Of a stretch of DNA of 64,000 nucleotides, positions 1-64,000 are shown piece after piece. The translations under genes were made by a program, and so were the position numbers. Location of the stretch: positions 2,819-66,818 of the forward strand of contig JALFGP010000037.1 in assembly GCA_022777205.1 (NCBI GenBank). Direction: 5' to 3'. The notes below the pieces were generated by a model. It was not told the DNA's origin and ran no database searches. It saw nothing but the letters and a program-made list of their open reading frames with translations. This stretch comes from Rikenellaceae bacterium. GTDB lineage: Bacteria; Bacteroidota; Bacteroidia; Bacteroidales; UBA932. Numbering within the stretch: the stretch's first letter is position 1; each line of letters opens with the position of its first letter.

Positions 1-639
1 CACGAAATAAGGCTTGCCTGCAGTGACACTCATCCCTGCAATTGTTTTGTCTTGAGTCGCTGCCGGAATTTTAGCCGAAAGGGAATGGAAATCAACCGTA
101 CAGTTATATGTAGAGACAAGTGCGAGAGTGATGCTGTTTGGTAATTCACGCAACTCTATTTTTTTGGATTCATCAATAATATAGTTTGCCTCAGAATCGT
201 CAGCCACTCTTTTTGCTGTAACTCCGGTGCATTCAAGCCAAGGCTGCCCGTTCTGTACTAATTCCTTTTCCGCTGTGGTCTTGTTTGCACAGTTGAAATA
301 AAAATCGAATGTTTCGCTTTCTCTGCCGAGTGAAGTCTTGAAAACTCCTTTAAAGATATTCGGTTCAGTCGTTGTGTTAGTCATAACTGTTACTGCATCG
401 GCACTGCTGCGTGCCTTTACCACAATCTCTTCAGTGCCTTCGAATTGGTAAGTGTCACCGTTGAGAATCACTTTGGTTTCGGGCAATTGGAATACGATGC
501 CTTCACCTTTCGGTTCTACTGTCTCTTGCTGATTTTCTCCCTCCGGAAGTTCTGAAATCACTGTTTCGTTTTCTGGAGCCATCTTGGAGCAGGCTGCCAA
601 TGCCAAAACTGCAAATGCTGCTGATATATGTTTTTTCAT
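1..639 (-). CDS. Fimbrillin/type V pilin-like lipoprotein, 3' end runs off the window
   Basis: Not in the ORF track because it has no stop. Translated by hand from ATG at 639: MKKHISAAFAVLALAACSKMAPENE...PETKVILNGDTYQFEGTEEIVV..., open to base 1. Has an SPII lipobox (LAAC) and a degenerate TK-x-l-x-G..(W/F)..(D/E)-I-V segment like Mfa1-type N-termini. Confidence 0.6.
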   Translation of the reverse strand, partial: MKKHISAAFAVLALAACSKMAPENETVISELPEGENQQETVEPKGEGIVFQLPETKVILNGDTYQFEGTEEIVVKARSSADAVTVMTNTTTEPNIFKGVFKTSLGRESETFDFYFNCANKTTAEKELVQNGQPWLECTGVTAKRVADDSEANYIIDESKKIELRELPNSITLALVSTYNCTVDFHSLSAKIPAATQDKTIAGMSVTAGKPYFV

Positions 640-675
640 TGCTGTTTCATTTTGATAGGTTACACTACATTTGAA

Positions 676-816
676 TCATTGTTCTCCTTCGAGATAACTT
701 TCGTACTTGGAGTTAGAGGAGAAATTAACATAGGCACTTACGGTGGAGCCGCAAAATCCAATCTCAACGCCCGCCGCGAACTCTGCGATGAGCGGAGTAA
801 AATAAATTTTCTTCAT
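676..816 (-). CDS. 46-aa small ORF with a Y-x-T-P-x9-E-x-G-F-x-x-S motif, upstream of the fimbrillin-like gene
   Basis: MKKIYFTPLIAEFAAGVEIGFCGSTVSAYVNFSSNSKYESYLEGEQ*. Lies just downstream of a consensus promoter. The motif recurs with identical spacing at 54443-54592. Confidence 0.7.
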   Translation of the reverse strand: MKKIYFTPLIAEFAAGVEIGFCGSTVSAYVNFSSNSKYESYLEGEQ

Positions 817-847
817 TAGATCAATTACTTTTTGTACAAATCCGCGG

Positions 848-879
848 CAAAGATAGGGCAATTTTTCGTTATGTGCAAA
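848..879 (-). promoter_or_regulatory. Bacteroidetes sigma-A promoter for the small ORF and pilin-like gene
   Basis: Minus-strand TTTG (876-879), a 20-nt spacer, then TATCTTTG (848-855), matching the -33/-7 consensus. Confidence 0.75.
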
Positions 880-901
880 AAGAAATGATATAAAACAACA
901 A

Positions 902-1477
902 CTAAAACAACATATCAAACAACAACGGGGAGGCGGGGTCCTCGCCTCGGGAGAGGGCTGTGCGGATTTGCGTGGAAGAGATGTTCACAAGGGGCATTTC
1001 CATCAGGCGGATGCGGTAGGCAGGGTTTTCGGACTGAAGGTCAGCGGCGAGGGAGGGAAGGTCATAGCCCTGGCGGGGGAAGACGCAGATGCCGTGGTCC
1101 AGAAGAATGCGGGCGTAGTCTTTCCAGCGGCGGAAGTCGGAGAACTGGTCGCCGCCTATGGCCAGCCACAGGCTGGAATCAGGGTGCTGGGTCTTCAGGG
1201 CTTCGAGAGTGCGGATTGTGTAGTTGGGTTCCCCGAGGCGGAATTCTATATCGGAGACCTGGACTTTTCCGTAGAGTTCGGGGTGTCTTGATACTGCTTC
1301 CCGGGCGGCTTGAAGGCGGGCTTGGGCATCGGAGGGGGTAGCTGTGGGTTTCAGGGGGTTGCGCGGGGATACTACCAAAAGGACCTGGTCGAAATCCCGG
1401 ACCAGGTGTTTGAGGATTTCCAGGTGGCCCCGGTGCAGGGGGTTGAAGGAGCCGGAGTATATTGCTGTTTGTTTCAT
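902..1477 (-). CDS. nadD: Nicotinate-nucleotide adenylyltransferase
   Basis: GSFNPLHRGH (HxGH) motif, YTIRTL, IGGDQ, W and ISST motifs. Confidence 0.93.
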   Translation of the reverse strand: MKQTAIYSGSFNPLHRGHLEILKHLVRDFDQVLLVVSPRNPLKPTATPSDAQARLQAAREAVSRHPELYGKVQVSDIEFRLGEPNYTIRTLEALKTQHPDSSLWLAIGGDQFSDFRRWKDYARILLDHGICVFPRQGYDLPSLAADLQSENPAYRIRLMEMPLVNISSTQIRTALSRGEDPASPLLFDMLF

Positions 1478-1484
1478 TTTTTCA

Positions 1485-1545
1485 GATGCCCGGTCAAGCC
1501 GGGCATGACGATTAGGGGAGTTGCCCGGTCCGGCCGGGCATGACG
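1485..1545 (-). repeat. Two direct copies of a CGTC-tagged REP-like palindrome
   Basis: 1485-1510 gatgcccggtcaagccgggcatgacg and 1520-1545 gttgcccggtccggccgggcatgacg. The reverse complement starts CGTC followed by an ATGCCCGG..CCGGGCA stem. Confidence 0.8.
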
Positions 1546-1557
1546 TTGTGTGAGGGG

Positions 1558-2130
1558 CTAGCCTAAAAACTCGCTGACCATCTGCTCTGCATCGGCATAG
1601 GCCTTGGACAGGTCGTCGTTGATGAGTATGCGGTCAAATTTGTCGGCATAGGTCATTTCCTCAGCGGCTTTGGCCACCCTTCTCTCGATAGCCTCCGCTG
1701 AATCGGTCCCGCGTCCGATGAGCCTCTGCCTGAGCACCTGAACCGAAGGAGCCTGAATGAATATGGAAAGCGCCCTGTCCCCGAAATATTTCTTCAGGCT
1801 CACTCCGCCTTTTACGTCCACATCGAAAATAATCGCATTCCCCTTGTTCCAGATTCTCTCCACCTCGCTCTTGAGCGTGCCGTAGTATGAGCCCGCATAG
1901 ACCTCTTCGTATTCCACAAATTCGTCCGCGGCAATCCTGCTCCGGAATTCATCCGCAGTCATAAAATAGTATTCCACCCCGTTCTGTTCGGTTCCGCGCG
2001 GAGCTCTTGAGGCTGCGGAAATGGAGAATTCCAGCTCCGGATGAAGTTTGAGAATGTGATTCACCACTGTGCTTTTGCCCGAACCTGAAGGGGCCGAGAA
2101 AATGACCACTTTTCTATTGTCTTTTTCCAT
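1558..2130 (-). CDS. gmk: Guanylate kinase
   Basis: APSGSGKST P-loop, SRAPRGTEQNGVEYYF, YYGT and DVDVKG motifs. Confidence 0.97.
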   Translation of the reverse strand: MEKDNRKVVIFSAPSGSGKSTVVNHILKLHPELEFSISAASRAPRGTEQNGVEYYFMTADEFRSRIAADEFVEYEEVYAGSYYGTLKSEVERIWNKGNAIIFDVDVKGGVSLKKYFGDRALSIFIQAPSVQVLRQRLIGRGTDSAEAIERRVAKAAEEMTYADKFDRILINDDLSKAYADAEQMVSEFLG

Positions 2131-2170
2131 TGTTTTGTATGGTTTTTGTTGTCTGTCTTTTTAGTTTTCG

Positions 2171-2188
2171 CAAAATTAGTTATTTTTG
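2171..2188. promoter_or_regulatory. Back-to-back -7 elements for the divergent gmk and fba genes
   Basis: caaaatta (TAATTTTG on minus, 2171-2178) and tatttttg (plus, 2181-2188). Confidence 0.55.
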
Positions 2189-2302
2189 CGTGATTTTTTG
2201 TGCGGCAAGTCTTACAACTTGTTATTTTTCCGTGAGGCGTCCTTTTGCGCCTGCGGCAGAACTTGAATGACAGAATTGTTTTAGTATAATTTTTATATCG
2301 TT

Positions 2303-3304
2303 ATGGTATCTTACAAAGAAATCGGTCTTGTGAACACCAGAGAGATGTTCGCCAAGGCTATCAAGGGTGGCTATGCTATTCCTGCGTTCAACTTCAACAA
2401 TATGGAACAGCTCCAGGCCATCATCCAGGCTGCGGCAGAGACCAAGTCCCCAGTTATTCTTCAGGTATCCAAGGGTGCCCGCAATTATGCAAACCAGACT
2501 CTTCTCCGCTATATGGCAGAGGGTGCAGTGGAGTATGCAAAGGAACTCGGATGGGAGAAACCGCAGATTGTTCTTCACCTCGACCACGGCGACAGCTTCG
2601 AGACTTGCAAGAGCTGCGTGGATATGGGCTTCTCATCAGTGATGATTGACGGTTCTGCTCTTCCTTATGAGGAGAACATCGCCCTCACCAAGAAGGTTGT
2701 CGAGTATGCTCACCAGTTTGACGTGACTGTTGAGGCTGAGCTCGGAGTGCTTGCAGGTGTTGAGGATGAGGTTGCGGCTGAAGAGTCTCACTACACCAAG
2801 CCTGAGGAGGTGATTGATTTCGCAACCCGCACAGGCTGCGACTCTCTCGCAATCTCCATCGGAACTTCACACGGAGCTTACAAGTTCAAGCCTGAGCAGT
2901 GCACAAGAGACCCTAAGACCGGTCTTCTCGTTCCGCCGCCTCTCGCATTCGACGTGCTCCACGAGATTGAGGCAAAGCTTCCTGGCTTCCCAATCGTTCT
3001 CCACGGTTCTTCTTCAGTTCCGCAGGAGTATGTGAAGATTATCGACCAGTACGGCGGCAAGCTTCCTGATGCAGTGGGTATTCCTGAGGAGCAGCTCCGC
3101 GAGGCTTCAAAGAGCGCTGTCTGCAAGATCAACATCGACTCAGACTCACGTCTTGCAATGACAGCTGCAATCCGCAAGGTATTCGCAGAGAAACCGGGTG
3201 AGTTCGACCCACGCAAGTACCTCGGACCTGCAAGGGATGAGATGAAGAAGCTCTATATGCACAAAATCGTAGAGGTTCTCGGCTCAAACGGAAAGGCTGA
3301 ATAA
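2303..3304 (+). CDS. fba: Class II fructose-1,6-bisphosphate aldolase
   Basis: HLDHG, SSVMIDGS, GTSHGAYK, VLHGSS and KINIDSD motifs. Confidence 0.96.
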   Translation: MVSYKEIGLVNTREMFAKAIKGGYAIPAFNFNNMEQLQAIIQAAAETKSPVILQVSKGARNYANQTLLRYMAEGAVEYAKELGWEKPQIVLHLDHGDSFETCKSCVDMGFSSVMIDGSALPYEENIALTKKVVEYAHQFDVTVEAELGVLAGVEDEVAAEESHYTKPEEVIDFATRTGCDSLAISIGTSHGAYKFKPEQCTRDPKTGLLVPPPLAFDVLHEIEAKLPGFPIVLHGSSSVPQEYVKIIDQYGGKLPDAVGIPEEQLREASKSAVCKINIDSDSRLAMTAAIRKVFAEKPGEFDPRKYLGPARDEMKKLYMHKIVEVLGSNGKAE

Positions 3305-3323
3305 TCGGATTTTCTAAACAAAT

Positions 3324-3363
3324 GAGGCCGGATTCGGGTCCGTCAGGATTCCGGTCCGGTCTT
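3324..3363 (+). terminator. Imperfect GC-rich hairpin after fba
   Basis: gaggccggattcgggtcc-gtca-ggattccggtccggtctt folds with G-U pairs and one mismatch; the U-tail is weak. Confidence 0.4.
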
Positions 3364-3401
3364 GTTCTGTAGTAATTGATAGTGGTTGGAACCCTAAGTG
3401 A

Positions 3402-3992
3402 ATGGATACCAATTTCTTTGAGATCTTTACGCTTGTCACCGGACTGATTTTTCTGGTGCTCGAAATCCGCCAGAGCAACTGGATGTGGCTGATGCAGTTT
3501 CTTTCTTCTGCGGCTGCAATAGTCTCTTTCGTGGCGGGCGGGCTGTATGCTTCTGCCGGATTGAATGCCTATTATGTGGTTATGGCAGTGGTGGGGCTCT
3601 ACCAGTGGAGGAAGGATGCCCGGATAGCGGACGGACAGATGGACTCGGGGACTGAATCTTTGCATCTGCGCCGTCCGGGATGGAAAGTCTGGCTTGTCTC
3701 GACTGCGGTGATGCTGGCCGGTACAACTGCCCTTTTCTTCCTGTTGCGCCTGATGGGTGACCCTATGTCAGTGGCGGATGCGGCGGTTACGGTGCTCAGC
3801 GGAATTGCAACCTGGTGGCTCGCAAAGTCCTATCCTCAGCAATGGCTGCTCTGGGTGGTTGCAGATGTGGTTTCGGCCTGGCTGTGCTGGTCGCAGGGAA
3901 TGGTACCTATGGCAATTTTATATGCAATTTACTCTACCTCAGCCATATACGGATATATTCACTGGATACGCAACGGTCGCTATATAGATTGA
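3402..3992 (+). CDS. pnuC: PnuC-family nicotinamide riboside (vitamin) transporter
   Basis: About 7 TM segments, with W-x-W, Y-x-V-M-A-x-x-G-x-x-x-W, DA..T..S..A.W and W..W..D motifs. Confidence 0.88.
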   Translation: MDTNFFEIFTLVTGLIFLVLEIRQSNWMWLMQFLSSAAAIVSFVAGGLYASAGLNAYYVVMAVVGLYQWRKDARIADGQMDSGTESLHLRRPGWKVWLVSTAVMLAGTTALFFLLRLMGDPMSVADAAVTVLSGIATWWLAKSYPQQWLLWVVADVVSAWLCWSQGMVPMAILYAIYSTSAIYGYIHWIRNGRYID

Positions 3993-4009
3993 TAATCATA
4001 GATGGAAAT

Positions 4010-4828
4010 ATGAATACAAGAGAACAGAAACTGGAAGCTTTCGGAAGGCTTCTGGACATACTCGACGAACTCAGGGTAAAATGCCCGTGGGACCGCAAGC
4101 AGACCAACGAGAGCCTGCGTCCTCAGACCATAGAGGAGACTTATGAACTCAGCGATGCCATTCTCAAGAATGACCATCACGAAATCTGCAAGGAACTGGG
4201 AGATTTGCTCCTGCACGTGGTTTTCTATGCCAAGATGGGGGATGAGAAGGGGGAGTTTGATATTGCCGATGTGATTAACCATCTGTGTGATAAGTTGATA
4301 TATCGCCATCCGCACGTTTTCTCCAGCACTGAGGTTTCTTCGGCTGAGGATGTGGTGAAGAATTGGGAGATGCTCAAGACCAAGGAGAAGGACGGGAACA
4401 AGAGGGTGCTTAGCGGAGTGCCGGAGTCGCTTCCGTCTATGATTAAGGCCTACCGCATCCAGGACAAGGCTCGCGGTGTGGGCTTTGACTGGGAGCAGAA
4501 GGAGGATGTCTGGGAGAAGGTCAAGGAGGAGGAAGGCGAACTCGAGAGAGAACTCCGGGCCATCGATGCTGCGGAAAGTGACGAGGCGAGGAATGCTGCG
4601 AAGGATAGGGCAGAGGATGAACTTGGGGATATGATTTTCGCTCTGGTAAATGCCGGGAGGCTTTATAAACTGAATCCGGATACCGCTCTGGAGAAAACTT
4701 GCGCAAAGTTCCGCCGCAGGTTCACCTATCTTGAGGAACATACCATCAGGCAGGGCCGGGACCTCAAGGATATGACTCTTGCTCAGATGGATGAGATTTG
4801 GGACGAGGCGAAGAAGCTGGGACTATAG
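4010..4828 (+). CDS. mazG: Nucleoside triphosphate pyrophosphohydrolase MazG
   Basis: CPWDRKQT, EETYEL, ELGDLL, KLIYRHPHVF and a second EELGD-type domain. Start trimmed to MNTREQK at 4010. Confidence 0.95.
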   Translation: MNTREQKLEAFGRLLDILDELRVKCPWDRKQTNESLRPQTIEETYELSDAILKNDHHEICKELGDLLLHVVFYAKMGDEKGEFDIADVINHLCDKLIYRHPHVFSSTEVSSAEDVVKNWEMLKTKEKDGNKRVLSGVPESLPSMIKAYRIQDKARGVGFDWEQKEDVWEKVKEEEGELERELRAIDAAESDEARNAAKDRAEDELGDMIFALVNAGRLYKLNPDTALEKTCAKFRRRFTYLEEHTIRQGRDLKDMTLAQMDEIWDEAKKLGL

Positions 4829-4862
4829 TAATCTTCCAAAGCACTTTCGCAGTGGCGAAACT

Positions 4863-5840
4863 TTAATTATACAGTTCGTCAAGGGTAAGCGTGGAAACTT
4901 CAATCCGAGGGTCATCCACAAGCGCATCCACCACGCGCCGCTGCCCCTGCATAACGTTCACACGTATGAACTCATCGATGATATTGATGTTCTCCATCCC
5001 GGAGTCCGCAATTTCGTGTCTCGCATCCTTGAAACGGTAAATGCTGTAGTTGTAGGCATTTTTGTCGCAGACTTTCGCAATTATGTTTGAACCGTACCAG
5101 CCGAGCTTGAAAAAGCGTATTTGCTTGTAATCCACCACGTCATCCGCAGTGCCGTGGAAAAGCAGCATTGGACAGGGTTCCGACTCATATTTGAGCGCCC
5201 CGTTGCGGCTGAGCACAGCACCAGCCAATGACACAATTCCCTTGTAATTGAAGCCGGAAGGCAGCGCGGATGTATATGAACTCTGATTGGCTATCTCATA
5301 TTCAGCCTGCAAAACTGAAATGGCCCCTGCAGAAGAACCTATGAGCACCAGATTGTCAGTGTCGATGCCCAATTCCTCCCTATTGTCAATCAGGAATGTC
5401 GTTGCATCGAATAGGTCCTCCACAACCATATGTATGGCCCTGTCCAGATTGTCCACTGTGCCCAGGCCGACCTTTCCTTTGCCTTTCAGCCCAAGCCTGT
5501 AATCGATGGAAACCACATCGTAGCCCCTGTCGTTCAGGGCGCTGAAAAACGGCATCAGATGGGATGCATCCCTTGTGCCACGTATGAAACCGCCTCCGAA
5601 AAGATAAATGAGAGTCGGCTGGCCCTGGGTGGATGAGGTGCTTTCGTAAATGTCAAGATAGAGCCCCTCCCCGTCCTTTTCGGCATAGAGGTAGGTTGCA
5701 TCGGCTGCATAGCCCTGAGGTGCCTGGGGCTTTTCATTTGTCTGGTTTTCAATGACTGTCCTTGCATTTCCCTGGCTGCAGGACAGCATAACTGTGCATA
5801 GCACCAATAGAATGCTGATTCTTTTCATAACATTTTTCAT
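4863..5840 (-). CDS. Lipoprotein alpha/beta hydrolase (esterase/lipase)
   Basis: Lipobox MLSC, FGGGF oxyanion motif, GSSAG nucleophile elbow, FHGTADD and H. ATGA overlap with the Clp ATPase stop. Confidence 0.85.
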   Translation of the reverse strand: MKNVMKRISILLVLCTVMLSCSQGNARTVIENQTNEKPQAPQGYAADATYLYAEKDGEGLYLDIYESTSSTQGQPTLIYLFGGGFIRGTRDASHLMPFFSALNDRGYDVVSIDYRLGLKGKGKVGLGTVDNLDRAIHMVVEDLFDATTFLIDNREELGIDTDNLVLIGSSAGAISVLQAEYEIANQSSYTSALPSGFNYKGIVSLAGAVLSRNGALKYESEPCPMLLFHGTADDVVDYKQIRFFKLGWYGSNIIAKVCDKNAYNYSIYRFKDARHEIADSGMENINIIDEFIRVNVMQGQRRVVDALVDDPRIEVSTLTLDELYN

Positions 5841-8188
5841 ATTTTGGCCGCCTGCTTCTTTCCGGCAGATGCTTTCGTCGCAACTTCCGAGACCACAGGT
5901 CCTTCATCTGTCATATCCACCTTCAATTTCAATGCCTTGTCTTTTTTGTGGTGACGGATGATGTAGGATGAAACAGGGTCCTCCACAAGCCTCTGGATTG
6001 CCCTGCGAAGAGGTCTTGCTCCATATTCCGGGTCGAATCCTTCGTCAGCTGCAGCAGCCATGAGAGCCGGAGTAAAACTCAGATTCCATCCGTTTACCCT
6101 GGTTTTCAACTTGTTCAACTCAATGTCCACGATTTTGCTCACATCTTCCTTGGAGAGACTGTTGAAGAACACGATTTCGTCTATCCTGTTGATGAATTCC
6201 GGCGGGAAAGTCTTGCGGAGAGCCTTGTCCAGCACCGTTCTGCGTTTTGCATCCACATTGCGCCCCGGGGCATTGAATCCCAGTCCGCTGCCATACTCGT
6301 TCACTTCGCGGGTGCCGGCATTGGACGTCATTATCAGTATGGTGTTGCGGAAATCCACGGTCCTGCCGTCGCTGTCGGTGAGCCTTCCGTCATCCATAAC
6401 CTGGAGAAGCAGGCTGAAGACGTCCGGATGGGCCTTTTCTATTTCGTCGAGAAGCACCACGGAATAAGGCTTGCGCCTGACCTTTTCGCTCAATTGTCCG
6501 CCTTCTCCATAGCCTACATATCCTGGAGGCGCACCTACCAACCGGGATACATTGAACTTCTCCGTGTACTCGCTCATATCTATGCGAACCATATTGTCTT
6601 GTGAATCAAACAGATATTCCGCTATGCTCTTGGCCAGCTCGGTCTTGCCCACCCCGGTGGGACCAACGAAAAGAAAGGTGCCTATGGGCCTGAGGGGGTC
6701 CTTTATGCCGGCGCGATTCCTCTGAATTGCCCGTACCACACATTCTACGGCCTCCTTCTGTCCGATTATACGGTTCTGGAGCCTTTGGGACATCTTCAGT
6801 ATCTTGTCCCTTTCGGATTGGGCTATATTGCTCACAGGTATTCCTGTCATACCCGAAATCACTGCGGCAACATCCTCGCTTGTGACAATTCCGGAGGCCT
6901 TGTGCAGGCGTACCATCGAGCCTGCTTCGTCCATCACGTCCAGAGCCTTGTCGGGCAGGCATCTGTCGGTGAGATAGCGCTCCGACATAGTGACGCAGGC
7001 TGTCAGGGCTTCCTTCCTGTAATGCACCCCGTGGTGATCTTCGTAGTAGGGGAGCATCCTGTCCAGGATTTCGGCAGTCTCAGCTGGGGAGGTCGGATTC
7101 ACCAGGACTTTCTGGAAGCGTCTTTCCAGAGCGCCGTCTTTTTCGATGACCTTGCGGAACTCGTCAAGAGTGGTTGCGCCTATGCACTGGAACTCGCCCC
7201 TTGCAAGGGCCGGCTTGAGTATGTTGGCTGCATCCAGACTGCCCGATGCCCCGCCGGCTCCGACCACCGTGTGAATCTCGTCTATGAAGAGTATGATGTC
7301 CGGATTGTTCCGAGCATCTTCGATAATCTCCTTCATTCTTTTCTCGAAATCGCCCCTGTAGCGTGTTCCGGCCACGATTGAAGCTATGTCTATGGAGACG
7401 ATGCGCTTGTTAAGCAGGGGATCCGGCACGTTCCCGGTGGCAATGTTGATGGCAATGCCCTCCACGATTGCAGACTTGCCCACTCCCGGTTCTCCTATAA
7501 GTATGGCGTTGTTTTTCTTGCGCTTCCCGAGGATTTCGATGACCCTCATTATTTCCCTGTCACGTCCCACCACGGGGTCCAGCTTCATCTGTCCCGCAGC
7601 TTTGGTGAGGTCGTGACCATATTTGAAAAGGGCGCTCTCATCCTTTTCTTCGGTCGTCTCAGTCTGAGGATTCTCATACCCCTCCTCTGCAGGATGGTAT
7701 TCTTCACCTTTCCTTTCTTCATTTCCCAGCCCCTCGTCATTGTCCCTCATCACTCCGAGATTTACGAAATCCACGAGGAGTTTCCTGTGGTCCAGACCGT
7801 GTTCCCTGAGGTATTCCGTGCCACGGGACGGAGTGCGAGAAAGTGCCAGCAGAAGGTGCTGAGGCAGCATTTTGCCGCTTCCTGCAAGACTCGCGTCCAT
7901 ATAAGCCAGGCTCATTACGTTGGTACTGTTCCTATCCAGCCCTATGCTTTCGATTTCAGAATAAGGTATGGCTTTGTCGAGGAAAACTCCCGAGTCAATG
8001 AACTCCTTCATATCCCTGAGGTCTATCCCGCAGAACTTCAGATGCAGCACCGCATAATTCTCCCCGTGGCGTATCATCGCAAGGTAGAGATGGTCAGGTA
8101 TAATGTTTCTGTGTCCGGTGCGGATGGCTTCTTCTCTGGAGTAGTTGACGATTGCCTGGAAATCATCGGATATATTCGGTCTTATCAT
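5837..8188 (-). CDS. clpC: Clp protease ATP-binding subunit (ClpC family, no middle UVR domain)
   Basis: Clp-N repeats, GEPGVGKS and GPTGVGKT Walker A motifs, [15 protein letters not shown] and GARPLRR. Start trimmed to MIRPNIS at 8188. Confidence 0.88.
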
Positions 8189-8226
8189 ATTTCTGTCGGT
8201 GTAAATCAGTCTTTGTGAAAACTGCT

Positions 8227-8258
8227 TTTGCAAAATTAAGTATTTGTGCGTATATTTG
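8227..8258. promoter_or_regulatory. Overlapping divergent promoters for gyrA (+) and clpC (-)
   Basis: Plus strand TTTG 8227-8230, 20 nt, TATATTTG 8251-8258. Minus strand TAATTTTG at 8231-8238. Confidence 0.65.
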
Positions 8259-8351
8259 CAAGATATGTCGCGATGCTGTTCTGGCCTTTGGCATATGCCT
8301 TCCCCGGAGCGTTTTGCGGCCCTTTTGGATGAAACATAATAATATAAATTG

Positions 8352-10928
8352 ATGGAAAACTTCGAAGAACAGTTTACCGGAAAGATCGAGCAGGTTGACA
8401 TCGACCAGGAAATGAGGAGTGCGTACATCGACTATTCGATGTCGGTCATCGTGTCCCGAGCCCTTCCGGACGTCAGAGACGGTTTCAAACCTGTGCACAG
8501 GCGTGTGCTTTACGGAATGGACGGCTTGGGCCTCTCTTATTCAGGACAGACAAAAAAATCGGCCAGAATCGTGGGTGAGGTTCTGGGTAAATATCACCCG
8601 CACGGAGATTCCAGCGTATATGATGCTATGGCGCGTCTGGCCCAGTGGTGGAGCGTGAGATATCCTCTGGTTTTCGGTCAGGGTAACTTCGGTTCTATGG
8701 ACGGCGACCCGGTGGCTGCAATGCGTTACACCGAGGCCAAGCTCGAAAAAATATCTGAGGACATACTGGGTGACCTTGATAAGGACACCGTGGATATGCA
8801 GAACAACTTCGACGACTCTCTGCAGGAGCCGACCGTGATGCCGACAAAGCTGCCTCTGGTGCTGCTGAACGGGTCCTCCGGAATTGCAGTCGGTATGGCC
8901 ACCAATATGGCTCCGCACAACCTGAGCGAGTGCTGCGACGGAATCTGTGCCTATATCGACAATCCGGACATCACCACGGATGAACTGATGCACTATATCA
9001 AAGGCCCGGATTTTCCGACAGGAGGCATCATTATGGGCCGTCAGGGCATCAGGGATGCATTCGAGACCGGACAGGGCAGAATAGTCATCCGTTCCAAGAC
9101 TGAAATTGAGGTGAGCGAAAGTGGCAGGGAAACCATAGTCGTGACCGAAATCCCTTATATGGTCAACAAACGCGAACTCATCGAGAAGATTGCGGAACTT
9201 GTTGAGACAAAGAAGGTTGATGGAATTTCATATGTCAATGACGAGACCGGCAGGGACGGTGTGAGAATAGTTATACGTCTGAAGATGGGAGCCAATTCAA
9301 GCGTGGTTCTGAACAATCTCTTCAAATATTCTCCGCTGCAGTCCAGCTTCTCTGTGAACAATGTGGCTCTGGTGGGAGGGCGTCCTTACACGCTCAGCCT
9401 CAAGGAGATAATCAGACATTTTGTGGAGTTCCGCCACGATGTGATAGTGCGCAGGACCAAATTCGACCTCAAGAAGGCACAGGCCCGAGCCCACATCCTG
9501 GAAGGTTTGCTCAAGGCTTTGGACATAATTGACGAAATCATCGCGATTATCCGATCATCCAGAAATGTGGACGATGCCAAATCGACGCTCATCGAGAGGT
9601 TTGAGTTCACAGACATTCAGGCCTCTGCAATTGTGGAAATGAGGCTCAGACAGCTTACTGGACTCGAAAGGGAGAAACTCCAGGCAGAATACGACGAGCT
9701 GATGAAGTTCATTAAATACTGCATCGACGTTCTCGGCAGCCACGAAATGCAGATGGCTATCATCAAGGATGAGACCCTGAGCATGAAGGAGAAATACGGC
9801 GACGCAAGACGTACCGAAATCACGATGTCTGCGGATGAATTCAATCCTGAGGACTTCTATCCGGACGAGGATGTGGTGGTGACCATTTCGCACCTTGGCT
9901 ATATCAAGAGGACGGCGCTCACCGAATACAGGACCCAGGCTCGCGGAGGAGTGGGAATGAAGGGCGCATCCAAGAGGGATGAAGACTTTATCGAGCATAT
10001 CTATGTGGCCAATATGCACAGCACTCTGCTGCTCTTTACGGAAAGCGCCAAGTGTTTCTGGCTCAAGGTTTATGAGATTCCGGAAGGGTCCCGTGCATCC
10101 AAGGGCAGGGCAATCCAGAACATACTCAACCTCACGGCCGAGGACAGGATCAAGGCTTATTTGAACGTACGCAACCTCAAGGATGAGGAATATGTGAACA
10201 ACAACTATGTGGTGCTTTGCACTAAGAACGGCATCATCAAGAAGACCACGCTTGAGGCTTATTCAAGACCTCGTGCCAACGGAGTGATTGCCCTCACCAT
10301 CAAGGAAGGAGACGAATTGCTGGATGTGGCACTGACCAGCGGCAGCAGCGAGATTTTCATTGCCGGAAAGCAGGGCCGCTGCGTGAGGTTCGATGAGGGC
10401 GATGTGCGTCCTATGGGCCGTACGGCAGCCGGAGTGAAGGCCATCAACCTGGACGATGAGGATAACGAAGTGGTGGGTATGCTCAGCTATGAGCCTTCAG
10501 CAGAGGATGCTGCTTCCCACAACATCTTGGTAGTCAGCTCCAACGGTTATGGTAAGCGTTCCGATTTTGAGGAATACCGCAAGACCAACCGTGGCAGCAA
10601 GGGTGTCAAGACCATCAGCATCACCGACAAGACCGGAGATCTGATTGCCATCAAGAATGTCACCGATGAGGATGACCTTATGATTATCACCCGTTCCGGT
10701 CTTACCATCAGGATGGCTGTTTCCGACATCAGGGTTGCAGGACGTGCTACCCAGGGTGTGCGCCTTATAAATATAAAGGAAGGAGATTCCATTGCTGCGG
10801 TTTCTGTGGTTGCAAAAAATGAGGAAGAGGAGACAGAGGCTCCGGTGGAGCAGCCTTTGCAGGAAGCCCCGGAAGTTGCTGATGTACAGCAGGATGGACA
10901 GATAAATGATAATCAGCAAGATAATTAA
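8352..10928 (+). CDS. gyrA: DNA gyrase subunit A
   Basis: [31 protein letters not shown] (catalytic Tyr), GyrA box QARGGVG and C-terminal pinwheel repeats. Confidence 0.98.
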
Positions 10929-10948
10929 AGACTATAAAACCATTTGTT

Positions 10949-12331
10949 ATGAAAAAGTTCATTACCGCAGCGCTCTTGTGCTGCACCGTGATTGTCTCTG
11001 CCCAGCAGAAATCACCGGATGCTTTGAGGACTGCCGTTGCCAAGGCTGAAGCAGCAGCTGAAAATCCTAAAAAAGCTGTAGCTCCTGCCACCTGGATCAA
11101 AATCGGAAAGGCTTATATGGATGCTTACAATGCCCCTGCAGGACAGTTGTGGCTCGGAGCCAGCCTGAATGAAATCCAACTTATTTCAGCAGGACAGACT
11201 CCTATCTCTCAGGAAGACGTCGTTTTGAGCGGGGTTCCATATCTCAAGCAGGTATATGCTGACAAGAATCTCTATTTCGGTGCCAACGGACAGCTCCAGA
11301 TGATTGAGGTGACAGCCCCTGTGTTCGAGGATGCACTTTCTTTAGCACTCAAGGCTTATGCAAAGGCCGGTGAAGTGGATGTCAAACAGTCCAAGAAAAA
11401 GGAAATCGATGCTGCTCTCCAGGATATTGCACAGAAGTATCTTACCGAAGGATTGAATGAATACACTCTCGGAAGGCTAGACCGCTCCAGCGTGAAGTTT
11501 GAAAAGGCAGCTGAGGCTTCTGCAACAGCACCTCTGTGTGTGGTTGATACTACAGCCCTTTACAACGCAGGTTTCACAGCTTGGATGGATGCCACCAACA
11601 CTGCTGATTCCCTTGCAGCCGTTGCAAAATTCGACCGCGCTCGTGTATTTTTCGAGAAATGTGCCGAGAACAATTATTTCTATGAGGACGGTGAGGTTTA
11701 CGCAAAACTCCACGATGTTTACAAGCACCTCGGAGACAATGAGAAGGCAAAGTCTGTGATTGAGGCAGGTTTCAGTCAGTTCCCTCAGAGTCAGAGCATT
11801 CTGATTTCCCTGATCAATTTCTATATCGAGAACCACGAGGACCCGAACAAGCTTTTCGCTCTGCTCGACGTGGCAATCCAGAACGAGCCGAACAATGCTT
11901 CCCTCTACTATGTGAAGGGAAATATCTACAACGAGTTGGCTGACAAGACTGAGGATCCGACCGAAAAGGCAAATCTGAAAGCTCAGGCAAAGGCTTCCTA
12001 CTACAAGTGTGCTGAAATCAATCCGGATTATGAATACGGATTCATCGGTGCAGGTGTGATGTACTACAACGATGCTGTGGTGCTTTCTGAGAAAGCTTCA
12101 AATGAATACGATGACAAAAAGTACGAGGCTCTTGTTAAGGAGTTCGAGCAGTACCTCAAGGATGCAATCGAGCCGTTTGAGAAGGCATATGCTATAACCA
12201 AGTCAGTAGATATCAAGAACAGCGTGGCTCTTTATCTGAAGAACATCTACTATCGTTTCAGCAGCCAGAGCGACGAATATCTTGCTCTTTACAAGAAATA
12301 CGATGAGATTGTTAAACAGTCTCAGCAATAG
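10949..12331 (+). CDS. Exported tetratricopeptide-repeat protein
   Basis: Signal peptide ending VSA|Q. Repeated helical TPR-like units (ALYNAG, A..YYVKGNIY, YKCAEINPDY). Confidence 0.8.
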   Translation: MKKFITAALLCCTVIVSAQQKSPDALRTAVAKAEAAAENPKKAVAPATWIKIGKAYMDAYNAPAGQLWLGASLNEIQLISAGQTPISQEDVVLSGVPYLKQVYADKNLYFGANGQLQMIEVTAPVFEDALSLALKAYAKAGEVDVKQSKKKEIDAALQDIAQKYLTEGLNEYTLGRLDRSSVKFEKAAEASATAPLCVVDTTALYNAGFTAWMDATNTADSLAAVAKFDRARVFFEKCAENNYFYEDGEVYAKLHDVYKHLGDNEKAKSVIEAGFSQFPQSQSILISLINFYIENHEDPNKLFALLDVAIQNEPNNASLYYVKGNIYNELADKTEDPTEKANLKAQAKASYYKCAEINPDYEYGFIGAGVMYYNDAVVLSEKASNEYDDKKYEALVKEFEQYLKDAIEPFEKAYAITKSVDIKNSVALYLKNIYYRFSSQSDEYLALYKKYDEIVKQSQQ

Positions 12332-12351
12332 TTTTTGCTGAATATCCATTG

Positions 12352-12382
12352 AAGCGGGAAGATGATTCTTTCCGCTTTTTTG
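12352..12382 (+). terminator. Intrinsic terminator after the gyrA-TPR operon
   Basis: aagcgggaaga-tgat-tctttccgctt followed by a T-run. Confidence 0.8.
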
Positions 12383-12530
12383 TATTATTTGCGGTCGGCT
12401 AAATTACTATTCATCTGATTCTTAATGCAGTTTGTCCAAAAATTATTTGTATTATAGTCGCCTGCTCTTGAATGGTAATACTAATGTGTATAAATTTGTG
12501 AGTGTTATTCATCAGCTTACTAATTAATAA

Positions 12531-14690
<2,160 letters not shown>

Positions 14691-14697
14691 AGGCAGT

Positions 14698-15555
14698 TCA
14701 GGCTTCGATGACCAGTCCGTCATAGGCGGGCAGTACGGAGGAGCCTGAAAGTTCTTTCACGAAGTCTGCGTAACGTGGCAGACGGTCGCTGAGGTGGGTG
14801 AGCCAGGAATGTCTGGCGCCCACCTTTTCGCATACCTGCAGCGCCTGCTCAAGTCCCCAGTGCGAGTTGTGGGTGCCCCTCTTTACCGTATTGATAATGA
14901 AATGCTCCAGGCCTTCGAGCTTGCTGAATTCCTCTTCCGGGATATAGTTCATATCGGTGCAGTAGGCTATGTCCCCGAAACGGAAACCCAAGACCGGAAG
15001 TGCCGCGTGGAAGCCCCTTATGGGGATAATACGGGTGCTGCGAAGATGCGGACCTCCGGGAAGGGGAATCTCCTTGTAGCCTTCGTTGCTTACCCATTGC
15101 AGGCGTGGGGCGTTGTCGTCCACAATCACCTCGAAAGGCTGGTTTTCTATGTTGTGTATGTGCCACTCCGGAACTCCGGGATATTTGTTTTCGGAGAATG
15201 CGTAGGCATATTCCTGTCTCAGGGAGTCCTCCACGTACTTTTCGCAGTAGATGTCGCAGGCGCGTCCCTCGGTGTAATTCAGGGCCCTCACATCGTCCAG
15301 TCCTCCGGTGTGGTCCTTGTGATTGTGGGTGAGGAGTATGGCATCCAGATGGGTGATACCTTCGCGTAGCATCTGGGACCGGAAATCAGGGCCGGCATCC
15401 ACCAGTATGGTCATCCCTTCGTGTTCCACAAGCACGCTTGACCTGAATCTCTTGTCCTTGGGGTCTGTGCTTTTGCATACCGGGCAGTTGCAGCCTATCA
15501 CCGGCACTCCCTGTGAAGTGCCGCTGCCCATAAATGTGAGTCTTGTCTTTGTCAT
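14698..15555 (-). CDS. MBL-fold metallohydrolase (PhnP/YcfH-like)
   Basis: GSGTSQGVPVIGCNCPVC, THNHKDHTGGLDD and H motifs. Start MTKTRL at 15555 overlaps the mtaB stop (ATGA). Confidence 0.9.
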   Translation of the reverse strand: MTKTRLTFMGSGTSQGVPVIGCNCPVCKSTDPKDKRFRSSVLVEHEGMTILVDAGPDFRSQMLREGITHLDAILLTHNHKDHTGGLDDVRALNYTEGRACDIYCEKYVEDSLRQEYAYAFSENKYPGVPEWHIHNIENQPFEVIVDDNAPRLQWVSNEGYKEIPLPGGPHLRSTRIIPIRGFHAALPVLGFRFGDIAYCTDMNYIPEEEFSKLEGLEHFIINTVKRGTHNSHWGLEQALQVCEKVGARHSWLTHLSDRLPRYADFVKELSGSSVLPAYDGLVIEA

Positions 15556-16880
15556 TCTTCCGGTTCTGTCAGGTCCTTGTCCAAACCTGTGTTGTTGCGG
15601 TCCAGTGTAATTTCCGTGCAATTGCCGATTTGTCCTTCCCGGCAGCTCACTTTAATGTAGTTTTCGGTGTATCCGCTCAGGCTTCCGTCTTTCAACTTGC
15701 TCTCAATCAGCACTTTCGCCTTGTCTCCCAAGCAACTTTCTATGAACTCCCTGTGGAGTCTCGCGCTGAGTTTCTCAAGCCTTGCAACCCTCTCCGTCTT
15801 GATGCTGTCCTGCACCTGGTCCTTGCGCAATGCCGCTGGAGTGCCTGCCCTGCGGGAGTAGGGGAATACGTGTATGAATGCAGGTCTTGCGACATTTTCG
15901 AGAAAGTCGAGGGTCTGCCTGAAATGCTCCTCTGTCTCTCCAGGAAAGCCCACGATTACGTCTATTCCGAAAAATACCTTGCGGGGAGCAAAGGCACGGC
16001 GTATGAGTTCGAGTTTTGATGCGAAGGCTGCCGTGTCATATCTGCGTCCCATCTGGACCAGTATTTCATCACAACCGCTCTGCAGGGGGATATGGAAATG
16101 GGGCAGGAATTTGGTCCCGTCCGCAAGCCACAGCACCATTTCTTCGGTGAGCAGGTTGGGTTCAATTGATGAAATGCGGTATCTTTCAATACCTTCGACA
16201 TCGTTGAGCTTGCGTATGAGCTCGAAGAACGACTCTCCGGTGCTTTTCCCGAAATCTCCCGTGTTCACTCCCGTGAGCACAATCTCCTTGCACCCGGTCG
16301 CGGCAATCTCCTCCGCCTTGTGCACGATGGCTTCAATGGGCTCGTTGCGGCTTTCACCCCGGGCATAAGGCACTGTGCAGTAGGCACATTTGAAGTCGCA
16401 TCCGTCCTGGACCTTGAGGAAGGAACGGGTGCGTTCCCCGGTGGAATAAGCTCCGAAGAAATCTGTCCTTGAGCAAACTTGAGGATTCCCGTCCGCAGTC
16501 GCGCTTGAACTGAGACTAAGTATATGATCCAGCATCCGGGGCACGACCTGGGATTTCTCCTTTGCTCCGAAGACTTTCTGCACACCTTCAAGAGCCTCAA
16601 TCTCCGGCCTTTTGAGTTCGGCATAACAGCCGGTCACAAAGATTGCGGCCTCGGGAGACTGTCTGTGCAGCTTCCTGATTATATTGCGGCATTTCTTGTC
16701 CGAATGTTCCGTCACCGAGCAGGTGTTCACAAGGTACAGGTCCGCACCTTGGGACCAGGGTACGACTTCGAGACAGTTGCCTGCATCGCTGCCAAGCAAC
16801 TTGCGCTCGTATGTGGATGTTTCCGCATAATTGAGTTTGCATCCCAGCGTTAGAAATGCAATTTTCAGAGGACTATTCAT
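15552..16880 (-). CDS. mtaB: tRNA ms2t6A37 methylthiotransferase MtaB
   Basis: TLGCKLNYAET, NTCSVT, VTGCYA, radical-SAM CDFKCAYC, HIPLQSG and a C-terminal TRAM-like region. Confidence 0.92.
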   Translation of the reverse strand: MNSPLKIAFLTLGCKLNYAETSTYERKLLGSDAGNCLEVVPWSQGADLYLVNTCSVTEHSDKKCRNIIRKLHRQSPEAAIFVTGCYAELKRPEIEALEGVQKVFGAKEKSQVVPRMLDHILSLSSSATADGNPQVCSRTDFFGAYSTGERTRSFLKVQDGCDFKCAYCTVPYARGESRNEPIEAIVHKAEEIAATGCKEIVLTGVNTGDFGKSTGESFFELIRKLNDVEGIERYRISSIEPNLLTEEMVLWLADGTKFLPHFHIPLQSGCDEILVQMGRRYDTAAFASKLELIRRAFAPRKVFFGIDVIVGFPGETEEHFRQTLDFLENVARPAFIHVFPYSRRAGTPAALRKDQVQDSIKTERVARLEKLSARLHREFIESCLGDKAKVLIESKLKDGSLSGYTENYIKVSCREGQIGNCTEITLDRNNTGLDKDLTEPEE

Positions 16881-16886
16881 ATTTGA

Positions 16887-17255
16887 TCAGCAGGCACAGC
16901 CTCCGTCCACAGTGATTCTGGACCAGGCTGCCTTTCCGCCTTCGATTGGGGGATTCTGTTTCGATACTCTGATGGAAAAATGCTCCAGACGCGGGTATCT
17001 CTTCTCTATGGCCCTGACTATTCTTGCGGCCACGGTCTCGATGAGCCTCGACGGCTGCTGCATTTCCCGAGCCACAATCTTGTGGATTTCAGCCACATCC
17101 ACGGTGTCTTTCAAATCATCCGAGGCCGCTGCCCTTGCTATGTCCAGTTCAGACATAAAATCCACGACGAAATGGTTGCCTTGCTTTCTTTCCTCTTCGC
17201 TGCAACCGTGGTTGGAATGGAATTCCATTCCTTCAAGTTCAAGCAAACTTGTCAT
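16887..17255 (-). CDS. folB: Dihydroneopterin aldolase
   Basis: FHSNHGCSEEERKQGNHF, TVD, LIETVA and KQNPP motifs. Confidence 0.92.
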   Translation of the reverse strand: MTSLLELEGMEFHSNHGCSEEERKQGNHFVVDFMSELDIARAAASDDLKDTVDVAEIHKIVAREMQQPSRLIETVAARIVRAIEKRYPRLEHFSIRVSKQNPPIEGGKAAWSRITVDGGCAC

Positions 17256-17311
17256 AATTCCTATGTGTTTATATTGCCGGCGTGTCCGACAATGCCGTTA
17301 AAACCAACTAT

Positions 17312-18037
17312 TCAGAACCACCTGCCCATTATAAAGACGCATGGGCGTTTCCCGATACGGAAGCCTCCCTTGAGCTTTGACCTCCATTGCCCTGCATTAA
17401 GCGTCAGTATGAACTCGTCAGCAGTGGTGATGTCCGCAGCCACGCAGAGCAGTGTCTCACTCCGGCATACGCTCACAAAATCCTCCAGCAGGGAATCATT
17501 GCGGTAGGGGGTCTCGATGAAAATGTGGCTCTTGCCCGTAGCGTCAACAATTTTCTCAATATCCTTGAGCCTGGAACGCCTCTCCACGGTCTTGGCCGGA
17601 AGATAGCCGCAAAATTCAAAGGTCTGGCCGTTCAGACCGGACCCCATCAGCGCCAGCATCATAGACGAGGGTCCCACCAGAGGTACCACCCTGATTCCAT
17701 GTCTATGGCACAATGCCACCAGTTTCGCTCCGGGATCCGCCACAGCAGGCAGTCCAGCCTCCGATATCATAGCCACATCGCCCCTTTCGAAAAGTTCTGC
17801 AAGGGCCTCCACTGAAGCCTGGTCACTATGTTCATTCAACTCGTGGAATTCCAGCTCAGCTATGTGCCCTTTCAGACCGGCCTGAGACAGATACCGTCTT
17901 GCAGTCCGCAATTCCTCCACCACGAAAATCCGGATTTCCCTGAGTCTCTCCAGCACAGGTGCGGGAATCACCGTTCCGGGTTCGTAATCTCCCAGCGGTG
18001 CCGGCACCAGATATAATTTGTTGTCCATATTTGTCAT
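17312..18037 (-). CDS. SAM-dependent tetrapyrrole-methylase-family methyltransferase (RsmI-like)
   Basis: SEAGLPAVADPG, GPSS..LALMGSGLNGQ.F.F.GYLP and FIETPYRN motifs. Confidence 0.85.
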   Translation of the reverse strand: MTNMDNKLYLVPAPLGDYEPGTVIPAPVLERLREIRIFVVEELRTARRYLSQAGLKGHIAELEFHELNEHSDQASVEALAELFERGDVAMISEAGLPAVADPGAKLVALCHRHGIRVVPLVGPSSMMLALMGSGLNGQTFEFCGYLPAKTVERRSRLKDIEKIVDATGKSHIFIETPYRNDSLLEDFVSVCRSETLLCVAADITTADEFILTLNAGQWRSKLKGGFRIGKRPCVFIMGRWF

Positions 18038-21000
18038 TTCAGTGCTTCTTCAATGCTGATTGTCTGTAAATCCTTGCGGTCTTCGTCGCTTATGCCGTTG
18101 AACTCCACCTGGTAGGCCATACCCAGACCGTTCCTTTGGGAATTGTCCAGATAATTGGTGTACTGGTCGGCTGAATGGGAGAACAGATTCAGACGCCAGG
18201 ACCCCTTCCTGTCCAGCTTGATTTCTATTTCAATGTCTCCCACTATATCGGTGTTAGACCCGGAGGTCTTGTATTGGCGATTGCCTATGTTTCCGTTCAC
18301 AATTACCCTGTTGTTGAAAAGCTGGGTGGAGACCGCCACGTCGAAGACATCGTTGCCCCTGTCGTTGGGCTGATAGTTCAGGCCGAGGTCCAGAGGGATG
18401 TTGAGCCTCTGGAGTATGTTGTTCAACTGCCCGGACATCACCTCTGACAGGTTGGAGGCAAGAATGGTGGAGGTGTTGAATATTCCCGACTGCTCGTCCG
18501 GCAGGAAGGCGTTGGAGATGATGAGTGAAAGGAACTGTTTCTGGATCTTGTCCTCAGTGCTGAGGGCGCTTTCCACTTTTGATTTTACGGTTGGGTCTAT
18601 GTCCGGCACATCTATGGAGAAACCTATTCTCGGATTACTGAGTTTGTCTGTAATTTGGATGCCGCATTCCACATTCCTTCGGGTGTTGACGGATGTTGTG
18701 TCCGCAATAAGGGTGGACAGGGAGGCCTTTGTCTTGTAAACGGCGTCTATGTTGAGATTGCTGTCCATAATGTCTCCGTTGAACTTGATGGAGCTCCCTT
18801 CCTTGATTTCAAAGTCGCGGGATGCAATGCCCAAGGCCACGAATTTGTAGTTTCCGCTGCTTATGTTATAGTCTCCGTTTATGTCGAATCTCGTGGCACT
18901 GCTGTTGAGTTCCACCATTCCGCTGCCCCTTGCCGAAAGAACGTTTCCGCTGGCCTTGTCGATTTCTATATAGGCCGTTACTCCCGGGGTGGCGTTTACC
19001 CTGAGGTTGATTGCAAAATCGGCGGTCCTGGACTCTATGTCCTTGATTTTCTTCATCATCTCCTCGTATGGATCCACTATCACCGGTACTTCTATACCCT
19101 TGAATCTGAGGAGGTTGTTGTTGCCGGCAGTGCTGGTGTTGGGAATCGGGATATGCAGGTCACCTGTCTTTTCCGTGGATGCGTCTATGTCCAGAACGAG
19201 TGCCGAGAACGGTCCGCGTATGCTTGCTGAACCGCTGCCATAGATGTGTCCGTAAAAATATGGACTTTCCTTTTGGGTCACATTGAGACATTCCATATTG
19301 TGGACTGTGGCCCTCAGGTCCAATTCCGGACGGGTGAATCCACCGAAGAGTATGCTGCCGTCGAGTGTGCCCGTGCCGTTTTCCCTGTCCTTGAGGCTTA
19401 TGCCTTTGAAATGAGCTCCCTCCGTGTCTATTTCCAGGGGACCGTTCACCGTGTAAGGTACGTTTGTGAAGATCAGGCTGAGCAGTCCGTTGTCCAGACG
19501 GAGATTCTCGGAAGCTATTCTGTAGCGTCCCGGAGTGCTGTCATATCTGAGGCTTCCTGACAGTTCACCTCCGATTTCATTGAAAATCTCCCCCACAAAA
19601 GGCTTGGCGATGCCCAGGTTGAACCCGTTGAACCTTGCATCCGCTTCCAGCATTTGGGATGAAGGAGTGTAGAAAGCGTGACCATCGAGCCGCAACTGCC
19701 CTTCGTACAGGTTGTTGATTTGCGCTTCAAAGCGCTTGAAGGTCTTGTCGAAATGGCATCTGGCAGTCAGAAGTCCCAGGTTTACCCCTCCTATGGCTGC
19801 GGAATCGCAAACTATGTCCAGATTCAGGTCCGGCGAAGCTATAGGGGAAACGAGCAGGGCTGAACCGGTTGCACTTCCGCTCAACTGCATATTGTCCGGA
19901 AGCAGAGGATTGAGCAAGTCTATTCCGAACCTTTCCATATCCACTCTCAAACTGTCCCCTCCGTTACTGTCGATGCAGCCGTTGATGCTGATGCCCTGGT
20001 CTCCGTTGCTGAAACCGAATCCGTCTATGCGTATGTGTCCGTCTGCTATGGACAATTCCGCTTCATGGATATCCCAGTCCGCTGAATTTATCCTCATACC
20101 TGAAGGCAGAATTCTCAATTGAAGACTCAAATCTGAGGCTTTGTCACGTCCGAGAGTGCCTAAGGTGAGGATTTCTCCATCGTTACCGTCCTCGACTGAC
20201 TCGCCGTAATTGAAGCCAATTCCGAATTTGTCGTCGTCGGCGTAGAGGCTGAGCCGGGCCTCGTCAATGGACATCTTGGGACCTATGTTGACCAGATTTC
20301 CGAAAATACTGCCGCTGAGACTGCCTTCAGAGTTGGAGAAACTCGCGTCCATATCCTTGATGAATTTGTCCTTGTAGGCTATTCTCGGCGATTTGACACG
20401 TGCCGTGGCCAGACCCTTGGCATCCAGACGCAGGCGTACCGAGGATTTGTCCGCAATGTAGAGTCCCGGTATAAGGAATGACAGCAGGTCCCGGGAATCG
20501 GAAAAATCGAAATTGACTTCGTAACGGTTGCCGCTAAATATCTTTCCGGACCCATTGCCCAGCACCGGAAGGTCCCTGTCCACTGTGACACTCATCAGGT
20601 CGTCCAGGAAAACCAGCGGAGACGCGCTTCCGGCGAATGACCCGTCGAGGAAGGCTGATTTGAACTTCATCCTGCTGATATTGTCCTTGAGGTCTGCCGT
20701 GATGTCCACATTGCCGATATTGTGAACTCCTAAAGAATTCTCCAGAGTCACTCCGTCTATGCTTATCTTTCCGTTTACGTCCCTGTTCTCGCTGGTGGTG
20801 AAGTTGGCGGCGGTCCTGAGCCTGAGGCGGGAGACCGGGCGCTTGTCGAGTTTGAGGGCGTGGAGGTCGGCGTGGCCTATGTTAGCATAGAATTTCCAGA
20901 TTCTGTTGACTGATTTGCTCTTGTCGTTGACCAGGGTGAAAAGTCCCTGAAACAGGAAGTTGAGATTGGGGTCGTTGCAGATTACCTTGCCGTCGAAATA

Positions 21001-22533
21001 GTCAGAAGTGAGGTCTCCGGCTGCTGCAATACCCTGATAATCATATCCCAGCAGGTTCAATCTCCGGATTTTCAGAGAGTCGATATGGGCGCTCATCGAT
21101 GATTTGCCGTCCACGGGGATGACAAGTGATGCGGAGGTTTCCATCGTGACCGGTCCCACTGCCTGTATTCCGGCGATTTTGCCTGCATCAAGATCTTTTG
21201 TGCGTATGAGTCCCTTGAGCCGGATTGGTCTGTCCGGGTCTATGAGGTGGTTGAACTTGAGATCTGCCTCCATATTGCCGTTGAGGGAACTGATGCGGGG
21301 CATTACCCTGAGGTGGTTGAGTCTTCCTTCGACATTGCAGTCCATCATAAATCGCTGACCTTTAGCGAATTTGCGGAAGTCTATGCGTTCCTCAGTCCAG
21401 GCATTTACCAGTCGGTCCACACCCCGGCTGCTGAACATACAGGCGCTCAGCCTTGCATCGATGCGCATATCGTAAATGTCAGGTATATTGGATATGCGGC
21501 CGTTCACCGTGCCTGCAAAACTGCCGTCGTCCATATTGACCCTCACGTTTTTGAGCTGCATATTGCTCACCGGGCCGCTCACCTGACCGCTCACTCGGGC
21601 CCTCAATCCGGTGTTTTCGAGGGTGGGAGCGAAGAAGGTGAGGGTCTTGAAATCCAGAAAACTGTTTTCTATCCTGCCTTCCAGATGTACCTGGTTGAGA
21701 AAATCTGCGAAGTCGGGGGCTCCTGCATATCGCATCGCATAGAAGGGGAGTGACAGGTCGGAATAATCGTCCCGGATCTTGAGATTGCGTATGATGACAT
21801 TGCCGTTGCCTGCCCTTGCATCACCGCTGATGTGACGGCAGTTGAATCCGCTCCTTTCCCTGAAAGTCATTTCCAGCAGGTTTCCTCCTATGACCTTGCC
21901 CCTCATTTTCAGGTTCTTGCCCTTGAGGTTGATGTCCTTGACTTCGAGGTCGGTCCAATCTATGCCCACCTGTTCTCCGTTTTTGCGGTAGGTGCCTTCA
22001 GGGACTATCCTTTCAGGACCATAGTTGTACATACTGTAGCCCATATTCTCGATGCGCACGTCCCCGATGGAGAATATTTCCTTGTCCGGCACGGCTGTGG
22101 TGTCTTCCTTTGCCTCAAGTCCGAACATCCTTCCGAGGTTCACCTGTTCGCCTTCGAGTACGAGATTCATCTGTGCGTTGCGTATGCGGGCCTGGGAGAA
22201 ATGCAGGCCTTCGCCTCCCAAAAGACTTGAAAGACTGAATTTTACGCTGATGTTGCCGGCACGGAAAAGAGTGTCTATTGGAACGTCTCCTGGCTCGGGG
22301 GCTATGGGAGCGGTGTCGATTACGGCCAAATCGTCGATTATCAGCTGCGTGAAAGGCTTGAAATGGATATGGCTGAATGTGATGTCGGCGTTGGTGGCAT
22401 CCTTGAGTTTTGCCACGGCTTTTTCTGCAATGAAAGTCTGCACCGCCGGGGCTTGTATGGCTATGAATACAGCGGCTATGATTGCTGCTGCGATCACCAC
22501 CAGAATTTTCAATATGTGCAGAAACTTTTTCAT
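18034..22533 (-). CDS. tamB: Translocation and assembly module TamB (AsmA-like/DUF490)
   Basis: About 1500 aa, N-terminal TM anchor, beta-taco repeats, and a C-terminal LFNNRVIVNGN..GDIEIEIKL..G...Y..EF region. Divergent from tsaD. Confidence 0.85.
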   Translation of the reverse strand: MKKFLHILKILVVIAAAIIAAVFIAIQAPAVQTFIAEKAVAKLKDATNADITFSHIHFKPFTQLIIDDLAVIDTAPIAPEPGDVPIDTLFRAGNISVKFSLSSLLGGEGLHFSQARIRNAQMNLVLEGEQVNLGRMFGLEAKEDTTAVPDKEIFSIGDVRIENMGYSMYNYGPERIVPEGTYRKNGEQVGIDWTDLEVKDINLKGKNLKMRGKVIGGNLLEMTFRERSGFNCRHISGDARAGNGNVIIRNLKIRDDYSDLSLPFYAMRYAGAPDFADFLNQVHLEGRIENSFLDFKTLTFFAPTLENTGLRARVSGQVSGPVSNMQLKNVRVNMDDGSFAGTVNGRISNIPDIYDMRIDARLSACMFSSRGVDRLVNAWTEERIDFRKFAKGQRFMMDCNVEGRLNHLRVMPRISSLNGNMEADLKFNHLIDPDRPIRLKGLIRTKDLDAGKIAGIQAVGPVTMETSASLVIPVDGKSSMSAHIDSLKIRRLNLLGYDYQGIAAAGDLTSDYFDGKVICNDPNLNFLFQGLFTLVNDKSKSVNRIWKFYANIGHADLHALKLDKRPVSRLRLRTAANFTTSENRDVNGKISIDGVTLENSLGVHNIGNVDITADLKDNISRMKFKSAFLDGSFAGSASPLVFLDDLMSVTVDRDLPVLGNGSGKIFSGNRYEVNFDFSDSRDLLSFLIPGLYIADKSSVRLRLDAKGLATARVKSPRIAYKDKFIKDMDASFSNSEGSLSGSIFGNLVNIGPKMSIDEARLSLYADDDKFGIGFNYGESVEDGNDGEILTLGTLGRDKASDLSLQLRILPSGMRINSADWDIHEAELSIADGHIRIDGFGFSNGDQGISINGCIDSNGGDSLRVDMERFGIDLLNPLLPDNMQLSGSATGSALLVSPIASPDLNLDIVCDSAAIGGVNLGLLTARCHFDKTFKRFEAQINNLYEGQLRLDGHAFYTPSSQMLEADARFNGFNLGIAKPFVGEIFNEIGGELSGSLRYDSTPGRYRIASENLRLDNGLLSLIFTNVPYTVNGPLEIDTEGAHFKGISLKDRENGTGTLDGSILFGGFTRPELDLRATVHNMECLNVTQKESPYFYGHIYGSGSASIRGPFSALVLDIDASTEKTGDLHIPIPNTSTAGNNNLLRFKGIEVPVIVDPYEEMMKKIKDIESRTADFAINLRVNATPGVTAYIEIDKASGNVLSARGSGMVELNSSATRFDINGDYNISSGNYKFVALGIASRDFEIKEGSSIKFNGDIMDSNLNIDAVYKTKASLSTLIADTTSVNTRRNVECGIQITDKLSNPRIGFSIDVPDIDPTVKSKVESALSTEDKIQKQFLSLIISNAFLPDEQSGIFNTSTILASNLSEVMSGQLNNILQRLNIPLDLGLNYQPNDRGNDVFDVAVSTQLFNNRVIVNGNIGNRQYKTSGSNTDIVGDIEIEIKLDRKGSWRLNLFSHSADQYTNYLDNSQRNGLGMAYQVEFNGISDEDRKDLQTISIEEALK

Positions 22534-22696
22534 CAATGCCCCGATGCCGGCCGTTCTTTTATTTCCATAAATCTTACAAATTTATAAAATTGCCCCGAGA
22601 TAAAGCCAAGTATTGCATTTTTTCTGCTAATTTTGTGCGATTTTCGCGGTCTTTAGGCATAAGCCGTGGATGCAATACATATAAACCCGATACCAA

Positions 22697-23725
22697 ATGA
22701 GCGATATAATACTCGGCATAGAATCTTCCTGCGACGACACCTCCGCTGCCATAATCCGCGACGGTGTGCTGCTCTCCAATGTAATTGCCAGCCAGGATGT
22801 CCACAAAGCCTACGGCGGCGTAATACCGGAATTGGCCTCCAGGGCGCATCAGCAGAACATTGTGCCTGTGGTGAGTGAGGCAATCCATCGCGCAGGCATA
22901 TCCAAGGAAGACATCACTGCCATAGCCTTCACCAGAGGACCCGGCCTTTTGGGCTCTCTGCTTGTGGGCACTTCTTTTGCCAAGACTCTTGCCATATCTC
23001 TGAATGTCCCTCTGATTGAAGTGAACCATCTTCAGGGGCATATTCTCGCCAATTTCGTAAAGCAGCCGGACAAGGATGTGCCTATGCCTTCATTCCCATA
23101 TCTTTGCCTCTTGGTTTCAGGTGGCAACTCCCAGATAGTCAGGGTGGATGACCCTTTGCATTACGAAATTTTGGGCCGTACAATAGACGATGCTGTAGGA
23201 GAAGCCTTCGACAAATGTTCCAAGATGATGGGTCTGGGCTATCCTGGAGGTCCTGTCATTGACAGACTGGCAAAAGAGGGCAATCCGGACCGCTTCAAAT
23301 TTTCCAAGCCCCATATCCCCGGCCTGGACTACAGTTTCAGCGGCATCAAGACTTCTTTGCTTTATTTTGTGAGGGATCAGATGGCCTTGAACCCCGGTTT
23401 TATGGAAGAGAACAAGGCGGACATCTGTGCATCTTTCCAGAAGACTCTCATTGACATCCTCATGGACAAACTCATTAAAGCGGTGAAACAGACGGGCATA
23501 ACACAAGTTACCGCCGGCGGAGGAGTCTCGGCCAACAGCGGTCTGAGAAATCGTCTCACAGAAGAAGGCCGCAAAAGGGGCTGGACGGTCTATCTGCCTG
23601 AATTCAAGTTCACCACAGACAATGCCGCGATGATTGCCATTGCCGGCTATTACCACTATCTCAACGGCGAAAGAACCTCTCTGGACGTGGCTCCGCTGTC
23701 CAGAATGGAAGCTTTTGCAAAATAA
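22697..23725 (+). CDS. tsaD: tRNA t6A37 N6-threonylcarbamoyltransferase TsaD
   Basis: LGIESSCDDT, GGVIPELASRAH, VNHLQGH, DDAVGEAFDK and TDNAAMIA motifs. Confidence 0.97.
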   Translation: MSDIILGIESSCDDTSAAIIRDGVLLSNVIASQDVHKAYGGVIPELASRAHQQNIVPVVSEAIHRAGISKEDITAIAFTRGPGLLGSLLVGTSFAKTLAISLNVPLIEVNHLQGHILANFVKQPDKDVPMPSFPYLCLLVSGGNSQIVRVDDPLHYEILGRTIDDAVGEAFDKCSKMMGLGYPGGPVIDRLAKEGNPDRFKFSKPHIPGLDYSFSGIKTSLLYFVRDQMALNPGFMEENKADICASFQKTLIDILMDKLIKAVKQTGITQVTAGGGVSANSGLRNRLTEEGRKRGWTVYLPEFKFTTDNAAMIAIAGYYHYLNGERTSLDVAPLSRMEAFAK

Positions 23726-23731
23726 CTGCTT

Positions 23732-25321
23732 ATGAAGGAAATAGAACTTACCTGCAAAATAGGACGTGAAATCCCGGAAGCGGAACTCAAGGCTGCTGCC
23801 GCAAAGGCCCTTGGCGTGGCACCCAAGGCAGTGGGGGAGTGCCGTCTGATGCGTCGTTCGGTGGATGCCAGGACGGATGTGCTGTGGAGAATGCGCTACC
23901 AGGTCTGCAAGATTGGCGAAACCCTTGATTCATACAGACTTGCTCCATATAAGGATGTCCATTCATCGCCTTCGGTAATCGTTGTGGGGGCAGGTCCTGC
24001 GGGTATGTTTGCTGCTCTGAAACTCCTGGCTCTGGGTTTGAAACCTGTGGTTCTGGAAAGGGGAAAGGATGTGCACGCAAGGAAGGTTGATGTGGCCCGT
24101 CTGTCGGACAAGGGAATTGTGAACCCGGACAGCAATTACTGCTTCGGGGAAGGAGGAGCCGGCACATTCTCGGACGGAAAGCTATACACCCGTTCCACAA
24201 AGAGGGGAGACATAAGGGAAGTCCTGCACCAGCTGGTCCTTTTCGGAGCTTCGGAGTCCATTCTGACCGATGCCCACCCGCATATAGGCAGCGACCGGCT
24301 CCCGCAGATTGTGGAAAACATACGCAAGTGCATAGTAGAGCACGGAGGGGAGTATCATTTCAATTCAAGAGTTTGTGACATAGTGCCTTGCGCTGACGGC
24401 TCTTATGTTGTCAAGGTCGAGGACGGTTCCGGTGATGAAGCTGTCCGAGCCGAATACAGGGCCGGGAAGGTGATTCTTGCAACAGGCCATTCCGCCCGTG
24501 ACATCTACGAACTCTTCGCACGCAGGGGCTGGGCTCTGGAGGCCAAGGGATTTGCTCTCGGAGTGAGGGTGGAACATCCCCAGTCGCTGATTAACAGGAT
24601 TCAATATCACGGTAAGTATCAGCCTTTTATGCCCACCGCTGAATATTCTTTCGTGCAGCAGATTGAGGGACGCGGAGTCTTCTCGTTCTGTATGTGTCCC
24701 GGTGGAATTCTTGTGCCGTCTGCGACTGGTGAAGGGGAGTGCGTGCTGAACGGTATGTCCAATTCAATGAGAAATTCCAAGTGGGCGAATTCGGGAGTGG
24801 TGGTGAGCGTGGAGCCGGAGGATGTGCAGGGCTATGAGTCCTATGGTCCGCTTTCAGTGATGCATTTCCAGATGGATGTGGAACGCCGCCTCTACGATTG
24901 GGTGCAGAAGCATTCACCGCGCAATCCCCTGGCCGCTCCCGGACAGAGAATGATGGATTTCTGCAGGGGCATACAGTCGGCCAACCTTCCGACAAGTTCC
25001 TACCATCCCGGAGTGATTTCCGCCCCTCTGCACGAACTGCTGCCCGAAAATGTAAGACTGCGTCTGAAATACGCATTTCCGGCTGTAGGCAACAAGATGA
25101 GGGGCTATTACACCAACGATGCCCTGCTGCTCGGAGTGGAATCCCGCACCTCCAGCCCCGTCCGCATCCCCCGCGATCCCGAAACAATGTCCCACCCAGA
25201 CCTTCCTGGCCTCTACCCCTGCGGAGAAGGAGCCGGTTACGCAGGCGGGATAGTCTCCAGCGCCCTTGATGGCATCAACTGCGCGGCGGCTTGCTCGGGT
25301 GAAAGTCCATTACCGGCTTGA
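23732..25321 (+). CDS. NAD(P)/FAD-dependent oxidoreductase (COG2509-like)
   Basis: VGAGPAG, GEGGAGTFSDGKL, FCMCPGG, ESRTSSPVRI and GEGAGYAGGI motifs. Confidence 0.88.
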   Translation: MKEIELTCKIGREIPEAELKAAAAKALGVAPKAVGECRLMRRSVDARTDVLWRMRYQVCKIGETLDSYRLAPYKDVHSSPSVIVVGAGPAGMFAALKLLALGLKPVVLERGKDVHARKVDVARLSDKGIVNPDSNYCFGEGGAGTFSDGKLYTRSTKRGDIREVLHQLVLFGASESILTDAHPHIGSDRLPQIVENIRKCIVEHGGEYHFNSRVCDIVPCADGSYVVKVEDGSGDEAVRAEYRAGKVILATGHSARDIYELFARRGWALEAKGFALGVRVEHPQSLINRIQYHGKYQPFMPTAEYSFVQQIEGRGVFSFCMCPGGILVPSATGEGECVLNGMSNSMRNSKWANSGVVVSVEPEDVQGYESYGPLSVMHFQMDVERRLYDWVQKHSPRNPLAAPGQRMMDFCRGIQSANLPTSSYHPGVISAPLHELLPENVRLRLKYAFPAVGNKMRGYYTNDALLLGVESRTSSPVRIPRDPETMSHPDLPGLYPCGEGAGYAGGIVSSALDGINCAAACSGESPLPA

Positions 25322-25368
25322 GGACTCTTCCGGAGCAACTATCATTAACTATTTCTGAACCTGTAAAG

Positions 25369-25440
25369 ATAATTTAAGTCTCGCAAGCCTTTCCAATGGA
25401 CTTTAAATCATATAATTATGACTTGCGAAACTTGATTTAT
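25369..25440. repeat. Imperfect 19-bp inverted repeat at the left edge of the AT-rich island
   Basis: ataatttaagtctcgcaag (25369-25387) and cttgcgaaacttgatttat (25422-25440) match at 16/19 positions, with a 34-nt spacer. Confidence 0.6.
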
Positions 25441-25470
25441 TAACCAATAGCACATGTTCCAAACAATTGG

Positions 25471-26364
25471 TTATTTCCAGAGAGGTTCAGTATCCCAGCC
25501 AGTAGGGAATCCCATAGCCCTCAAATCAATCTGAGGAAACTTGCTAAATAAAGTGTGTAATTTGTTCTTGAAATCATTGCTTGGTGAAATGATATCCAAG
25601 AAGAACTTAATCATACAGATGTTAAAGTAAATTCTGTCTTTTGCTACAGGAATAGTCAACCAAGGACGTGACATCTGTTTCGCATCCGCAGGAATAATCA
25701 AGTTAACCTTGTTCCATACACGCGCGTGATGACAACAAGCATTTCGTGTTAGAGCCAATGTCGTCACCCATGATTCCAAGGCTTGAGGCTGCAGGTGGAA
25801 CTGTCTTGCAATCTGCTTTCTGATTCTTTGGTCTGCCAGATTCTTGTATAACTGTACTGTAGTACCAAAAGGAATAATCTCTGAAATCATCCATGCAGGA
25901 GCATAAGGATCAGAATAGGTGTTCTTAAAATGCTTGATGAAATCTTCGGTAGATTTCTTGTACTCAGCATCGATGAACGAAAACGTCTTTACATACGATA
26001 CATGGTTCCTGAAATGCCTTGAATCTGTCATCCAGAAAATATCTCCGCTCATTCTTGCGGTAACATTGGCAACAGCCTCTCGGAAAGCAATCTCGATCTT
26101 CTCAATCTCATTAAAGAGGAGAACCCTGAGCTTTTTATCGAAACGATAGAGATCCAGTACATTGTCGAAAGTCACACCTGGCTTAAAGATGTGATTGGTC
26201 TTTGGCATTGTTAAGAATGGAAGCATGTAAGCACTCAGACGATAATAACCAATGTTCTGAATGTACGCCTCTGCTCTCTGTTCATCATTGATTACCAGCC
26301 CTCGTGATTTGAGAAGTTGCACGAGATCAAAAGGGGAAGAATATCCTTTTGTAAAAGCAGCCAT
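25471..26364 (-). CDS. abiF: Abi family protein (AbiD/AbiF, Abi_2), HEPN RNase toxin
   Basis: L..RGL.I, IGYYRLSAY, LY.FDKKLR.L, IEKIEIAFR, P.WMISE..FG and HEPN R-x4-H (RNACCH) followed by HARVWN. Start trimmed to MAAFTK at 26364. Confidence 0.9.
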   Translation of the reverse strand: MAAFTKGYSSPFDLVQLLKSRGLVINDEQRAEAYIQNIGYYRLSAYMLPFLTMPKTNHIFKPGVTFDNVLDLYRFDKKLRVLLFNEIEKIEIAFREAVANVTARMSGDIFWMTDSRHFRNHVSYVKTFSFIDAEYKKSTEDFIKHFKNTYSDPYAPAWMISEIIPFGTTVQLYKNLADQRIRKQIARQFHLQPQALESWVTTLALTRNACCHHARVWNKVNLIIPADAKQMSRPWLTIPVAKDRIYFNICMIKFFLDIISPSNDFKNKLHTLFSKFPQIDLRAMGFPTGWDTEPLWK

Positions 26365-26373
26365 AAGTGTTAT

Positions 26374-26428
26374 AAAATAAAAAGCCCCACCTATTTGAGC
26401 ATTGTGAAGAGGCTTGGCGGGAACTAAC
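26374..26428 (-). ncRNA. abiF-type structured RNA (putative RNA antitoxin) in the leader of abiF
   Basis: GUUAGUUCCCGCCAAGCCUCUUCACAAUGCUCAAAUAGGUGGGGCUUUUUAUUUU. Outer stem CCGCC/GGUGG, inner AGC/GCU hairpin, U-tract. Starts right after a consensus promoter. Confidence 0.75.
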
Positions 26429-26432
26429 GATG

Positions 26433-26463
26433 CAAAGGTAGCAATTAATTTCTTATTTGCAAA
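26433..26463 (-). promoter_or_regulatory. Dedicated promoter for the abiF RNA and abiF
   Basis: Minus strand TTTG (26460-26463), a 19-nt spacer, then TACCTTTG (26433-26440). Confidence 0.8.
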
Positions 26464-26640
26464 CATTGTGTAAACATCATAGGCAGATATCTAACCATAA
26501 AACATTATATCATAAGAATTGAAGATTGGTATTATGCATAAAACTATTTCACTACATTTTTAATCATTTCTCGTATTGTATTGTTTTCAAGCCTTATTTT
26601 GTTTAAGTAAGACAGTCTTGTTATTTGTTCCTTCGGAAAG

Positions 26641-26667
26641 AAAAAGCCTCCGGGGAAACCGAAGGCT
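26641..26667 (-). terminator. Intrinsic terminator closing the WYL operon
   Basis: Minus strand agccttcgg-tttc-cccggaggct followed by a T-run. Confidence 0.75.
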
Positions 26668-26713
26668 AAATCTTTTTTAGAGTGCATGTGGCCGTAACCG
26701 CATTTCTTGTCAA

Positions 26714-26905
26714 TCATACGGCACTGTTATAACTTAATCCTCTTCTCTTAGCATATCTTTTCAATCTGGATTGATTGATATTGTAAAGTGACTCTCCAAT
26801 CTCCCACATACGTTGAGCTTCGCTTCCCTGAAGGTAAGCAAAGTCCTCATCCTTCTGTTTAATGCAGTTCAATACTGCCGCAGACTTCCAATCATTGCAC
26901 TGCTC
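26714..26905 (-). pseudogene. Start-less 63-codon remnant resembling the C-terminus of DUF6577/AbiEi-like antitoxins
   Basis: Hand-translated frame EQCNDWKSAAVLNCIKQKDEDFAYLQGSEAQRMWEIGESLYNINQSRLKRYAKRRGLSYNSAV*, preceded by an in-frame TGA. The YLQGSE..Y.IN.SRL.RYA.RR pattern is recalled from that family. Confidence 0.4.
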
Positions 26906-26928
26906 TCAGACTAGATCGATGTGTTCAT

Positions 26929-27492
26929 TCAGACCAATGATTTAATGCTAATATTTATGCATTTTGTGTCTCCAAACTGAATAGTTTCTCCTACAGTGGA
27001 ATGGATATGGCCGAAAAGATGGTACTTAGGCTTAGCCTTCATAATGAAGTTTAGTATGTTGGTCGAACCCATATTTTCATCAAGAATCCCCAAAGGTGGA
27101 TTATGGGTCACAACGATGTCTATATCATCAGGTATATCCTCATCTGATACTGAAGAGTTGTCAGAAATAGAGGCTATAATCATACCATCACAATCCTCGA
27201 TAGCGTCCTCAAGAACCGTAATACCTTTCGCTGTCATTCTACGGATAATTATATGTGCCTGACCTAACTCAAAGGATAACTCATGATTACCTGGTACGAA
27301 TATTTTCCACTTGCATGGTAGAGCAGAGAACCATTCTATGAAATCGTCATACTCATCTCCCACAAGATTGTCTTCTACTGCATCGCCGGCACAAATCACT
27401 ATATCAACGTTCTCCGGCACCTGCAGTTCTCTATGTCTGCCATGGGTGTCGGAGAATGCGAAGATATGTTTATTGTTTAGATTCAGAATCAC
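26929..27492 (-). CDS. Calcineurin-like metallophosphoesterase (MPPED/Rv0805-like)
   Basis: SDTHG, AGD, GNHE, THNPP and GHIH metal motifs. GTG start at 27492 chosen to avoid overlapping the upstream gene; the start is uncertain. Confidence 0.85.
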   Translation of the reverse strand: MILNLNNKHIFAFSDTHGRHRELQVPENVDIVICAGDAVEDNLVGDEYDDFIEWFSALPCKWKIFVPGNHELSFELGQAHIIIRRMTAKGITVLEDAIEDCDGMIIASISDNSSVSDEDIPDDIDIVVTHNPPLGILDENMGSTNILNFIMKAKPKYHLFGHIHSTVGETIQFGDTKCINISIKSLV

Positions 27493-27505
27493 AATTATAC
27501 TTAAG

Positions 27506-28147
27506 TTATAATAGGGACTTCCATCTGTCAGAACCCTCTGAATATGTCTCCCCGTTAATAATATGACAAACATATTTTACCTTGTTTCTCATACAAATCC
27601 TATTGGATGCTATTTGCATCAATGTTCTGTTGTTCGCATTGTCGCCTAACAGATGAACAAAATATGCATCATAATTAGATCCGTCTTTATTCAGTTTAAG
27701 AAAGTCTTTTGCAAACTCCTTTACGGGAGACATACCAGCCTTAAATTCAATACAGCAAATCCGTTCACCTTTGTCATTATAAACGACCAAGTCAAATTTT
27801 CCAGAGACACCTTTGTTCTTCTCGGCTATTTGGGGTTCAATTTCTTGTGAAAAAACATATCTCTTATCTGTTGGAGTCTCAACAGAATAATAGTATGGCC
27901 AGTTCTCCTTCTCACATATTTTATTGAACTGCTCAACAAATGCAAATCTAAGTTCTTGTTCACTTACCCTAGTCTTAGCCTTGCGCTCCATATCATCTTT
28001 ATGCTTAAGGCTGTATCGCGGGAACACAAGACGTGATTCCTTGCATGGATGGAAGCTAATATCTTCTCGATTATTTGAAAAAATAACATCAATGACTTTG
28101 AAAGTCTCATCTAGAATAGATTCGATGTGCTCATTAAATTCACTCAT
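27506..28147 (-). CDS. Uncharacterised protein with a PD-(D/E)xK nuclease-like motif
   Basis: SEQELR ... GKFDLVVY ... CCIEFK ... KDFLKL fits an E..D..ExK catalytic arrangement. Confidence 0.55.
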   Translation of the reverse strand: MSEFNEHIESILDETFKVIDVIFSNNREDISFHPCKESRLVFPRYSLKHKDDMERKAKTRVSEQELRFAFVEQFNKICEKENWPYYYSVETPTDKRYVFSQEIEPQIAEKNKGVSGKFDLVVYNDKGERICCIEFKAGMSPVKEFAKDFLKLNKDGSNYDAYFVHLLGDNANNRTLMQIASNRICMRNKVKYVCHIINGETYSEGSDRWKSLL

Positions 28148-28150
28148 AAT

Positions 28151-29056
28151 TCATTGTTTTTTATATGACACCTGGTCATGTAGTTCAAATTCGAAATTGT
28201 ATTGAGGTTTTGGAAGACCTAAATGCTCAGATTGGTAGTTCATAGCCGCATCAAATAGCCACTTGAAGTCTCCAAAGGAACTAATTTCTGCCAATGTTTC
28301 ATTATACTCTTCCAAAATCTTTGACTGAAACGCATGAATGTTTTGATTTGAAAAATCTGTATCAAAGTTAGGATTAAAAATCAGATAAATAAATCTGACA
28401 TTGGAGTTCGCATGGCTCTCAAGGATGTTGGCACAGATTCCCAAGAAATGACAAATCAATTGTTTTACATCGAAATGAGAAATGTACTTCCCGTTCATAC
28501 TAAATGAACAAGCCATGTAGTCAGGCTCATTCTCAATTGGAGTTTCTTCATACGAGAATCCGGAGTTTACGGATTTTATGTGTTCGTATACATCCTTGTA
28601 CACACGTGAAATCTTCTGATTCAGATGTGTTGAGTATATTTCTCTACACTTTGCTTCAACAAAAACATCTTCCGTTGGACTAGAAAGATAACCATCAAGA
28701 TTCGCTGTGTGGCCGACTCTGGTTGGTAATTGTTTCTCAAAACAGAAACCAGGGACTGATTTGGAGCACTCATATATTAGTCTGCTGGATGAGCCAAAAG
28801 ATGCCATCTTAGGCGGATTCAGGCCCCATCTACCTTGCTTTTCAATGAGTTCTCCTCCATCAGCATCGTTATATTGCGCAAAATGGAGTGGTGACATTGA
28901 ATCAATAAATCGTTTCCAATCATCATTGCTAAGATAATTGTTGTACGGAGATTTGCCGCTGATCTCATAGCCATATCCAACTTTCTTTTGTCCGTCCCTA
29001 ATTGCAAAGTCAAGTGCAGTGGCTTTATCAATGGATGGTTTATATTGTTTTTCCAT
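28151..29056 (-). CDS. Putative restriction endonuclease-fold protein (PGN_0703/REase-ARP-like)
   Basis: ASFGSSS, FEKQLPT, ANLDG, VFVEAKCRE and KQLICH motifs (D..EAK). Confidence 0.6.
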   Translation of the reverse strand: MEKQYKPSIDKATALDFAIRDGQKKVGYGYEISGKSPYNNYLSNDDWKRFIDSMSPLHFAQYNDADGGELIEKQGRWGLNPPKMASFGSSSRLIYECSKSVPGFCFEKQLPTRVGHTANLDGYLSSPTEDVFVEAKCREIYSTHLNQKISRVYKDVYEHIKSVNSGFSYEETPIENEPDYMACSFSMNGKYISHFDVKQLICHFLGICANILESHANSNVRFIYLIFNPNFDTDFSNQNIHAFQSKILEEYNETLAEISSFGDFKWLFDAAMNYQSEHLGLPKPQYNFEFELHDQVSYKKQ

Positions 29057-29059
29057 AGT

Positions 29060-29971
29060 CTATCGGTTAGTGTTATATGTTTCTGACAGGTGATCAACAA
29101 TCTCTCTGAGGGTATTTCTAAGAGATGCCGGTTCCAAAACCTCGACTTCTTTTCCATATGACAACACATCCTGTTTAAAATCGTAGTCAGTGGTAAGGAA
29201 ATATGAGAAGATACTATAATCTTCATGAGTCTCGACCTCCTCTTGGCTTCTGTGCAAAGGGAGTGAACGGAAGTACTTTGTCTGCATTGGGGATACTTTG
29301 AGGAGAACCTTCTCTGGTTTCATATCTGAATATACGCGGACTCCGTAGATATTCCCAAAATATCCATCAGCAGAGAACTCCTTAGGCAAGGTAAAGTCCT
29401 CCGAAGTTATTGTCGCAGTTATCATCCTGTCAAGGGCAAGCATTCTGCATCCGTCTGGATCTCCTTTGTATCCATATAGATACCATCTGCGCTTAAATTC
29501 TTTCAGGAAGTATGGCTCAAATACAAAGTGGTCTTCGTCAGGCTTCCGGTAACTTTGGTAGCGTATTTCCACCTTCTTACCATCGCGAATCGCCTGAATA
29601 ATGATAGACAGAAACTTATCCTTGGAAGGAACTTCATCAAAGAAGATGCGGTCATGTAGACTGGCACCCTCTGCAAGCAGGGAATTAAGGCTCAGTGCAT
29701 TGAGCATCCAGTTACGGATACCACGCCCGTTCATATCCTCTGCGTTTTCAATATAATATGTATTGTCCCTGCGGTCGCATACTATGTCGATTCCGAAGAT
29801 GTCAGCTATCGATGCTATGTGATTAGCAAACGTGCGTGTAGCGAGTTCCTTGCCGTCTTCATTGACGCTGCAATTTATCCATAACTTCTTGATTTCCTTC
29901 AAGGTTAAAGGCCCTCTGCTCTGGAGTGATTCCAGTAGCCAGACGTAAGATTTAAAATAGTTCTTTGCCAT
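29060..29971 (-). CDS. wHTH-WYL domain transcriptional regulator
   Basis: N-terminal HTH (LTLKEI..W..RTF.NHI..I..IFGIDI.C) and WYL/WCX region (FEPYFLKEFKRRWYLYG, LALDRM, YFRSLPLH.SQ, G..VEVLEP..LR). Confidence 0.92.
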   Translation of the reverse strand: MAKNYFKSYVWLLESLQSRGPLTLKEIKKLWINCSVNEDGKELATRTFANHIASIADIFGIDIVCDRRDNTYYIENAEDMNGRGIRNWMLNALSLNSLLAEGASLHDRIFFDEVPSKDKFLSIIIQAIRDGKKVEIRYQSYRKPDEDHFVFEPYFLKEFKRRWYLYGYKGDPDGCRMLALDRMITATITSEDFTLPKEFSADGYFGNIYGVRVYSDMKPEKVLLKVSPMQTKYFRSLPLHRSQEEVETHEDYSIFSYFLTTDYDFKQDVLSYGKEVEVLEPASLRNTLREIVDHLSETYNTNR

Positions 29972-30081
29972 AGTGACAACAAAGTTAGCAAATGCTTCTG
30001 CAAAATTGTGGCATATTAAAAATATTTTACCTCTGCCATTTTCTTGCTGAAGCCCCCGTCATCTTTGCCGAAAAGAAAACA

Positions 30082-31245
30082 ATGAAAGAACAAATCAGAC
30101 AGCGGACCGAAACTGCTAGACAAAGATTAATTAAACAAAGGAGGTTATCACGAATGAAAGATTTTAAGAAATTCAGAGAGCATGTCTATGACTTGGCTAA
30201 ACGCAAATTTGGAGAGATTCCTAAAGACGTAGAACACAGGCTTATTGCTGAAACCGATGCTATCAAGGAATATGGAAGAGGTGAGATGCTTCTTACTATG
30301 TGGCGTCTGGTGGATGAGTTAAGGAAGCACGACATTAATATCCGTCTCACTCTGGGCCAAGGTTATAATGTGTCATTGGTCTGCTATCTCCTTGGAATCT
30401 CGTCATTTAACCCGATTGATCATCCGAAGCTCAAGACAGAATCGTATGTAATCAGTACGTTCAAGTTATCATCAGAGATAGTGTTCAAAATTGACAAGGA
30501 TCAGTCAGCAGTCATTGATGGTTTCCTTAACTCTCTACGATATGAAGTCGCAAGAATGGATGTTTCAGGAGACTTTCATTCAAGGAAAATCAAGGCTTGT
30601 TGTGAGGGAAATTCCGATTTTGCACTCGAATTTAAGTATGAACCGAATGTCGGACGTATCAGAATCTTTGGTGAACTGATCGGATGGGATAAATTTGAAA
30701 AGATTCCTACTGATGATCTGGAGACAATGAATCTCATCAATGATATCGACATATATGGTGCAATGACCTCGAGTCTAGCTCCCATCACCATTGAAGCAAT
30801 CAGAGAAATCAATCCGTCGAATGTGGAAAAACTGGCAGATGCCTTGTCCTTCACTTCTGAAAGAAAGTATAGTCATCTGCTGAAGTATCTGGAGAATAGA
30901 GATACAGGAAACAGAGTATTTACCGGACATCCACAGATAGATGAAATTCTCAGTCCCACTCATGGGATCTTACTCGACACAAGTCAGCTTGGACAGATTT
31001 TTAAATTGCCTCTTCGCAGTGAATTAGGGGAGAATGCCTATAAAGTTATAAGGGGAAAGCATAGATCATTAATGGCATCTCCAATAGTGGACAGATGCGA
31101 TATTTATGTAAAAGCATATGATCTCTATCGGTCGGCATATGTCAAGGTGCACTATCCTGAAATCTTCAAGAAAGTTATAGAATCAAATAGCAATCTCTTA
31201 TCGGTATCGATGCATTTCCTGATGGACATAGAGAGGAGTCTATAA
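30082..31245 (+). CDS. Miniature DNA polymerase III alpha (DnaE)-like protein, probably catalytically inactive
   Basis: Ordered DnaE palm/fingers motifs: HRL..E...I, SLVCYLLGIS..NP, IPTDD.ET, I.EINPSN.E.LAD, H..I.EIL.PTHGILL, Y.SAYVKVHYPE.F. The PDxDxD and KxDxLG positions are degenerate. Alternative start MKDFKK at 30154. Confidence 0.65.
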   Translation: MKEQIRQRTETARQRLIKQRRLSRMKDFKKFREHVYDLAKRKFGEIPKDVEHRLIAETDAIKEYGRGEMLLTMWRLVDELRKHDINIRLTLGQGYNVSLVCYLLGISSFNPIDHPKLKTESYVISTFKLSSEIVFKIDKDQSAVIDGFLNSLRYEVARMDVSGDFHSRKIKACCEGNSDFALEFKYEPNVGRIRIFGELIGWDKFEKIPTDDLETMNLINDIDIYGAMTSSLAPITIEAIREINPSNVEKLADALSFTSERKYSHLLKYLENRDTGNRVFTGHPQIDEILSPTHGILLDTSQLGQIFKLPLRSELGENAYKVIRGKHRSLMASPIVDRCDIYVKAYDLYRSAYVKVHYPEIFKKVIESNSNLLSVSMHFLMDIERSL

Positions 31246-32526
31246 CTCAATGCCGAGCATCCATTTCCAGCACGGAATAACCTCGATCTTGCCGTATTCG
31301 TCCTCTATGATTTGCTGCTCATCATAGGTGAGTATAATCCTTCTCTTGCAGGCGAGGGCTTTAGGCAGTTTTTGGAGTGCACCGACTTCTCTTTCCCAAG
31401 TGTCGATATCCCTCGAAATTGAATATGACACTTGGATGGCAAGCTCGTCTTCGGGAACATAGAAGTCGACTTCTACATTGCTGCTATAGAAATACACCCG
31501 CTCGTTGTCCTGATCGTGACCATATATGCGGAACAGTTGCAATGCAACGAGGTTTTCCATCAGAGTTGTTGCAGGATCAACCAAAAGAATGCTAAGTATG
31601 CCGTTATCCACAAAATAATATTTGCAGTTGGTTTCTTTTTCGGAGAACGACGAGGATATGTTATGGAGTCTGAGTAGCAACCAGGCATCTTCACTATAGC
31701 AGATGTAACTGCTGGTGGTAGGGACACTTATTTTTCCGCCTACACTTGAGAGGACCTGCGCAAGGCGAGTGTAGGACACAGGTTGCTTGACTCCTTCTGC
31801 AATCTTCTTTATGAGCAGACGCAGAAGGTTCGGATTGCTGATTTTGTTCCTGGTACAGATGTCGCCAAGGTAGATCTTCTGATATACTGAACTGATGTAG
31901 TTCCTCTTTACTGAAAGACCGAGGCTTTCCGGAAGGCCACCCCATTTGACGTATTCTTCGTATGCTTTTTTGAGATTGACGCGCGCACTGGTGCCCAGAA
32001 GACTTTTTTCGTCATATGGAATACCAGCCCAGCGGAGGTATTCAGCAAAAGAGAACGGATAAATCTCGATAGGGATGTATCGGCCACCGAGGGTTGACAT
32101 CATTTCTTTGGAGAGCATTTTAGCATTCGAACCGGTTATCCATACCATGTACTTGCTGTCTGAAACTCTTCGAGCAAACTTCTCCCATCCGTCGATATTC
32201 TGGATTTCATCAAGGAAGAGAGCTGGCTTTGCTACGCCTCCCATTTCCATGTGACATTCCAGAATGGAGTCCATGTCATTGATGTCCAATGAGCCAAGAC
32301 GTTCATCCTCAAAATTGAGGTAGAGGATTTCGTCCCACGTATGGCCTTCGCTGAGCAACTGCTGAATCTTCTCGTATAGTAAGAAAGACTTGCCAGCCCT
32401 TCTTACACCAACAAAAATATAGCAGTTGAAGCCGTCAGTCTGGATGTCTCTGTGGATGATTTTGTACTGTTCGATTTCTTCTCTGCTGTTCTGAAGTATC
32501 TGTTTGAGAATAAACTTATCTACCAT
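31240..32526 (-). CDS. AAA+ ATPase (AAA_14 plus DUF4143 family)
   Basis: GVRRAGKS, YLNFEDERL, LFLDEIQ, TGSNAKML, GGLPE, K.YFVDNG and EVDF..IQV motifs. Confidence 0.9.
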   Translation of the reverse strand: MVDKFILKQILQNSREEIEQYKIIHRDIQTDGFNCYIFVGVRRAGKSFLLYEKIQQLLSEGHTWDEILYLNFEDERLGSLDINDMDSILECHMEMGGVAKPALFLDEIQNIDGWEKFARRVSDSKYMVWITGSNAKMLSKEMMSTLGGRYIPIEIYPFSFAEYLRWAGIPYDEKSLLGTSARVNLKKAYEEYVKWGGLPESLGLSVKRNYISSVYQKIYLGDICTRNKISNPNLLRLLIKKIAEGVKQPVSYTRLAQVLSSVGGKISVPTTSSYICYSEDAWLLLRLHNISSSFSEKETNCKYYFVDNGILSILLVDPATTLMENLVALQLFRIYGHDQDNERVYFYSSNVEVDFYVPEDELAIQVSYSISRDIDTWEREVGALQKLPKALACKRRIILTYDEQQIIEDEYGKIEVIPCWKWMLGIEL

Positions 32527-32630
32527 GGTATATAAATTTGCATTTTATATTTATTTGCAAATATATAAAATATCATTTTAAATCGCGCAAAGCTTAATAA
32601 TTTTCCTGACTTGTATTCGAGGACGGTAAA

Positions 32631-32662
32631 TAAAAAAGGGATGCGGAAATAACCGCACCCCT
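32631..32662 (-). terminator. Intrinsic terminator after the DUF4988 lipoprotein operon
   Basis: Minus strand aggggtgcgg-ttattt-ccgcatccct followed by TTTTTA. Confidence 0.75.
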
Positions 32663-32684
32663 GTGACTGATAATTGCTCTCAGA

Positions 32685-34928
32685 TTATCTCTTTGCTCCG
32701 TAGGAAGCGTAGGTTTCTGTAGTGGTGAATACTCCGTTGGTGAAGTCTTTTGTTGCCAATGGGTCTTCAGTTTTGTTGTAGAGCCAGCCCGAGCCATCGT
32801 TGGAGTAATAGCTGCATTTCATTCTTTTCGATGGTAAGGTGGTGGAATAATAGGCCAGGTTCGAAGTGAATGTGAATCCGGCACTGTTTGCAGCTGCCGT
32901 TTCTGCACCTACACTTGATTTGTTTGTGTCTGTGGCGTAGATAATGCCGGTGTATGCTGCTCCAACCAGTGTTTCGTAATCAGGAGTATAAAACAGATTT
33001 TTCTTGACATCAGCGGTTCCGCAGTGTTTTGCAGAGATAAGTCCATAGGATGCTTTCACATAGACCCTTGCAAATGTATTGCTGGATAATTCAACACTCG
33101 AAACGGTTGCATTGGCGTTTTTGAATACCTGATAACCTGTCACGTCCCCGTCTGTGCAATAAATTATGTTGTTCCTGAAACAGAGCGCGTAAGTCACGTC
33201 ATTGTTGGTGTTGGTGGAAAGAATGTTCTTCTCGGAGGTGGTGGCGTGGAGCTTTATGTCGCAATCCACCATACCGAAGCTGCCGATATTGTACGTTGAA
33301 TACATAAAGTTCATATCCTTAGGCACCTCGAATCCGCAATTCTCGAAGTAAATGTTCTCAAATACGAAAGTCTTAGCTTCGTCGCCGTTAACTCCGAGCA
33401 TATTTCCTGTAGTCAGTCCGGTGGTGAAATTGATATTGGACATAATGAACGCATCCTCAAACTCTGTTGCTTTGATGACAAGCTGTGAAGTGCGTCTGAC
33501 AGAAGCCCTGCTGGATCCATTGGAAACTACAATGACATTCTGTATTCCGGAATTGATTTCCACATCCGTAGCGTCAGGTTCAACGAAATATACACCAGGT
33601 TTGCTGATGAACTGGATGCTCATTGCGTTTGAAATGTAATACGCAGTCGGGTGTGTTGTTTTGCTGACTGTAACTCCTCCGATTGTCAGTTCTTCTCCAT
33701 TCCAATACCTGGCATACAGACCGGTTGCAGCCGGAGTGGTGCCGCTTGCAGAAGCAATGGCTCCCTGAACATCTCCGTCAACTGGAAGAATGTAAAGAGT
33801 ATATCTGGTTTCCGGTTCACAATTGTTTGAATTCAAGATGGTAGGGCCTATTGCCTGGGTTGAAACATTCCACTTCTCTCCTTTTGTGGTCATAGCAGCG
33901 GCATCAGGTGCTGTCTCTTCACTCTTCTGGAAAAGATAGTAGAATTCGCTTGCATTGGCAAGTTTAACCTCAAAAGATACCACATTGCATGCTTCGGAGG
34001 ATTTGAAAGTAACGGTAGCTGCCGGGCCGGTAACTACAGGAGTGTCGTCCAGGCTTACCTTGACTTTGGCAATGGTTGAAAAGCCCGAGTTGGAAATCGC
34101 GAGTATGCAGACGTCAGTCTTGCTGTTGGCAAGCACGGCTTTGGTCTGGGCCGGAGCAGTTACGGAAAGTGTGGTTTCATCCAGAACAGCAGCCCAGCCT
34201 TCAGGTGCGGTCACCATAGCTGTGGCAACTCCGACCATTTCAACTGTGAAAGACTTAGTTTCGCCGTAGTTGAAGACAATCTCGGATTCGGCATTCTGAA
34301 TTGCACATTTGAAGTCCTTGACTATAGGGAGTTTGTACGTGCTTCCATCCTTGAGAACGACAACCAACTTGTCCCCATCAACGCTTACGCTATTGAACCA
34401 TTTGTCTTCCGAGCTGCCGTCAGGAATTGCTTTGACAGGTTTGTCGTTTTCGTCCGTTATTTGTGTGAACGTCTTGCCGTCGTAGCTTACAGTCCAATAG
34501 CCTTCATCATCCACGCCGAAAATCGGAGTGAGCCCGTCCTTTCCGACTGCCTTGACCTTCTGCTCGTTCACGAGAATATGCTCAGGACCATTGCCATAGT
34601 CCACAGTCCAGTAGCCTTCTGCGTCGATGGAAACCACAGGGGCATTGGCTATTCCCGTGCTGCCCTGCTTGAGGACAATCTTTTTCCCGTTGCTGAGAGT
34701 GATGGTATAGACACCGTCCTTTTCCTCCACGCTGCTGATTGTTCCGCCTTCTGCAAGCTTCTGTACCGCAGCCACATTTGTGTTCAGTATTCCTATTTGT
34801 GTTTCAAGTGCCTGAACCCTGCTTTCAAGAGACTCCACCCGTTTTTCTATGTCAGAGAGGTCGGAGCAGGAGGCCAGCAGACAAGCCAATGCTGCCGGGA
34901 TTGCTAAATGTTTAAGTATTTTTTTCAT
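32685..34928 (-). CDS. Surface lipoprotein: DUF4988 (PL29 N-terminal-like) domain plus C-terminal beta-helix-like domain; probable glycan-binding protein
   Basis: Lipobox LASC, coiled-coil IEKRVESLESRVQALE, GYWT repeats, and a C-terminal Asn/Cys-ladder repeat region. Confidence 0.7.
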   Translation of the reverse strand: MKKILKHLAIPAALACLLASCSDLSDIEKRVESLESRVQALETQIGILNTNVAAVQKLAEGGTISSVEEKDGVYTITLSNGKKIVLKQGSTGIANAPVVSIDAEGYWTVDYGNGPEHILVNEQKVKAVGKDGLTPIFGVDDEGYWTVSYDGKTFTQITDENDKPVKAIPDGSSEDKWFNSVSVDGDKLVVVLKDGSTYKLPIVKDFKCAIQNAESEIVFNYGETKSFTVEMVGVATAMVTAPEGWAAVLDETTLSVTAPAQTKAVLANSKTDVCILAISNSGFSTIAKVKVSLDDTPVVTGPAATVTFKSSEACNVVSFEVKLANASEFYYLFQKSEETAPDAAAMTTKGEKWNVSTQAIGPTILNSNNCEPETRYTLYILPVDGDVQGAIASASGTTPAATGLYARYWNGEELTIGGVTVSKTTHPTAYYISNAMSIQFISKPGVYFVEPDATDVEINSGIQNVIVVSNGSSRASVRRTSQLVIKATEFEDAFIMSNINFTTGLTTGNMLGVNGDEAKTFVFENIYFENCGFEVPKDMNFMYSTYNIGSFGMVDCDIKLHATTSEKNILSTNTNNDVTYALCFRNNIIYCTDGDVTGYQVFKNANATVSSVELSSNTFARVYVKASYGLISAKHCGTADVKKNLFYTPDYETLVGAAYTGIIYATDTNKSSVGAETAAANSAGFTFTSNLAYYSTTLPSKRMKCSYYSNDGSGWLYNKTEDPLATKDFTNGVFTTTETYASYGAKR

Positions 34929-34958
34929 AATGTATTGTTTGTGAGTTGTTTCAGTGAG

Positions 34959-37508
34959 TTATTTCAGCGAGTTGAGCCAATCAGGCACTGCGCCTAAACG
35001 GAGTCTGAGCTGGGCTTCATACAGAGATTCCGGGTCCACAGGGGTGCCATTGCTGCTCTCCAGCTTAATCTGGGACTGGTCGAAGGTGACAGGCTGGCCG
35101 TGGATACCCACAATCACTGGAGGAAGGAATTTCCACCATTTGCTGGCGTGGTCCCACCAGATGAAAGTTCCGCTCTGTGTCGTGGTGGATTCGAAATTCC
35201 ACAGCACAAGGTCATCCAGATGGTTCGGCACCTGAGCTTCATCACCACCTTGGCGAAAACGCATAAAGCCTCCCTTGCAGCAGTCCACCAGTGTGGCTCT
35301 CGGCTGGGTCGCGTGAGACTCGAAGCAACTGTCGTCTCCCCATACATTTCTCCAGAGGACTGTACCCATAGACTGTTTGGAAACTCCCACGGCGTGGTAC
35401 TGTCCGGCAGTTTCACAATAGGTGGACGGGTCATCTATAAGGTAGCCGGATGAACTGTCTGTGGTGGCTCCTATGAATACCCTGGATGAAACCTGTGACC
35501 TTATGGCTGCGTGTCCTCTTGTGCCAGAAAAAATTATGTCATAGACGGAAATGTTGGAACAGTTGGTTATTGAACAGGCCTCGCTCACGCTCTCGTAGCC
35601 AACCCTGCGCATCCACGAATTTGTGAGCCTGGTCATATTTATGGGCTTGAATGCCCCGTCATCCTCCCAGCTCCCGTGATGCACGAAATGGTCTTTGGCA
35701 TTTCCCTTGAATGTGAGATCCTCGATTCCCACGTTTTCATAATGCGGATACTTGGAAATTCTCCAGTTGTAGCAGTTCGTTCCGGTAGGTGCCTTGTACT
35801 TGAGATCCACTTCGTGCATTATAGGCTCTACAAAGGTGACAATGTTTCCGCTGATGCTCTTAATTTGATGATAGTCATAGATTTGCACTCCTGTATTCAC
35901 AAGATTGGTCATTCCTGCAAGTTCGGTTGTCGAGACATTGCCGCCCTTGAGCTCCTCCTCGACAAATGAAGGGTTGTTATTGACTGTCGTCAGACACACC
36001 CATTGGCCTTCAGCAAGTCCTGTCGTGGAAGCCACCTGCACGGAGAACGTCCCTTTTGCGGCATTTGCAGTCACGTCGGTCAGAGCGGAGAGTGTGCTAT
36101 TGTGCTTGATTTCTATCATAGCCGGGGAACTGTAGAGGACCGATTCGCTGGAAGGCTGGTTGGGGTCCTGCATTATGAGTTTGGTCTTGTCCCTTCCGGC
36201 CCCCTTGAGCACGAAATTGCCCGAGCGTATCTGTATGTTCTGGCTGTTGCTCGCGCTTGCGCTTTCCACATCGTCTTCGGAGGTGTGGAGTATGAATTCT
36301 CCTTCCGGGAAATAGACTATTGCATTTGCCTTTTCCTTGTGGGCGAAGGTGATTATGTTGTTGCTGTTCACTTCATAATCCACACCAAGGGCATCTTTCA
36401 GGCAGGCGAGGAAGGCTGCTCTGTCCGATTTTCCGTCGTTTGGAATTGCACCGTAGTCTGTTACATCGTAAGTCTTGTAGCCGAGTGCAGCAGTCTCCAG
36501 CGGGGCTGATTCCCCGTGGTTGTAGCCTGCGTATGAGAAGTCCAGCAGGACGTTCTCTCCGTTGCCCGCGACAAAGTCGTTGAATACCTTGCAGTTGCTT
36601 GCAGACAAATGCACGGCCCTGAGCGTGTATGTCAGTTCTGTTTTCTTGAGTAGCCCGTTTTCCGACACCAGCATTATCCCCAGCTTGTATTCCCCAGCCG
36701 TTCCGCTTTCAGGACCGGTTACAGACAATTCGCTCTCCGACAAACTTGCTGCCCATCCCTGCGGCAACAGAAACATTGCGTCAGCCACTCCGGTCAGAGC
36801 AACTTCATACTTGCGGGTTTCAGCAAGGCAAATGACCTCTCCGGCACTGTATCCCTTAATTTCCATTGAGAAGTTGTCCACCACAACAACGCGTACCGTG
36901 CTCCCGTCAGCAAGTCCGAACACCATCTCGTCTTTTTCCGCGTCGTAATGCACTTCCCGGAATATGGAATAGACCCCACTTGTCTGCGGAGGCTCAACTG
37001 CGCTCTGGGGTCTGCCGTCTGCACCCGTGATGGTATTCCAGGTCTGTCCTCCGTCAGTGCTGATGAGCCAAAATCCGTCTGCACTGATTTTCACCATAGG
37101 GGTGTTTCCGTCTTCCGAATCCACGATAGCGGCGCCCTCTATAGGAAGAAAACTCTCCCCGTTGTCGAATGAAACCACCCATTTGCCGTTCCCGTCAATT
37201 CCTATGATAGGGAGGGATACCGGAGCCTCGAGCCCGTAGATGACCTTGACTATGGTGCCGTCGCTCAGGGAAAGGCTGTAGCCGTACTCAACAGGTTCAA
37301 AACCGACAATCCTTATCCCCTGTTTCATAAGGCTGTAAAGTGCAATGGTGTTGGTGTTTATGCCGCTTACATATTCCTCAAGGGACGAAATCTTTTCTTC
37401 GAGATTGTTCAGGCGTTCTTCGAGAGCCGATGTGCTGCATCCGGCAAAGGTCAGAACAAAGGTCAGAACAAGGAGCGGCGCTATGGCCGTTTTGCTTTGA
37501 TGTTTCAT
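34959..37508 (-). CDS. PL29-like chondroitin/hyaluronan lyase lipoprotein (DUF4988 plus DUF4955)
   Basis: Lipobox FAGC, DUF4988 N-terminus, LLDFSYAGY.HGE, YDVTDYGAIPNDGKSD, YFPEG beta-helix start, FESHATQPRATL.D and SLYEAQL.LRLG..P.WL C-terminus. Confidence 0.72.
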   Translation of the reverse strand: MKHQSKTAIAPLLVLTFVLTFAGCSTSALEERLNNLEEKISSLEEYVSGINTNTIALYSLMKQGIRIVGFEPVEYGYSLSLSDGTIVKVIYGLEAPVSLPIIGIDGNGKWVVSFDNGESFLPIEGAAIVDSEDGNTPMVKISADGFWLISTDGGQTWNTITGADGRPQSAVEPPQTSGVYSIFREVHYDAEKDEMVFGLADGSTVRVVVVDNFSMEIKGYSAGEVICLAETRKYEVALTGVADAMFLLPQGWAASLSESELSVTGPESGTAGEYKLGIMLVSENGLLKKTELTYTLRAVHLSASNCKVFNDFVAGNGENVLLDFSYAGYNHGESAPLETAALGYKTYDVTDYGAIPNDGKSDRAAFLACLKDALGVDYEVNSNNIITFAHKEKANAIVYFPEGEFILHTSEDDVESASASNSQNIQIRSGNFVLKGAGRDKTKLIMQDPNQPSSESVLYSSPAMIEIKHNSTLSALTDVTANAAKGTFSVQVASTTGLAEGQWVCLTTVNNNPSFVEEELKGGNVSTTELAGMTNLVNTGVQIYDYHQIKSISGNIVTFVEPIMHEVDLKYKAPTGTNCYNWRISKYPHYENVGIEDLTFKGNAKDHFVHHGSWEDDGAFKPINMTRLTNSWMRRVGYESVSEACSITNCSNISVYDIIFSGTRGHAAIRSQVSSRVFIGATTDSSSGYLIDDPSTYCETAGQYHAVGVSKQSMGTVLWRNVWGDDSCFESHATQPRATLVDCCKGGFMRFRQGGDEAQVPNHLDDLVLWNFESTTTQSGTFIWWDHASKWWKFLPPVIVGIHGQPVTFDQSQIKLESSNGTPVDPESLYEAQLRLRLGAVPDWLNSLK

Positions 37509-37690
37509 AATTATGTGGTCAATTGAATAGTGTCAATTCCATACGCTCCGCATGACTTTTCTTTCGGGCATATCGATGACAAAGATAAGTAATTTGTCAA
37601 ATAATCATAGCTTTTGCCTGCATTTTTATTTTTCTAAAAAAAACCTTCCGAAGACTTAAGTTTTATCGTTAAAATCGTTACATTTGCACT

Positions 37691-37720
37691 TAATGCGCAC
37701 TAATGCCAACTAATGCCAAC
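37691..37720 (+). repeat. Three tandem 10-bp units downstream of a -7 element
   Basis: taatgcgcac taatgccaac taatgccaac, immediately after TACATTTG at 37679-37686. Confidence 0.7.
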
Positions 37721-37736
37721 AATAAAGTCTGACCGC

Positions 37737-40679
37737 ATGAGAAAAATTTACGCGATTCTTATATCTCTGACAATGGCCGTGTCTGCACACGCCGCAATAA
37801 ATTCCCAATATGACTTTGAAGGTCAGATGCCTTCATTCGTCAAGGCTTCCGGAAATTCAGCAATATCCCTCTCAACGGACAAATTCAAGGACGGAAAGCA
37901 GTCCATCCGTTATGAATGGTCGTCTCCGGATGCCCAACTGGTCTTCTCCAATTTCGCTGACATCGAAGCGTCTATGAAGGTGAACGGAGCAGGTCTGATG
38001 ATGTGGGTTTACAACACCGAATCGATGCCTGAGCCCCTCAGGTTCACTTTTTACGACTGGCTCGGCAATGAAATATGCCATTTCGATTTCGGTATGAACC
38101 ACAAGGGCTGGCGTGCGATATGGATAAAGTATATTGATATGCTCACAGCGGAGGGCCATTATGGAGACAAGAAGCCTGCGGAAAGAAATGTCTCTGCGGC
38201 AAAGATGACCGTCTCTTCGGCAGCCCCTTCAGGCACAGTTTACATCGACAGGGTAAGTTTTTCCAAGACCAAGCTCCACGCCCAGATAACCCCGGATATG
38301 CAGATTCCAGAGAATAACTGGAATCTTGAGCGGGATATGTGGCAGTGGTGCCGGCTCTGGGAATGGGAGCAGTACAAGGAACCTGAAAAACCTTCACTCA
38401 CCGGGGATATGAAGCAGATGCTCAGGACCGTAGAGGAAAGAATGGACCAATGGGCAGCGACCGGAAACCCGGGCAAGGAATATACAGCCGGCACGCTTAT
38501 GGGCAGGGCACAGGCTCATATTGACAAATACGGCATCAGGCGGCTGGCCGACGGATCCGTGACCGGAGCACCTCTTCTGAGCGATGACGAATTCAACCAC
38601 TCCAAAGGCGAAATGCGCATCAGGTTCATCCAGGAAATAGTATATTGGTATGCGCTCGACTATCTTTACACCGGCAACACCTCAAACATTCAGAAGGTTA
38701 TAGATGCAATGGACCACGCTCTCGACCAGGGTTTCGCTTACGGAAGCGGTCAGGGTACGAACCATCATTACGGCTATCAGGTGAGGGATCTTTACAAGGG
38801 AATATGGATACTCCGCAAGCCGCTCGCCGAGGCCGGGAAACTTCAGGACTATATCCCTGCACTCACTTACTGGTCCGGTCTTCAGGAAGTCAGGATGCCT
38901 TATGAACAGACCAGGGACGGTATTCTCGACGCCTGGCACACCCTGCACAACTGCCGCGTGATTTCCGCTATGCTTCAGCCTTCCGACGAGGATAAGTATG
39001 CCTATATGAAGGCTTTGGGCAGTTGGACTTCCGGTTCGCTCGCCTTTACTGACGGTACTCTCGGCGGACTCAAGGTGGACGGCACCTCATTCCACCACGG
39101 CGGACATTATCCCGGATACACGGTCGGTGCCTTGGCGAGTCTGGGCGATTTCATTTTCTACACAGAAGGCACAGACTTCATCATAGACCTTCCTGCAAGG
39201 CAGAACCTCAAATTCGCCCTCCTCACACTTTACGACTATACCAATGGCAGGGATTGGGGAATAGGAGTCTGCGGAAGGCACCCTTTCAACGGCAGGATTC
39301 CTGATGCAGATGTGGAGACCTACGCGCGACTTGCCCGTCTGGGAGACTTGACCGGCAGCGGCAAAAATGTGGATCCTCAGCTTGCAGGAGCCTACATAGT
39401 CCTCGGAGGCAAGGATAAGGCTAACCTTTCACTTTTCAAGAAAGAGGGAGTGGGGCAGTACATCCAGCCTGAAGGTTTCAATGTCTATAATTACGGTGCC
39501 TTCGGAGTGCATCGCAGAAACGGCTGGATGATTACCCTCAAGGGTTTCAATTCCGATGTCTGGGGTTCGGAAATATATGCGGCCGACAACCGTTACGGAC
39601 GCTATCTGAGTTATGGCTCGGTGCAGCTTATTGACGACTGCGGAGCCGAAAAGAGCGGTTACACTCAGGCCGGCTGGGACTGGAACAGATATCCTGGAGT
39701 GACATCCATACACCTGCCTTTCGACCTTCTCGAGAACCCGCTCAAGGGGACGCTTATGGAAAGGAACAAGTCCAGATTTCCGGGCGTTTCCTCGCTTGAA
39801 GGCCAGAACGGATGCCTTGCATTCACATACACGGAAGGTGACAGGCAGAACTTCTGTGCCGGGGCGACTGCTACCAAGAGCGTATTCTGCTTCGATAACA
39901 GGATAGTTTTCATAGGCACAGGCATCACCAACAACTCCACCTGGCCGACAGAAACCACCCTCTATCAACTCAAACTTGAGGACAAGAATGAGGAAGTGGA
40001 CATAAATGACGAATTCAGCGATGCCTTCCCGTATAATTACAGATACACGGAAAAGGGTAAGGTTGTCCTCACCGACACAAAAGGCAACATATATATAATA
40101 AAGGACGGCTTCGGGCTGACCGTGGAGAAGAAGCATCAGAGCTCACCTTCCGACACCAAGAAAAAGACCGGCGAGGGCGACTTCATCACTGCCTATCTGG
40201 ACCACGGCGTTTCACCAAAGGAGGCTTCCTACGAGTACCTTATGCTCGTCAAACCGAGCGGCAAGGAAAGCGGAAAATATGCGAAGAAGCAGCCGTACAC
40301 GGTGCTCCAGGCAGACAACTCCGCCCACGTGGTGAGGGACGAGGTGACGGGTATCACAGCCTACATCAGTTATTGCGGTTACAAGTCCACCACCTCCCTG
40401 GCATCCGAAATCGAAGCCGAGACCATAGTGATGGAAAGAAAGAGGAATGACGGGAGCGTAGTTGTCAGTGTATGTACTCCGGACCTGGGCATCACCCAAA
40501 AGGGCTACACTACCATCCAGCCGAGCCAGCCTCTTACTAAAGCTGTTTCTCTCAACGGTAATTATGCTCTTGTGGAGGACAATCCGGCTGTGAAGGCAAG
40601 TTGCTCAGACGGACAGACCAGACTTGAGGTCACCTGCATCCACGGACAGCCTGTCGAGTTCGCCCTCGTGCAGAAATAG
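37737..40679 (+). CDS. PL8 chondroitin sulfate ABC lyase
   Basis: Signal peptide, HHYGYQVR, FHHGGHYPGY (catalytic His/Tyr), GRHP, GWDWNRYPG and KSVFCFDNRIV motifs. Confidence 0.9.
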   Translation: MRKIYAILISLTMAVSAHAAINSQYDFEGQMPSFVKASGNSAISLSTDKFKDGKQSIRYEWSSPDAQLVFSNFADIEASMKVNGAGLMMWVYNTESMPEPLRFTFYDWLGNEICHFDFGMNHKGWRAIWIKYIDMLTAEGHYGDKKPAERNVSAAKMTVSSAAPSGTVYIDRVSFSKTKLHAQITPDMQIPENNWNLERDMWQWCRLWEWEQYKEPEKPSLTGDMKQMLRTVEERMDQWAATGNPGKEYTAGTLMGRAQAHIDKYGIRRLADGSVTGAPLLSDDEFNHSKGEMRIRFIQEIVYWYALDYLYTGNTSNIQKVIDAMDHALDQGFAYGSGQGTNHHYGYQVRDLYKGIWILRKPLAEAGKLQDYIPALTYWSGLQEVRMPYEQTRDGILDAWHTLHNCRVISAMLQPSDEDKYAYMKALGSWTSGSLAFTDGTLGGLKVDGTSFHHGGHYPGYTVGALASLGDFIFYTEGTDFIIDLPARQNLKFALLTLYDYTNGRDWGIGVCGRHPFNGRIPDADVETYARLARLGDLTGSGKNVDPQLAGAYIVLGGKDKANLSLFKKEGVGQYIQPEGFNVYNYGAFGVHRRNGWMITLKGFNSDVWGSEIYAADNRYGRYLSYGSVQLIDDCGAEKSGYTQAGWDWNRYPGVTSIHLPFDLLENPLKGTLMERNKSRFPGVSSLEGQNGCLAFTYTEGDRQNFCAGATATKSVFCFDNRIVFIGTGITNNSTWPTETTLYQLKLEDKNEEVDINDEFSDAFPYNYRYTEKGKVVLTDTKGNIYIIKDGFGLTVEKKHQSSPSDTKKKTGEGDFITAYLDHGVSPKEASYEYLMLVKPSGKESGKYAKKQPYTVLQADNSAHVVRDEVTGITAYISYCGYKSTTSLASEIEAETIVMERKRNDGSVVVSVCTPDLGITQKGYTTIQPSQPLTKAVSLNGNYALVEDNPAVKASCSDGQTRLEVTCIHGQPVEFALVQK

Positions 40680-40748
40680 GCTTTTCTTTAATATCTTTTG
40701 CTGAAATATCAACAAACAATAACACACCTGAACTAATACTTATTTGAA

Positions 40749-43700
40749 ATGCAAGGATTGACTAAATTAGTGGCGGCCCTGCTTATGCTGACCTCGACTG
40801 CGGTTTTGAATGCCCAGAACGTGAAGGTCACAGGCCGCGTGGTTGATGACTCCGGCATTCCGCTCGTTGCAGTCACAGTTATGGAAGTTGGAAGCCAATC
40901 CAATGGTACTGTAACTGACATCGACGGAAATTATTCCATTTCTGTTCCCGCAAAAGGCAGCATTTTGTTTTCCTGCCTCGGTTTTGCCGAAATCAGGGAA
41001 GCGGTGAACGGTAGGGCTGTCATCAATGTGACACTCAAGGAAGAACAACTTTCCATCGAAGCTGCGGAAGTTGTCAGCGTGGGTTACGGTTCCGTGACCA
41101 GAAGAGACCTGACAGGTTCCGTGAGCAAGGTCGATATGGGAGACCTTATGAAGTCCCCTATAACCAATTTCGACCAGGCCCTCACCGGTAAGGTAGCCGG
41201 AGTGGTAGTTTCCACCTCAGACGGTGCCCTCGGAACAGAAGCCAACATCACCATCCGAGGCAACAACTCCCTCACCCAGAGCAGCGCCCCTCTGTATGTC
41301 ATCGACGGTTTCCCTACGGAAAGTTCTATGGCCACAGCTCTCAACTCGGCTGACATCGAATCCATAGACATACTTAAAGATGCCTCTGCGACAGCCATTT
41401 ACGGTGCCCGTGGAGCAAACGGAGTGGTCGTGATCACCACCAAGCAGGGTGTGGAAGGCAAGCCGAAGGTGAACTTCTCCGCATCCTGGACTATGAACCA
41501 GATTGCCAACAAGGTGGAATTGATGAACGGATATGAATTCGTGCAGCTGCAGACTGAACTCTATGAAATTTCCGGCAACACCAACGCCTATCTCAAGCCT
41601 TCAGATGAAGATGCGGCGGCAGGAATCACCAGCTACAGCGTGGAAGACTACAAAGACATTCCATACAACGATTGGCAGAACAGCCTCTATCGCAATGCCC
41701 TCACCCAGAACTATTCCATTTCCCTTTCGGGAGGAAGCAAGGAGGCCGGCAACCGCTACAATGTCAGCTTCTCCGCTATAGACCAGGACGGTATCATCAT
41801 CCAGTCCAATTTCCAGCGCTACCAGGGCAAAATCAATTTCCAGCAGAAAATCGGAAAGAAAGTGACCGTTGACCTGCTTGCAAACTATTCCAGGTCACTC
41901 ACAAACGGTGTCACCCCGACAGATGCCCAGGCTGCCTCTTCCGCCACCGGCTGGCTGATGTATTCCGTTTGGGGTTACAGGCCGGTCAAGCCTATACGTT
42001 CCGGGAATACCGACGACCTATATGACGACCTTGTCGATTCTGAGGTGACAGGTGCGTCGGATTACCGTTTCAACCCTGTCAAGACTGCCCAGAACGAGTA
42101 CCGCAAGACCATAGTGGACTATCTCAACGCCAATCTGGGACTGACCTGGGAGATTATCGATGACCTTAAATTGAAGATTACCGGAGGTTACACCATGAAC
42201 AACCGCCGAAGGGAGGAGTTCAACGGCACCCAGACCTACACCGGCTATCCGGGTTCTCCATCCGGTAAGGGAGTGAACGGAGGCATCTATTGGAACAGAA
42301 AACTTACCTGGCTCAACGAGAACACCCTCACCTGGACCAAGCACATCAAGCGCAACCACCATCTCCAGTTGATGGGAGGTTTCACCATGCAGGGCGAAAA
42401 GTCCGACTACAAAGGCACTTACGCCACCCAGATGACCACTGAATCCCTGGGTCTGAACGGACTCCATACAGGAGATTATCAGACTGTTACCCCTTGGGAG
42501 TACAATTGGACAATGATGTCAGGACTCTTCCGACTCAACTACAACTACAGATACAAATACTATCTCACCGCATCCTTCCGTGCAGACGGTTCATCTAAAT
42601 TTCCGGACGGCAATCACTGGGGCTATTTCCCTTCAGCCGGCCTTTCCTGGAACTTCAACCGTGAGGATTGGTTCAAGGACCAGAAATGGCTGTCCAACGG
42701 TAAGTTGCGTGCATCCTGGGGTATGACGGGAAACAACAGGACCACCACTCCTTACGATTTCTATTCGCAAATCAGCGTACTGCCAGGCAACAAGGATTCC
42801 TTTGACTATGTCTTCGGCGGCCAGCCGGTTTCCGGATATTTCCCTTCGAATATGGCCAACAGCAAACTCAAATGGGAGACCACCGAACAATGGAATGTGG
42901 GCTTGGACCTTTCTTTCATTGAGAGCCGCATAAAGCTCACTGCGGACTGGTATCTGAAGAATACCCGCGACCTGCTTCTGCAGGCCACCATCCCGTCTTC
43001 TTCCGGCTACACCACCACAATGATGAACATAGGTTCCATGCGTAATCAGGGAGTGGAATTTACTCTCGACCTCACCCCGGTACAGACCAAGAACTTTGTC
43101 TGGAATATAAACTTCAATATTGCGATGAACCGCAACACCGTGACCGCGCTCACCAACGACCAGTATTCGCTTTTGAGCAAGGTTTCCTGGGACCAGAAGT
43201 TCAACGGACAGTATGCCTACATCACTCAGGTGGGCAAGCCTTCCGGTCTGATGTACGGCTACATTTATGAAGGAACCTACAAGCCTGAAGAATTCAATTC
43301 CGGCACCATCCTCAAAGACGGAATACCATATATGACCACCGTAGGCAGGAGTGCCGTACGTCCGGGAGATCCGAAGTACAGGGACATCAACGAAGACGGC
43401 ATCATTGACGAAAACGACCAGACGGTCATAGGCTGCGGACAGCCGTTGTCAACGGGAGGTTTCGGCACCTCATTCAATTTCTACGGCTTCGATCTCAACT
43501 TATTCTTCTCTTGGAGCTATGGCAACGATATACTCAATGCAAACAGGCTCTATTTCGAGAACGGAACCATAACCAACACCAACCAGTGGAAGACCTACAC
43601 TGATAGATGGACACCTGAAAATCCTCAAAGCGACATTCCGAGAGTGAAAGCCAACGGTATGATGGTCTATTCCTCAAGAGTGGTGGAGGACGGTTCCTTC

Positions 43701-43934
43701 CTCAGGCTCAGGAACATCTCACTCGGTTACACTCTTCCGCGCAAGGTTCTGCGCAAGATGCATTTCGACACCTTGAGAATCTATGTGTCGGCGGACAATG
43801 TGTTTACTGTTACGGATTATTCAGGTCCTGACCCTGAGGTCTCCACACGCAATTCCGTGCTGACTCCGGGCTTTGACTGGTCGGCTTATCCTCGCGCATT
43901 CGGCATCACCGGCGGACTTTCATTCACATTCTAA
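40749..43934 (+). CDS. susC: SusC/RagA TonB-dependent transporter
   Basis: CarboxypepD-like N-domain, VGYG, PLYVIDG, DIESIDILKDASATAIYGARGANGVVVITTK and C-terminal YPRA..SFTF. Confidence 0.96.
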   Translation: MQGLTKLVAALLMLTSTAVLNAQNVKVTGRVVDDSGIPLVAVTVMEVGSQSNGTVTDIDGNYSISVPAKGSILFSCLGFAEIREAVNGRAVINVTLKEEQLSIEAAEVVSVGYGSVTRRDLTGSVSKVDMGDLMKSPITNFDQALTGKVAGVVVSTSDGALGTEANITIRGNNSLTQSSAPLYVIDGFPTESSMATALNSADIESIDILKDASATAIYGARGANGVVVITTKQGVEGKPKVNFSASWTMNQIANKVELMNGYEFVQLQTELYEISGNTNAYLKPSDEDAAAGITSYSVEDYKDIPYNDWQNSLYRNALTQNYSISLSGGSKEAGNRYNVSFSAIDQDGIIIQSNFQRYQGKINFQQKIGKKVTVDLLANYSRSLTNGVTPTDAQAASSATGWLMYSVWGYRPVKPIRSGNTDDLYDDLVDSEVTGASDYRFNPVKTAQNEYRKTIVDYLNANLGLTWEIIDDLKLKITGGYTMNNRRREEFNGTQTYTGYPGSPSGKGVNGGIYWNRKLTWLNENTLTWTKHIKRNHHLQLMGGFTMQGEKSDYKGTYATQMTTESLGLNGLHTGDYQTVTPWEYNWTMMSGLFRLNYNYRYKYYLTASFRADGSSKFPDGNHWGYFPSAGLSWNFNREDWFKDQKWLSNGKLRASWGMTGNNRTTTPYDFYSQISVLPGNKDSFDYVFGGQPVSGYFPSNMANSKLKWETTEQWNVGLDLSFIESRIKLTADWYLKNTRDLLLQATIPSSSGYTTTMMNIGSMRNQGVEFTLDLTPVQTKNFVWNINFNIAMNRNTVTALTNDQYSLLSKVSWDQKFNGQYAYITQVGKPSGLMYGYIYEGTYKPEEFNSGTILKDGIPYMTTVGRSAVRPGDPKYRDINEDGIIDENDQTVIGCGQPLSTGGFGTSFNFYGFDLNLFFSWSYGNDILNANRLYFENGTITNTNQWKTYTDRWTPENPQSDIPRVKANGMMVYSSRVVEDGSFLRLRNISLGYTLPRKVLRKMHFDTLRIYVSADNVFTVTDYSGPDPEVSTRNSVLTPGFDWSAYPRAFGITGGLSFTF

Positions 43935-43946
43935 ATCGATGAAATT

Positions 43947-45680
43947 ATGAGAAATATATATAAAGTATTGATAGGGACATCACTTTCGGCAATCCTGTCT
44001 TCTTGCAGTTTCTTCGATGTCACCCCTCAGGTCATCTGTTCAGAGACTTTTTACAAGACCGAGGCCGAGGTCAAGTACGGGCTTGCCGGTATATACGGGG
44101 CTATGAGCAAGGAGAGTTTCTACGGGAACTACTATTCCCTGATGTATTCAAACATAGACGACCTCTGCTATTTCAACAGGGAAATAGGCACGAATTACCT
44201 CCAGTATTGCCGTCACGACGCAAGCAATCAGTTTATCTATGACATCTGGACGGCTATGTATCAGGGCGTCAACAATGCCAATTCATTTATGGAGGCCGTG
44301 GAGCATTCAGAATTCGACCCGGACGGGAAATATTACAATGAAGCCCGTTTCCTCAGGGCCTATTATTACTTCCTCATAGCTCAGTCCTTCGGTGACGTTC
44401 CTTTGAGGACTTCTGCTGTCAAAACTCCGGAAGAGGTGTATTGCAAAGCCACTCCGCAGTTCGATGTGCTCACCTGGGCCGAGGCTGAAATGGAGGCCTG
44501 TCTTGAACTCGCCGAAGAGGATATCGCAGTCCAGCCTTCCCGAGTGACCAAAACCACAATGCAGGGCATACTTGCGAGAGTGAATCTCTTCCTTGCCGGA
44601 GCGAGTGTGCAGGGAGGGGACAAGACCAAGTTCCTCACCAATGCGAGGGACTTTGCCAATGAAGTGATTCTCAGCACCAAACACGACCTGAACCAGGACT
44701 ACTCACAGGTGTTCATAAATATGTTCCAAAACAAATATGACACAGAATATCACGAGTCCATGTGGGAGGTCGAGTTCTATGGAGACCAGTCCAGTGCCGA
44801 ATTCTGGTCAAACGGACGTATAGGCGACCTGCTCGGACTCCAGAGCGGCAACAGCACATCCACGGAATTCGCCAAATTCAAATGCAATTATGCCCACGGA
44901 CAGTACAATGGTTCCCTGAAGCTCTGGGACCTGTATTGGAAGACCGACAGAACAGATTCTGAAAACCAGCTGGATGTCATCACTGACAAACGTCAGGACT
45001 GGAACCTGCCTCCATACAATTACGCCGGTCACGCCAAGCAGCCGCCTTACGGTACTACTGGTTCGGGCACTTGTGTGGCAGGAATTGACAAGACTCCTTA
45101 TGTCTATGGCAAGGACGCGACCACCAAAAAGGACTTGACGACTACCACGACTCCTACTACTGCCCAGGCCATACGCAACTGCGGTAAGTTCAGAAGGGAA
45201 GTGCAGTATGAGGGCCAAAAGACGGCAAAGCGTCTGTACAACTGCATCAACTATCCTATACTCCGCTATTCAGACGTGCTCCTGATGTATGCCGAGGCAA
45301 GCAATGAACTTTCCGGTCCGACTCAGGAGGCCTATGATGCCGTGCTGAAGGTCAGGACCAGAGCCGGAATCTCGACCAAGGCTTACAGTGAGTACGACCA
45401 GGCTTCTTTCCGCGAACTTGTGCGCAATGAGAGGGGGCGCGAGCTCTGTTTCGAAGGCTTACGCCGTTTCGACCTCATACGCTGGGGCATCTACGTGGAG
45501 GCAATGCACAGTTATTCCGAACAGACGGCTGACAGCAGATGGTCCCAGAGTGCTGCTCTTGCAGCCAGGGCTCTCGATATGGGCGGTAACATCCAAAAAC
45601 GGCACGAACTTCTGCCTATTCCTTCCATTGAACTCGGATCCAATAAGGAACTTGTTCAGAACTCTTTGTGGGCTAATTAA
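43947..45680 (+). CDS. susD: SusD/RagB surface glycan-binding lipoprotein
   Basis: Lipobox LSSC, EARFLRAYYYF..FGDVP, RYSDVLLMYAEA and ERGRELCFEG.RRFDLIRWG motifs. Confidence 0.96.
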   Translation: MRNIYKVLIGTSLSAILSSCSFFDVTPQVICSETFYKTEAEVKYGLAGIYGAMSKESFYGNYYSLMYSNIDDLCYFNREIGTNYLQYCRHDASNQFIYDIWTAMYQGVNNANSFMEAVEHSEFDPDGKYYNEARFLRAYYYFLIAQSFGDVPLRTSAVKTPEEVYCKATPQFDVLTWAEAEMEACLELAEEDIAVQPSRVTKTTMQGILARVNLFLAGASVQGGDKTKFLTNARDFANEVILSTKHDLNQDYSQVFINMFQNKYDTEYHESMWEVEFYGDQSSAEFWSNGRIGDLLGLQSGNSTSTEFAKFKCNYAHGQYNGSLKLWDLYWKTDRTDSENQLDVITDKRQDWNLPPYNYAGHAKQPPYGTTGSGTCVAGIDKTPYVYGKDATTKKDLTTTTTPTTAQAIRNCGKFRREVQYEGQKTAKRLYNCINYPILRYSDVLLMYAEASNELSGPTQEAYDAVLKVRTRAGISTKAYSEYDQASFRELVRNERGRELCFEGLRRFDLIRWGIYVEAMHSYSEQTADSRWSQSAALAARALDMGGNIQKRHELLPIPSIELGSNKELVQNSLWAN

Positions 45681-45691
45681 TTGACTATGAT

Positions 45692-46663
45692 ATGAAAAGA
45701 TACATTTTTATTTTTGCATCCCTGTTTCTTGCCATTTCCTGTCAGCAGGACATTGTGTATGAGGCAGACTATGTGGTTACTCTTGACAAGAGCAACACAT
45801 ATATTGCCGGTACTCCGGTACGTTTCAATTTCAGCGGGAATGTGGACAATATCCTGTTTTACAGCGGTGAAAGCGGCTCCCAATACAAATTCAAGGACAG
45901 ATTCGAGGTGCCTATGGAGGCTGTGAAGGGAGCAGAACTCTCCATTGATTACAAGCCGAGATATGGAGAAGCAGGGGCTTTGGAGGTCTATGTCTCCAAG
46001 GAGTTCACCGGTTTGGACGGCAGTGACGGACTTGCTGACCGTCAGACCATAAAGAAAATGGTTGATGGAGGAATGCAGGGCTGGACCAAGCTTGAATACA
46101 AGGAAGGTGCATCCGACAAATGGACTTACCAGAGCTATGACGTGTTTGACGCCAAGGATAATTTTTCAATAGCCTTTCACTGGTGCCCTAAGGATTTCAC
46201 CAAGACTCAGAGATGGTATCTTGTCAATGGACTGCTTACTATGGACCTGGATGTCGAGGGAATGGATTGTTCGGAGATTGACCTCAGAAGTATGGACCTG
46301 GTGTCAGTGATGATGAATGAGGAGGTGGAAGACCCTTATCTGAAGGATGGCGGAAACGGTACCGTGAATTTCAACAAGACTGATGCCCAGATTGTTATGC
46401 AGGGCGTTTCCGGAAACCAGTTGAAATATGCCATTGATGCCTGGGTGATTTCCAGACCGATTCCGTTGAACAAGGTTGTAAATGACAAGGGAACAGTCAT
46501 CAAGAATCTTCAAAACTATCTCCACAGTTTCGAGTACACCTGGGATGAGCCGGGCACCTACACCGTGACCTTCGTAGGAATCAATGCCAATGTCGCTGCG
46601 ACTTCCCGGCAAATTCACGAGATGACTATCAATGTCCTTGCCCCTCCGTTTACAGAGGAATAA
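45692..46663 (+). CDS. DUF5017-like surface lipoprotein (third gene after susC/D)
   Basis: Lipobox AISC, AG.PV.FNFSGN.DNI.FYSGE.G.QY and C-terminal PGTYTVTFV..N (PKD-like). Confidence 0.75.
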   Translation: MKRYIFIFASLFLAISCQQDIVYEADYVVTLDKSNTYIAGTPVRFNFSGNVDNILFYSGESGSQYKFKDRFEVPMEAVKGAELSIDYKPRYGEAGALEVYVSKEFTGLDGSDGLADRQTIKKMVDGGMQGWTKLEYKEGASDKWTYQSYDVFDAKDNFSIAFHWCPKDFTKTQRWYLVNGLLTMDLDVEGMDCSEIDLRSMDLVSVMMNEEVEDPYLKDGGNGTVNFNKTDAQIVMQGVSGNQLKYAIDAWVISRPIPLNKVVNDKGTVIKNLQNYLHSFEYTWDEPGTYTVTFVGINANVAATSRQIHEMTINVLAPPFTEE

Positions 46664-46684
46664 AGACTGATTTGTATGATTTTC

Positions 46685-46716
46685 CCGTCCGGACTTCAAA
46701 CTCCGGGCGGTTTTTT
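46685..46716 (+). terminator. Intrinsic terminator or attenuator between DUF5017 and the sulfatase
   Basis: ccgtccgga-cttcaaac-tccgggcgg followed by TTTTTT. Confidence 0.75.
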
Positions 46717-46726
46717 CCTTAAAATT

Positions 46727-48286
46727 ATGAATCCAAAACCGACTGACACTTTGCTGCCCATAGTAATGCTTGCAGCCCCCGCAGCACTGCTCTCTACTTC
46801 CTGCAGCACCACTGGACCGCAGCCCAAACCCAACATTCTGCTGATTGTGGCCGATGATTTGGGTCTGGGAGACCTGAGCTGCTATGGCTCCCAACACATA
46901 AGTACCCCTCACATAGACTCCCTGGCAGACGGAGGCCTGCGCTTTCAGAACTGCTACGCAACCAGTGCCACATCCACCCCGAGCCGTTTCGCCCTTTTTA
47001 CAGGAATGTACCCGTGGAGAAACCCGGATGCAAAAATCCTTGCCGGTGACGCGCCCCTGCTGATTGACCCTTCTTTGCCGACCTTGCCGAAAATGATGCA
47101 GGAGATGGGTTATGCCACAGCGGCAATAGGCAAATGGCACCTTGGTATGGGCTACGGCAGGCTCGACTGGAACAAGCCTATTGTCCCTTCAGGCAATACC
47201 GTGGGTTTTGACTACACGAACCTCATCCCGGCCACTGTGGACCGCGTTCCTACGGTCTATGTGGAGAACGGAATGGTGCTTGGCCTGGATGAGTCAGATC
47301 CGATTTATGTGGATTATGAGAAAAATTTTGAAGGTGAGCCTTCAGCCCTGACAAACCCTGAACTTATGACTATGCCCTGGCTGCACGGCCATCAGGGTAC
47401 TATAGTGGACGGAGTGCCCCGAATAGGGTATATGAAAGGGGGCCATTCAGCGCGTTGGAACGACCGCACTATGGCAGATTATTTCCTTTCCAAAGTCACT
47501 TCCTTCATTGAGTCGCATAAGGACGAGCCTTTCTTCCTCTATTACGGCCTTCACGAGCCCCACGTTCCGAGAGTGCCTGCAACCCGCTTCGTGGGTTCGA
47601 GCGGCCTCGGCTGCAGGGGAGACGCTGTGGTGGAGGCTGACTGGTGTGTGGGTCAGGTTATTGCCAAACTCAGGCAGGAAGGTCTGTTGGAGAATACCAT
47701 AGTCATTATCACATCGGACAATGGAGCAGTGCTTCAGGACGGCTATGATGACGGAGCATTGGAAATTGCCACTGCAATGGGCCACGACCCGGACAATGGC
47801 CTGAGGGGTGGCAAATACAGCCTCTACGATGCCGGAACTCATATCCCTTTCATAGTCTATTGGAAAGGCAATATCACTCCTGCCGTTTCCGGGGCTTATT
47901 ACTGCCAGATGGACCTCTATGCAACCTTTGCGACTATGCTTGGTGCCGAATCGCCGGAAGGTCTTGACAGTGAGTCCTACCCGGATGTCCTCCTGGGCAG
48001 GCAACTGGAAGGTGGCCGTCCGACCCAAATTATCGAAGCCCAGGGCCGTCTCGCCTATCGTGAGGGCAATTACGTCCTGATTCCGGCCTACAATGGCTCC
48101 AATTTCAATTCCACAGGCAACGAACTGGGCAATAACCCCTATGATACTCTCTGGGACCTCAGTTCCGACCCGGCTCAGACTGAACCTATAGATGCTCCGG
48201 AACTGAAAGCCTCAATGAAGGCCGAATTTCTTCGCCTGACCGCCGGTCTTTACAGTGCTGAAATTGCTGTTGACCCGCTTGAGTAA
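46727..48286 (+). CDS. Ser-type S1 sulfatase lipoprotein (likely GalNAc-6-sulfatase, S1_15-like)
   Basis: PNILLIVADDLG.GD, FGly motif STPSR, GKWHLG, HEPHVPR and SDNG. Start MNPKP at 46727. Subfamily is inferred from context. Confidence 0.88.
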   Translation: MNPKPTDTLLPIVMLAAPAALLSTSCSTTGPQPKPNILLIVADDLGLGDLSCYGSQHISTPHIDSLADGGLRFQNCYATSATSTPSRFALFTGMYPWRNPDAKILAGDAPLLIDPSLPTLPKMMQEMGYATAAIGKWHLGMGYGRLDWNKPIVPSGNTVGFDYTNLIPATVDRVPTVYVENGMVLGLDESDPIYVDYEKNFEGEPSALTNPELMTMPWLHGHQGTIVDGVPRIGYMKGGHSARWNDRTMADYFLSKVTSFIESHKDEPFFLYYGLHEPHVPRVPATRFVGSSGLGCRGDAVVEADWCVGQVIAKLRQEGLLENTIVIITSDNGAVLQDGYDDGALEIATAMGHDPDNGLRGGKYSLYDAGTHIPFIVYWKGNITPAVSGAYYCQMDLYATFATMLGAESPEGLDSESYPDVLLGRQLEGGRPTQIIEAQGRLAYREGNYVLIPAYNGSNFNSTGNELGNNPYDTLWDLSSDPAQTEPIDAPELKASMKAEFLRLTAGLYSAEIAVDPLE

Positions 48287-48320
48287 GGCAGACTTTTTGC
48301 ACTTTCTTTCGCAGACAGTC

Positions 48321-48363
48321 AAAAAAACAGGAGGAACCACCGTTGATTCCTCCTGTTTTTTTT
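48321..48363. terminator. Bidirectional terminator between the convergent sulfatases
   Basis: aaaaaaacaggaggaa-ccaccgttga-ttcctcctgttttttt. Confidence 0.85.
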
Positions 48364-48407
48364 CATTATGTCCGGGGCTGGTAACCCTTTGGTGTCGTAG
48401 GATGCTC

Positions 48408-49952
48408 TTAATGGCCCGGACAACCGGCTGATTCAAGCGCCTTGTCGAGAGTGTTTTCCCTGTGCCATATGTCATTTGCTTCCTCAAGCTTTAGCGCAAG
48501 CGTGTCGCAAAGACTCCTGAACAGTTCCGGATTGTCCTTATAGTCAATGTTGTGCATCTGGTAAGGGTCTTCCTTGTCGTTGAACATCAGCACCCTTTTC
48601 AGGCTTCCGTCCCTGTTGATTGTGATTTCCAGCGTGTGGGTGGAGGTCCTGATTCCCCTGGCGACCGGGAAGAACCCGTGCACCAGTCCGTCCGCCCCAA
48701 GTTCGCCGTTCACATTCCTTATATACAACACTGCCTGAGGCACATCGCAGTCGGCTCCGTTTTCCAGAAGTACCGGAGAGAGGTCCCTGCCTTCTGCACT
48801 TGAAGGAATCTTGTCGCCCAAGCCGGCAAGGGAGAGAAGGGTAGGGTAGATGTCCACAGAACTGAGCATTGTGTCGTCCACGTGTGGCCTCAGTCTGCCC
48901 GGATAGCGTATGATGAAAGGTACGTTGAACGATTCCGTATAAATGGAATTCTTAGGGTCTTCTGTTCCCTGGCTGCACATGGTTTCTCCGTGATCCGAAG
49001 TGAATATGACAATTGTGTTTTTGTCCAAGCCGAGAACTTTCAACTCCTTGAGCAATCTTCCGAACTCTCTGTCCACTCCGGTCACGTTGGCGAAGTAATA
49101 CCTTGCAGCCCCCGCCTTGGAGAGAGTTGTGTCGGCATTAGGGCGTACATAAAGCTCGCTCAGTGACATATCCTTATATATATTATAGTCTTCCTCCATA
49201 CAGTCGTCCAAGCTTTCGTACGGGCTGTGTGGCGGGTTGTAGGCAAGGGCAAGGAAGAAAGGCGCATCCGCTTTCCTCTGTCCGGAGGTGTTGCGCAGGA
49301 ATTCTATGGCCTTGTCGGTCTCGTGTTTCACAGAATATTCCTTAGGGTCGTGCCTCTTTCCTTCAGTGTCCCAATAGTGAGGGTCCTTGTGCACATCGAA
49401 GGTGCCGTAGGAGTACCAGTGGCTGAATCCGTGCCTTCGCTCAGGCGGAGTGTAGGCGTCCCATTCCGGTCTTCGGGAACTTACATATTCTCCCGGATGC
49501 TGAGGGTCATTGGGAGTCGGGAAATCCGCGTGGAGCTTGCCTATGTAACCGCAACTGTAGCCGTTGGCGCTCAGTACGTCGCTTATGCAGACTGCGTCTT
49601 CCCTCAGGCTGCTCTCGGGCCTTTCGGCCATACAGTTGAGTGTGATTCCGCTCCTTTCCGGGTACATTCCGGTCAGGAATATCCCTCTGTAGGGGCTGCT
49701 GAGAGGACAGTTGCTCATTGCGCGGGACAGGACTACGCTTTCCTTTGCGAAATTGTCGAGGTTGGGAGTCCGTACCGGGTCTGCCTGCCAGCCGGCGTGA
49801 GGGGCGAATTCCGGTTCATTCCAGAAAGCCATAGCCTGGTTTCTGAACTGGTCCGGGAAAACATAGATGATGTTGGGATGCTGTTCCTGTGCTGAATTGC
49901 AAGCTATGGTTGCGAGCGATGACAGGGGAAGCAGAAAATTTTTCAGTGTCAT
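48408..49952 (-). CDS. Ser-type S1 sulfatase lipoprotein resembling chondroitin 4-O-endosulfatases (S1_27-like)
   Basis: PNIIYVFPDQFR, FGly motif SSPYR, GYIGKLH, PPERRHGF.HW.SYGT.D.H..P.YW and SDHG. Start MTLKNF at 49952. Confidence 0.85.
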   Translation of the reverse strand: MTLKNFLLPLSSLATIACNSAQEQHPNIIYVFPDQFRNQAMAFWNEPEFAPHAGWQADPVRTPNLDNFAKESVVLSRAMSNCPLSSPYRGIFLTGMYPERSGITLNCMAERPESSLREDAVCISDVLSANGYSCGYIGKLHADFPTPNDPQHPGEYVSSRRPEWDAYTPPERRHGFSHWYSYGTFDVHKDPHYWDTEGKRHDPKEYSVKHETDKAIEFLRNTSGQRKADAPFFLALAYNPPHSPYESLDDCMEEDYNIYKDMSLSELYVRPNADTTLSKAGAARYYFANVTGVDREFGRLLKELKVLGLDKNTIVIFTSDHGETMCSQGTEDPKNSIYTESFNVPFIIRYPGRLRPHVDDTMLSSVDIYPTLLSLAGLGDKIPSSAEGRDLSPVLLENGADCDVPQAVLYIRNVNGELGADGLVHGFFPVARGIRTSTHTLEITINRDGSLKRVLMFNDKEDPYQMHNIDYKDNPELFRSLCDTLALKLEEANDIWHRENTLDKALESAGCPGH

Positions 49953-49970
49953 AATTATGCGCATTTCCGT

Positions 49971-50026
49971 CAAAGTTAGTTCTTTTTTTCGAAATTTTGC
50001 GTAAATTTATAATTTGGTTATCTTTG
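49971..50026. promoter_or_regulatory. Divergent promoters for the sulfatase (-) and GH88 (+)
   Basis: Minus strand TAACTTTG at 49971-49978. Plus strand TTTG 49996-49999, 19 nt, TATCTTTG 50019-50026. Confidence 0.7.
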
Positions 50027-50053
50027 TACAATTGAAACTAATAACTTAAATAT

Positions 50054-51286
50054 ATGAAGAGAAACATTCTTTCCCTTGCGTGTCTTGCCGCAGTTCTTTT
50101 TTCCTGCACTTGCAACGACATAATCCAAGACAACGTCAGAAATGCCGAAAAACAGCTTGCAAGCCTTATTGAGGCATCCGAGGCCAATGACACCATCCGC
50201 ATCCCTTCCACATTCAAAAACGGCGAAATCGAATTCGTCCCTGTGGACGACTGGGTGAGCGGTTTCTTCGCCGGCACTCTCTGGTATATGTATGAGCTCA
50301 CGGGCAAAGAGGAATATGCAGTCCACGCTCAGAAGCACACTGAAGTCCTCCACGAAATCCAGTTCCTCAAGTGGCACCACGATGTGGGCTTCATGGTTTA
50401 TGACAGCTATGGCAACGGACTCAGACTCAAGAATATCCCGGGCTATGACACAGTCCTTGTGAATACCGCGAAATCCCTCGCAACCCGCTTCCGTCCTAAT
50501 GCCGGCATCATCCAGTCCTGGAATGTTGTGGGAGACTGCTGGCAGGCTCAGAGAGGTTGGAAATGCCCTGTCATCATCGACAATATGATGAACCTCGAAC
50601 TCCTTTTCAAAGTGAGTGAAATGACCGGTGACCCGACCTACCGCAACATTGCCATCAGCCACGCCGACAAGACTATGGAAAACCACTATCGCGAGGATAT
50701 GAGCACCTACCACGTTGTGGACTATGATGACGAGACAGGTGAGGTTCGCCGCCGCTGCACAGCCCAGGGCATAGCAGACGAAAGCCGTTGGGCAAGGGGA
50801 CAGGCCTGGTCCATCTACGGATTCACCGTGGCCTACCGTTTCACAGGCGATGAGCGCTATCTTGATCACGCAAAGAAAGTTGCTGAGTATCTCCTTGTGA
50901 ATGAGGATAATATGCCTGAAGATATGGTTCCTCTCTGGGACTTCGACGCAGTGGAATTTGCAAAGGTATATCCTGAATATGAGAAATATGTGGACCAGAG
51001 GGACGCTTCTTCCGCAGCCATCATAGCATCAGCACTTTACGAACTCTGGTGGTACACCCGCGAGGAGCTTTACATCAAATCTGCCGACAAGATGATAGAA
51101 TCCCTTTCCAAGGCTCCGTACCGCGCTGAAATCGGCACCAACGGCGGCTTCATCCTCAAACATTCGGTGGGCAGCATCCCTCACGGAGGCAATATCGACG
51201 TTCCTCTCAACTATGCTGACTACTATCTGCTCGAAGCTCTCATACGCAAGAGACATATTCAGAACGGGGAAAAGCCGGTAGAATAA
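50054..51286 (+). CDS. ugl: GH88 unsaturated glucuronyl hydrolase
   Basis: Lipobox LFSC, WVSGFFAGTLW, HHDVGFM, VIIDNMMNLE, WARGQAW, WDF, DASSAAI and YADYY.LEAL motifs. Confidence 0.93.
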   Translation: MKRNILSLACLAAVLFSCTCNDIIQDNVRNAEKQLASLIEASEANDTIRIPSTFKNGEIEFVPVDDWVSGFFAGTLWYMYELTGKEEYAVHAQKHTEVLHEIQFLKWHHDVGFMVYDSYGNGLRLKNIPGYDTVLVNTAKSLATRFRPNAGIIQSWNVVGDCWQAQRGWKCPVIIDNMMNLELLFKVSEMTGDPTYRNIAISHADKTMENHYREDMSTYHVVDYDDETGEVRRRCTAQGIADESRWARGQAWSIYGFTVAYRFTGDERYLDHAKKVAEYLLVNEDNMPEDMVPLWDFDAVEFAKVYPEYEKYVDQRDASSAAIIASALYELWWYTREELYIKSADKMIESLSKAPYRAEIGTNGGFILKHSVGSIPHGGNIDVPLNYADYYLLEALIRKRHIQNGEKPVE

Positions 51287-51297
51287 CATAGACAGTT

Positions 51298-54200
51298 ATG
51301 AAGCGACTTTCCGCATTTGCAATGATGCTGGCAGTCTGTGCAATATCCTACGCACAGACTGTCAGCGTTGATTACGGGGAGCAAACCGGGGTGATTTCAT
51401 TCGAAAAGATGCCCGGAACGATTTCCTGCAAATCTTCCTCTTTGAACATATCCGATGCCCATTCAAAACTCGGTGACCACTCTTTGGAATGGACCCCGAA
51501 GAAGTCCGGGGCATCGTGGCGTATGGATGTGCCGGTCAAGTTCCTTGCGGTTAATCCCGACCCTGACGACACTGCAATTTCTTCATTCGTGTTCTGGGTG
51601 TATTCCCCTGAACCTGCGGACGGCAGCCTGCATTTCGCGTTCCTCAAGGACGGCAGGGAATGTTGCTGGTTCGACTATTCTCTCGGATTTACAGGGTGGA
51701 GAGGAGCGTGGCTGGGCTTCGACAGGGATATGCAGGGCAAGCCGGAAGAGGGAATGGACTCATTCATAGTCACATACAACGGTAAGTCCCGCAAGCCCCA
51801 TTTCTGGTTCGACGGAGTGATTCCGGCCTCTTTCCAGGATGTGCGCCACCATACGGCTGACTGGCAGGCTCCGTACATCAATGCGGCCACGACCAATTTC
51901 TGGCTCATTCTCAACAAATATTGGGAGAATCCATCAGACATACCCGTGGAGGCGGAACTTGCTGCGGGGCAAAAGGAGGATTTCGCTCTTCTGGAATCCC
52001 GCTTCAAGACTCTCGTAGAGGAAGGCGCGAAGAAATGGGATATTGACAGAATCAGGGACTATTATGACTCCTGGCACATATCCTTCAATGCTGACGGCAC
52101 AATTAGGGGCAAGTCTGTCTGGTTTGTGCGTTATTCCGAGACCTATCTCGACCTCGGGCTGAATGCCAAGAAGGACTTCAAGGAAAACGGGCAGCTGCTT
52201 CAGGACCTGAACGATGCTATGCTGGCAATAGCTATGAGCTGGGAGGATGAGAAGAATCCCGCCATCAAAAAGGAGATAGGAGAGATTTACCTGAACCTCA
52301 CGAGACATCTTATAGACCAGGGATTCCAGGCAGGCAGCGGTATGGGCACCCTGCACCACCTGGGCTACAGTATGCGCAATTTCTACAATGCTCCTGTCAT
52401 AGTCAAGCCTCTTCTCCGTGAAGCCGGTCTCCTTAACACCGTGCAGCAGGCTATGGAATGGTTCTCTGGTTTCGGTGAGGTACGGACCGCGCCGGTGACA
52501 TTGGGAATGGACGTGGATGCCTTCAATACTATGCTTATGGGCCGTTTCGCTTCAGTGGTGATGATGGAAGACACTCCTGCAAAAGCTGCTGGCCTCAAGG
52601 CTCTTTCCCGCTGGGTGGACAACGGGTACAAATATACAGAGGGGCTGAACCCGAGTTTCAAGCGTGACGGTACTGTGGTCCATCACCGCAAATGTTATCC
52701 GGCTTACGCAACAGGCGGTTTCAAGGGTTCCGTGCCTGCAATATGGATGCTTGCCGGGACGCAGTTCGCAATATCCCGTGAAAGCCACGAAATCCAAAAA
52801 CGGGCTTTGCTGGAAATGCGCTTCTGGAGCAATGTCAAGTCTTTCCCGCTGGCTATGTCCGGAAGACATCCCGACGGCAAGCAGACTCTTCTTCAGGGGC
52901 AGTATTCCCTGCTTGCAGATGCCGGCTCTCCTGATGGGACGCAGAAAATAGACAAGGAACTTGCCGAGGCATATCTGCGCATAAGGGGAAATGCTTCAGA
53001 CAAATGGACGAAGAAATTCAATGAAGCAGGCTATGTGGCTGAAAAGGCTCCTGTGGGCGGACACTTTTATCCTTACGACTGCTCGCTTTCCTACCGTCAG
53101 GACGAATGGCTGGTGACTTTTGCCGGACACAGCCGTTATATCTGGGCTGCAGAACATTACAGGGGCGAAAATATGTATGGTCGTTACCTGGCTCACGGCA
53201 GTATGCAGATACTCGGATTTCCGACAGACTATCCCGACAGTTTCGGCAGCGGTTATCGCCAGGAAGGTTGGGACTGGACACATATCCCCGGAACGACTGC
53301 GGCAGCTATTCCTATTGAGGAAATGAAGGCGGATATAATCAATGCCGACGAATTTTCCGGTTTTGAGGAAATGCTGCTTTCTGATGAATATTTCGCCGGT
53401 GGAGTAACTTTGGGCAAGGAGGCTGCAGCGTATTCCTTCATTCTCCACGAACACGACAAATACAATCCGTCCCTGCGTGCCCGCAAATCCTGGTTTGCTT
53501 TCGGGAACCGTATAGTATGCGTGGGCTCAGGTATATGCAATTCCAAGGGGCCTGCTCACACCACCTTGTTCCAGAACAGCCTGGAGAGTGCCGAGGGGAC
53601 TTGTTCCTCTTTCTCCGGGGAATGCGAACTGACTGACCGTCTGGGCAATTTCTACTATATCCCGGATGCGGAGGTGAAATTTGAGAAAGCCCTCCAGCAT
53701 TCTTTCCACGAAGAGACCTGCGCCCCGACAAGCGGGTGTTTCGAGAAAGCATACATTGACCACGGGGAGAATTGTACAGGCGGTGGATATGTCTATATGG
53801 TCGTGCCCGGACCTTCATCTGAAGCCGACAAGGAATTGTTGAAATCTTCTTGTGAGGTGTTGCGCAAGGATAATTCTGTGCATCTTGTGAAAGATAGTCA
53901 GAGCGGGCTTGTGGGCGCATCCGTGTTTGAGGCCGGTACGGTGGACAATGTCATCTTGCAGGCAAGCCAGTCGGTTATGATTTATGCTCTTGAAGGAGAT
54001 AGACTTTCCATCGCCGTGGCGAATCCTGACCTGGCAATCTATGCCGGAGTGTCAGATGAAGTCTTTGACGAAAAGGGCAAGCGGGTCGAAAGGAGCATTT
54101 ACGGACGCGACTGGGTGAATAATCCAGCTGCGGAAACATCTGTGACTTTCGTCCTGAACGGTGAGTGGAAACTGGAGGCCTATATCTGTGGAGGTGGACT

Positions 54201-54312
54201 TGAATGTTACGAAAGCTTCACTCCGACTGTGACCGTGTCCGACGGCAAGACCACGGTGATTGTGAAGACCAAAGAGTGCCGCACTGAGGAGCTTAGATTT
54301 AGAAAAATTTAA
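51298..54312 (+). CDS. PL8 chondroitin sulfate ABC lyase (second paralogue)
   Basis: Signal peptide YA|Q, GWRGAW, HHLGYSMR, VHHRKCYPAY, MSGRHP, GWDWTHIPG and KSWFAFGNRIV motifs. Confidence 0.9.
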   Translation: MKRLSAFAMMLAVCAISYAQTVSVDYGEQTGVISFEKMPGTISCKSSSLNISDAHSKLGDHSLEWTPKKSGASWRMDVPVKFLAVNPDPDDTAISSFVFWVYSPEPADGSLHFAFLKDGRECCWFDYSLGFTGWRGAWLGFDRDMQGKPEEGMDSFIVTYNGKSRKPHFWFDGVIPASFQDVRHHTADWQAPYINAATTNFWLILNKYWENPSDIPVEAELAAGQKEDFALLESRFKTLVEEGAKKWDIDRIRDYYDSWHISFNADGTIRGKSVWFVRYSETYLDLGLNAKKDFKENGQLLQDLNDAMLAIAMSWEDEKNPAIKKEIGEIYLNLTRHLIDQGFQAGSGMGTLHHLGYSMRNFYNAPVIVKPLLREAGLLNTVQQAMEWFSGFGEVRTAPVTLGMDVDAFNTMLMGRFASVVMMEDTPAKAAGLKALSRWVDNGYKYTEGLNPSFKRDGTVVHHRKCYPAYATGGFKGSVPAIWMLAGTQFAISRESHEIQKRALLEMRFWSNVKSFPLAMSGRHPDGKQTLLQGQYSLLADAGSPDGTQKIDKELAEAYLRIRGNASDKWTKKFNEAGYVAEKAPVGGHFYPYDCSLSYRQDEWLVTFAGHSRYIWAAEHYRGENMYGRYLAHGSMQILGFPTDYPDSFGSGYRQEGWDWTHIPGTTAAAIPIEEMKADIINADEFSGFEEMLLSDEYFAGGVTLGKEAAAYSFILHEHDKYNPSLRARKSWFAFGNRIVCVGSGICNSKGPAHTTLFQNSLESAEGTCSSFSGECELTDRLGNFYYIPDAEVKFEKALQHSFHEETCAPTSGCFEKAYIDHGENCTGGGYVYMVVPGPSSEADKELLKSSCEVLRKDNSVHLVKDSQSGLVGASVFEAGTVDNVILQASQSVMIYALEGDRLSIAVANPDLAIYAGVSDEVFDEKGKRVERSIYGRDWVNNPAAETSVTFVLNGEWKLEAYICGGGLECYESFTPTVTVSDGKTTVIVKTKECRTEELRFRKI

Positions 54313-54442
54313 CTTTTACACTATCTTTGCGTCAAAATGTTCTGGCTTTCAGATATAAGTAATTTTTTGAGGATTACTAAACTGGAACAGGAAAGACTGA
54401 CTTGACTGAAACAATAACAATCAATAAACAAGTTTTTTTATT

Positions 54443-54592
54443 ATGTACAAACACACTAATTCACTGGGGGGGGCATATGTAACCCCTGTACTTAAGACGG
54501 TTTCGGTTCAGACCCAGGTCGGGTTTGCTGCGTCGCCGGCTATGAATGCCAGCTTTATCGAGTTAAAGGAACAGGATGATTATGAATGGTAA
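54443..54592 (+). CDS. 49-aa small ORF with a Y-x-T-P-x9-Q-x-G-F-x-x-S motif and an internal G8 tract, upstream of a fimbrillin gene
   Basis: Below the ORF-track length cutoff. MYKHTNSLGGAYVTPVLKTVSVQTQVGFAASPAMNASFIELKEQDDYEW*. The stop lies 13 nt before the pilin ATG. Confidence 0.7.
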   Translation: MYKHTNSLGGAYVTPVLKTVSVQTQVGFAASPAMNASFIELKEQDDYEW

Positions 54593-54605
54593 GGAGGAAA
54601 TTATT

Positions 54606-56444
54606 ATGAAAAAGACAAACATACTTTTTTCAGCAGCGTTTGCTGTTTTTGTGACTGTTTCCTGCTCAAAGGATATCATTGATAACAAAGATACTGTTCA
54701 GCAACCTAATCTGGTTCCTATGACATTTTCCGTTGCGGAGAGCGTTGAAGAAACTGCACCTGATTCGAAAACCACTTTGGTCATTGTTGATAACAAGAAG
54801 ACTATCAATTGGGTGGCAAATGACAAAGTTGGTGTTTTTGGCGTTGTTGGCGTACCAACGATTAACACTACTGTTAATACGAATAATCAAATCTTTAAAG
54901 CAGGATCAAGCGGTGCTTCGACTACTTTGAGCGGATATGTAGTGGATGGAGATAATAGATTTTATGCATTATATCCATATCAGAATGGTGTGTCTCTTAC
55001 TTTCGAGGGCAATGAGAACTCCGCTACAGCACTTTTAAATAATGTAACTATACCTGTTCAACAAAAAGCAGTAGCTGGTAGTTTTGACCCTGATGCCTAT
55101 CTATTCGCATCACTATCTACTAATAGAACGAGTTTTACTTTCTATACTCCTTGTTCATTAGTTGGTTTTCAATTGAATGATCCGGATGTCTCTAAAATCA
55201 AATCCATCAGATTGTATGGAAATAATGCTGGTGATGTCCTCGCTTCTGAAAAAGGTCAAATTAAAGTATATAGTGCAGCTTCTATACACGTGGCTACTGA
55301 CGGGAAATCCAATTATGTAGAACTTGTTCCTGACGGTTCGGATAAATTTCAAAACTTTGTTCAATATTATTTCGTGGTTCTAAGATCGAAGCTAACTAAC
55401 GGAATCACTATTTATGTTGAATACGAAGATGGAACTGTAAAGCAAAAATCCAGCAATAATGTATTTGATGTCAGTGCAAATAATTGTGTTAAAAGTTTAG
55501 GTGCTTTGGAGGGTACATCCTTCAGTAAGGTGGCATATAGCAAGGCATTTGAACTTGGATACAATGTGATTGTTGGTGGCAAAGTCTATAGTAAGAACAA
55601 TACTACCACCTACTCTTCTTTGAATGCCACTACGGAAACTGTTAACTTGAATTCAGCTGCTTATAAGGCAGGATTATATTTCCTGAAAGGCGCTAACTTT
55701 ACTCTAAGTGGTTCTTGGAATGTTGCCAATGATGTAGTTTTGATTGGTGATACCGATGGAGTGAAATTTAATGGTGATACGAGATATAATATATATCATA
55801 ATTCTAAATCACTGAGGATTAAAAATATTGATATTACCATTCCTAATACAAATTATTGTTTATTGAATAATAACACCTCTACGGATGCTACGGAATTGGT
55901 GTTTGATGGATGTAAGATTTCAACAGCATGTCCATTGTTGTATTCATTAAAGAAGAAAGGTGACACAGTTGAAAATACCTGTGCTGTTAAGACCTTGATA
56001 CTTAAAGACTGTGATATAACTCTTACAGGTTCGGCGAATCATATTGTCAATTTGGGTTATGCTAAAGCCTCAAAAATTGAGACTGTCAATATTTCCGGCT
56101 GTACAATTACTCCGAGTGTTGCTGCAAGGGTCATTTCTTTACCTGCTTGGGTGGAAGGATCGACAACAGCACCATCATTTGTTTTCAATAATAATGTTTT
56201 GAAAAGTGTTATACCATCCGGTCAGTCCATTATTTCTTTCTCTGGAAAGATGAATAGTATTGAAGTGAAGAATAACTCAGGTAGTATTGATGTTTCAAAA
56301 GTGGCAGATCTTTCTAAAACTCAGTATTTTATAAACTATTCTTCTTTGGTCGAGCCAATTGTTTACGATAATAACGAATTTAGTATTAATAAAGGCCAAT
56401 TCTCCTCTACATTCTATTTATATCCCGGGAAGACGATGGAATAA
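54606..56444 (+). CDS. Fimbrillin (Mfa1-like) lipoprotein with a C-terminal beta-helix-like domain, AT-rich
   Basis: Lipobox TVSC, MTF....SKT.L...W..NDKVGVF, FYALYPY, IP..Q.A..GSFDP and YYFVV motifs. Start MKKTNI at 54606. Confidence 0.8.
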   Translation: MKKTNILFSAAFAVFVTVSCSKDIIDNKDTVQQPNLVPMTFSVAESVEETAPDSKTTLVIVDNKKTINWVANDKVGVFGVVGVPTINTTVNTNNQIFKAGSSGASTTLSGYVVDGDNRFYALYPYQNGVSLTFEGNENSATALLNNVTIPVQQKAVAGSFDPDAYLFASLSTNRTSFTFYTPCSLVGFQLNDPDVSKIKSIRLYGNNAGDVLASEKGQIKVYSAASIHVATDGKSNYVELVPDGSDKFQNFVQYYFVVLRSKLTNGITIYVEYEDGTVKQKSSNNVFDVSANNCVKSLGALEGTSFSKVAYSKAFELGYNVIVGGKVYSKNNTTTYSSLNATTETVNLNSAAYKAGLYFLKGANFTLSGSWNVANDVVLIGDTDGVKFNGDTRYNIYHNSKSLRIKNIDITIPNTNYCLLNNNTSTDATELVFDGCKISTACPLLYSLKKKGDTVENTCAVKTLILKDCDITLTGSANHIVNLGYAKASKIETVNISGCTITPSVAARVISLPAWVEGSTTAPSFVFNNNVLKSVIPSGQSIISFSGKMNSIEVKNNSGSIDVSKVADLSKTQYFINYSSLVEPIVYDNNEFSINKGQFSSTFYLYPGKTME

Positions 56445-56470
56445 TAATATTGAGTTTAATAAATTTTTCC

Positions 56471-56500
56471 GCGGCAGGGCAACAACCCTGCCGCAGTTTT
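56471..56500 (+). terminator. Intrinsic terminator after the fimbrillin gene
   Basis: gcggcaggg-caacaa-ccctgccgc followed by agtttt. Confidence 0.75.
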
Positions 56501-56696
56501 ACACAGAATTGAGTTTTCTTGGGACAAATTTGAAAAACTTTACAAATCCTTGCAGTAATTGGGTAGGGATTTGGGTTGTGTTTAGCAAATTTTGAATTAT
56601 CTTTGTTAGTTGGAATGAAGGCTCAAAGCCCTGAGAAATCAGGAATGAGTAAGGGCTGTTTGTCCGTAAAATAATTATAACACTAATATCACAATT

Positions 56697-57491
56697 ATGG
56701 TAAATTTCTCACTTGAAGGAAAGGTTGCGCTCGTCACTGGAGCCGCCTATGGTATCGGATTCGCTATGGCAAAGGCTTTGGCTGAGGCTGGTGCAAAAAT
56801 TGCATTCAACTGCCGTTCCCAGGCAAATATGGACAAAGCTGTGGCCGATTATAAAGCTGAAGGTATTGACGCAAAAGGCTATATCTGCGACGCCACAGAT
56901 GAAGAGGGCGTCAAGGCTATGGTTGCGGATATTGAGAAGACTCTCGGCCCTGTGGACATACTCGTCAACAACGCGGGCATTATCAAGAGGGTGCCGATGC
57001 ACGAAATGCCGGCAGAAGATTTCCGCCAGGTCATCGACATCGACCTCGTTGCACCATACATCTGCGCAAAGGCCGTTCTCCCTTCAATGATGGAGAGACG
57101 CAAGGGCAAAATCATCAATATCTGCTCAATGATGTCCGAGCTCGGTCGTGAGACTGTTTCCGCTTATGCTGCAGCAAAGGGCGGACTCAAGATGCTCACC
57201 CGCAACATCGCTTCCGAGTATGGCGAGTACAACATCCAGTGCAACGGCATAGGCCCGGGCTACATCGCCACTCCTCAGACCGCTCCTCTGCGTGAACGTC
57301 AGGCAGACGGCAGCCGCCATCCTTTCGATTCATTCATAGTGGCAAAGACTCCTGCTGCACGCTGGGGCACTCCGGAAGACCTTATGGGACCGGTTGTCTT
57401 CCTTGCATCAGAGGCTTCCGACTTCATCAACGGCCACGTTCTCTATGTGGACGGAGGTATTCTCGCATACATCGGCAAACAGCCTAAGTGA
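56697..57491 (+). CDS. kduD: 2-dehydro-3-deoxy-D-gluconate 5-dehydrogenase / gluconate 5-dehydrogenase (SDR)
   Basis: TGAAYGIG, NNAG, YAAAKGG, GPGYIATPQT and GGILAYIGKQP. Adjacent to kduI. Confidence 0.88.
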   Translation: MVNFSLEGKVALVTGAAYGIGFAMAKALAEAGAKIAFNCRSQANMDKAVADYKAEGIDAKGYICDATDEEGVKAMVADIEKTLGPVDILVNNAGIIKRVPMHEMPAEDFRQVIDIDLVAPYICAKAVLPSMMERRKGKIINICSMMSELGRETVSAYAAAKGGLKMLTRNIASEYGEYNIQCNGIGPGYIATPQTAPLRERQADGSRHPFDSFIVAKTPAARWGTPEDLMGPVVFLASEASDFINGHVLYVDGGILAYIGKQPK

Positions 57492-60154
57492 TTTTGAACG
57501 TGAGAATCAGATATTTTCTAACCATCCTGTCAGCAGCTGTTCTTCTGAGCAGTTGCGGCAGGAGTTTTTCTGTTGAGGTCAGCAACCCTACAGGAAATGA
57601 CCGTCTTGCCGAAATGGCAGAAATTGACGGTGAACTGATCGCCTCCAAGGTGAAACTGTCCGAAGGAGAGGAATACGGAGTTTTCGACAAATCCGGCGAA
57701 CGCCTTCCGAGCCAGTTCACCAGTGACGGCAAACTCATATTCCCGGTTCAGCTCAATGCTTCCCAAAAACAGACTTTCAAGGTCAAGGCTGTACCTGCGG
57801 GAGAGAATCCTGCCCAGCCTGTGGCCTGCGGACGAGTTTATCCCGAGCGTATGGACGACCTTGCATGGGAGAATGACAAAGTCGGTTTCCGTGCCTACGG
57901 ACCCACACTCCAGAGAAGCGGAGAGAGGGGGTTCGGTTATGATATCTTCACAAAAAGGGGCACTTCCGTTCCCGTTTTGGAGCAACTTTATGCCGAAGAA
58001 ACCAATCCTGCAAAATGGGAACTGATAAGGGAACTCCGCAAGACCGATCCTGCGAAAGCCGATTCCCTCCACCGCGCTGCATCATATCATATCGACCACG
58101 GTTATGGTATGGACTGCTATGCTGTCGGACCAACCCTTGGAGCCGGAGTGGCAGCCCTGATTGGCGACAATGGAGAAATCCTATATCCGTGGTGCTGGAA
58201 AGAGGTGGAGATTCTTGACAACGGACCTCTACGCTTCAGGGCAAAACTCACTTTCCATCCTATGGAAGTGGCTGAGGGTGAGACTGTTGTTGAGACGCGA
58301 ATCATCACTCTCGATGCCGGTTCACATTTCAACCGCACCCAGGTAAGTTATTCCGGACTCAAGTCTGAGCGCGCCATAGTTTCAGGCATCGTGCTGCATG
58401 ACAAGGTAGGAGGCATAGTGGCTGACAACGAAAAAGGCATTATCGCTTACGAAGATCCTACCACCGGACCGGGCAACGGCAAAATCTTCCTCGGTCACAT
58501 AGCAGGGGAGGGCTTCACCGGAACTTCCGTGAACTGGTTTTCCCAAGAGGAATCCGCAACCCGCAACAATGCTCTCGGACACGTGCTTGCCGCTGCATCA
58601 GTTGCTCCTGAATCATCATATACTTACTGGTGGGGCTTCGGCTGGGACCGTTCCGACATAGCTTCCTTCGAGCAGTGGCAGAAGGAACTGGAGGCAGCTT
58701 CCCTTACTTTCAAGACCGTACCGGAGGTTAAAATTTCATCTTTTGACGTGACTAAGATTTTTTCCTACATCATCGGGCTCGGAGCAGCCGTGATGATGCC
58801 TCTGATTTTCTTCATTTTAGGAGTCTGCATCGGAATCAAACCCGGCAAGGCCCTCAAGAGCGGTCTGCTCGTGGGCGTGGGTTTCGTGGGACTTTCAGTA
58901 ATCACCGGCCTCTTGACCAGTGCCCTCGGACCTGCGCTTTCCAAGGTTGTGGAGATTTATGGACTGCAGCTCAAGGTCTTCGATATGGGTTGGCCGGCAG
59001 CTGCATCTGTGGCCTACAACACCACAGTCGGCGCCCTCATCATTCCTGTCTGCCTGGGTGTGAATCTGCTGATGCTTCTCACCAAGACCACCCAGACCGT
59101 CAATATCGACCTGTGGAACTACTGGCATTTCGCATTCATAGGCGCAGTGGTTTATTTTGCGTCTGACAGCATTCTTTGGGGATTCTTTGCAGCCATCATC
59201 TGCTACATCCTCACTCTGATTCTGGCAGACCGCACAGCCAAGAAATTCCAGGGCTTCTACGACGGTATGGAGGGTATTTCCATTCCTCAGCCTTTCAGCC
59301 AGGGTTTTGTGCCTTTCGCGGAGGGAATCAACTGGTTGCTGGACAAGATTCCGGGTTTCAACAAATTGAACATAGATGCAGAGGGTATGAAGAAGAAGTT
59401 CGGTCTTCTCGGCGAGCCGCTCTTCCTCGGTGTACTCATAGGCATAGCAATAGGATGCCTTTCCTGCAAGACCTGGTCGGAAATGGCCAACCAGATTCCT
59501 TATATCCTCGGTTTGGGTATTAAGATCGGAGCGGTGATGGAACTCATCCCGAGAATCACCTCCCTCTTCATCGAAGGTCTGAAACCTATTTCAGAGGCAA
59601 CCAAGGCCCTGATTGCACGCAAGTTCAAGGGTGCGAAGGGTATGAACATAGGTATGAGCCCGGCTCTGGTAATCGGTCATCCGACCACCCTCGTGGTGTC
59701 CCTGCTGCTCATTCCTGTGACTCTCATCCTTGCGGTTTTCCTTCCTGGCAACCAGTTCCTGCCTTTGGCATCCCTTGCAGGTATGTTCTACATCTTCCCT
59801 CTCATTCTGCCTATCACAAAGGGCAATGTGGTGAAGACTTTCATTATCGGCCTTGCAATGATTCTCATCGGCCTGTATTTTGTTACTGACCTTGCGCCTT
59901 ATTTCACTCTTGCAGCACAGGATGTGTATGCTCAGACAGGTGACACGGCCGTGGCCATCCCGGAAGGATTCCTCGGCGGTTCTCTCGACTTTGCTTCCAG
60001 CCCTCTTGCCTGGGTGATATTCCATCTGACTCACACCTGCAAATGGTACGGAGTGGCTGCTCTCGTTATCGGCACCCTTGCTCTTGCAGTATGGAACAGA
60101 ATGAAGATTGTCAAGGCTCAGAAGGCTGACAACCAGAATGATAATAACAAATAA
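57488..60154 (+). CDS. Fusion: DUF4861-like lipoprotein domain (aa 1 to about 417) plus PTS galactitol-family EIIC (GatC-like) permease (aa 421-888)
   Basis: GTG start overlaps the kduD stop. Lipobox LSSC, R.DD.AWENDK..FR.YGP, GILDNGPLR-like segment, then YIIGLGAAVMMP..GWP..NIDLWNYWH..PGNQFLPLASLA with many TM helices, in one uninterrupted frame. Confidence 0.8.
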   Translation: MILNVRIRYFLTILSAAVLLSSCGRSFSVEVSNPTGNDRLAEMAEIDGELIASKVKLSEGEEYGVFDKSGERLPSQFTSDGKLIFPVQLNASQKQTFKVKAVPAGENPAQPVACGRVYPERMDDLAWENDKVGFRAYGPTLQRSGERGFGYDIFTKRGTSVPVLEQLYAEETNPAKWELIRELRKTDPAKADSLHRAASYHIDHGYGMDCYAVGPTLGAGVAALIGDNGEILYPWCWKEVEILDNGPLRFRAKLTFHPMEVAEGETVVETRIITLDAGSHFNRTQVSYSGLKSERAIVSGIVLHDKVGGIVADNEKGIIAYEDPTTGPGNGKIFLGHIAGEGFTGTSVNWFSQEESATRNNALGHVLAAASVAPESSYTYWWGFGWDRSDIASFEQWQKELEAASLTFKTVPEVKISSFDVTKIFSYIIGLGAAVMMPLIFFILGVCIGIKPGKALKSGLLVGVGFVGLSVITGLLTSALGPALSKVVEIYGLQLKVFDMGWPAAASVAYNTTVGALIIPVCLGVNLLMLLTKTTQTVNIDLWNYWHFAFIGAVVYFASDSILWGFFAAIICYILTLILADRTAKKFQGFYDGMEGISIPQPFSQGFVPFAEGINWLLDKIPGFNKLNIDAEGMKKKFGLLGEPLFLGVLIGIAIGCLSCKTWSEMANQIPYILGLGIKIGAVMELIPRITSLFIEGLKPISEATKALIARKFKGAKGMNIGMSPALVIGHPTTLVVSLLLIPVTLILAVFLPGNQFLPLASLAGMFYIFPLILPITKGNVVKTFIIGLAMILIGLYFVTDLAPYFTLAAQDVYAQTGDTAVAIPEGFLGGSLDFASSPLAWVIFHLTHTCKWYGVAALVIGTLALAVWNRMKIVKAQKADNQNDNNK

Positions 60155-60163
60155 TTATTCGAT

Positions 60164-61108
60164 ATGTACAAAAGAATGATAATTTCCGCCCTGCTTATGT
60201 CAGTGGCTCTCACAGCTTCTGCGCAGTTGAACTACACTGTCCAGACAGCTTGTCACCCCTTGGATGTGAAACACTATGACACTGAGCGTCTTCGCAGCGC
60301 TTTCGTGATGGAGAAGGTTATGGCTCCGGATGAAATCAACCTCACCTACACCCTTTACGACCGTCTCATCTATGGCGGAGTGATGCCTGTGACCAAGACT
60401 CTCGTGCTTGAGACTTTCCACGAGCTCAAGGCTGAACATTTCCTCGACCGCAGGGAACTCGGTGTCATCAATATCGCCGGAGACGGAATCGTGACTGTCG
60501 ATGGGAAAGAGTATCTGCTCAAATTCAAGGAGGCACTTTATGTAGGTTGCGGCAAGAAGGAAGTGACTTTCCGCAGCGTGGATTCAGCAAATCCTGCCAA
60601 GTTCTACATCAATTCGGCTCCTGCCTACAAGGAGTATGTCACTCAGCTCATTACCACTGACCAGAAAGCTGATCCTAAAAAATATGCTATTGCCATCTCA
60701 GACCACTACGGAAAGATGGAGGACTCCAACGACCGCATAGTGAATCAGCTCATAGTATGGCCTGTGCTCAGCCGTGTGAAAGGTGGCGGAACAAACCAGC
60801 TCCAGATGGGACTTACCGAGCTTATGCCTGGTTCTGTCTGGAACACCATGCCGGCACACACCCACACCCGTCGTATGGAAGCATATTTCTATTTCAATGT
60901 GGCTGAAGGCAACGCAATATGCCATCTTATGGGTGAGCCTCAGCAGGAGCGTCTCATCTGGCTCCATAACGAGCAGGCTGTGACATCCCCTGAGTGGTCC
61001 ATCCACGCCGCTGCAGGTACACGCAACTACACCTTCATCTGGGGTATGGCTGGTGAGAACCTCAATTATGCAGACAAGGATGAAATCCGTTATATTGATA
61101 TGAGATAA
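60164..61108 (+). CDS. kduI: 5-dehydro-4-deoxy-D-glucuronate isomerase with an N-terminal signal peptide
   Basis: [66 protein letters not shown]-terminus [20 protein letters not shown]|Q. Confidence 0.93.
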
Positions 61109-61113
61109 TTGTG

Positions 61114-61144
61114 TCTCCGGTGCTTCCTGTGCCGGAGATTTTTT
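61114..61144 (+). terminator. Hairpin plus T-run between kduI and kdgK
   Basis: tctccggtgc-ttcct-gtgccggaga followed by TTTTTT. Confidence 0.6.
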
Positions 61145-61159
61145 AGATTACTTAAGATA

Positions 61160-62200
61160 ATGGCAAAAGTTATTACATTCGGTGAGATTATGCTCAGGCT
61201 TTCAACTCCGGGCTATCTCCGTTTTTCTCAGGCAAAACAGTTTGAAGCCACTTTCGGTGGCGGTGAGGCCAATGTAGCTGTATCTCTTGCAAACTACGGC
61301 ATTGATGCAGAATTCGTAACCCGTCTTCCGAAGAACGACATCGCTGCAAGTTGTGTGAAGGACCTTCGCAGTTATGGCGTCAAGACCGACAATATAATTT
61401 ACGGAGGTGACCGTCTCGGTATTTATTTCCTTGAGACAGGTGCAGTTGCGCGTCCAAGCAAGGTGGTTTACGACCGCGCTCATTCTTCCATCTCAACCAT
61501 CGAAAAGGGTATGATTGACTGGGACAAGGTGTTCAAAGGTGCAGACTGGTTCCATTGGACAGGCATTACTCCGGCCATCAGCCAAGGTGCTGCAGATGTT
61601 TGCCTTGAGGCTGTAAAAGCTGCGAACCGTCTTGGCGTGACAGTTTCCTGCGACCTCAACTACCGTAAGAATCTCTGGAAATACGGCAAGACTGCTTCAG
61701 AGGTGATGCCTGAACTGGTGGCCTGCAGTGATGTGATTCTGGGCAATGAAGAGGATGCTGAAAAGGTCTTCGGAATCAAGCCTGAGGGCTTTGATGTGAC
61801 TGCAACCAAGGGTGAAGTGAATGCTGCGGAATTCGAGAGTGTATGCCGTCAGCTGATGGAGAAGTTCCCTCGTGCAAAGAAGGTTATCATTACTCTTAGA
61901 GGAAGCATCAATGCCAACCACAACACTTGGGGCGGAGTGCTTTTCAGTGATGGAAAACTCTATCAGTCACCTCGTTATGACATTACCCATATCGTGGACC
62001 GAGTTGGTGGTGGTGACTCTTTTATGGGCGGACTGATTTATGGTCTGCTGACATATACCGATGACGACCAGAAGGCTCTGAATTTTGCGGTGGCTGCTTC
62101 CTGCCTCAAGCATACCATTTTCGGAGACTATAACCAGGTGAGCGTTGCCGAGGTGGAGAATCTGATGAAGGGTGACGGGTCCGGTCGCGTGTCCAGATAA
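61160..62200 (+). CDS. kdgK: 2-dehydro-3-deoxygluconokinase (PfkB family)
   Basis: FGEIMLRL, GGGEANVA, DLNYR.NLW and VDRVGGGDSF. Start MAKVIT at 61160. Confidence 0.92.
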   Translation: MAKVITFGEIMLRLSTPGYLRFSQAKQFEATFGGGEANVAVSLANYGIDAEFVTRLPKNDIAASCVKDLRSYGVKTDNIIYGGDRLGIYFLETGAVARPSKVVYDRAHSSISTIEKGMIDWDKVFKGADWFHWTGITPAISQGAADVCLEAVKAANRLGVTVSCDLNYRKNLWKYGKTASEVMPELVACSDVILGNEEDAEKVFGIKPEGFDVTATKGEVNAAEFESVCRQLMEKFPRAKKVIITLRGSINANHNTWGGVLFSDGKLYQSPRYDITHIVDRVGGGDSFMGGLIYGLLTYTDDDQKALNFAVAASCLKHTIFGDYNQVSVAEVENLMKGDGSGRVSR

Positions 62201-62413
62201 AAAATATATGGAGCTGTCTTCTGCGTTGTGGGACTTGACAAAATCCTCACAACCGACAGGTTGCTGCGGTATTTGTCTGCGTCCCACGCCTTGAATCCAA
62301 CTCTATCTATTTCTTATCTTATATGTGGTAATTGACCTTATATCAGGTAATTATTTTCCGGCTAATTGTTCATCCGGATGATTGTTAATTTGCTTGATAA
62401 ATAATAGAAAATT

Positions 62414-63082
62414 ATGGCTAAATACAATAAACAACAGGTTTTGGCGGCAGTTGAGAGCACTGGAATGGTTCCGGTGTTCTACAACTCCGACATTGAGATT
62501 TCAAAGGCTGTGGTGAAGGCCTGCTATGATGGCGGCGTGAGAGCTTTTGAGTTTACAAACAGGGGAGACTTCGCACACGAGGTTTTCGGAGAATTGGTGA
62601 AGTATGCCAACGCTGAACTCCCGGGAATGATACTGGGAGTGGGTTCAGTGGTTGACCCGGCCACTGCTGCTCTCTATCTGCAGCTTGGAGCAAACTTCGT
62701 GGTTGGTCCTTTGTTCAATCCGGACATAGCTCCCGTCTGCAACCGTCGTCTGGTTCCATACTGCCCGGGTTGCGGTACCGTTTCGGAAGTGGGCAAGGCT
62801 CAGGAACTGGGTTGCGACCTTTGCAAGGTATTTCCGGGTGACGTGCTTGGCCCGGCTTTCGTGAAAGGCCTGCGTGCCCCAATGCCGTGGAGCAAGATTA
62901 TGGTGACAGGCGGTGTGAAACCGACCCGCGAAAATCTCGAAGGATGGTTCAAAGCCGGTGTGACCTGCGTAGGAATGGGCAGCAACCTCTTCCCGAAAGA
63001 AGCCGTAGCAGCCAAAGACTGGTCAGTAATCACCAGACTCTGCCGCGAAGCCCTCGACATAATAGCAGACATTCGAAAATAA
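62414..63082 (+). CDS. eda: KDPG/KHG aldolase
   Basis: [25 protein letters not shown] and TGGV motifs. Confidence 0.93.
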
Positions 63083-63084
63083 TT

Positions 63085-63116
63085 TTTGCAGGTTAAAAAA
63101 TTAATACTTATCTTTG
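63085..63116 (+). promoter_or_regulatory. Promoter for tRNA-Cys
   Basis: TTTG 63085-63088, 20 nt, TATCTTTG 63109-63116. Confidence 0.8.
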
Positions 63117-63133
63117 CAGTCCTTAAACAAAAC

Positions 63134-63204
63134 GGTGCTTTGGCCGAGCGGTTAGGCACAGGTCTGCAAAACCTGCTACAGCAGTTCGATTCTGCTAGGC
63201 ACCT
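63134..63204 (+). tRNA. trnC: tRNA-Cys (GCA), CCA not encoded
   Basis: Acceptor stem GGTGCTT/AGGCACC, discriminator T, D-arm GGCCGAGCGGTTAGGC, anticodon arm CAGGT-CTGCAAA-ACCTG, T-arm GCAG-TTCGATT-CTGC. Confidence 0.97.
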
Positions 63205-63207
63205 CAG

Positions 63208-63240
63208 AAAACCCCTTTCAGCGATGCTGAGAGGGGTTTT
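63208..63240 (+). terminator. Intrinsic terminator after tRNA-Cys
   Basis: aaaacccctttcagc-gat-gctgagaggggtttt. Confidence 0.85.
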
Positions 63241-63495
63241 ACTATTCTGGACATTACTATAACATTACTATGAAAAACAGAGTCATTTTGAAATGAAGAG
63301 AAATTCTTTGCCCCAAAAATGAGAAAAGGCCCAAAGTCTTTGCAGAACTTTGAGCCAGGTGGTATTCAAAACGCAACGCATATTGATGGCTGCATTCTCG
63401 GCAAAGATACTCAAATTTCTCCATCAATCAATCTTTGACTATCTTTGTCTCCGGAATCGGTGAGCTGAACAACTAACCCAAAAACCAGCTTACCG

Positions 63496-64000
63496 ATGAA
63501 AATTCTTATTGACAATGGCCACGGTCAGAGCACACCTGGCAAACGCAGTCCCGACGGACGCTTTCTCGAATTTCAGTTCAACCGAACAATCGCAAAACAA
63601 ATCGTTGATGATCTCCGCGACAGAGGCTACGATGCAGAGCTCCTGGTTCCAGAGGATGATGACATTCCCTTGAAGGACCGATGCAAGCGTGTGAACGACA
63701 TCGTAGCACGCGAAGGGAAGCAGAATGTCATCCTCATCTCAATCCACGCAAACGCCTTCGGAAACGGTAAAGAATGGACATCTCCCTCCGGCTGGAGTGT
63801 CTATACCAGCAAAGGACAAACAAAGGCAGATGATCTGGCAGAGCAGCTGGCCAAGGCGGCAATCAAGAACCTGCCGCAGATGAAAATCCGAGCCGAGAAG
63901 TCTGACGGAGATTTGGACTATGAGGAAAACTTCTACATCCTCAAACACACAGCCTGTCCGGCAGTTCTGACGGAGAACGGCTTTTACACCAACAAAGAAG
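63496..64000 (+). CDS. N-acetylmuramoyl-L-alanine amidase (Amidase_3), runs off the window
   Basis: Not in the ORF track. MKILIDNGHGQSTPGKRSPDG..E..FNR..ISIHANA..PAVLTENGFY; Zn ligands H, E and H plus catalytic E. No signal peptide. Confidence 0.9.
   Translation, partial: MKILIDNGHGQSTPGKRSPDGRFLEFQFNRTIAKQIVDDLRDRGYDAELLVPEDDDIPLKDRCKRVNDIVAREGKQNVILISIHANAFGNGKEWTSPSGWSVYTSKGQTKADDLAEQLAKAAIKNLPQMKIRAEKSDGDLDYEENFYILKHTACPAVLTENGFYTNKE

Follow-up and report, generated by a model that had tools for sequence, protein, structure and literature searches.

A small ORF ahead of a surface lipoprotein gene in a gut Bacteroidales genome is a probable precursor gene of an LPP-like RiPP pathway

The small ORF at positions 676-816 of the window, by which we mean the whole 64,000-nucleotide stretch of Rikenellaceae bacterium DNA that was analysed, is a genuine gene, one of a large family that has no name, and it probably encodes the precursor peptide of a RiPP-like pathway resembling the LPP (linear polyphosphorylated peptide) system. 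Members of the family share a conserved leader and a hypervariable tail, lie in this genome directly next to lipoprotein genes, and co-occur and in relatives cluster with genes for a recognition protein, a kinase, a peptidase and an exporter. The leader would be recognised, the peptide phosphorylated, cleaved and exported, and an interaction with the lipoprotein may follow. The sequence-only reading of this DNA had found no known function for the peptide; in its place a specific hypothesis is put forward, in which the peptide is the predicted substrate of this set of proteins. The features discussed, all numbered from the first letter of the window, are as follows.

676-816, minus strand: small ORF copy 1, 46 aa (46 codons), predicted precursor peptide with conserved leader and variable acidic tail (ORF listing and translation)
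745-804, minus strand: leader motif Y5-F-T-P8-L-I ... E18-I-G20-F21-C-G-S24 (regex match)
679-744, minus strand: variable tail TVSAYVNFSSNSKYESYLEGEQ, the predicted core to be released and exported (codon differences among orthologues; family tail statistics)
848-855, minus strand: Bacteroidetes-type -7 box TATCTTTG, 39 nt upstream of the copy 1 ATG (TAnnTTTG pattern scan)
640-675, minus strand: 36-nt spacer from copy 1 to the lipoprotein gene, in frame with both ORFs, with a single TGA as the sole stop
1-639, minus strand: beginning of the surface-lipoprotein gene that follows copy 1, whose complete product on the contig has 518 aa, lipobox LAAC/SK (LPAM_1 match only)
54443-54592, plus strand: small ORF copy 2, 49 aa, same family (34 bits against the family profile), with a G8 tract inside
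54322-54329, plus strand: -7 promoter box TATCTTTG, 121 nt upstream of copy 2 (TAnnTTTG pattern scan)
54606-56444, plus strand: lipoprotein gene 3′ of copy 2, 612 aa, ATG at 54606, lipobox VSC/SK, without a Pfam family

Copy 1 runs on the minus strand from an ATG at 814-816 to a TGA at 676-678 and its product is MKKIYFTPLIAEFAAGVEIGFCGSTVSAYVNFSSNSKYESYLEGEQ (ORF listing and translation). The motif Y-x-T-P-x9-E-x-G-F-x-x-S that had been noted at 676-816 (minus strand) was recovered by a six-frame pattern scan of the window, in which the strict pattern Y.TP.{9}[EQ].GF..S gave exactly two matches, at 745-804 (-) and 54476-54535 (+), against a mean of 0.0 in 300 shuffles. The second match lies in copy 2, which bears out the earlier claim of another copy with identical motif spacing about 54 kb away; copy 2, too, lies 5′ of a lipoprotein gene. 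The remainder of the two peptides had been called unrelated; identity outside the motif is indeed only about 25%, but both tails are acidic and carry aromatics near the end. Copy 1 is a divergent family member, with GFCGS and a weak acidic strand, and the family profile A3 matches it at 36.3 bits (E 1.7e-8). Its leader includes the recognition-type motif YxxPx[hydrophobic] (Y5-F-T-P8-L-I), and its S24 is a candidate phospho-acceptor or a candidate neighbour of the cleavage site. Four orthologues (P0001-P0004), 83-96% identical, share with copy 1 the synteny gmk-nadD-ORF-lipoprotein. The -7 box lies upstream of the small ORF and the TAnnTTTG scan, with a background rate of 0.34 per kb per strand, found none between small ORF and lipoprotein gene at either copy 1 or copy 2, in agreement with the proposal that the small ORF is the first cistron behind a consensus promoter.

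The proposal of a conserved micropeptide family was confirmed on a larger scale, with at least 10 family ORFs in this genome, each directly 5′ of a lipoprotein gene (gap 0-90 nt), and 279 clusters matching the family profile at E<=1e-3 among 1.84 billion representatives. Nearly all of these clusters consist of proteins 33-60 aa long and are matched from the N-terminus, and up to 13 precursor copies occur in one genome. No family was assigned to copy 1 or to ten canonical members in Pfam and NCBIfam scans. In an alignment of 139 members the Y and P are invariant, E18, G20, F21 and S24 are conserved in at least 90%, and the leader consensus is YE[ST]PxVEVIEVxVE[QK]GFA[AT]S, in which an amphipathic, beta-strand-like segment follows the YxxP. 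Across the family this conserved leader is joined to a hypervariable tail of median 16 aa, rich in G/E/D, with a mean net charge of -3.7 and, in 76%, an aromatic residue within the last three positions. Neither signal peptide nor lipobox is present in the small peptide. If the assignment holds, hundreds of unnamed ORFs of 33-60 aa, missed or left blank by gene callers and family databases, would gain a concrete annotation.

At the codon level, the copy 1 ORF is intact in all orthologues, and close orthologues show 0 synonymous versus 5-8 nonsynonymous differences, most of them in the tail. The pN/pS was 0.6 in the leader and 0.9 in the tail, and variable sites were distributed 15, 14 and 15 over the three codon positions, with no excess in the third. 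These codon counts are weak evidence of purifying selection.

The maturation enzymes were found together in relatives. In G167 a precursor, kinase, peptidase, PqqD, NTP_transf_5 and ABC gene form a cluster on one strand, and in G121 two peptide-lipoprotein pairs are directly followed by kinase, peptidase, PqqD, NTP_transf_5 and ABC genes; precursor and enzymes are partly clustered in G162, G183, G229 and G253 as well. In G031, of the same genus as the genome studied here, PqqD, ABC, kinase and peptidase genes lie together. The family members of G167 are not followed by lipoprotein genes, and one of them heads the enzyme cluster. The genome that holds the window has PqqD, kinase, peptidase and NTP_transf_5 genes, but these are dispersed and are accompanied by candidate ABC exporters only (contigs C42 and C70); it has no precursor-enzyme cluster, the genes being located on contigs C4, C121, C52 and C42 with no precursor adjoining.

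The individual assignments differ in what they rest on. A PqqD recognition protein was present in 7/7 inspected clusters of relatives, and the copy in this genome (C4:89894-90160, minus strand, 88 aa) matches Pfam PqqD at 57.3 bits (cut-off 23.4). When a profile of the 7 recognition proteins was compared with the PDB, the best sequence matches were lasso B1 proteins, with TfuB1 (6jx3) at E 4.7e-4, TbiB1 at 0.045 and PbaB1 (9x90) at 0.37, followed by LppB (9x8z) at 0.82. The kinase matches the PEPCK P-loop region in sequence; its model has a pLDDT of 93.4, and every Foldseek match listed (top 50 of 51, E<=0.001) was an ATP-PEPCK or HprK/P. Because the NCBIfam HprK-related kinase models gave no match to it, the label 'HprK-like' rests on the fold and the P-loop region. 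The signal-peptidase homologue had no Pfam model match at E<0.01, and a profile of 6 homologues identified SEC11C (E 1.8e-5) and SEC11A (E 5.9e-5), with GxSMxP, H-R and GDxN invariant; in the copy on C121 of this genome these read KGYSMVPF, LHRV and GDGN. In G167 the NTP_transf_5 protein scored 115.5 bits and the transporter 111 bits for ABC_tran, together with ABC_membrane, while the NTP_transf_5 gene of this genome (C52:19006-19728) scored 119 bits and lies inside a polysaccharide locus. The earlier suggestion that YxxP is a recognition element of RiPP leaders was thus the right lead, as YxxP lies in the leader and a PqqD protein in the clusters of relatives.

Peptide and kinase also occur in the same genomes. 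Among 151 Bacteroidales genomes the peptide was found in 8, and strong kinase orthologues in exactly those 8 (8/8 versus 0/143; Fisher p = 2e-13, uncorrected for phylogeny). Among 101 genomes of the same family, 41 had both, 2 the peptide only, 14 the kinase only and 44 neither (p = 8e-14, uncorrected for phylogeny), so that 41/43 peptide-positive genomes within the family were also kinase-positive. Peptides lie 0.2-10 kb from the kinase in several genomes.

The closest known system is that of the LPP RiPPs, described from the lppA-K-B-S-D-N genes of Paenibacillus alginolyticus (Popov et al., Nat Commun 2026, PMC13381572) and, according to the same paper, restricted to Bacillota and of unknown function. 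The gene set is the same, with a discrete PqqD, a kinase of PEPCK/HprK fold, an archaeal/ER-type (Ser-His-Asp) signal-peptidase homologue (LppS uses S29, H68 and D93), an NTP_transf_5 protein and an ABC exporter, which in LPP is MsbA-like; no cyclase gene is seen inside the clusters of relatives, as judged by ORF lists. LPP clusters sit in capsule loci (PMC13381572), and the NTP_transf_5 gene of the genome studied here was, as given above, in a polysaccharide locus. The LPP leader has the consensus YxxPxVLxHQxIxFETxxS; its final S is Ser3, which is phosphorylated, and the leader is cut off after T-1 (PMC13381572). In both systems the precursor has a conserved N-terminal leader that carries YxxPx[V/I/L] and, further along, a conserved F and Ser, and its C-terminal part is variable; Y5-F-T-P8-L-I of copy 1 agrees with the LPP leader motif [Y/W]xxPx[L/V/I/F/A]. 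The spacing differs, however, being 16 here versus 13 from Y to F and 19 here versus 18 from Y to S, and so do the residues, with E-x-G-F-A-x-S here versus F-E-T-x-x-S and no HQ here. The two leaders agree in their plan but not in its details. Further differences are the phylum, Bacteroidales here versus Bacillota, a recognition protein whose profile matches LppB no better than it matches lasso B1 proteins, and tails of median 16 aa versus the 45-aa LPP core. The precursors here are also multiplied and lie away from the enzymes, each predicted to share a transcript with the gene of a surface lipoprotein, and poly-G tracts occur in some of them. If the favoured reading is true, uncultured Bacteroidales of the gut have an LPP-related pathway whose set of precursors is greatly enlarged and scattered, and the tie to lipoprotein genes would be the first contextual clue to the role of such phosphopeptides, at the cell surface and possibly phase-variable.

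The pathway proposed for the peptide has four steps. The leader, MKK..Y-x-[ST]-P-x-hydrophobic strand..E-x-G-F-[AC]-x-S, would be bound at its YxxPx-hydrophobic strand by the stand-alone PqqD-type recognition protein. The P-loop kinase of PEPCK/HprK fold would then phosphorylate a residue, with the near-invariant Ser of GF[AC]xS as the foremost candidate, and the Sec11/SipW-type (Ser-His) signal-peptidase homologue would cut off the leader near the GF[AC]xS motif. The short acidic tail ending in an aromatic residue would be exported by the ABC transporter, and may be further decorated by the NTP_transf_5 enzyme. Of the roles offered in the sequence-only reading, that of a processed peptide fits this predicted pathway, whereas that of a strand-donor chaperone is unlikely for the reasons given below.

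Phosphorylated lasso peptides of the paeninodin/pseudomycoidin type, made from a precursor A with a B1 recognition protein, a B2 peptidase, a cyclase C, an HprK-like kinase and an NTP transferase, have in common with the present system a [Y/W]xxP leader that a discrete PqqD binds, or here is predicted to bind, and the use of an HprK-like kinase and a nucleotidyltransferase as tailoring enzymes. A lasso-peptide reading was nevertheless rejected, since no gene the size of a cyclase or a B2 cysteine peptidase appears in the ORF lists for the clusters of relatives. Since a signal-peptidase homologue replaces the leader peptidase, the product is expected to be linear. For the dispersal of the precursors the nearest parallel is found in the prochlorosins, where dispersed multi-copy RiPP precursors are served by one enzyme set with ProcM. 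Many scattered precursor genes, one conserved leader, hypervariable cores and a single distant maturation system are common to both, while chemistry and leader differ and a lipoprotein gene is not known to accompany every prochlorosin precursor. The scatter of the precursors in this gut Bacteroidales lineage is unusual, with about ten copies, each before a surface lipoprotein gene. In Candidatus Cryptobacteroides and its family, according to the proposed mechanism, the roughly 10 dispersed precursor genes would each open a transcript that continues into the surface-lipoprotein gene; peptide and lipoprotein would thus be made together and would probably act together at the cell surface. A literature search on peptide-lipoprotein pairing in Bacteroidales (small protein/lipoprotein/homopolymeric tract; small ORF/fimbrillin; HprK/lasso in Bacteroidetes) found nothing relevant.

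The small ORF might instead serve mainly to control translation or transcription of the lipoprotein gene in cis, by translational coupling, polarity or ribosome stalling; poly-G slippage in some copies would switch the operon, and the peptide would do nothing in trans. The ORF always comes first in the operon, a short or overlapping junction leads on to the lipoprotein gene (TAATG in C82; 12-36 nt elsewhere) with no promoter box in between, and the pN/pS near 1 among close orthologues fits such a reading. So do the homopolymeric tracts: 5 of the 21 genomic G/C runs of at least 7 bases fall in or just before family ORFs. G tracts are present in copy 2 and in the copies on C50, C65, C21 and C72. 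The tract in the C50 copy leaves the ORF out of frame, and the G8 tract of copy 2 at 54466-54473 is G9 at the same place in orthologue L080, another strain; the flanks of the copy 2 tract gave no match in a metagenome scan. These tracts suggest phase variation of several copies, though not of copy 1. Regulation in cis can coexist with the precursor reading, but as the explanation of the ORF it is improbable. Members that share only about 25% identity still keep the amino-acid motif, which would be difficult to account for if the peptide bound no partner, and neither the enzymes that accompany the family nor the members in G167 that have no lipoprotein gene behind them are expected of a cis-acting leader. 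Arrest motifs usually sit at the C-terminal end, as in SecM and TnaC, whereas the conserved part here is N-terminal and the C-terminal tails are hypervariable, with no conserved C-terminal arrest motif.

The downstream gene had been described as pilin- or fimbrillin-like, and the peptide would on that basis be a micropeptide of type V pilus biogenesis, acting as strand donor, chaperone or cap for the lipoprotein. Strict adjacency of peptide and lipoprotein genes within the genus and the beta-strand-like segment after YxxP fit this proposal, and type V pilins (FimA/Mfa1, Mfa_like_1, Bacteroidia) are, like the partner of copy 1, Bacteroidales surface lipoproteins with beta-sandwich domains. The searches showed no further likeness to pilins. 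The lipoprotein matched Pfam LPAM_1 only and nothing in NCBIfam above 0.038, with no match to the fimbrillin/Mfa/FimA families, and all of its 120 listed homologues lacked a precomputed Pfam domain. Its AlphaFold2 model (mean pLDDT 80.8) is a multi-beta-sandwich with a CBM6-like C-terminal domain (Foldseek versus PDB). The top 50 whole-chain Foldseek matches were integrin-leg, CBM, glycosidase beta-sandwich proteins and CBM6, and FimA/Mfa1 type V pilins were absent among them, the N-terminal domains of the model being less confident (pLDDT 56-89). Seven partner lipoproteins likewise matched no fimbrillin family in Pfam or NCBIfam, their matches being to LPAM_1, fn3 and DUF5125/5121, plus a 50-residue Mfa1 match at the level of the signal peptide. 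Of the claimed link to type V pilin genes, the tight linkage to lipoprotein genes in this lineage therefore stands, but the partner has no fimbrillin support. A part for the peptide in pilus assembly is very unlikely also on account of the peptide itself, which has neither signal peptide nor lipobox while the lipoprotein folds outside the cytoplasm, and it would leave unexplained the co-occurring enzymes and the members elsewhere that lack a lipoprotein neighbour, one of them heading a peptide-maturation cluster. That the ORF arose by chance, or is a non-coding leader region in which the motif is accidental, is extremely unlikely. The close orthologues do show zero synonymous changes, and their variable sites are not concentrated at third positions. 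Against this stand the two matches to the motif in the window where shuffles gave 0.0, the unbroken ORF in every orthologue, 10 intact genomic copies and 279 clusters of the right length in the database.

Within the favoured reading of an LPP-like precursor, a more speculative and on present evidence rather unlikely extension is that each lipoprotein is dedicated to the peptide encoded upstream of it, serving that peptide, once phosphorylated and exported, as receptor, carrier or display scaffold. The genome would then hold about ten two-part surface modules served by one cytoplasmic maturation system, some of them switched individually by poly-G slippage, and a RiPP would be a structural part or ligand at the cell surface instead of diffusing away as an antibiotic or signal. 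When strains are compared, the first 250 aa or so of the lipoprotein are 94-100% identical and the C-terminal part only 12-28%. Co-diversification of the peptide tail with the lipoprotein C-terminal domain was considered and rejected, because the peptides of L076-L078 are identical despite this C-terminal divergence. As the C-terminal domain is swapped between strains that have the same peptide, the peptide would bind the constant N-terminal half. The spacer between copy 1 and the lipoprotein gene measures 36 nt in the close orthologues L075-L078 as well, but has another length in L079, which is more distant. Copy 1 and the lipoprotein gene share a reading frame.

Exactly two matches to the motif Y-x-T-P-x9-[EQ]-x-G-F-x-x-S were found in the six-frame translation of the window, at 745-804 (-) and 54476-54535 (+), each enclosed in a small ORF upstream of a lipoprotein gene:

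676-816 (-), copy 1, a 46-codon ORF (ATG 814-816, TGA 676-678) with the product MKKIYFTPLIAEFAAGVEIGFCGSTVSAYVNFSSNSKYESYLEGEQ
1-639 (-), lipoprotein gene 36 nt after copy 1, signal MKKHISAAFAVLALAAC before SK, 518 aa in full on the contig (C112:1901-3457)
54443-54592 (+), copy 2, a 49-codon ORF
54606-56444, lipoprotein gene 13 nt after copy 2, signal MKKTNILFSAAFAVFVTVSC before SK

A perfect Bacteroidetes-type -7 box, TATCTTTG, is located 39 nt upstream of copy 1 and 121 nt upstream of copy 2, and a pattern scan found no such box between small ORF and lipoprotein gene at either copy. ORF translation and the motif and box scans thereby confirmed the sequence-only reading in that the motif occurs in two small ORFs, each following a promoter box and preceding a lipoprotein gene. 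Copy 1 and its lipoprotein ORF share a reading frame, with only the TGA and 12 sense codons between them (640-678, -); the canonical pair of locus L021 (18-nt spacer) is likewise in frame, but not copy 2 (13 nt) or the pair on contig C82 (TAATG overlap). The copy 2 pair lies directly 3′ of a polysaccharide lyase family 8 gene (51298-54312, product of 1004 aa) in a region of glycosaminoglycan utilisation, and the same gene order is found in another sample (locus L080).

The small ORF is a member of a peptide family, as had been proposed from the two copies alone, and the family is real and large. A regex scan followed by profile scans of the whole 2.39-Mb assembly gave 10 members, two on contig C112 (which carries the window at 2819-66818) and one on each of C65, C96, C50, C111, C82, C72, C21 and C27, and a 12-sequence profile retrieved 279 clusters at E≤1e-3 among 1.84 billion representative proteins, nearly all of 33-60 aa and matched from the N-terminus. 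Ahead of a variable tail, the clusters share the consensus M-K-K-x-x-Y-E-[ST]-P-x-V-E-V-I-E-V-x-V-E-[QK]-G-F-A-[AT]-S. In a 139-member alignment the Y and the P never vary, and conservation reaches at least 90% at E18, G20, F21 and S24 (copy 1 numbering). G, E and D are abundant in the tails (median 16 aa), whose mean net charge is -3.7, and 76% of the tails have an aromatic residue in the last three positions, W being the commonest last residue. No Pfam or NCBIfam model matches copy 1 or ten canonical family members.

Orthologous loci of copy 1 in other strains (L075-L079) keep the order gmk-nadD-ORF-lipoprotein where their contigs extend far enough, and the close orthologues (L075-L078) retain the 36-nt spacer. 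Between these and copy 1 there are 5-8 codon differences, all nonsynonymous, most of which fall in the tail. In comparison with the more distant L079, the leader has a pN/pS of about 0.6 and the tail one of 0.9; between the window and L076 it was 0.04 for gmk, 0.33 for nadD and 0.76 for the lipoprotein gene. The codon-level evidence for purifying selection on copy 1 is therefore weak, and what identifies it as a gene is the motif conserved throughout the family, together with the intact frames and the context. Fast evolution is typical of RiPP cores, and that of the copy 1 tail fits such a core and equally fits relaxed constraint.

In related Bacteroidales genomes, family members are clustered with an enzyme set of recognition protein, kinase, signal-peptidase homologue, nucleotidyltransferase and ABC exporter. 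On one strand, G167 carries a family peptide (MKRNKKIMKKLYTSPEIEVVEVIEYGFAASEPLGRSKVSQSFEEEEF), the kinase, a 149-aa peptidase, a PqqD protein, an NTP_transf_5 protein (115.5 bits) and the ABC exporter. Two peptide-lipoprotein pairs in G121 are directly followed by kinase, peptidase, PqqD, NTP_transf_5 and ABC genes, and G031, of the same genus as the genome studied here, has PqqD, ABC, kinase and peptidase genes adjoining pth and the L25 gene. Judged by ORF-list sizes, no gene of lasso cyclase or B2 peptidase size occurs in the relatives' clusters. The same set is present in the genome studied here, save a confirmed exporter, for which there are candidates only (contigs C42 and C70):

C4:89894-90160 (-), PqqD protein, 88 aa, Pfam 57.3 bits
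C4:89002-89889, P-loop protein, 295 aa, GESGTGKST, directly after the PqqD gene
C121:~45087-45590 (-), small peptidase homologue with KGYSMVPF, LHRV and GDGN intact
C52:19006-19728, NTP_transf_5 gene, the only one in the genome, 119 bits, in a polysaccharide-synthesis locus

By sequence the P-loop protein matches ATP-PEPCK in the P-loop region only. Its AlphaFold2 model (pLDDT 93.4) gave 51 Foldseek matches at E≤0.001, and because all 50 of those listed are ATP-PEPCK or HprK/P, the model assigns it to the kinases of the PEPCK/HprK superfamily. As in G031, pth and the L25 gene adjoin the peptidase gene. The best solved relatives of a six-sequence peptidase profile are SEC11C (E 1.8e-5) and SEC11A (5.9e-5), and in the alignment with SEC11 the catalytic serine of GxSMxP, the histidine of H-R and the GDxN motif line up.

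Peptide and kinase co-occur strongly. Among 151 Bacteroidales genomes from across families the peptide was found in 8, and strong kinase orthologues (E≤1e-34; next best match 1.6e-18) in exactly those 8 (Fisher p = 2e-13, without phylogeny correction). The 101 genomes of the same family comprised 41 with both, 2 with the peptide only, 14 with the kinase only and 44 with neither (p = 8e-14, without phylogeny correction); part of the kinase-only class is probably explained by missed peptides, since short divergent ones are easily overlooked. In a phylum sample of 201 genomes the peptide was found in this genome only and the kinase in 4. In eight related genomes (G167, G121, G162, G183, G228, G229, G253 and G261) a distance of 0.2-10 kb separates peptides and kinase.

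The precursors of the linear polyphosphorylated peptides (LPP) of Bacillota vary at the C-terminus and share a conserved leader, YxxPxVLxHQxIxFETxxS (Popov et al. 2026, PMC13381572). Their YxxP strand is bound by LppB, a discrete PqqD-like recognition protein, core Ser3, the last S of the leader motif, is polyphosphorylated by the HprK-like kinase LppK, and the core set also includes an MsbA-like pump and an NTP transferase; LPP and paeninodins are described there as restricted to Bacillota and of unknown function (PMC13381572). The family peptides share the plan Y-x-x-P-x-V, strand, conserved F and conserved Ser, and the peptidase of the relatives' clusters is of the Ser-His archaeal/ER type, as is LppS, the leader peptidase of LPP. 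Unlike in LPP, Y to F is 16 instead of 13 and Y to S 19 instead of 18, and the PqqD profile matched lasso B1 proteins first (TfuB1, E 4.7e-4) and LppB itself only at E 0.82. The small ORF probably encodes the precursor peptide of an LPP-like pathway, with similar enzyme logic in a different phylum and a different leader detail; compared with LPP, the precursors are multiplied and dispersed, in this lineage their pairing with surface lipoprotein genes looks obligate, and phase variation is probable. Literature searches turned up neither a Bacteroidales counterpart of LPP nor the peptide-lipoprotein pairing. The NTP_transf_5 gene stands among glycosyltransferase, aminotransferase and flippase-like genes (C52:12800-22800, with a G8 tract at C52:14301-14308), a polysaccharide setting that echoes the LPP clusters of Bacilli, reported as embedded in capsule loci.

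By analogy with LPP we infer recognition, phosphorylation, cleavage next to the motif and export of the tail. The PqqD protein would bind Y5..P8-L-I as an added beta-strand, the kinase would phosphorylate a Ser, with the near-invariant S24 as best candidate, and the peptidase would cleave adjacent to G-F-[AC]-x-S, releasing the acidic tail for export. F21 may stand in for F-3 of LPP, which would place S24 at or near the new N-terminus. Copy 1 would yield a leader and a core of about 23 residues each, the latter (S)TVSAYVNFSSNSKYESYLEGEQ, with a cleavage position that is only approximate because the motif spacing differs from that of LPP.

All ten genome members have a lipoprotein gene 0-90 nt downstream (~470-890 aa, mutually very divergent products), an arrangement that recurs for members in related genomes. 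The precursor is the first cistron before the lipoprotein gene in 10/10 cases here, at least 9/12 in G031, 3/4 in G162 and 0/3 in G167. Being near-universal in this genus and family and absent from G167, the pairing is a lineage-specific elaboration and no defining feature of the peptide family. An array at C65:26400-34600 consists of an ECF sigma gene, a lipoprotein paralogue (57% identical) without a preceding small ORF, a FecR-like anti-sigma gene, small ORF, lipoprotein gene and a SusC-like gene with an STN-type N-terminal extension.

Homopolymeric G or C tracts of at least 7 bases are few in the 2.39-Mb genome, 21 in all, and five of them lie in or just before family ORFs:

54466-54473 of the window, G8, inside copy 2
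C50:36512-36521, G10, start codon out of frame with the motif in the assembly
C65:30637-30645, G9, in a family ORF or just before it
C21:16177-16184, G8, in a family ORF or just before it
C72:448-461, G14, just upstream of a family ORF

Copy 1 is without such a tract. Relatives have G7 (L003) and G8 (L007), the copy 2 ortholog in another sample has G9 instead of G8, with compensating changes, and in the distant member L081 a G9 tract occupies the same position, immediately ahead of the Tyr. Because the tracts recur in family ORFs and vary in length between samples, this looks like slipped-strand phase variation of individual peptide-lipoprotein modules. Further poly-G tracts are found at C115:7603-7610, C100:16703-16709, C3:20656-20663 and C27:10039-10047; they affect SusC-like TonB-dependent receptor genes, in the part encoding the signal peptide and with two of these out of frame in the assembly, and an ECF sigma factor gene. 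The pattern hints that several surface systems of this species are switched through homopolymers.

If the small ORF were an upstream cistron with a purely cis-regulatory role, its position, the coupling and the poly-G tracts would be accounted for, and such a role may coexist with that of a precursor; it leaves unexplained the conserved N-terminal motif, the enzyme co-occurrence and the members without lipoprotein neighbours. The role in pilus assembly put forward in the sequence-only reading fails, being contradicted by topology, lacking pilin evidence and running against the co-occurrence data. Nor was the description of the downstream gene as fimbrillin-like supported: the top 50 Foldseek matches of the whole copy 1 partner include neither FimA nor Mfa1, and its 175 homologues (E≤1e-3 among 8000 candidates scored), from Candidatus Cryptobacteroides and Bacteroidales MAGs, are named only 'lipoprotein' or 'hypothetical', with no precomputed Pfam domain on those listed. 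The AlphaFold2 model of the partner (pLDDT 80.8, residues 1-43 disordered) consists of beta-sandwich domains in series; the last of them, at the C-terminus, matches CBM6 modules (TM about 0.55), and the lower-confidence N-terminal domains may still hide a remote pilin fold. The motif had a mean of 0.0 occurrences in 300 shuffles, and a chance origin of motif or ORF is excluded.

Between strains, the first ~250 residues of the copy 1 partner are 94-100% identical and the last 120-270 residues 12-28%, even among three strains with an identical small peptide. The peptide and the variable C-terminal domain evolve independently of each other. At loci L076-L078 the proteins encoded by the flanking gmk and nadD show 98-99% identity. 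For any interaction of the lipoprotein with the peptide, its constant N-terminal half is the candidate. The CBM6-like C-terminal part, swapped or hypervariable, behaves like a cassette-like variable binding domain.

Follow-up and report, generated by a model that had tools for sequence, protein, structure and literature searches.

Does the abiF gene at positions 25471 to 26364 stand alone, or does it form part of a complete module with a promoter and an RNA antitoxin of its own? The window examined here is the whole 64,000-nucleotide stretch of contig JALFGP010000037.1 from a Rikenellaceae bacterium, and on its minus strand a promoter, an RNA, a U-tract and the abiF open reading frame follow one another in this order, all within 25471 to 26472. 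We read this segment, with a probability of about 85%, as a complete single-copy AbiF-AbiFr module, a putative abortive-infection system of type III-like build in which a HEPN toxin is held by an RNA antitoxin. This reading rests on matches to Rfam and to the Abi_2 and AbiD models, homology to PDB entry 8VZ6, a constant layout among relatives and compensatory changes in the RNA, together with the limits of the homologous block, its patchy spread, a drop in GC content, a neighboring PADLOC candidate and bench work on relatives. As a canonical representative of the AbiF system, which was described in 2025 in bacteria of this same order, the module is already known in kind. The original prediction consisted of a promoter, a structured RNA, an Abi_2 gene and an open reading frame reading through the first two, and all four were recovered where it had placed them.

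The abiF gene (minus strand; 25471 to 26364, stop codon included) encodes a 297-amino-acid HEPN ribonuclease of the Abi_2/AbiD-F type, the predicted toxin. Its product matched Abi_2 (PF07751) with 185.3 bits (cut-off, 25.6) over profile positions 2 to 184 of 184, and the PADLOC AbiD model with 230.7 bits. Residues 3 to 297 aligned without gaps to residues 6 to 300 of the 300 in 8VZ6_A (E value, 1.4e-112), and 163 of the 295 aligned positions were identical (55%). The HEPN catalytic motif R207-N-A-C-C-H212 (25729 to 25746, minus strand) is intact, as had been claimed for an R-x4-H in this protein, and its R207 and H212 (RNACCH) align with the catalytic R210 and H215 (RNSCCH) of 8VZ6; a PbAbiF variant carrying both R210A and H215A is reported inactive (PMC12373285, citing Zilberzwige-Tal 2025). 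Judged by its homologues, the gene starts at ATG 26364 and not at ATG 26466, from which a mechanical list of open reading frames draws a 331-amino-acid frame running through both promoter and RNA; the warning that this long frame hides the two was justified. In the annotation, the abiF start should be moved to 26364, an RNA gene (26372 to 26428) and the promoter should be added, and the locus should be labeled as a defense/toxin-antitoxin module.

An Rfam scan of the whole window gave two matches above the curated thresholds, one tRNA and the abiF RNA motif (RF03085). The latter lies at 26385 to 26421 on the minus strand (52.7 bits; gathering score, 37; E value, 6e-7; model positions 1 to 37 of 37), so that the check with the Rfam covariance model, which the original prediction had proposed, was positive. 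The 2017 paper cited as the source of the motif does not name abiF in its main text. Sequence and model agree on an outer stem, CCCGCC/GGUGGG (26416 to 26421 with 26386 to 26391), in which the anticipated CCGCC/GGUGG is contained, and on the anticipated inner stem AGC/GCU (26412 to 26414 with 26398 to 26400). An 11-nt loop (26401 to 26411) lies between AGC and GCU, and a 3' bulge, CAAAUA (26392 to 26397), between GCU and GGUGGG. On the 5' side stands a predicted single-stranded leader, GUUAGUU (26422 to 26428), preceded by GCAUC after the −7 box; its last base, U26422, pairs with G26385 and provides a seventh closing pair. On the 3' side an invariant C (26384; sequence and alignment) is followed by the expected U-tract, UUUUUAUUUU (26374 to 26383). 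The motif ends 20 nt 5' of ATG 26364 on the same strand, with 9 nt between U-tract and ATG. From promoter geometry we infer a transcription start at about 26428, and the U-tract may serve as a terminator tail or a processing site and also as an A/U-rich leader of abiF. The description of the module as single-copy was borne out by searches that found no second abiF motif on either strand of 25000 to 27000 at an E value of ≤10 and no further abiF copy in the whole 2.39-Mb assembly at an E value of ≤1e-3.

The stability of the RNA fold resembles that of shuffled sequence (z-scores, +0.46 and −0.27), and the minimum-free-energy fold recovered the outer stem alone, a result counted against the preferred reading. 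Since the thermodynamics are unremarkable, the proposed fold is carried by the covariance model and by covariation. The terminator scan did not detect the hairpin before the U-tract because its loop exceeds 8 nt (the stem encloses 29 nt); stem and U-tract are not a canonical intrinsic terminator, and this was likewise counted against the preferred reading.

Relatives were searched for with one genome per prokaryotic species, and the best 80 of 473 were taken, nearly all of them Bacteroidales (Prevotella, Segatella, Parabacteroides, Muribaculaceae and Paludibacteraceae). Layout was counted in the 79 loci of these best 80 that had enough upstream DNA. The succession of promoter box, RNA, U-tract and ATG was constant in 79 of 79, as was a U-rich stretch (at least six of eight positions) between motif and ATG. 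Forty-five distinct sequences were aligned without gaps (A1) and scored on the Rfam structure plus the one extra closing pair. Paired cells amounted to 95.8% (85.4% in shuffles), and sliding the partners gave at most 47%; 7 of the 10 base pairs had changed on both sides, and any of the five measures was reached by 0 of 500 shuffles. In the inner helix, two of the three pairs are invariant, and this helix is thus weakly tested by covariation. At the extra pair (26422 with 26385), A-U, U-G, U-A and C-G all occur, and no sequence breaks it. Within the leader, A26425 is invariant and G26424 is at least 90% conserved; C in column 50 (after the stem) and T in columns 54 and 55 (the U-tract) are invariant, and the nucleotides of loop and bulge hardly vary. 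Conservation reaches beyond the 37-nt Rfam motif to a 5' UAG leader, the seventh closing pair, the invariant C and the U-tract, which probably puts the length of the functional RNA at about 50 to 55 nt, in keeping with the length originally proposed. The 79 loci (from the best 80 of 473) could be useful for refining the Rfam model, as their conserved RNA is longer than the 37-nt motif.

Variant RNAs occur among the relatives. In three loci from Prevotella/Xylanibacter (L043, at 2887 to 2990, L052 and L078), the terminal loop of the RNA holds an insertion of approximately 28 nt with two extra mini-hairpins (GUCGA..UCGGC-like and CUUGC-N4-GCAAG) in an otherwise intact motif; by their sequences, these are loop-expansion variants of the predicted antitoxin RNA. 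A Prevotellaceae locus (L077, 2836 to 2985) has an insertion of approximately 85 nt in the 3' bulge and a degenerate 3' stem half, and may represent a disrupted or remodeled antitoxin 5' of an intact abiF.

The pattern TTTG-N19-TAnnTTTG, which we take to be the −33/−7 promoter type of Bacteroidota treated in the Bacteroides promoter literature, is matched exactly at 26433 to 26463 on the minus strand (TTTG-N19-TAccTTTG), where a consensus promoter had been foreseen. Its −33 element, TTTG, occupies 26460 to 26463 and its −7 element, TAccTTTG, 26433 to 26440 (both minus strand, exact). The window contains four matches to the pattern, with 0.11 expected from shuffles. Among the 79 related loci (best 80 of 473), TAnnTTTG precedes the RNA stem in all 79, at a distance of 11 to 12 nt except for one locus with 15 nt, and the −33 TTTG is present in 60. 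A sigma-70 scan did not detect the promoter at 26433 to 26463, as would follow from its −33/−7 type, and the sigma-70 promoter/terminator scan gave no second promoter-like site between RNA and ATG.

The closest bench-tested system is that of PbAbiF. Entry 8VZ6 is described as a homodimer of this Prevotellaceae protein with two copies of its ncRNA (PMC12373285, PMC12737573). The study (Zilberzwige-Tal et al., Cell 2025) is cited here as described in PMC12373285, PMC12737573 and PMC13064643, in which PbAbiF and its upstream ncRNA figure as an RNA toxin-antitoxin system with kinship to the ancestor of Cas13. In the accounts of PMC12737573 and PMC13064643, each monomer of the homodimer binds one RNA, which blocks the HEPN site; the former also reports that PbAbiF processes its own ncRNA and that C32 and U38 in a single-stranded bulge of PbAbiFr inhibit the RNase. 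Homology thus lends support to a single-copy pair of type III-like RNA antitoxin and HEPN toxin (RF03085 match; PbAbiF 8VZ6 homologue), and its placement in a Cas13-ancestor class accords with these descriptions. A Cas13 combines two HEPN domains in one protein with an adjacent CRISPR array. The window protein has 297 amino acids and one HEPN-type domain (a single Abi_2 match), and the locus has neither a repeat array nor a second RNA copy; its place is in the proposed ancestor class, not among the Cas13 systems.

The window module and PbAbiF come from the same order and share protein length (297 and 300 amino acids), the RN(A/S)CCH motif and a single abiF-motif RNA directly upstream. A locus whose protein is 93% identical to 8VZ6 (L072) has the same promoter box, 7-nt leader, stem, bulge and U-tract as the window. 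The RNAs differ in the leader (GUUAGUU in the window, ACUAGAA in the PbAbiF clade), in the sixth stem pair (closed C-G in the window, a C/U mismatch in the clade) and in the extra closing pair (U-G in the window, A-U in the clade), and on this comparison the window RNA is a sister subclass to that of the PbAbiF clade. PbAbiFr numbering was derived by setting the RNA start at the purine 5 to 6 nt after the −7 box (alignment column 6) and was not taken from the structure file. With this derived numbering, position 32 in L072-type loci is the C of the CAAAU bulge and position 38 the U of the basal C/U mismatch, a placement that agrees with the inhibitory C32 and U38 in a single-stranded bulge as given in PMC12737573. 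In the window, the equivalent of position 32 is likewise C, and the equivalent of U38 is G26391, paired with C26416; the pair in alignment column 43 is C-G in 26 of the 45 sequences and an unpaired C/U mismatch in 19. As the U38 equivalent is a paired G, the exact inhibitory contacts of the window RNA may differ from those of PbAbiFr. The division of the RNAs into subclasses, at a position described as inhibitory in PbAbiFr, could be useful for work on the specificity with which AbiF and RNA pair.

The second bench-tested relative is the AbiF of Clostridioides difficile, for which toxicity, neutralization in cis and in trans, co-purification and premature termination are reported, and for which deletion of the leader raised abiF mRNA 17-fold by relieving premature termination (PMC12373285). 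AbiFCd-RCd22, from the C. difficile prophage phi027, shares with the window an Abi_2 HEPN toxin and an upstream RNA with the RF03085 motif; in C. difficile, a single promoter drives both RNA and gene, a termination signal precedes the open reading frame, and the RNA serves as an antitoxin of the type III-like kind (PMC12373285). RCd22 has a Rho-independent terminator apart from its two abiF motifs (PMC12373285), whereas the window has one motif, and a stem that abuts the U-tract. AbiFCd is prophage-borne and about 30% identical to the window AbiF, which is chromosomal and lies in a defense island. Identity to the bench-tested proteins (55% for PbAbiF and about 30% for the C. difficile phage copies) was counted against the preferred reading. 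Lactococcal AbiD, AbiD1 and AbiF belong to the same family, likewise rely on conserved sequence upstream of the gene and act against phages; they are encoded on plasmids of Firmicutes, and phage triggers and host factors (such as RecA) are established there (PMC13064643). ToxIN and AbiQ also pair an RNase toxin with a bound, cis-encoded small RNA that silences it and is made in excess by means of a terminator before the toxin gene. Their toxin fold is unrelated, however, and their antitoxins are tandem-repeat arrays cut by the toxin, whereas the window RNA is a single copy free of tandem repeats.

The limits of the module were set by comparison with other loci. The nearest (L007; Bacteroidales metagenome-assembled genome of another species; protein identity, 98%) is homologous to window positions 22472 to 26472, with nothing further upstream, where its neighbors are unrelated to the WYL/metallophosphoesterase operon of the window. 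More distant loci (L008, L009 and L012) have only a block of approximately 25463 to 26449 in common with the window. The module was originally called self-contained, and the homology does extend from the promoter (inside it or just 5' of it) to the stop codon. When window positions 25322 to 26472 were compared with 2893 to 4040 of L007, nucleotide identity was 99.1% for promoter and RNA and 98.8% for abiF; in the adjacent genes, identity was 83.5% (FAD-oxidoreductase gene) and 89.3% (tsaD). A module that is about 99% identical beside genes that are 83.5 to 89.3% identical suggests that the module was recently exchanged between species at one and the same position in the chromosome, or that it underwent a sweep. 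At 25400, GC content drops from about 0.53 to about 0.40, and it remains low as far as about 31500. No abiF orthologue was found in the 18 other searched species of the genus, 2 of which have paralogues of 35 to 37% identity, and a sample of 201 genomes from across the order contained the abiF RNA motif in 10 of them. The protein family is represented in 434 plasmid and 69 phage records; the phage matches include C. difficile phiC2 and CD2301, at 30% identity.

The abiF and FAD-oxidoreductase genes converge, and the intergenic DNA that separates them contains a 19-nt inverted repeat (25369 to 25387 and 25422 to 25440; 84% complementary, with 34 nt between the arms), which may be a bidirectional terminator. 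It was also considered as a second flanking AbiF element and rejected; it is absent from other AbiF loci, the homology to which stops at the stop codon.

The genome has five Abi_2 matches in all. A second AbiF module (L003, contig C11) comprises an RNA at 1347 to 1383 and a coding sequence at 1402 to 2295 (ATG at 1402), the protein of which is 39% identical. Its RNA is abiF-like but divergent (26.9 bits; Rfam cut-off, 37), with compensatory changes in both stems (UCCGCC/GGCGGA and CGC/GCG), and the module is furnished with a TAtaTTTG box of its own and a U-tract, 19 nt 5' of the ATG. Toxin and RNA of L003 may form an orthogonal pair. A third full-length Abi_2 gene (L004, contig C1, 1393 to 2313; 306 amino acids; 29% identity; RNACAH) has a promoter box immediately 5' of its ATG, and no abiF-like RNA was found at this locus at an E value of ≤1. 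The remaining two are partial matches on contigs C72 (L005) and C78 (L006).

If the window module works as its relatives do, most transcripts would end or be cut at the U-tract, as in PbAbiF and AbiFCd, and this termination or processing before the open reading frame would leave the RNA in excess; read-through would supply the AbiF mRNA. AbiF would dimerize through its HEPN domain, each monomer would bind one folded RNA, and the bulge of that RNA would fill the R-x4-H active site and keep the RNase silent. Binding and neutralization of the window AbiF by AbiFr are inferred by analogy from the 55% identity to the 8VZ6 protein and from the near-invariant loop and bulge, and AbiF alone would be toxic as an RNase, given its homology to PbAbiF and AbiFCd (PMC12373285, PMC12737573). 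A drop in RNA supply or a disturbance of the complex, by phage infection or loss of the locus, would set AbiF free to cut cellular single-stranded RNA and so cause growth arrest, with abortive infection or addiction as the outcome. On the preferred reading, the module is accessory and sits where a low-GC defense island begins.

How far do other explanations account for the same locus? The RNA could be a cis-acting leader only, an attenuator that limits abiF transcription and is no trans-acting, protein-binding antitoxin. Such a leader would suit the invariant C and U-tract that follow the closing stem in 79 of 79 loci (best 80 of 473), as well as the 17-fold rise in abiF mRNA after leader deletion in C. 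difficile (PMC12373285), yet we hold it to be improbable. In both bench-tested relatives, as they are described in PMC12373285 and for 8VZ6, the RNA binds and neutralizes the protein in trans; moreover, the near-invariant loop and bulge nucleotides would be needless in a plain terminator, and the hairpin alone is a poor one. A combined version, rather unlikely and offered tentatively, is that the antitoxin fold is itself the attenuator: the 7-bp closing stem, together with the invariant C and the U-tract, would act as a weak terminator, efficient only while AbiF clamps the nascent RNA. Were this true, free AbiF would keep transcription from running on into abiF (autoregulation), more toxin would be made when phage caused the complex to be lost and, as a corollary, the L003 AbiF/RNA pair would be orthogonal, with no cross-neutralization.

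The long frame from ATG 26466 raises another alternative, a real product of 331 amino acids of which the supposed RNA would be N-terminal coding sequence. That frame is open in both the window and L007, but the solved homologue and all relatives (best 80 of 473) start at the position of its M35, and 36 of 78 relatives (best 80 of 473) have an in-frame stop between the 5' stem of the RNA and the ATG, which marks the upstream extension as non-coding. The upstream stretch varies by paired compensation and not by codon position, and ATG 26466 sits 5' of the −33 element. On the homologue starts and in-frame stops, the 331-amino-acid frame was rejected as a real gene, and its probability is close to nil. 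A very improbable case is that of an inactive relic, intact by chance and either unexpressed or no longer toxic. Toxin genes are often silenced; here, however, the frame is full length with its catalytic R and H in place, the promoter is an exact consensus match, and promoter, RNA and coding sequence are 99% identical to L007 beside neighboring core genes at 84 to 89%, a contrast that argues for recent spread or selection and not for decay. The complete AbiF-AbiFr module is therefore retained as the preferred reading.

Two further observations concern the low-GC surroundings. Upstream of abiF, a minus-strand operon (26929 to 29971) encodes a WYL-WCX regulator, two proteins without a family match and a metallophosphoesterase, the last of which matches the PADLOC candidate defense family PDC-S10 with 138.8 bits; this operon is missing from the corresponding site of L007 and is a candidate for a separate defense system. 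Divergent from the WYL gene and within the same low-GC island, a 417-amino-acid open reading frame (29992 to 31245, plus strand) gave weak matches to the DNA polymerase III alpha NTPase (34.8 bits) and finger (24.1 bits) domains.

Follow-up and report, generated by a model that had tools for sequence, protein, structure and literature searches.

A WYL regulator gene, a nested palindrome, and a candidate array of interchangeable defense cassettes in a Rikenellaceae bacterium

We analyzed a 64,000-nucleotide stretch of a Rikenellaceae genome (the window), in which genes for a WYL regulator, two unannotated protein families named G2 and G3, and a metallophosphoesterase follow each other in this order, co-oriented on the minus strand. 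On balance, we favor reading this locus as a bidirectional array of interchangeable defense cassettes that a WYL regulator gates in a BrxR/CapW-like manner, and not as a dedicated four-protein machine. Each cassette is probably able to function in other combinations. The initial annotation had proposed a single four-gene system, and this part of it did not hold: the closest relatives have another gene at position 3, gene pairs occur independently, and G2, G3, and the phosphoesterase come together in 1 of 401 genomes. Its expectation that the genes would co-occur elsewhere was borne out in the sense that combinations of them recur in other genomes, and, as it had also suggested, no multi-gene PADLOC 2.0 system matches the whole.

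Layout, composition, and surroundings of the operon

The four genes are spaced by 3, 3, and 13 nt from stop to start (Table 1). The last of these gaps holds only with a GTG start of the phosphoesterase gene, since the first in-frame ATG, at position 27573, would produce a 68-nt overlap with G3. We favored the GTG because the alignment to the PDC-S10 profile begins at residue 35 of the long open reading frame. G+C content is 38 to 43% across 26 to 30 kb, compared to 50 to 55% in the flanks and 48.9% in the genome. The gaps of 3, 3, and about 13 nt, the terminator at 26641-26667, and the AT-rich composition reported in the initial annotation were thus all recovered, the terminator as a 9-bp stem at 26667-26645 plus a T run. 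An open frame at 26714-26905, in the 3' untranslated stretch, had no relative among the fetched loci. Comparison of the window with the related locus L161 gave dN/dS values of 0.09 for the WYL gene, 0.16 for G2, and 0.12 for the phosphoesterase gene, indicating purifying selection.

Table 1. Features of the operon and of the divergent promoter region (positions in the window)
Feature	Coordinates	Strand	Remarks
WYL-WCX transcription regulator, operon gene 1	29060..29971	-	303 aa; Pfam and PADLOC matches
G2, unannotated family with invariant D..ExK	28151..29056	-	301 aa
G3, unannotated PD-(D/E)xK-type nuclease-like protein, swappable position-3 cassette	27506..28147	-	213 aa
Metallophosphoesterase, PDC-S10 member, MPPED2-like	26929..27492	-	187 aa; GTG start at 27492
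Intrinsic terminator of the operon	26645..26667	-	9-bp stem with 6 G-C pairs, then T run
TAACTTTG, presumed Bacteroidota-type -7 promoter box	29980..29987	-	8 nt before the WYL ATG
58-bp nested palindrome, putative WYL operator	29995..30052	.	conserved in nine loci
CATCTTTG, -7-like box, divergent promoter	30060..30067	+	14 nt before the DnaE-like ATG
Miniature DnaE-like gene, divergent from WYL	30082..31245	+	Pfam matches

Defense systems were searched for with the PADLOC-DB 2.0.0 profiles. Within the low-G+C island, the operon has AbiD (9.2e-69) and the ATPase PDC-S01 (5e-94) as neighbors, which supports the earlier view that the WYL gene heads an operon in a defense context; neighboring families resemble QatA/PifA, IetA, and MzaA. 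No integrase, tRNA, or flanking direct repeats were found at the locus. A 14-nt repeat at 26453 and 32551, considered as a mark of mobility, was rejected as merely two promoter-like boxes. Neither G2 nor G3 had a match among 50,697 phage records, and IMG/VR yielded no relative of G2 and only two remote relatives of G3. Same-genus genomes share only about 65 to 69% DNA identity, and synteny stops directly after the FAD-protein gene, so that empty-site comparison did not delimit the island. In the literature, we found no paper linking WYL regulators, the phosphoesterase, these nucleases, or DnaE fragments.

The WYL regulator, its putative operator, and the divergent gene

Sequence comparison assigns the product of the first gene to the homodimer-type WYL-WCX regulators, with a putative N-terminal winged helix-turn-helix. 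It matched the Pfam models WYL (4.6e-15, residues 121 to 187) and WCX (6.1e-10, residues 219 to 293) as well as the PADLOC WYL profile (2.3e-30). No Pfam HTH model matched residues 1 to 110, a stretch that is conserved among homologs. The closest PDB sequences were PafBC, DriD, and CapW, with E values of 5.7e-9 for PafBC versus 0.066 for CapW. Because the sequence is nearer to the activator PafBC than to CapW, we allow for control in either direction, by repression or by activation.

The intergenic region shared by the WYL gene and its divergent DnaE-like neighbor contains a 58-bp nested palindrome of the pattern CTTCrGCAA-N5-GGCAGA ... TcTGCCAy-N4-TTGCnGAAG (29995-30052), which overlaps the -33 regions of both promoters; PafBC likewise acts at a box in the -33 region. 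The palindrome occurs once in the 2.39-Mb genome and is kept in nine loci with differing cargo and with WYL proteins of 58 to 95% identity. A second WYL clade (35% identical) harbors a different palindrome, ATGCAATGnTTTTGCAT, at the same position. This comparison of loci shows the 58-bp palindrome to be specific to the WYL clade of the window, and we regard it as the putative operator of the WYL protein. The WYL gene is preceded by TAACTTTG, which we take to be a Bacteroidota-type -7 box and which reads TAnCTTTG without exception across the nine aligned loci. In related loci, a mirror-image TAnnTTTG-like box is found to the left of the palindrome, as the counterpart of CATCTTTG.

The product of the divergent gene matched the Pfam DNA_pol3_alpha (1.8e-8) and finger domain (2.6e-5) models. 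The gene points away from the WYL gene and has the operator region in common with it, and thus probably belongs to the same regulon. In L161, the same WYL gene has a 36%-identical DnaE-like homolog on its divergent side, and stand-alone DnaE and sigma region 2 fragments recur near these cassettes.

The cargo proteins and their exchange among relatives

G3 had no sequence match in Pfam, PADLOC, NCBIfam, or the PDB, and a profile search of the PDB was likewise empty. The FDL..EFK motif proposed initially is present, with D119, E134, and K136 invariant across 40 homologs of 32 to 73% identity; E63, E65, and E90 are also invariant. In the structure model (pLDDT 92), the core is alpha-beta-beta-beta-alpha-beta, and D119, E134, and K136 are placed on the expected strands. 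Foldseek matched this model to BbvCI with an E value of 1.2e-3 and a probability of 0.97, but with a low TM-score of 0.28, and further matches were DrdV and Card1. Weak matches to SduA_C, HSDR_N, and VRR_NUC were obtained with single members of the family (SduA_C at 8.4e-4 in a distant one). The model and the PD-(D/E)xK residues support a restriction-endonuclease-like fold for G3. A distant relative of G3 is followed by a PHP-domain phosphoesterase in place of the metallophosphoesterase, and one G3 relative lies within a prophage- or ICE-like stretch.

For G2, 822 homologs were found; the family has over 800 cluster representatives and is present in Bacteroidales and Clostridia. No match to G2 was found in Pfam, in PADLOC, or in sequence and profile searches of the PDB. 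Across 24 homologs of 51 to 87% identity, D121, E134, and K136 of the previously noted NLDG..EAK motif are invariant, and so is a PPKMASxGSSSR loop. The structure model (pLDDT 93) places D121 on strand 117-125 and both E134 and K136 on strand 130-136. PDDEXK_4 matched 1 of the 24 members, weakly (E value of 0.064), and hhalign aligned G2 to the c29 family with 55% probability in the ExK region. The initial annotation had claimed two nuclease-fold proteins. Its claim stands for G3; the G2 model had no Foldseek match at an E value of ≤0.001 in the PDB or BFVD, and a restriction-endonuclease-like fold of G2 is supported at the level of the motif and not confirmed. G2 and G3 aligned to each other with an hhalign probability of 1.4%, and we rejected a common ancestry; the two are not paralogs.

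The phosphoesterase matched Pfam Metallophos (7.2e-13) and, over profile positions 10 to 200 of 223, the PADLOC candidate PDC-S10 (PDLC04908, 3.9e-41), so that this part of the operon is already on record and not undescribed as first assumed. The calcineurin-like metal motifs attributed to it (DxH, GD, GNH(D/E), H, and GHxH) were all present, with D15, H17, D37, N69, H70, H130, H162, and H164 invariant in 38 members. Its nearest solved relative, and sole PDB sequence match, is the nucleotide phosphodiesterase MPPED2 (3rl4, 1.2e-17). The protein is small and MPPED2-like and lacks the capping domain of Mre11/SbcD. We then looked at 20 phosphoesterase loci sampled irrespective of G2 and G3, and the gene directly upstream encoded a nuclease in 8 of them, with four folds represented. 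The nucleases preceding the phosphoesterase are of the MBL/beta-CASP, c29, G2, REase-ARP/PDDEXK_13, DEDDh, or PLD type; in some genomes, the gene stands alone amid housekeeping genes. The repeated position after nucleases of unrelated folds, together with the kinship to MPPED2, lends indirect support to the idea that the phosphoesterase may act on nucleotides or nucleic-acid ends.

Exchange of cassettes was most apparent in the loci L161 to L166, where the WYL protein, G2, and the phosphoesterase are 95%, 87%, and 75% identical to those of the window and a nuclease-like protein of the c29 family, unrelated to G3, takes the place of G3. The skeleton WYL-G2-X-phosphoesterase is thereby retained. 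At the DNA level, these loci align to the window with 90% identity over 30028-28164 and 77% over the phosphoesterase gene, and show no identity across G3. The independent contig L081 has G2-G3-phosphoesterase junctions identical to those of the window, with a breakpoint inside the phosphoesterase gene. The pairs WYL-G2, WYL-G3, G3-phosphoesterase, and G2-phosphoesterase were found separately elsewhere, many with 4-nt gene overlaps; locus sets that take G2 or G3 as anchor carry a bias toward the neighbors of these genes. As judged by comparison of these sequences, genes on both sides of the palindrome are exchanged between relatives.

In a set of 401 Bacteroidales species genomes, the phosphoesterase was present in 21, G3 in 8, and G2 in 1, and only the window's own genome had all three. 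Co-occurrence of G3 and the phosphoesterase at the genome level was not above chance (overlap of 1 versus about 0.4 expected). The G3-phosphoesterase pairs come mostly from one human-gut lineage and amount to 6 of 29 groups after dereplication at 80% identity.

Proposed mechanism, alternatives, and known systems

By analogy with BrxR and CapW, the WYL regulator of the proposed array would keep both promoters repressed until a ligand that arises during infection or DNA damage, most likely single-stranded DNA, is bound by its WYL domain. The repressor BrxR binds inverted repeats, and defense systems lie next to 48% of its homologs (PMC9122601). WYL regulators of this type sense single-stranded DNA, which releases CapW from its DNA (PMC11662680). 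Derepression would, by the same analogy, give a nearly leaderless WYL-G2-G3-phosphoesterase mRNA that ends at the terminator 26667-26645. Going by folds and motifs, G3 and probably G2 would be Mg-dependent nucleases of the PD-(D/E)xK type whose targets are nucleic acids of the invader or of the cell. The phosphoesterase gene invariably closes the series and is usually coupled to the nuclease gene before it; the enzyme may work on the products of this nuclease or on nucleotide pools, candidate substrates being oligo- or mononucleotides, cyclic or terminal phosphates, and dinucleotides. With this step, the damage might become irreversible, or the phage might be deprived of nucleotides. Calcineurin-like phosphoesterases do serve as anti-phage nucleotide-degrading effectors (10.1101/2025.11.05.686725; 10.64898/2026.01.15.699771).

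We tentatively extend this reading to a class of loci that would be widespread among anaerobes of the gut and rumen and is so far undescribed, a possibility to which we give limited weight. Here, a clade-specific WYL regulator and its operator would control two divergent strings in which genes are interchangeable. Pairs of nuclease and phosphoesterase effectors would be one kind of cargo, and stand-alone, probably inactive pieces of essential host machinery (mini-DnaE, sigma-70 region 2) the other, as decoys or guards that sense phage factors directed against the replisome or RNA polymerase.

The same genes could also be a WYL-activated DNA damage and repair regulon, as for PafBC in mycobacteria and DriD in Caulobacter, in which the regulator bound to single-stranded DNA turns on genes for nucleases, for a phosphoesterase that cleans ends, and for a protein derived from DnaE. 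Such regulators sense single-stranded DNA (PMC11662680), and among solved structures PafBC is closest to the WYL protein in sequence. Nucleases, a phosphoesterase, a beta-CASP hydrolase, and pieces of DnaE would moreover fit DNA-end processing. However, the patchy, island-like spread (phosphoesterase in 21, G3 in 8, and G2 in 1 of the 401 genomes), the low G+C content, the defense-gene neighbors, the rapid swapping of cassettes, and a phosphoesterase without the Mre11/SbcD capping domain make such a regulon unlikely. It is distinctly unlikely that the genes are cargo of a (formerly) mobile island and serve the element itself by competitor exclusion, by addiction (toxin-like nucleases under a repressor), or by host takeover. 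The low-G+C island, its mosaic recombination, the DnaE and sigma region 2 fragments beside the cassettes, and the G3 relative in a prophage- or ICE-like stretch are in agreement with this possibility, but integrase, tRNA, and flanking repeats are all absent from the locus, G2 and G3 are missing from the phage records, and the IMG/VR matches are limited to the two remote G3 relatives.

The tight gaps, the same junctions in an independent contig, and the skeleton kept in L161 to L166 could suggest an obligate system of three effectors, namely G2, G3, and the phosphoesterase. Yet X in these loci is a different and unrelated gene, each pair is found without the third gene, and the trio is confined to the window's genome among the 401, and we consider an obligate system very unlikely. 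At the other extreme, unrelated single-gene candidates might merely adjoin in a crowded island, given that PDC-S10 is a single-gene candidate in PADLOC and that the phosphoesterase is sometimes solitary between housekeeping genes. This is hardly credible in view of the tight or overlapping gene spacing, the one conserved operator and one terminator that bracket the four genes, and the recurrent placement of the phosphoesterase next to nucleases.

G2 and G3 are sizeable unannotated families whose genomic contexts point to effectors of conflict systems. For Bacteroidales, from which BrxR-type control is not known, the locus also offers a regulator and an operator that can be tested as a pair. 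The association of PDC-S10 with nucleases that represent four or more unrelated folds leads to a specific hypothesis, a two-step effector in which a nuclease acts before the phosphoesterase. If the DnaE-like gene is part of the regulon, the locus would also bear on how copies of a bacterium's own replication proteins might be put to use in immunity.

Among known systems, the locus resembles those of BrxR and CapW in having a first gene with WYL and WCX domains, an inverted repeat in its own promoter, and mosaic defense cargo downstream (PMC9122601; PMC11662680). It differs from them in that the sequence similarity of the WYL protein is remote (E value of 0.066 for CapW), that BrxR homologs are reported almost only in Proteobacteria whereas the present clade belongs to gut and rumen Bacteroidales, and that a 58-bp nested palindrome serves two divergent promoters and cargo of unannotated families. 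PafBC and DriD also combine a WYL regulator with nuclease- or polymerase-related cargo, and PafBC is the best solved sequence match, but theirs is a genome-wide regulon and ours an accessory island locus with a single operator, under one 303-aa regulator instead of a PafB-PafC pair. The fourth gene matches PDC-S10 over nearly the full length of the profile. PDC-S10 is, however, defined as a single gene and a computational candidate, while here it is the terminal gene of a predicted regulated operon with nucleases. G3 has the same catalytic core as SduA of Shedu (SduA_C at 8.4e-4 in one family member) but is much smaller, lacks the SduA N-terminal domain, and has no PADLOC or Pfam Shedu match (SduA, DUF4263). 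Calcineurin-CE was defined by Nicastro et al. (2023, NAR), according to 10.64898/2026.01.15.699771. Metis (MisA/MisB) and PUA-Cal-HAD likewise use a calcineurin-like phosphoesterase as effector, which degrades nucleotides or NAD+ (10.1101/2025.11.05.686725; 10.64898/2026.01.15.699771). Compared by partner, our operon differs from both, since it encodes no PUA or HAD domain detectable with Pfam and pairs its enzyme with a nuclease, and, among solved phosphoesterases, MPPED2 alone matches this enzyme by sequence.

Operon layout and predicted folds

The four genes under study are separated by stop-to-start gaps of 3, 3, and 13 nt, the last value resting on the GTG start of the phosphoesterase gene. 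An alternative ATG upstream (27573) would create a 68-nt overlap with G3, the third gene; the profile of PDC-S10, a PADLOC single-gene phosphoesterase candidate, aligns only from residue 35 of this longer ORF. The G+C content of the operon region is 38 to 43%, versus 50 to 55% in the flanks and 48.9% for the 2.39-Mb genome. The initial annotation described the operon correctly, since ORFs and their order, gaps, terminator, and AT-rich composition were all confirmed. The stretch separating the phosphoesterase stop codon from the terminator holds an open frame whose sole in-frame start is TTG, and no relative of it was present in any fetched locus.

Features of the operon and its surroundings
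Feature	Coordinates	Strand	Size	Remark
WYL protein	29971-29060	minus	303 aa	ATG at 29971
G2	29056-28151	minus	301 aa	
G3	28147-27506	minus	213 aa	
Metallophosphoesterase	27492-26929	minus	187 aa	from GTG start
Phosphoesterase stop to terminator	26668-26928		~260 nt	
Open frame	26714-26905		63 codons	
Terminator-like hairpin	26667-26645			9-bp stem + T run
AbiD/Abi_2 gene	25471-26466			after terminator
Nested palindrome	29995-30052		58 bp	between WYL and DnaE-like ATGs
DnaE-like protein			388/417 aa	ATG at 30082; divergent from WYL gene
AAA_14/DUF4143 ATPase	31240-32526			convergent with DnaE-like gene

The first protein carries Pfam WYL and WCX domains, and the last is a calcineurin-like phosphoesterase (Pfam, 7.2e-13; PDC-S10, 3.9e-41) whose metal ligands are invariant across 38 family members and whose sole solved sequence relative is MPPED2, a mammalian nucleotide phosphodiesterase (1.2e-17). 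G2 and G3 had no match in Pfam, NCBIfam, PHROGs, PADLOC, or PDB sequences; their AlphaFold models are confident (pLDDT 93 and 92, respectively). The G3 model shows the alpha-beta-beta-beta-alpha-beta order of a PD-(D/E)xK core, whose strands 2 and 3 carry the invariant residues D119, E134, and K136. Its top Foldseek matches were restriction enzymes, namely, BbvCI (E 1.2e-3, probability 0.97), DrdV, and Card1, at low TM-scores, and single G3 family members matched SduA_C, HSDR_N, and VRR_NUC below threshold. We accept G3 as a predicted restriction-endonuclease-fold protein. The strand order of G2 is the same, around invariant D121, E134, and K136, and its sub-threshold match lists were rich in PD-(D/E)xK proteins; G2 is probably of this fold as well. 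Of the two nuclease folds initially assigned, that of G3 was supported by core order and Foldseek matches, while that of G2 found no significant match in structural and profile searches.

Gene exchange among related loci

Our collection of loci comprised 80 from genomes, with G2 as the anchor, and 80 from metagenomes, with G3 as the anchor, besides contigs with close homologues; all neighboring ORFs were then clustered. In the closest relatives (L161-L166), the WYL protein, G2, and the phosphoesterase are 95, 87, and 75% identical to those of the window, and the third gene encodes a 252-aa protein of a family different from G3 (c29), which has a D..EAK motif of its own. At the DNA level, these relatives match the window to 90% over 30028-28164 and to 77% in the phosphoesterase gene, with no identity in the G3 stretch. 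An independent 1.4-kb contig (L081) carries the exact G2-G3-phosphoesterase junctions of the window at 95 to 100% identity, which falls to 61% within the phosphoesterase gene; this fall marks a second recombination breakpoint.

In Bacteroidales, WYL and G2 are commonly paired (12 of 51 informative groups after dereplication), and the arrangements WYL-G3, WYL-G2-G3, WYL-G3-c29-phosphoesterase, and G2-phosphoesterase are also present. G3-phosphoesterase pairs are frequent, overlap by 4 nt in most cases, and come in their majority from a single human-gut block; dereplication leaves the pair in 6 of 29 groups. Among 401 Bacteroidales species genomes, the phosphoesterase occurs in 21, G3 in 8, and G2 in 1, and all three together only in the genome of the window. 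Because of these swaps, partial combinations, and distribution, we regard the genes as a set that co-occurs in shuffled form. The rival view of chance neighbors has to be set against this co-occurrence in other loci, and the obligate three-effector system of the initial annotation against the shuffling and the replaced third gene.

The human-gut block (L085-L154, e.g., L102:7001-8139 and upstream), found on many metagenome contigs with 4-nt overlaps and without a WYL gene, encodes in order a 166-aa mini-DnaE-like protein, a 133-aa protein (c6), a 425-aa MBL/beta-CASP hydrolase, G3, the phosphoesterase, and a 114-aa protein (c7). These six genes may be a separate candidate system. In Clostridia, G2 comes instead as the last gene of a conserved trio (L029, L032, L037, L042, L074, and others), behind c11 (~232 aa, weak NERD-like match) and then c9 (~215 aa, probable membrane protein), or, in four loci, after a KAP NTPase resembling QatA, PifA, and PDC-S20. 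Stand-alone sigma-70 region 2 proteins directly follow WYL-G2 pairs (L007:1723-2124, cluster c8); since they match PADLOC MzaA (5.9e-21), the Mza defense protein shares this domain. In L161:2715-6943, the genes divergent from the WYL gene encode an additional phosphoesterase, a DnaE-like protein sharing 36% identity with the window's, 106-aa and 315-aa proteins, and an MBL-fold hydrolase. The window's own genome has three more WYL paralogues, 33 to 41% identical, one of them followed by a DEDDh-type exonuclease that itself adjoins a low-GC DUF262-like gene, and two more phosphoesterase paralogues on C97 (paralogue regions, C17:3905-6250, C67:11199-14279, C112:67752-68693, and C97:1506-2120).

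As an unbiased sample, we fetched the surroundings of the phosphoesterase gene in 20 other genomes found by this protein alone and recorded its immediate same-strand upstream neighbor. This neighbor encoded an MBL/beta-CASP hydrolase in three loci and, in one locus each, c29, G2, a REase-ARP/PDDEXK_13 protein, a DEDDh exonuclease, a PLD-type nuclease, and a DUF6946 protein; in six of the 20, a WYL gene lay at most five genes away. A distant G3 relative (L187:9001-10748) is followed by a nonhomologous PHP-domain phosphoesterase in place of the metallophosphoesterase. Because of the varied upstream nucleases and this swap, the phosphoesterase seems to partner with nucleases of any fold, which points to nuclease products, nucleic-acid ends, or nucleotide pools as its substrate.

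Control region and proposed mechanism

We aligned the regions upstream of nine WYL genes from one clade, whose proteins are 58 to 95% identical and whose cargo differs. The palindrome half-sites CTTCrGCAA-N5-GGCAGA and TCTGCCAy-N4-TTGCnGAAG are invariant and are followed after about 10 nt by a TAnCTTTG box, with the WYL ATG 8 to 9 nt further. A mirror-image box lies left of the palindrome, ahead of whichever gene is divergent (DnaE-like, second phosphoesterase, ClpP-like, or IetA-like ATPase gene). In three loci, the inner half-site spacing is about 11 bases (one helical turn) longer; this ~11-nt difference is seen among L161, L165, and L156, with half-sites unchanged. The full putative operator motif occurs once in the genome. 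A second WYL clade (~35% identical), which heads G2 in other Bacteroidales, has a different palindrome, ATGCAATGnTTTTGCAT, in the same place; regulator and putative operator co-vary. These comparisons are good evidence for control of both divergent units by the WYL protein. Repression is favored over activation because each half-site holds a TTTG that would serve as what we take, from the promoter consensus, to be a -33 element.

Operon anatomy, conservation, and cassette exchange are demonstrated; we infer ligand, targets, and phenotype as follows. The WYL regulator would keep both divergent promoters shut until released by a ligand that arises upon infection or DNA damage, with ssDNA as the most likely candidate. 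Transcription would then yield a polycistronic mRNA with almost no leader, the two nucleases would cut nucleic acid, and the phosphoesterase would complete or exploit this degradation. One rival is a damage-repair regulon; another is a function serving a mobile island. The operon is neighbored by the AbiD/Abi_2 gene (PADLOC AbiD, 9.2e-69) and by the ATPase gene (PDC-S01, 5e-94), which overlaps the DnaE-like gene by 6 nt. No integrase, tRNA, or flanking repeats marking an island were found at the locus. Defining island limits by empty-site comparison was ruled out, the relatives being too distant.

Earlier work has described WYL regulators heading mosaic defense loci, and PDC-S10 already has a catalogue entry. 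What is new are the families of G2 and G3, a WYL clade in Bacteroidales that has a putative bidirectional operator, and the nuclease-phosphoesterase coupling and cassette exchange; our literature search found no paper on any of them. BrxR and CapW are WYL repressors (PMC9122601, PMC11662680), whereas the nearest solved relative of the window's WYL protein is PafBC, an activator. Calcineurin-like phosphoesterases have been described as anti-phage effectors that degrade nucleotides and NAD (10.1101/2025.11.05.686725; 10.64898/2026.01.15.699771); such action on nucleotides fits the phosphoesterase studied here, although its partner and sensor are different.

Follow-up and report, generated by a model that had tools for sequence, protein, structure and literature searches.

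In the kdu operon of a Rikenellaceae bacterium, a lipoprotein domain of the DUF4861 (BT3233) family and a GatC-type EIIC permease domain are encoded by one uninterrupted gene, and this fusion is genuine and conserved. The gene lies at 57488..60154 on the plus strand of the window, the whole stretch of 64,000 nucleotides that was analyzed. On balance, we favor the reading that the fusion is maintained and that its product is a phosphorylation-independent importer of a GH88-derived keto-deoxy-uronate, which would be fed by the tethered periplasmic DUF4861 domain.

Architecture of the fused gene

The ORF listing gave a single frame of 888 codons plus a stop codon, beginning with GTG, and no internal stop codon was present in the translation of 57488..60154. 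The order of its parts, a lipoprotein signal peptide, DUF4861, and a GatC-type EIIC domain, was assigned from the ORF list, Pfam, NCBIfam, and fused homologues, in agreement with the initial annotation, which had described one 888-codon frame made of a lipoprotein domain and a GatC-like domain. TTG at 57494 and GTG at 57500 are alternative starts besides GTG at 57488, and a 98% identical protein (P0002) has ATG at the position matching 57494. A type II (lipoprotein) signal peptide with the lipobox L-S-S-C was read from the sequence at 57488..57556 (+); the N-terminus runs ..RIRYFLTILSAAVLLSSC followed by G, and Cys23 (57554-57556) is the predicted residue 1 of the mature protein. This cysteine was shared by at least 90% of the 33 fused proteins compared and was invariant across 58 DUF4861 sequences, 57 of them stand-alone.

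The DUF4861/BT3233-family domain, placed in the periplasm, covers aa 31-405 (57578..58702, +) according to Pfam, NCBIfam, AF2, and Foldseek. Pfam DUF4861 (PF16153) matched exactly this range (7e-81), and NCBIfam BT_3233_fam (NF058564) matched over model positions 1-347 of 354 with 353 bits, above the equivalog cut-off of 320. The AF2 model of the domain (pLDDT 91, pTM 0.90) and Foldseek indicated a beta-sandwich at the N-terminal end, an inserted helical segment, and a supersandwich like that of galactose mutarotase. At least 95% of 69 sequences agree at a set of residues, many of them invariant, among which are D124, W127, E128, N129, R135, Y137, D152, K156, H201, D203, D209, R249, E269, R271, H365, W382, and W386.

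The GatC-type EIIC domain (aa 421-888; 58748..60154, +) was assigned 11 TM helices with hairpins and a Lys/Arg-rich, putatively cytoplasmic C-tail on the basis of phmmer, Foldseek, and the published GatC topology. Pfam EIIC-GAT (PF03611) matched aa 427-811 (1e-77, model positions 1-386 of 394), and phmmer gave a full-length match to GatC in PDB 9u82 (1e-79). The score for TIGR00827 EIIC-GAT (NCBIfam) was 379.6 bits, below the cut-off of 542.2 for this functional galactitol-permease equivalog. Foldseek searches with the AF2 model returned 9u82 (E 2e-26, TMt 0.81) and UlaA (4rp9/4rp8, TMt about 0.7), and the GatC/UlaA fold, with a V-motif, core domains, and 11 TMs, was present in the model. The domain shares its fold and family with GatC (TC 4.A.5; 9u82; E. 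coli GatC) and differs from it in that a 420-residue periplasmic lipoprotein domain is carried at the N-terminus, in that the operon is kdu rather than gat, and in that EIIA, EIIB, EI, and HPr are absent from the genome. Seven of the 12 GatC pocket residues were kept (W83, N125, W127, H128, S184, P297, and D399) and five were changed (S87A, G182P, T183F, D296S, and F340Y); in the Bacteroidales family, four of these replacements are invariant and the fifth (P602) is nearly so.

GatC of Leminorella grimontii (LgGatC) has 11 TMs and a cytoplasmic C-terminus (bioRxiv 10.1101/2025.04.02.646771). By homology with this arrangement, the N-terminus of EIIC, and hence the fused domain, should be periplasmic, and EIIC would run N-out, C-in; tethering a lipoprotein domain on the periplasmic side is compatible with such a topology. 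The translation has three Lys residues just after TM1 and a basic C-tail.

The fusion junction, TCA TCT TTT GAC GTG ACT AAG (S417-K423; 58736..58756, +), was defined by DNA alignment and a junction table. V421 is GTG at 58748, exactly where the initial annotation had placed it, and in the alignment it falls on the ATG with which unfused EIIC genes begin. At this place the nearest unfused relative has '...AAA TAA TA ATG GAA AAA', compared with which the fused junction has lost TAA, gained 4 nt, and changed ATG to GTG. Only about 3 residues lead from the last DUF4861 strand (413-417) to the amphipathic helix AH1 (421-430) in the AF2 model, which has a pTM of 0.61 for the fusion and an uncertain inter-domain geometry.

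Conservation and recurrence of the fusion

Close relatives carry the fusion. The P0002 cluster has 283 members, 40 of which were read, and 12 of the 15 listed were fused at 884-887 aa; its independent assemblies served as a stand-in for a read-level check of the junction. P0003, an 88% identical homologue on a pig-gut contig, lies in the same kduD-fusion-kduI order, and its junction peptide SSFDVTK is identical and encoded with synonymous differences. In this alignment the junction is in frame across 12% protein divergence. A further 32 fused clusters showed 54-98% identity. The dN/dS values of 0.05-0.23 lend weak support to selection, since dS is saturated. Selective maintenance of the fusion is somewhat probable as part of the best explanation as a whole.

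The two domains are usually separate genes, as had been noted initially: this was the case in most relatives, and both stand-alone DUF4861 (3244 matches) and stand-alone EIIC were found. The relatives' operon has the order kduD-DUF4861-EIIC-kduI(-kdgK-eda), in which the stop and start codons of DUF4861 and EIIC overlap or are 0-3 codons apart. When the best 80 species loci were surveyed, DUF4861/EIIC pairs were adjacent in 21, in the same locus in 11, and fused in 3. The family sample contained fusions in 2 of its 301 genomes, and at 50% clustering none of the top 150 representatives was fused. The fusion is therefore a minority state. Fused rows formed four groups in the EIIC tree and three in the DUF4861 tree, and each domain tree has well-supported branches that force two or more changes by fusion or fission. 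Fused and unfused members occur together in the P0007 cluster, whose identity is at least 90%.

In the 301-genome order sample, BT3233_fam was above the cut-off in 6 of 6 EIIC-bearing genomes versus 43 of 301 overall, and a BT3233-like protein was encoded by 7 of the 8 named genomes with EIIC, mostly unlinked; these counts ignore phylogeny. DUF4861 sub-lineages only 34-46% identical to the domain described here each lie directly upstream of, or are fused to, EIIC. Judging from the operon order and close spacing in relatives, the DUF4861 and EIIC genes are ancestrally coupled. The proposal that the fusion is a Rosetta-stone clue to DUF4861 function is thus backed by adjacency, recurrent fusion, and cross-genome co-occurrence.

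To our knowledge, BT3233 has no known activity. Like this protein, the N-terminal domain of the fusion is a lipoprotein in a glycosaminoglycan (GAG) context, and it shares 52-56% identity with stand-alone members from Bacteroidaceae; BT3233 itself exists as a separate lipoprotein, whereas the domain here is covalently joined to a carrier. BT3233 is important for the growth of B. thetaiotaomicron on CS, HA, and heparin, on which mutants are impaired (PMC8121099). In the named Bacteroides genomes checked, which did not include B. thetaiotaomicron itself, its homologue was on another contig or far from the EIIC gene. Many genomes have DUF4861 but no EIIC, and the two genes are unlinked in most Bacteroides and Phocaeicola; DUF4861 therefore cannot act via EIIC only. 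It is also fused behind GH88 (P0110, 1462 members), behind a heparinase II/III-like lyase (P0100), and to GH35/GH97-type and SASA domains. In the GH88-DUF4861 fusions, DUF4861 is likewise covalently linked to a partner, there the enzyme that would produce the presumed cargo, and the fusion product is exported; they differ from the present gene in that DUF4861 forms the C-terminal part behind a soluble hydrolase and is only about 40% identical to the domain here. Fusions to several unrelated CAZymes are as compatible with an accessory module of general use as with a dedicated transporter partner. The biochemical role of DUF4861 may be either binding or catalysis.

Operon context and candidate substrate

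Pfam and NCBIfam searches of the neighboring genes confirmed that the fusion lies between kduD and kduI. A KduD-type SDR (annotated family, gluconate 5-dehydrogenase) is encoded at 56697..57491 (+), and its stop codon overlaps the GTG start of the fusion (GTGA). KduI (60164..61108, +), the sole kduI in the genome, carries an N-terminal Sec-type signal peptide with predicted cleavage before Q. It is followed by KdgK, a PfkB kinase (61109..62200, +; the true start is likely ATG at 61160), and by Eda, a KDPG/KHG aldolase (62414..63082, +). KduD, KdgK, and Eda have no signal peptide. Directly upstream, family searches identified a chondroitin/hyaluronan-type PUL (37713..54312, + overall) comprising PL8 (37713-40679, +), SusC (40749-43934, +), SusD (43947-45680, +), DUF5017 (45692-46663, +), a sulfatase (46676-48286, +), a second sulfatase (48408-49973, minus), an exported GH88 (50054-51286, +), and a further PL8 (51298-54312, +). 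The ORFs scanned from 29992 to 63999 included no further sugar transporter of the inner membrane.

The source genome is a draft of 140 contigs that is 95% complete, in which DUF4861 and EIIC each occur once, the fused gene being the sole copy of both. Neither EIIA nor EIIB was found within the window, as had been stated initially, and searches of the genome for HPr (PF00381), EI-N (PF05524), EIIA_2 (PF00359), and PTS_IIB (PF02302) gave no match, with control genomes positive; ptsI and ptsH were thus among the genes sought. Because no PTS relay was found in the genome, EIIC would act as a facilitator or secondary carrier that needs no phosphorylation. The PTS energy proteins are likewise missing from Bacteroides, whose Gat IIC homologue has been proposed to be a secondary carrier (PMC6281302). 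The EIIC domain is 73-88% identical to homologues of Bacteroides, Phocaeicola, and other Bacteroidales, and belongs to the same subfamily as the Bacteroides orphan galactitol-IIC (TC 4.A.5.1.4; Zafar and Saier 2018, PMC6281302), from which PTS partners are also missing. On the other hand, the latter genes are monocistronic and were given no assigned substrate in that study, whereas EIIC lies beside kduI/kduD here and in about 80 loci, and in the present lineage it is fused to DUF4861.

Across the 80 loci, EIIC adjoins kduI in almost all cases; kduD, kdgK, and eda, rather than amino-sugar genes, are usually present as well. Of the substrates initially suggested, this arrangement favors the uronate-derived keto acids (DHU or the diketo acid) over GalNAc. 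The cargo of EIIC is thus probably a GH88-derived keto-deoxy-uronate, in keeping with the export of GH88 and with the binding of open-chain sugars by GatC (bioRxiv 10.1101/2025.04.02.646771). KduI was predicted to be exported in 70 of 71 loci, and 3-deoxy-D-glycero-2,5-hexodiulosonate (DKII) is a possible cargo because the only KduI of this genome is exported. P0058, a single-member EIIC-KduI fusion, has no signal peptide, so that KduI would be cytoplasmic in that organism and DHU rather than DKII would be the cargo.

Transport model and alternative readings

In the favored reading, the lipoprotein signal peptide would export the chain and place the DUF4861 domain of about 400 residues in the periplasm, and about 3 residues further on the chain would enter the membrane as a GatC-type EIIC. 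The orphan EIIC and the periplasmic N-terminus expected from homology support the earlier idea of a non-phosphorylating transporter with a tethered periplasmic domain. The attachment point, AH1/TM1, would belong to the static V-motif (scaffold) of an elevator transporter, so that DUF4861 need not hinder transport. Periplasmic GH88 would make keto-deoxy-uronate from GAG lyase products, and the cargo would be DHU or its isomer DKII. DUF4861 may capture or process the reactive GH88/KduI product and hand it over to the outward-facing cavity, and cytoplasmic KduD, KdgK, and Eda would pull the flux inward. A broader proposal, which we put forward tentatively and regard as possible but doubtful, is that DUF4861/BT3233 proteins act together with the orphan Gat-type EIIC as an uptake system of two parts that needs no phosphorylation and in which DKII, produced in the periplasm by GH88 and exported KduI, is captured or conditioned by DUF4861, imported by EIIC, and reduced by KduD. 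OpuA/GlnPQ-type ABC importers have covalently fused substrate-binding domains. The present protein resembles them in that an extracytoplasmic ligand-handling domain is tethered to a membrane translocator; it differs in that the translocator is an elevator-type EIIC with no ATPase and in that DUF4861, whose ligand binding is putative, has a supersandwich fold rather than a periplasmic-binding-protein fold.

The draft state of the genome allows the thought that a sequencing or assembly artefact removed the stop codon, for which there is next to no chance: most of the listed P0002 cluster members, which are independent assemblies, are fused, the 88% homologue has the same junction, and the difference from the unfused relative involves several bases rather than a single miscall. 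A sequencing error at the junction was ruled out on these grounds. The suggestion that the stop codon was recently lost holds in the historical sense, given the changes seen at the junction, but a clade of 88-98% identity has retained the fused form. Translation might also restart at GTG 58748 to give free EIIC, with the read-through fusion being minor, cleaved, or non-functional. This codon matches the ancestral ATG and sits after an AT-rich stretch, and the NCBI annotation of the present contig (77,141 nt) starts EIIC there (P0243, 468 aa, 'MTKIFSY...'), so that the fused architecture is absent from that annotation. However, with no stop codon in between, every ribosome that translates DUF4861 must go on into EIIC, and this is the sole DUF4861 gene of the genome. 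Moreover, the corresponding codon is GTC, GTC, and ATC in three other fused lineages (L030, L034, and L044), where an internal start is impossible. The internal start suggested initially is thus adopted by NCBI and excluded in these lineages, and production of two proteins from the present gene is decidedly unlikely.

The fusion could instead be real and translated but its tether meaningless, with DUF4861 acting earlier in the periplasm on unsaturated oligosaccharides, for example with GH88 or lyases, and its gene adjoining that of the carrier by chance until a small indel joined them. The switching of near relatives between fused and split forms, the rarity of fused forms, and the presence of DUF4861 on other enzymes and in many genomes without EIIC are consistent with such a tolerated accident. 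Against it stand the divergent DUF4861 sub-lineages that are each upstream of or fused to EIIC, the presence of BT3233_fam in all EIIC genomes of the order sample and most of the named ones even when unlinked, and the retention of the reading frame at the junction in P0003; we consider it rather unlikely. It is highly unlikely that the fusion serves another cargo, for example GalNAc/GlcNAc or an intact unsaturated disaccharide, and that DUF4861 binds this ligand. GalNAc is also liberated by the locus, the scanned ORFs offer no other inner-membrane sugar transporter, and the GatC family takes varied neutral open-chain sugars (bioRxiv 10.1101/2025.04.02.646771). On the other hand, the GatC cavity suits C5-C6 open-chain molecules and not disaccharides (same source), and kduI, rather than amino-sugar genes, is the virtually invariant neighbor of EIIC.

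The fused gene joins two loose ends of Bacteroides glycan biology, the role of BT3233 and the presence of a Gat-type EIIC in a group without PTS. A conserved, recurrent fusion in a kdu operon downstream of a complete GAG locus provides a concrete hypothesis for both DUF4861 and EIIC. As far as we know, reviews of the GAG pathway state that monomers 'are imported' over the inner membrane and name no uronate carrier. If the favored reading is true, the protein would exemplify an EIIC of the elevator type that operates together with a periplasmic domain tethered to it. If the two-part system exists, it would be the inner-membrane step of GAG, and probably also pectin, catabolism in Bacteroidales and its EIIC would be the first to have an extracytoplasmic partner domain dedicated to it; the KduI step, assumed to be cytoplasmic, would move to the periplasm.

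The fused gene and its operon

ORF listing and translation of the window yielded one uninterrupted 888-codon frame at 57488-60154 on the forward strand, as the initial annotation had described. Pfam assigned residues 31-405 to DUF4861 (7e-81) and residues 427-811 to EIIC-GAT (1e-77). The first half belonged to the BT3233 family of NCBIfam (NF058564; 353 bits, above the cut-off of 320), and the second half scored 380 bits as a galactitol-type EIIC, below the equivalog cut-off of 542. The protein opens with a lipoprotein signal peptide, RIRYFLTILSAAVLLSSC↓G; three start codons lying a few codons apart (57488, 57494 or 57500) are possible, and the choice among them leaves the mature protein unaffected. 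V421, at which the two halves are joined, is encoded by the GTG at 58748, the same position as in the initial annotation. Because this genome carried no second copy of DUF4861 or of EIIC, the function of DUF4861 can be delivered only within the fused polypeptide. In the NCBI annotation of this contig (77,141 nt), a 468-aa EIIC (P0243; 58748-60154) begins at the internal GTG, and the fusion is therefore invisible in the public record; there the DUF4861 half presumably lacks an annotation or carries a flag. Fused homologues carry the public annotation 'DUF4861 family protein'.

The stop codon of a KduD-type SDR gene (56697-57491) overlaps the start of the fused gene, which is followed by kduI (60164-61108) and then by kdgK and eda in the same operon-like run, as assigned with Pfam and NCBIfam. 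Directly upstream of this run, the genes for PL8, SusC, SusD, DUF5017, two sulfatases, an exported GH88 and a further PL8 make up a complete utilisation locus of the chondroitin/hyaluronan type. From this gene context, the fusion is the sole candidate for a membrane transporter that would lie between degradation in the periplasm and the KDG pathway in the cytoplasm. A 622-aa ORF between the second PL8 gene and kduD (54576-56444) had no Pfam or NCBIfam match, and a similar 615-aa ORF, likewise without a match, was found upstream of the operon in another genome of the family sample (G111). The longest kdgK ORF has a TTG start and adds a Cys/Arg-rich extension of 17 residues (61109-61160); the conserved KdgK protein starts at the ATG at 61160 (MAKVITFGE...).

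Profile searches for HPr, the EI N-domain, EIIA_2 and PTS_IIB gave no match in this 95%-complete genome, and the control genomes scored. The permease is thus an orphan, which extends to the genome what the initial annotation had stated for the window. This lack of PTS partners agrees with the literature, in which an orphan EIIC of Bacteroides was already published (PMC6281302).

Conservation and origin of the fusion

Close relatives were found to carry the fusion. In the P0002 cluster of homologues (98% identical, 283 members), 40 members were read and 15 listed, and 12 of these 15 were fused at 884-887 aa. P0003, from a pig-gut metagenome contig, was 88% identical and lay in the order kduD-fusion-kduI-eda; its junction peptide SSFDVTK was identical and encoded by synonymous codons (TCA TCT TTT versus TCT TCA TTC; AAG versus AAA). 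A further 32 clusters at 90% identity contained both Pfam domains (852-906 aa, 54-98% identity), and an alignment of the fused clusters showed that the lipobox Cys is conserved and that the linker is short and variable. Several independent lines (independent assemblies, P0003, the further clusters and the single-copy domains) exclude an artefact. The dS values were saturated or undefined, and dN/dS supports selection weakly.

In most relatives the two domains are separate genes, as had been expected. In a 301-genome family sample, two genomes (G000 and G180 only) carried the fused gene, three carried in-frame adjacent genes, two carried genes overlapping at ATGA, and one had EIIC alone. Sample entries with one internal TAA were considered as fusions and rejected, the ORF lists and the DNA identifying them as two distinct genes that share a frame (TAA, one codon, ATG; ...K TAA TAT ATG...). 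For loci from genomes outside the named records, the gene context was read from ORF lists and Pfam. The 80 best species-level EIIC loci were then taken from named records, in the order of their tblastn match to the fused query. The gene was fused in three loci (a Muribaculaceae MAG, a Bacteroidales MAG and a Ca. Cryptobacteroides MAG), compared with 21 in which DUF4861 lay directly upstream of EIIC, 11 in which it lay elsewhere in the same locus, and 45, mostly of Bacteroides and Phocaeicola, with no DUF4861 within 8 kb. Fifteen of the 21 adjacent pairs shared a frame; ranking by a fused query favours in-frame pairs, so no inference was drawn from this. The order [LacI]-kduD-DUF4861-EIIC-kduI-kdgK(-eda) was conserved in relatives, and kduI adjoined EIIC in nearly all of the 80 loci.

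In a 301-genome order sample, BT3233-family proteins were above the cut-off in 43 genomes and EIIC-GAT was present in six, all six of which had a BT3233-family protein; in the five besides the present genome, the two genes were either on separate contigs or shared a contig at a distance of about 0.8 Mb. A BT3233-like gene was also carried by seven of eight named genomes with an EIIC, both counts being uncorrected for phylogeny. Since DUF4861 is far more widespread than EIIC, the dependence is one-way at most. The adjacency in 21 of the 80 loci, the recurrence of the fusion and this phylogeny-uncorrected co-occurrence back the proposal that the fusion is a Rosetta-stone clue to the function of DUF4861.

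The closest stand-alone DUF4861 was P0122 (70% identity), in the context kduD-DUF4861-(2 nt)-EIIC. A DNA alignment of its junction (...GTA AAT ATC AAA TAA TA ATG GAA AAA GTG TTC) with the fused one (...GTT AAA ATT TCA TCT TTT GAC GTG ACT AAG ATT TTT) indicated that the stop was lost, four bases were gained and ATG became GTG. Fused sequences fell into several groups in both domain trees, well-supported branches forcing at least two changes, and each tree placed the clade of the present fusion as sister to unfused sequences. In addition, one 90% cluster (P0007) mixed fused (874 or 881 aa) and unfused (471 aa, MEQVFSY...) members. It is therefore apparent that fusion or fission was repeated, and it took in DUF4861 sub-lineages only 34-46% identical to the domain studied here. 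In three other fused lineages the former EIIC start codon is GTC, GTC or ATC, and their EIIC can therefore be produced only as a fusion.

The closest EIIC relatives (L035-L043) had another gene order, GH88-EIIC-kduI-kduD-DUF4861, with a DUF4861 only 28-30% identical to that of the fusion, which represents a distinct subfamily in the same operon. An origin by tandem duplication, in which EIIC-kduI-kduD-DUF4861 was permuted to kduD-DUF4861-EIIC-kduI, was rejected because of this low identity, while the nearest relative, P0122, already has the order kduD-DUF4861-EIIC. Four of these loci (L035, L036, L037 and L041), with EIIC 83-88% identical, are labelled Firmicutes CAG:460, Gastranaerophilales, Treponemataceae and Flexilinea, and are probably mis-binned or mislabelled MAG contigs.

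Topology and cavity of the EIIC half

The AF2 model of the whole protein had a pLDDT of 88 and a pTM of 0.61, at which the relative orientation of the domains is unreliable. In Foldseek searches the EIIC half matched UlaA and the galactitol EIIC of Leminorella, GatC (PDB 9u82; E 2e-26, TMt 0.81). GatC has 11 TMs, a cytoplasmic C-terminus and, at its start, the AH1-TM1-TM2 segment of the V-motif scaffold (bioRxiv 10.1101/2025.04.02.646771), which puts its N-terminus in the periplasm. By homology, the N-terminus of the EIIC half, whose topology the initial annotation had left to prediction, is likewise periplasmic, and three lysines after TM1 (K451, K454 and K457) and a basic C-tail agree with this. 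In the model the last DUF4861 strand is followed after only about three residues by AH1, so the DUF4861 domain would be attached to the static scaffold, adjoining the outward-facing cavity. P0098, a candidate SDR-EIIC fusion that might have counted against this topology, was rejected: it consists of a truncated EIIC with part of a KduD behind it and is uninformative on the N-terminus. Seven of the 12 residues lining the GatC cavity are kept in the fusion (W502, N544, W546, H547, S604, P725 and D834), whereas five are changed (A506, P602, F603, S724 and Y768); one change loses an Asp, and across this EIIC family the five new residues vary little or not at all.

Cargo of the permease and role of DUF4861

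GatC recognises open-chain sugars and polyols, and xylose is movable (bioRxiv 10.1101/2025.04.02.646771), a preference that suits open-chain keto-deoxy-uronates. GH88 is exported, and signal peptides are absent from KduD, KdgK and Eda. The sole KduI of the genome has a Sec-type signal peptide (MKK..A.A↓Q), as do the KduI orthologues of seven of seven relatives and 70 of 71 EIIC-adjacent KduI genes in the 80 loci (L020-L099: Bacteroides, Phocaeicola, Muribaculaceae and others, including Phocaeicola vulgatus ATCC 8482 and Bacteroides heparinolyticus). An exported KduI would imply that DHU, the keto-deoxy-uronate from GH88, is isomerised in the periplasm. If the signal is functional, the cargo would be DKII (3-deoxy-D-glycero-2,5-hexodiulosonate), the KduI isomer of DHU; if it is non-functional, the cargo would be DHU. 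In P0058 (769 aa, a single member), EIIC is fused to KduI and a hydrophilic linker replaces the signal peptide; this would put KduI in the cytoplasm and argues for DHU in that case, and P0058 itself could be a real variant or an artefact of gene calling. Among the substrates put forward in the initial annotation, the keto acids (DHU or DKII) are thus favoured, and the invariant linkage of EIIC to kduI makes GalNAc, like a disaccharide, a less likely cargo.

In B. thetaiotaomicron, mutation of BT3233 impairs growth on CS, HA and heparin (PMC8121099), and a 2022 review did not name the carrier for the uronate product (PMC9067506). DUF4861 alone was modelled well by AF2 (pLDDT 91, pTM 0.90). In Foldseek it resembled only distant supersandwich accessory domains (the GH38 C-terminal region, PL26, heparinase III, PL33 and GH92; TMq ≤0.48), no aldose-1-epimerase was among the top 50 matches, and a sequence search of the PDB with DUF4861 found nothing. 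Among 69 sequences, many positions of the domain kept one residue in 95% or more, and many of these were invariant polar or aromatic residues. DUF4861 is also the C-terminal domain of a widespread exported GH88-DUF4861 protein (P0110, 773 aa, a cluster of 1462 members) and of an exported heparinase II/III-like-DUF4861 protein (P0100, 1218 aa). Together with the EIIC fusion, these CAZyme fusions place DUF4861 physically between the making of the unsaturated-uronate product and its import. We tentatively favour capture and hand-off of this product, a role that is quite possible and somewhat short of probable, over enzymatic conditioning, which appears rather unlikely. A KdgF-like 'linearase' role is lowered in standing because GH88 already gives an opened product. 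Fusions of DUF4861 to GH35/GH97-type, BNR_4 and SASA domains were also observed.

Both halves are known families, and the Bacteroides orphan EIIC and the BT3233 phenotype are published; our literature search found no paper linking DUF4861/BT3233 to EIIC or describing the fusion. Judged from its sequence, the protein would be an EIIC to which a periplasmic partner domain is tethered, and the fusion makes two open questions, the roles of this EIIC and of BT3233, testable.
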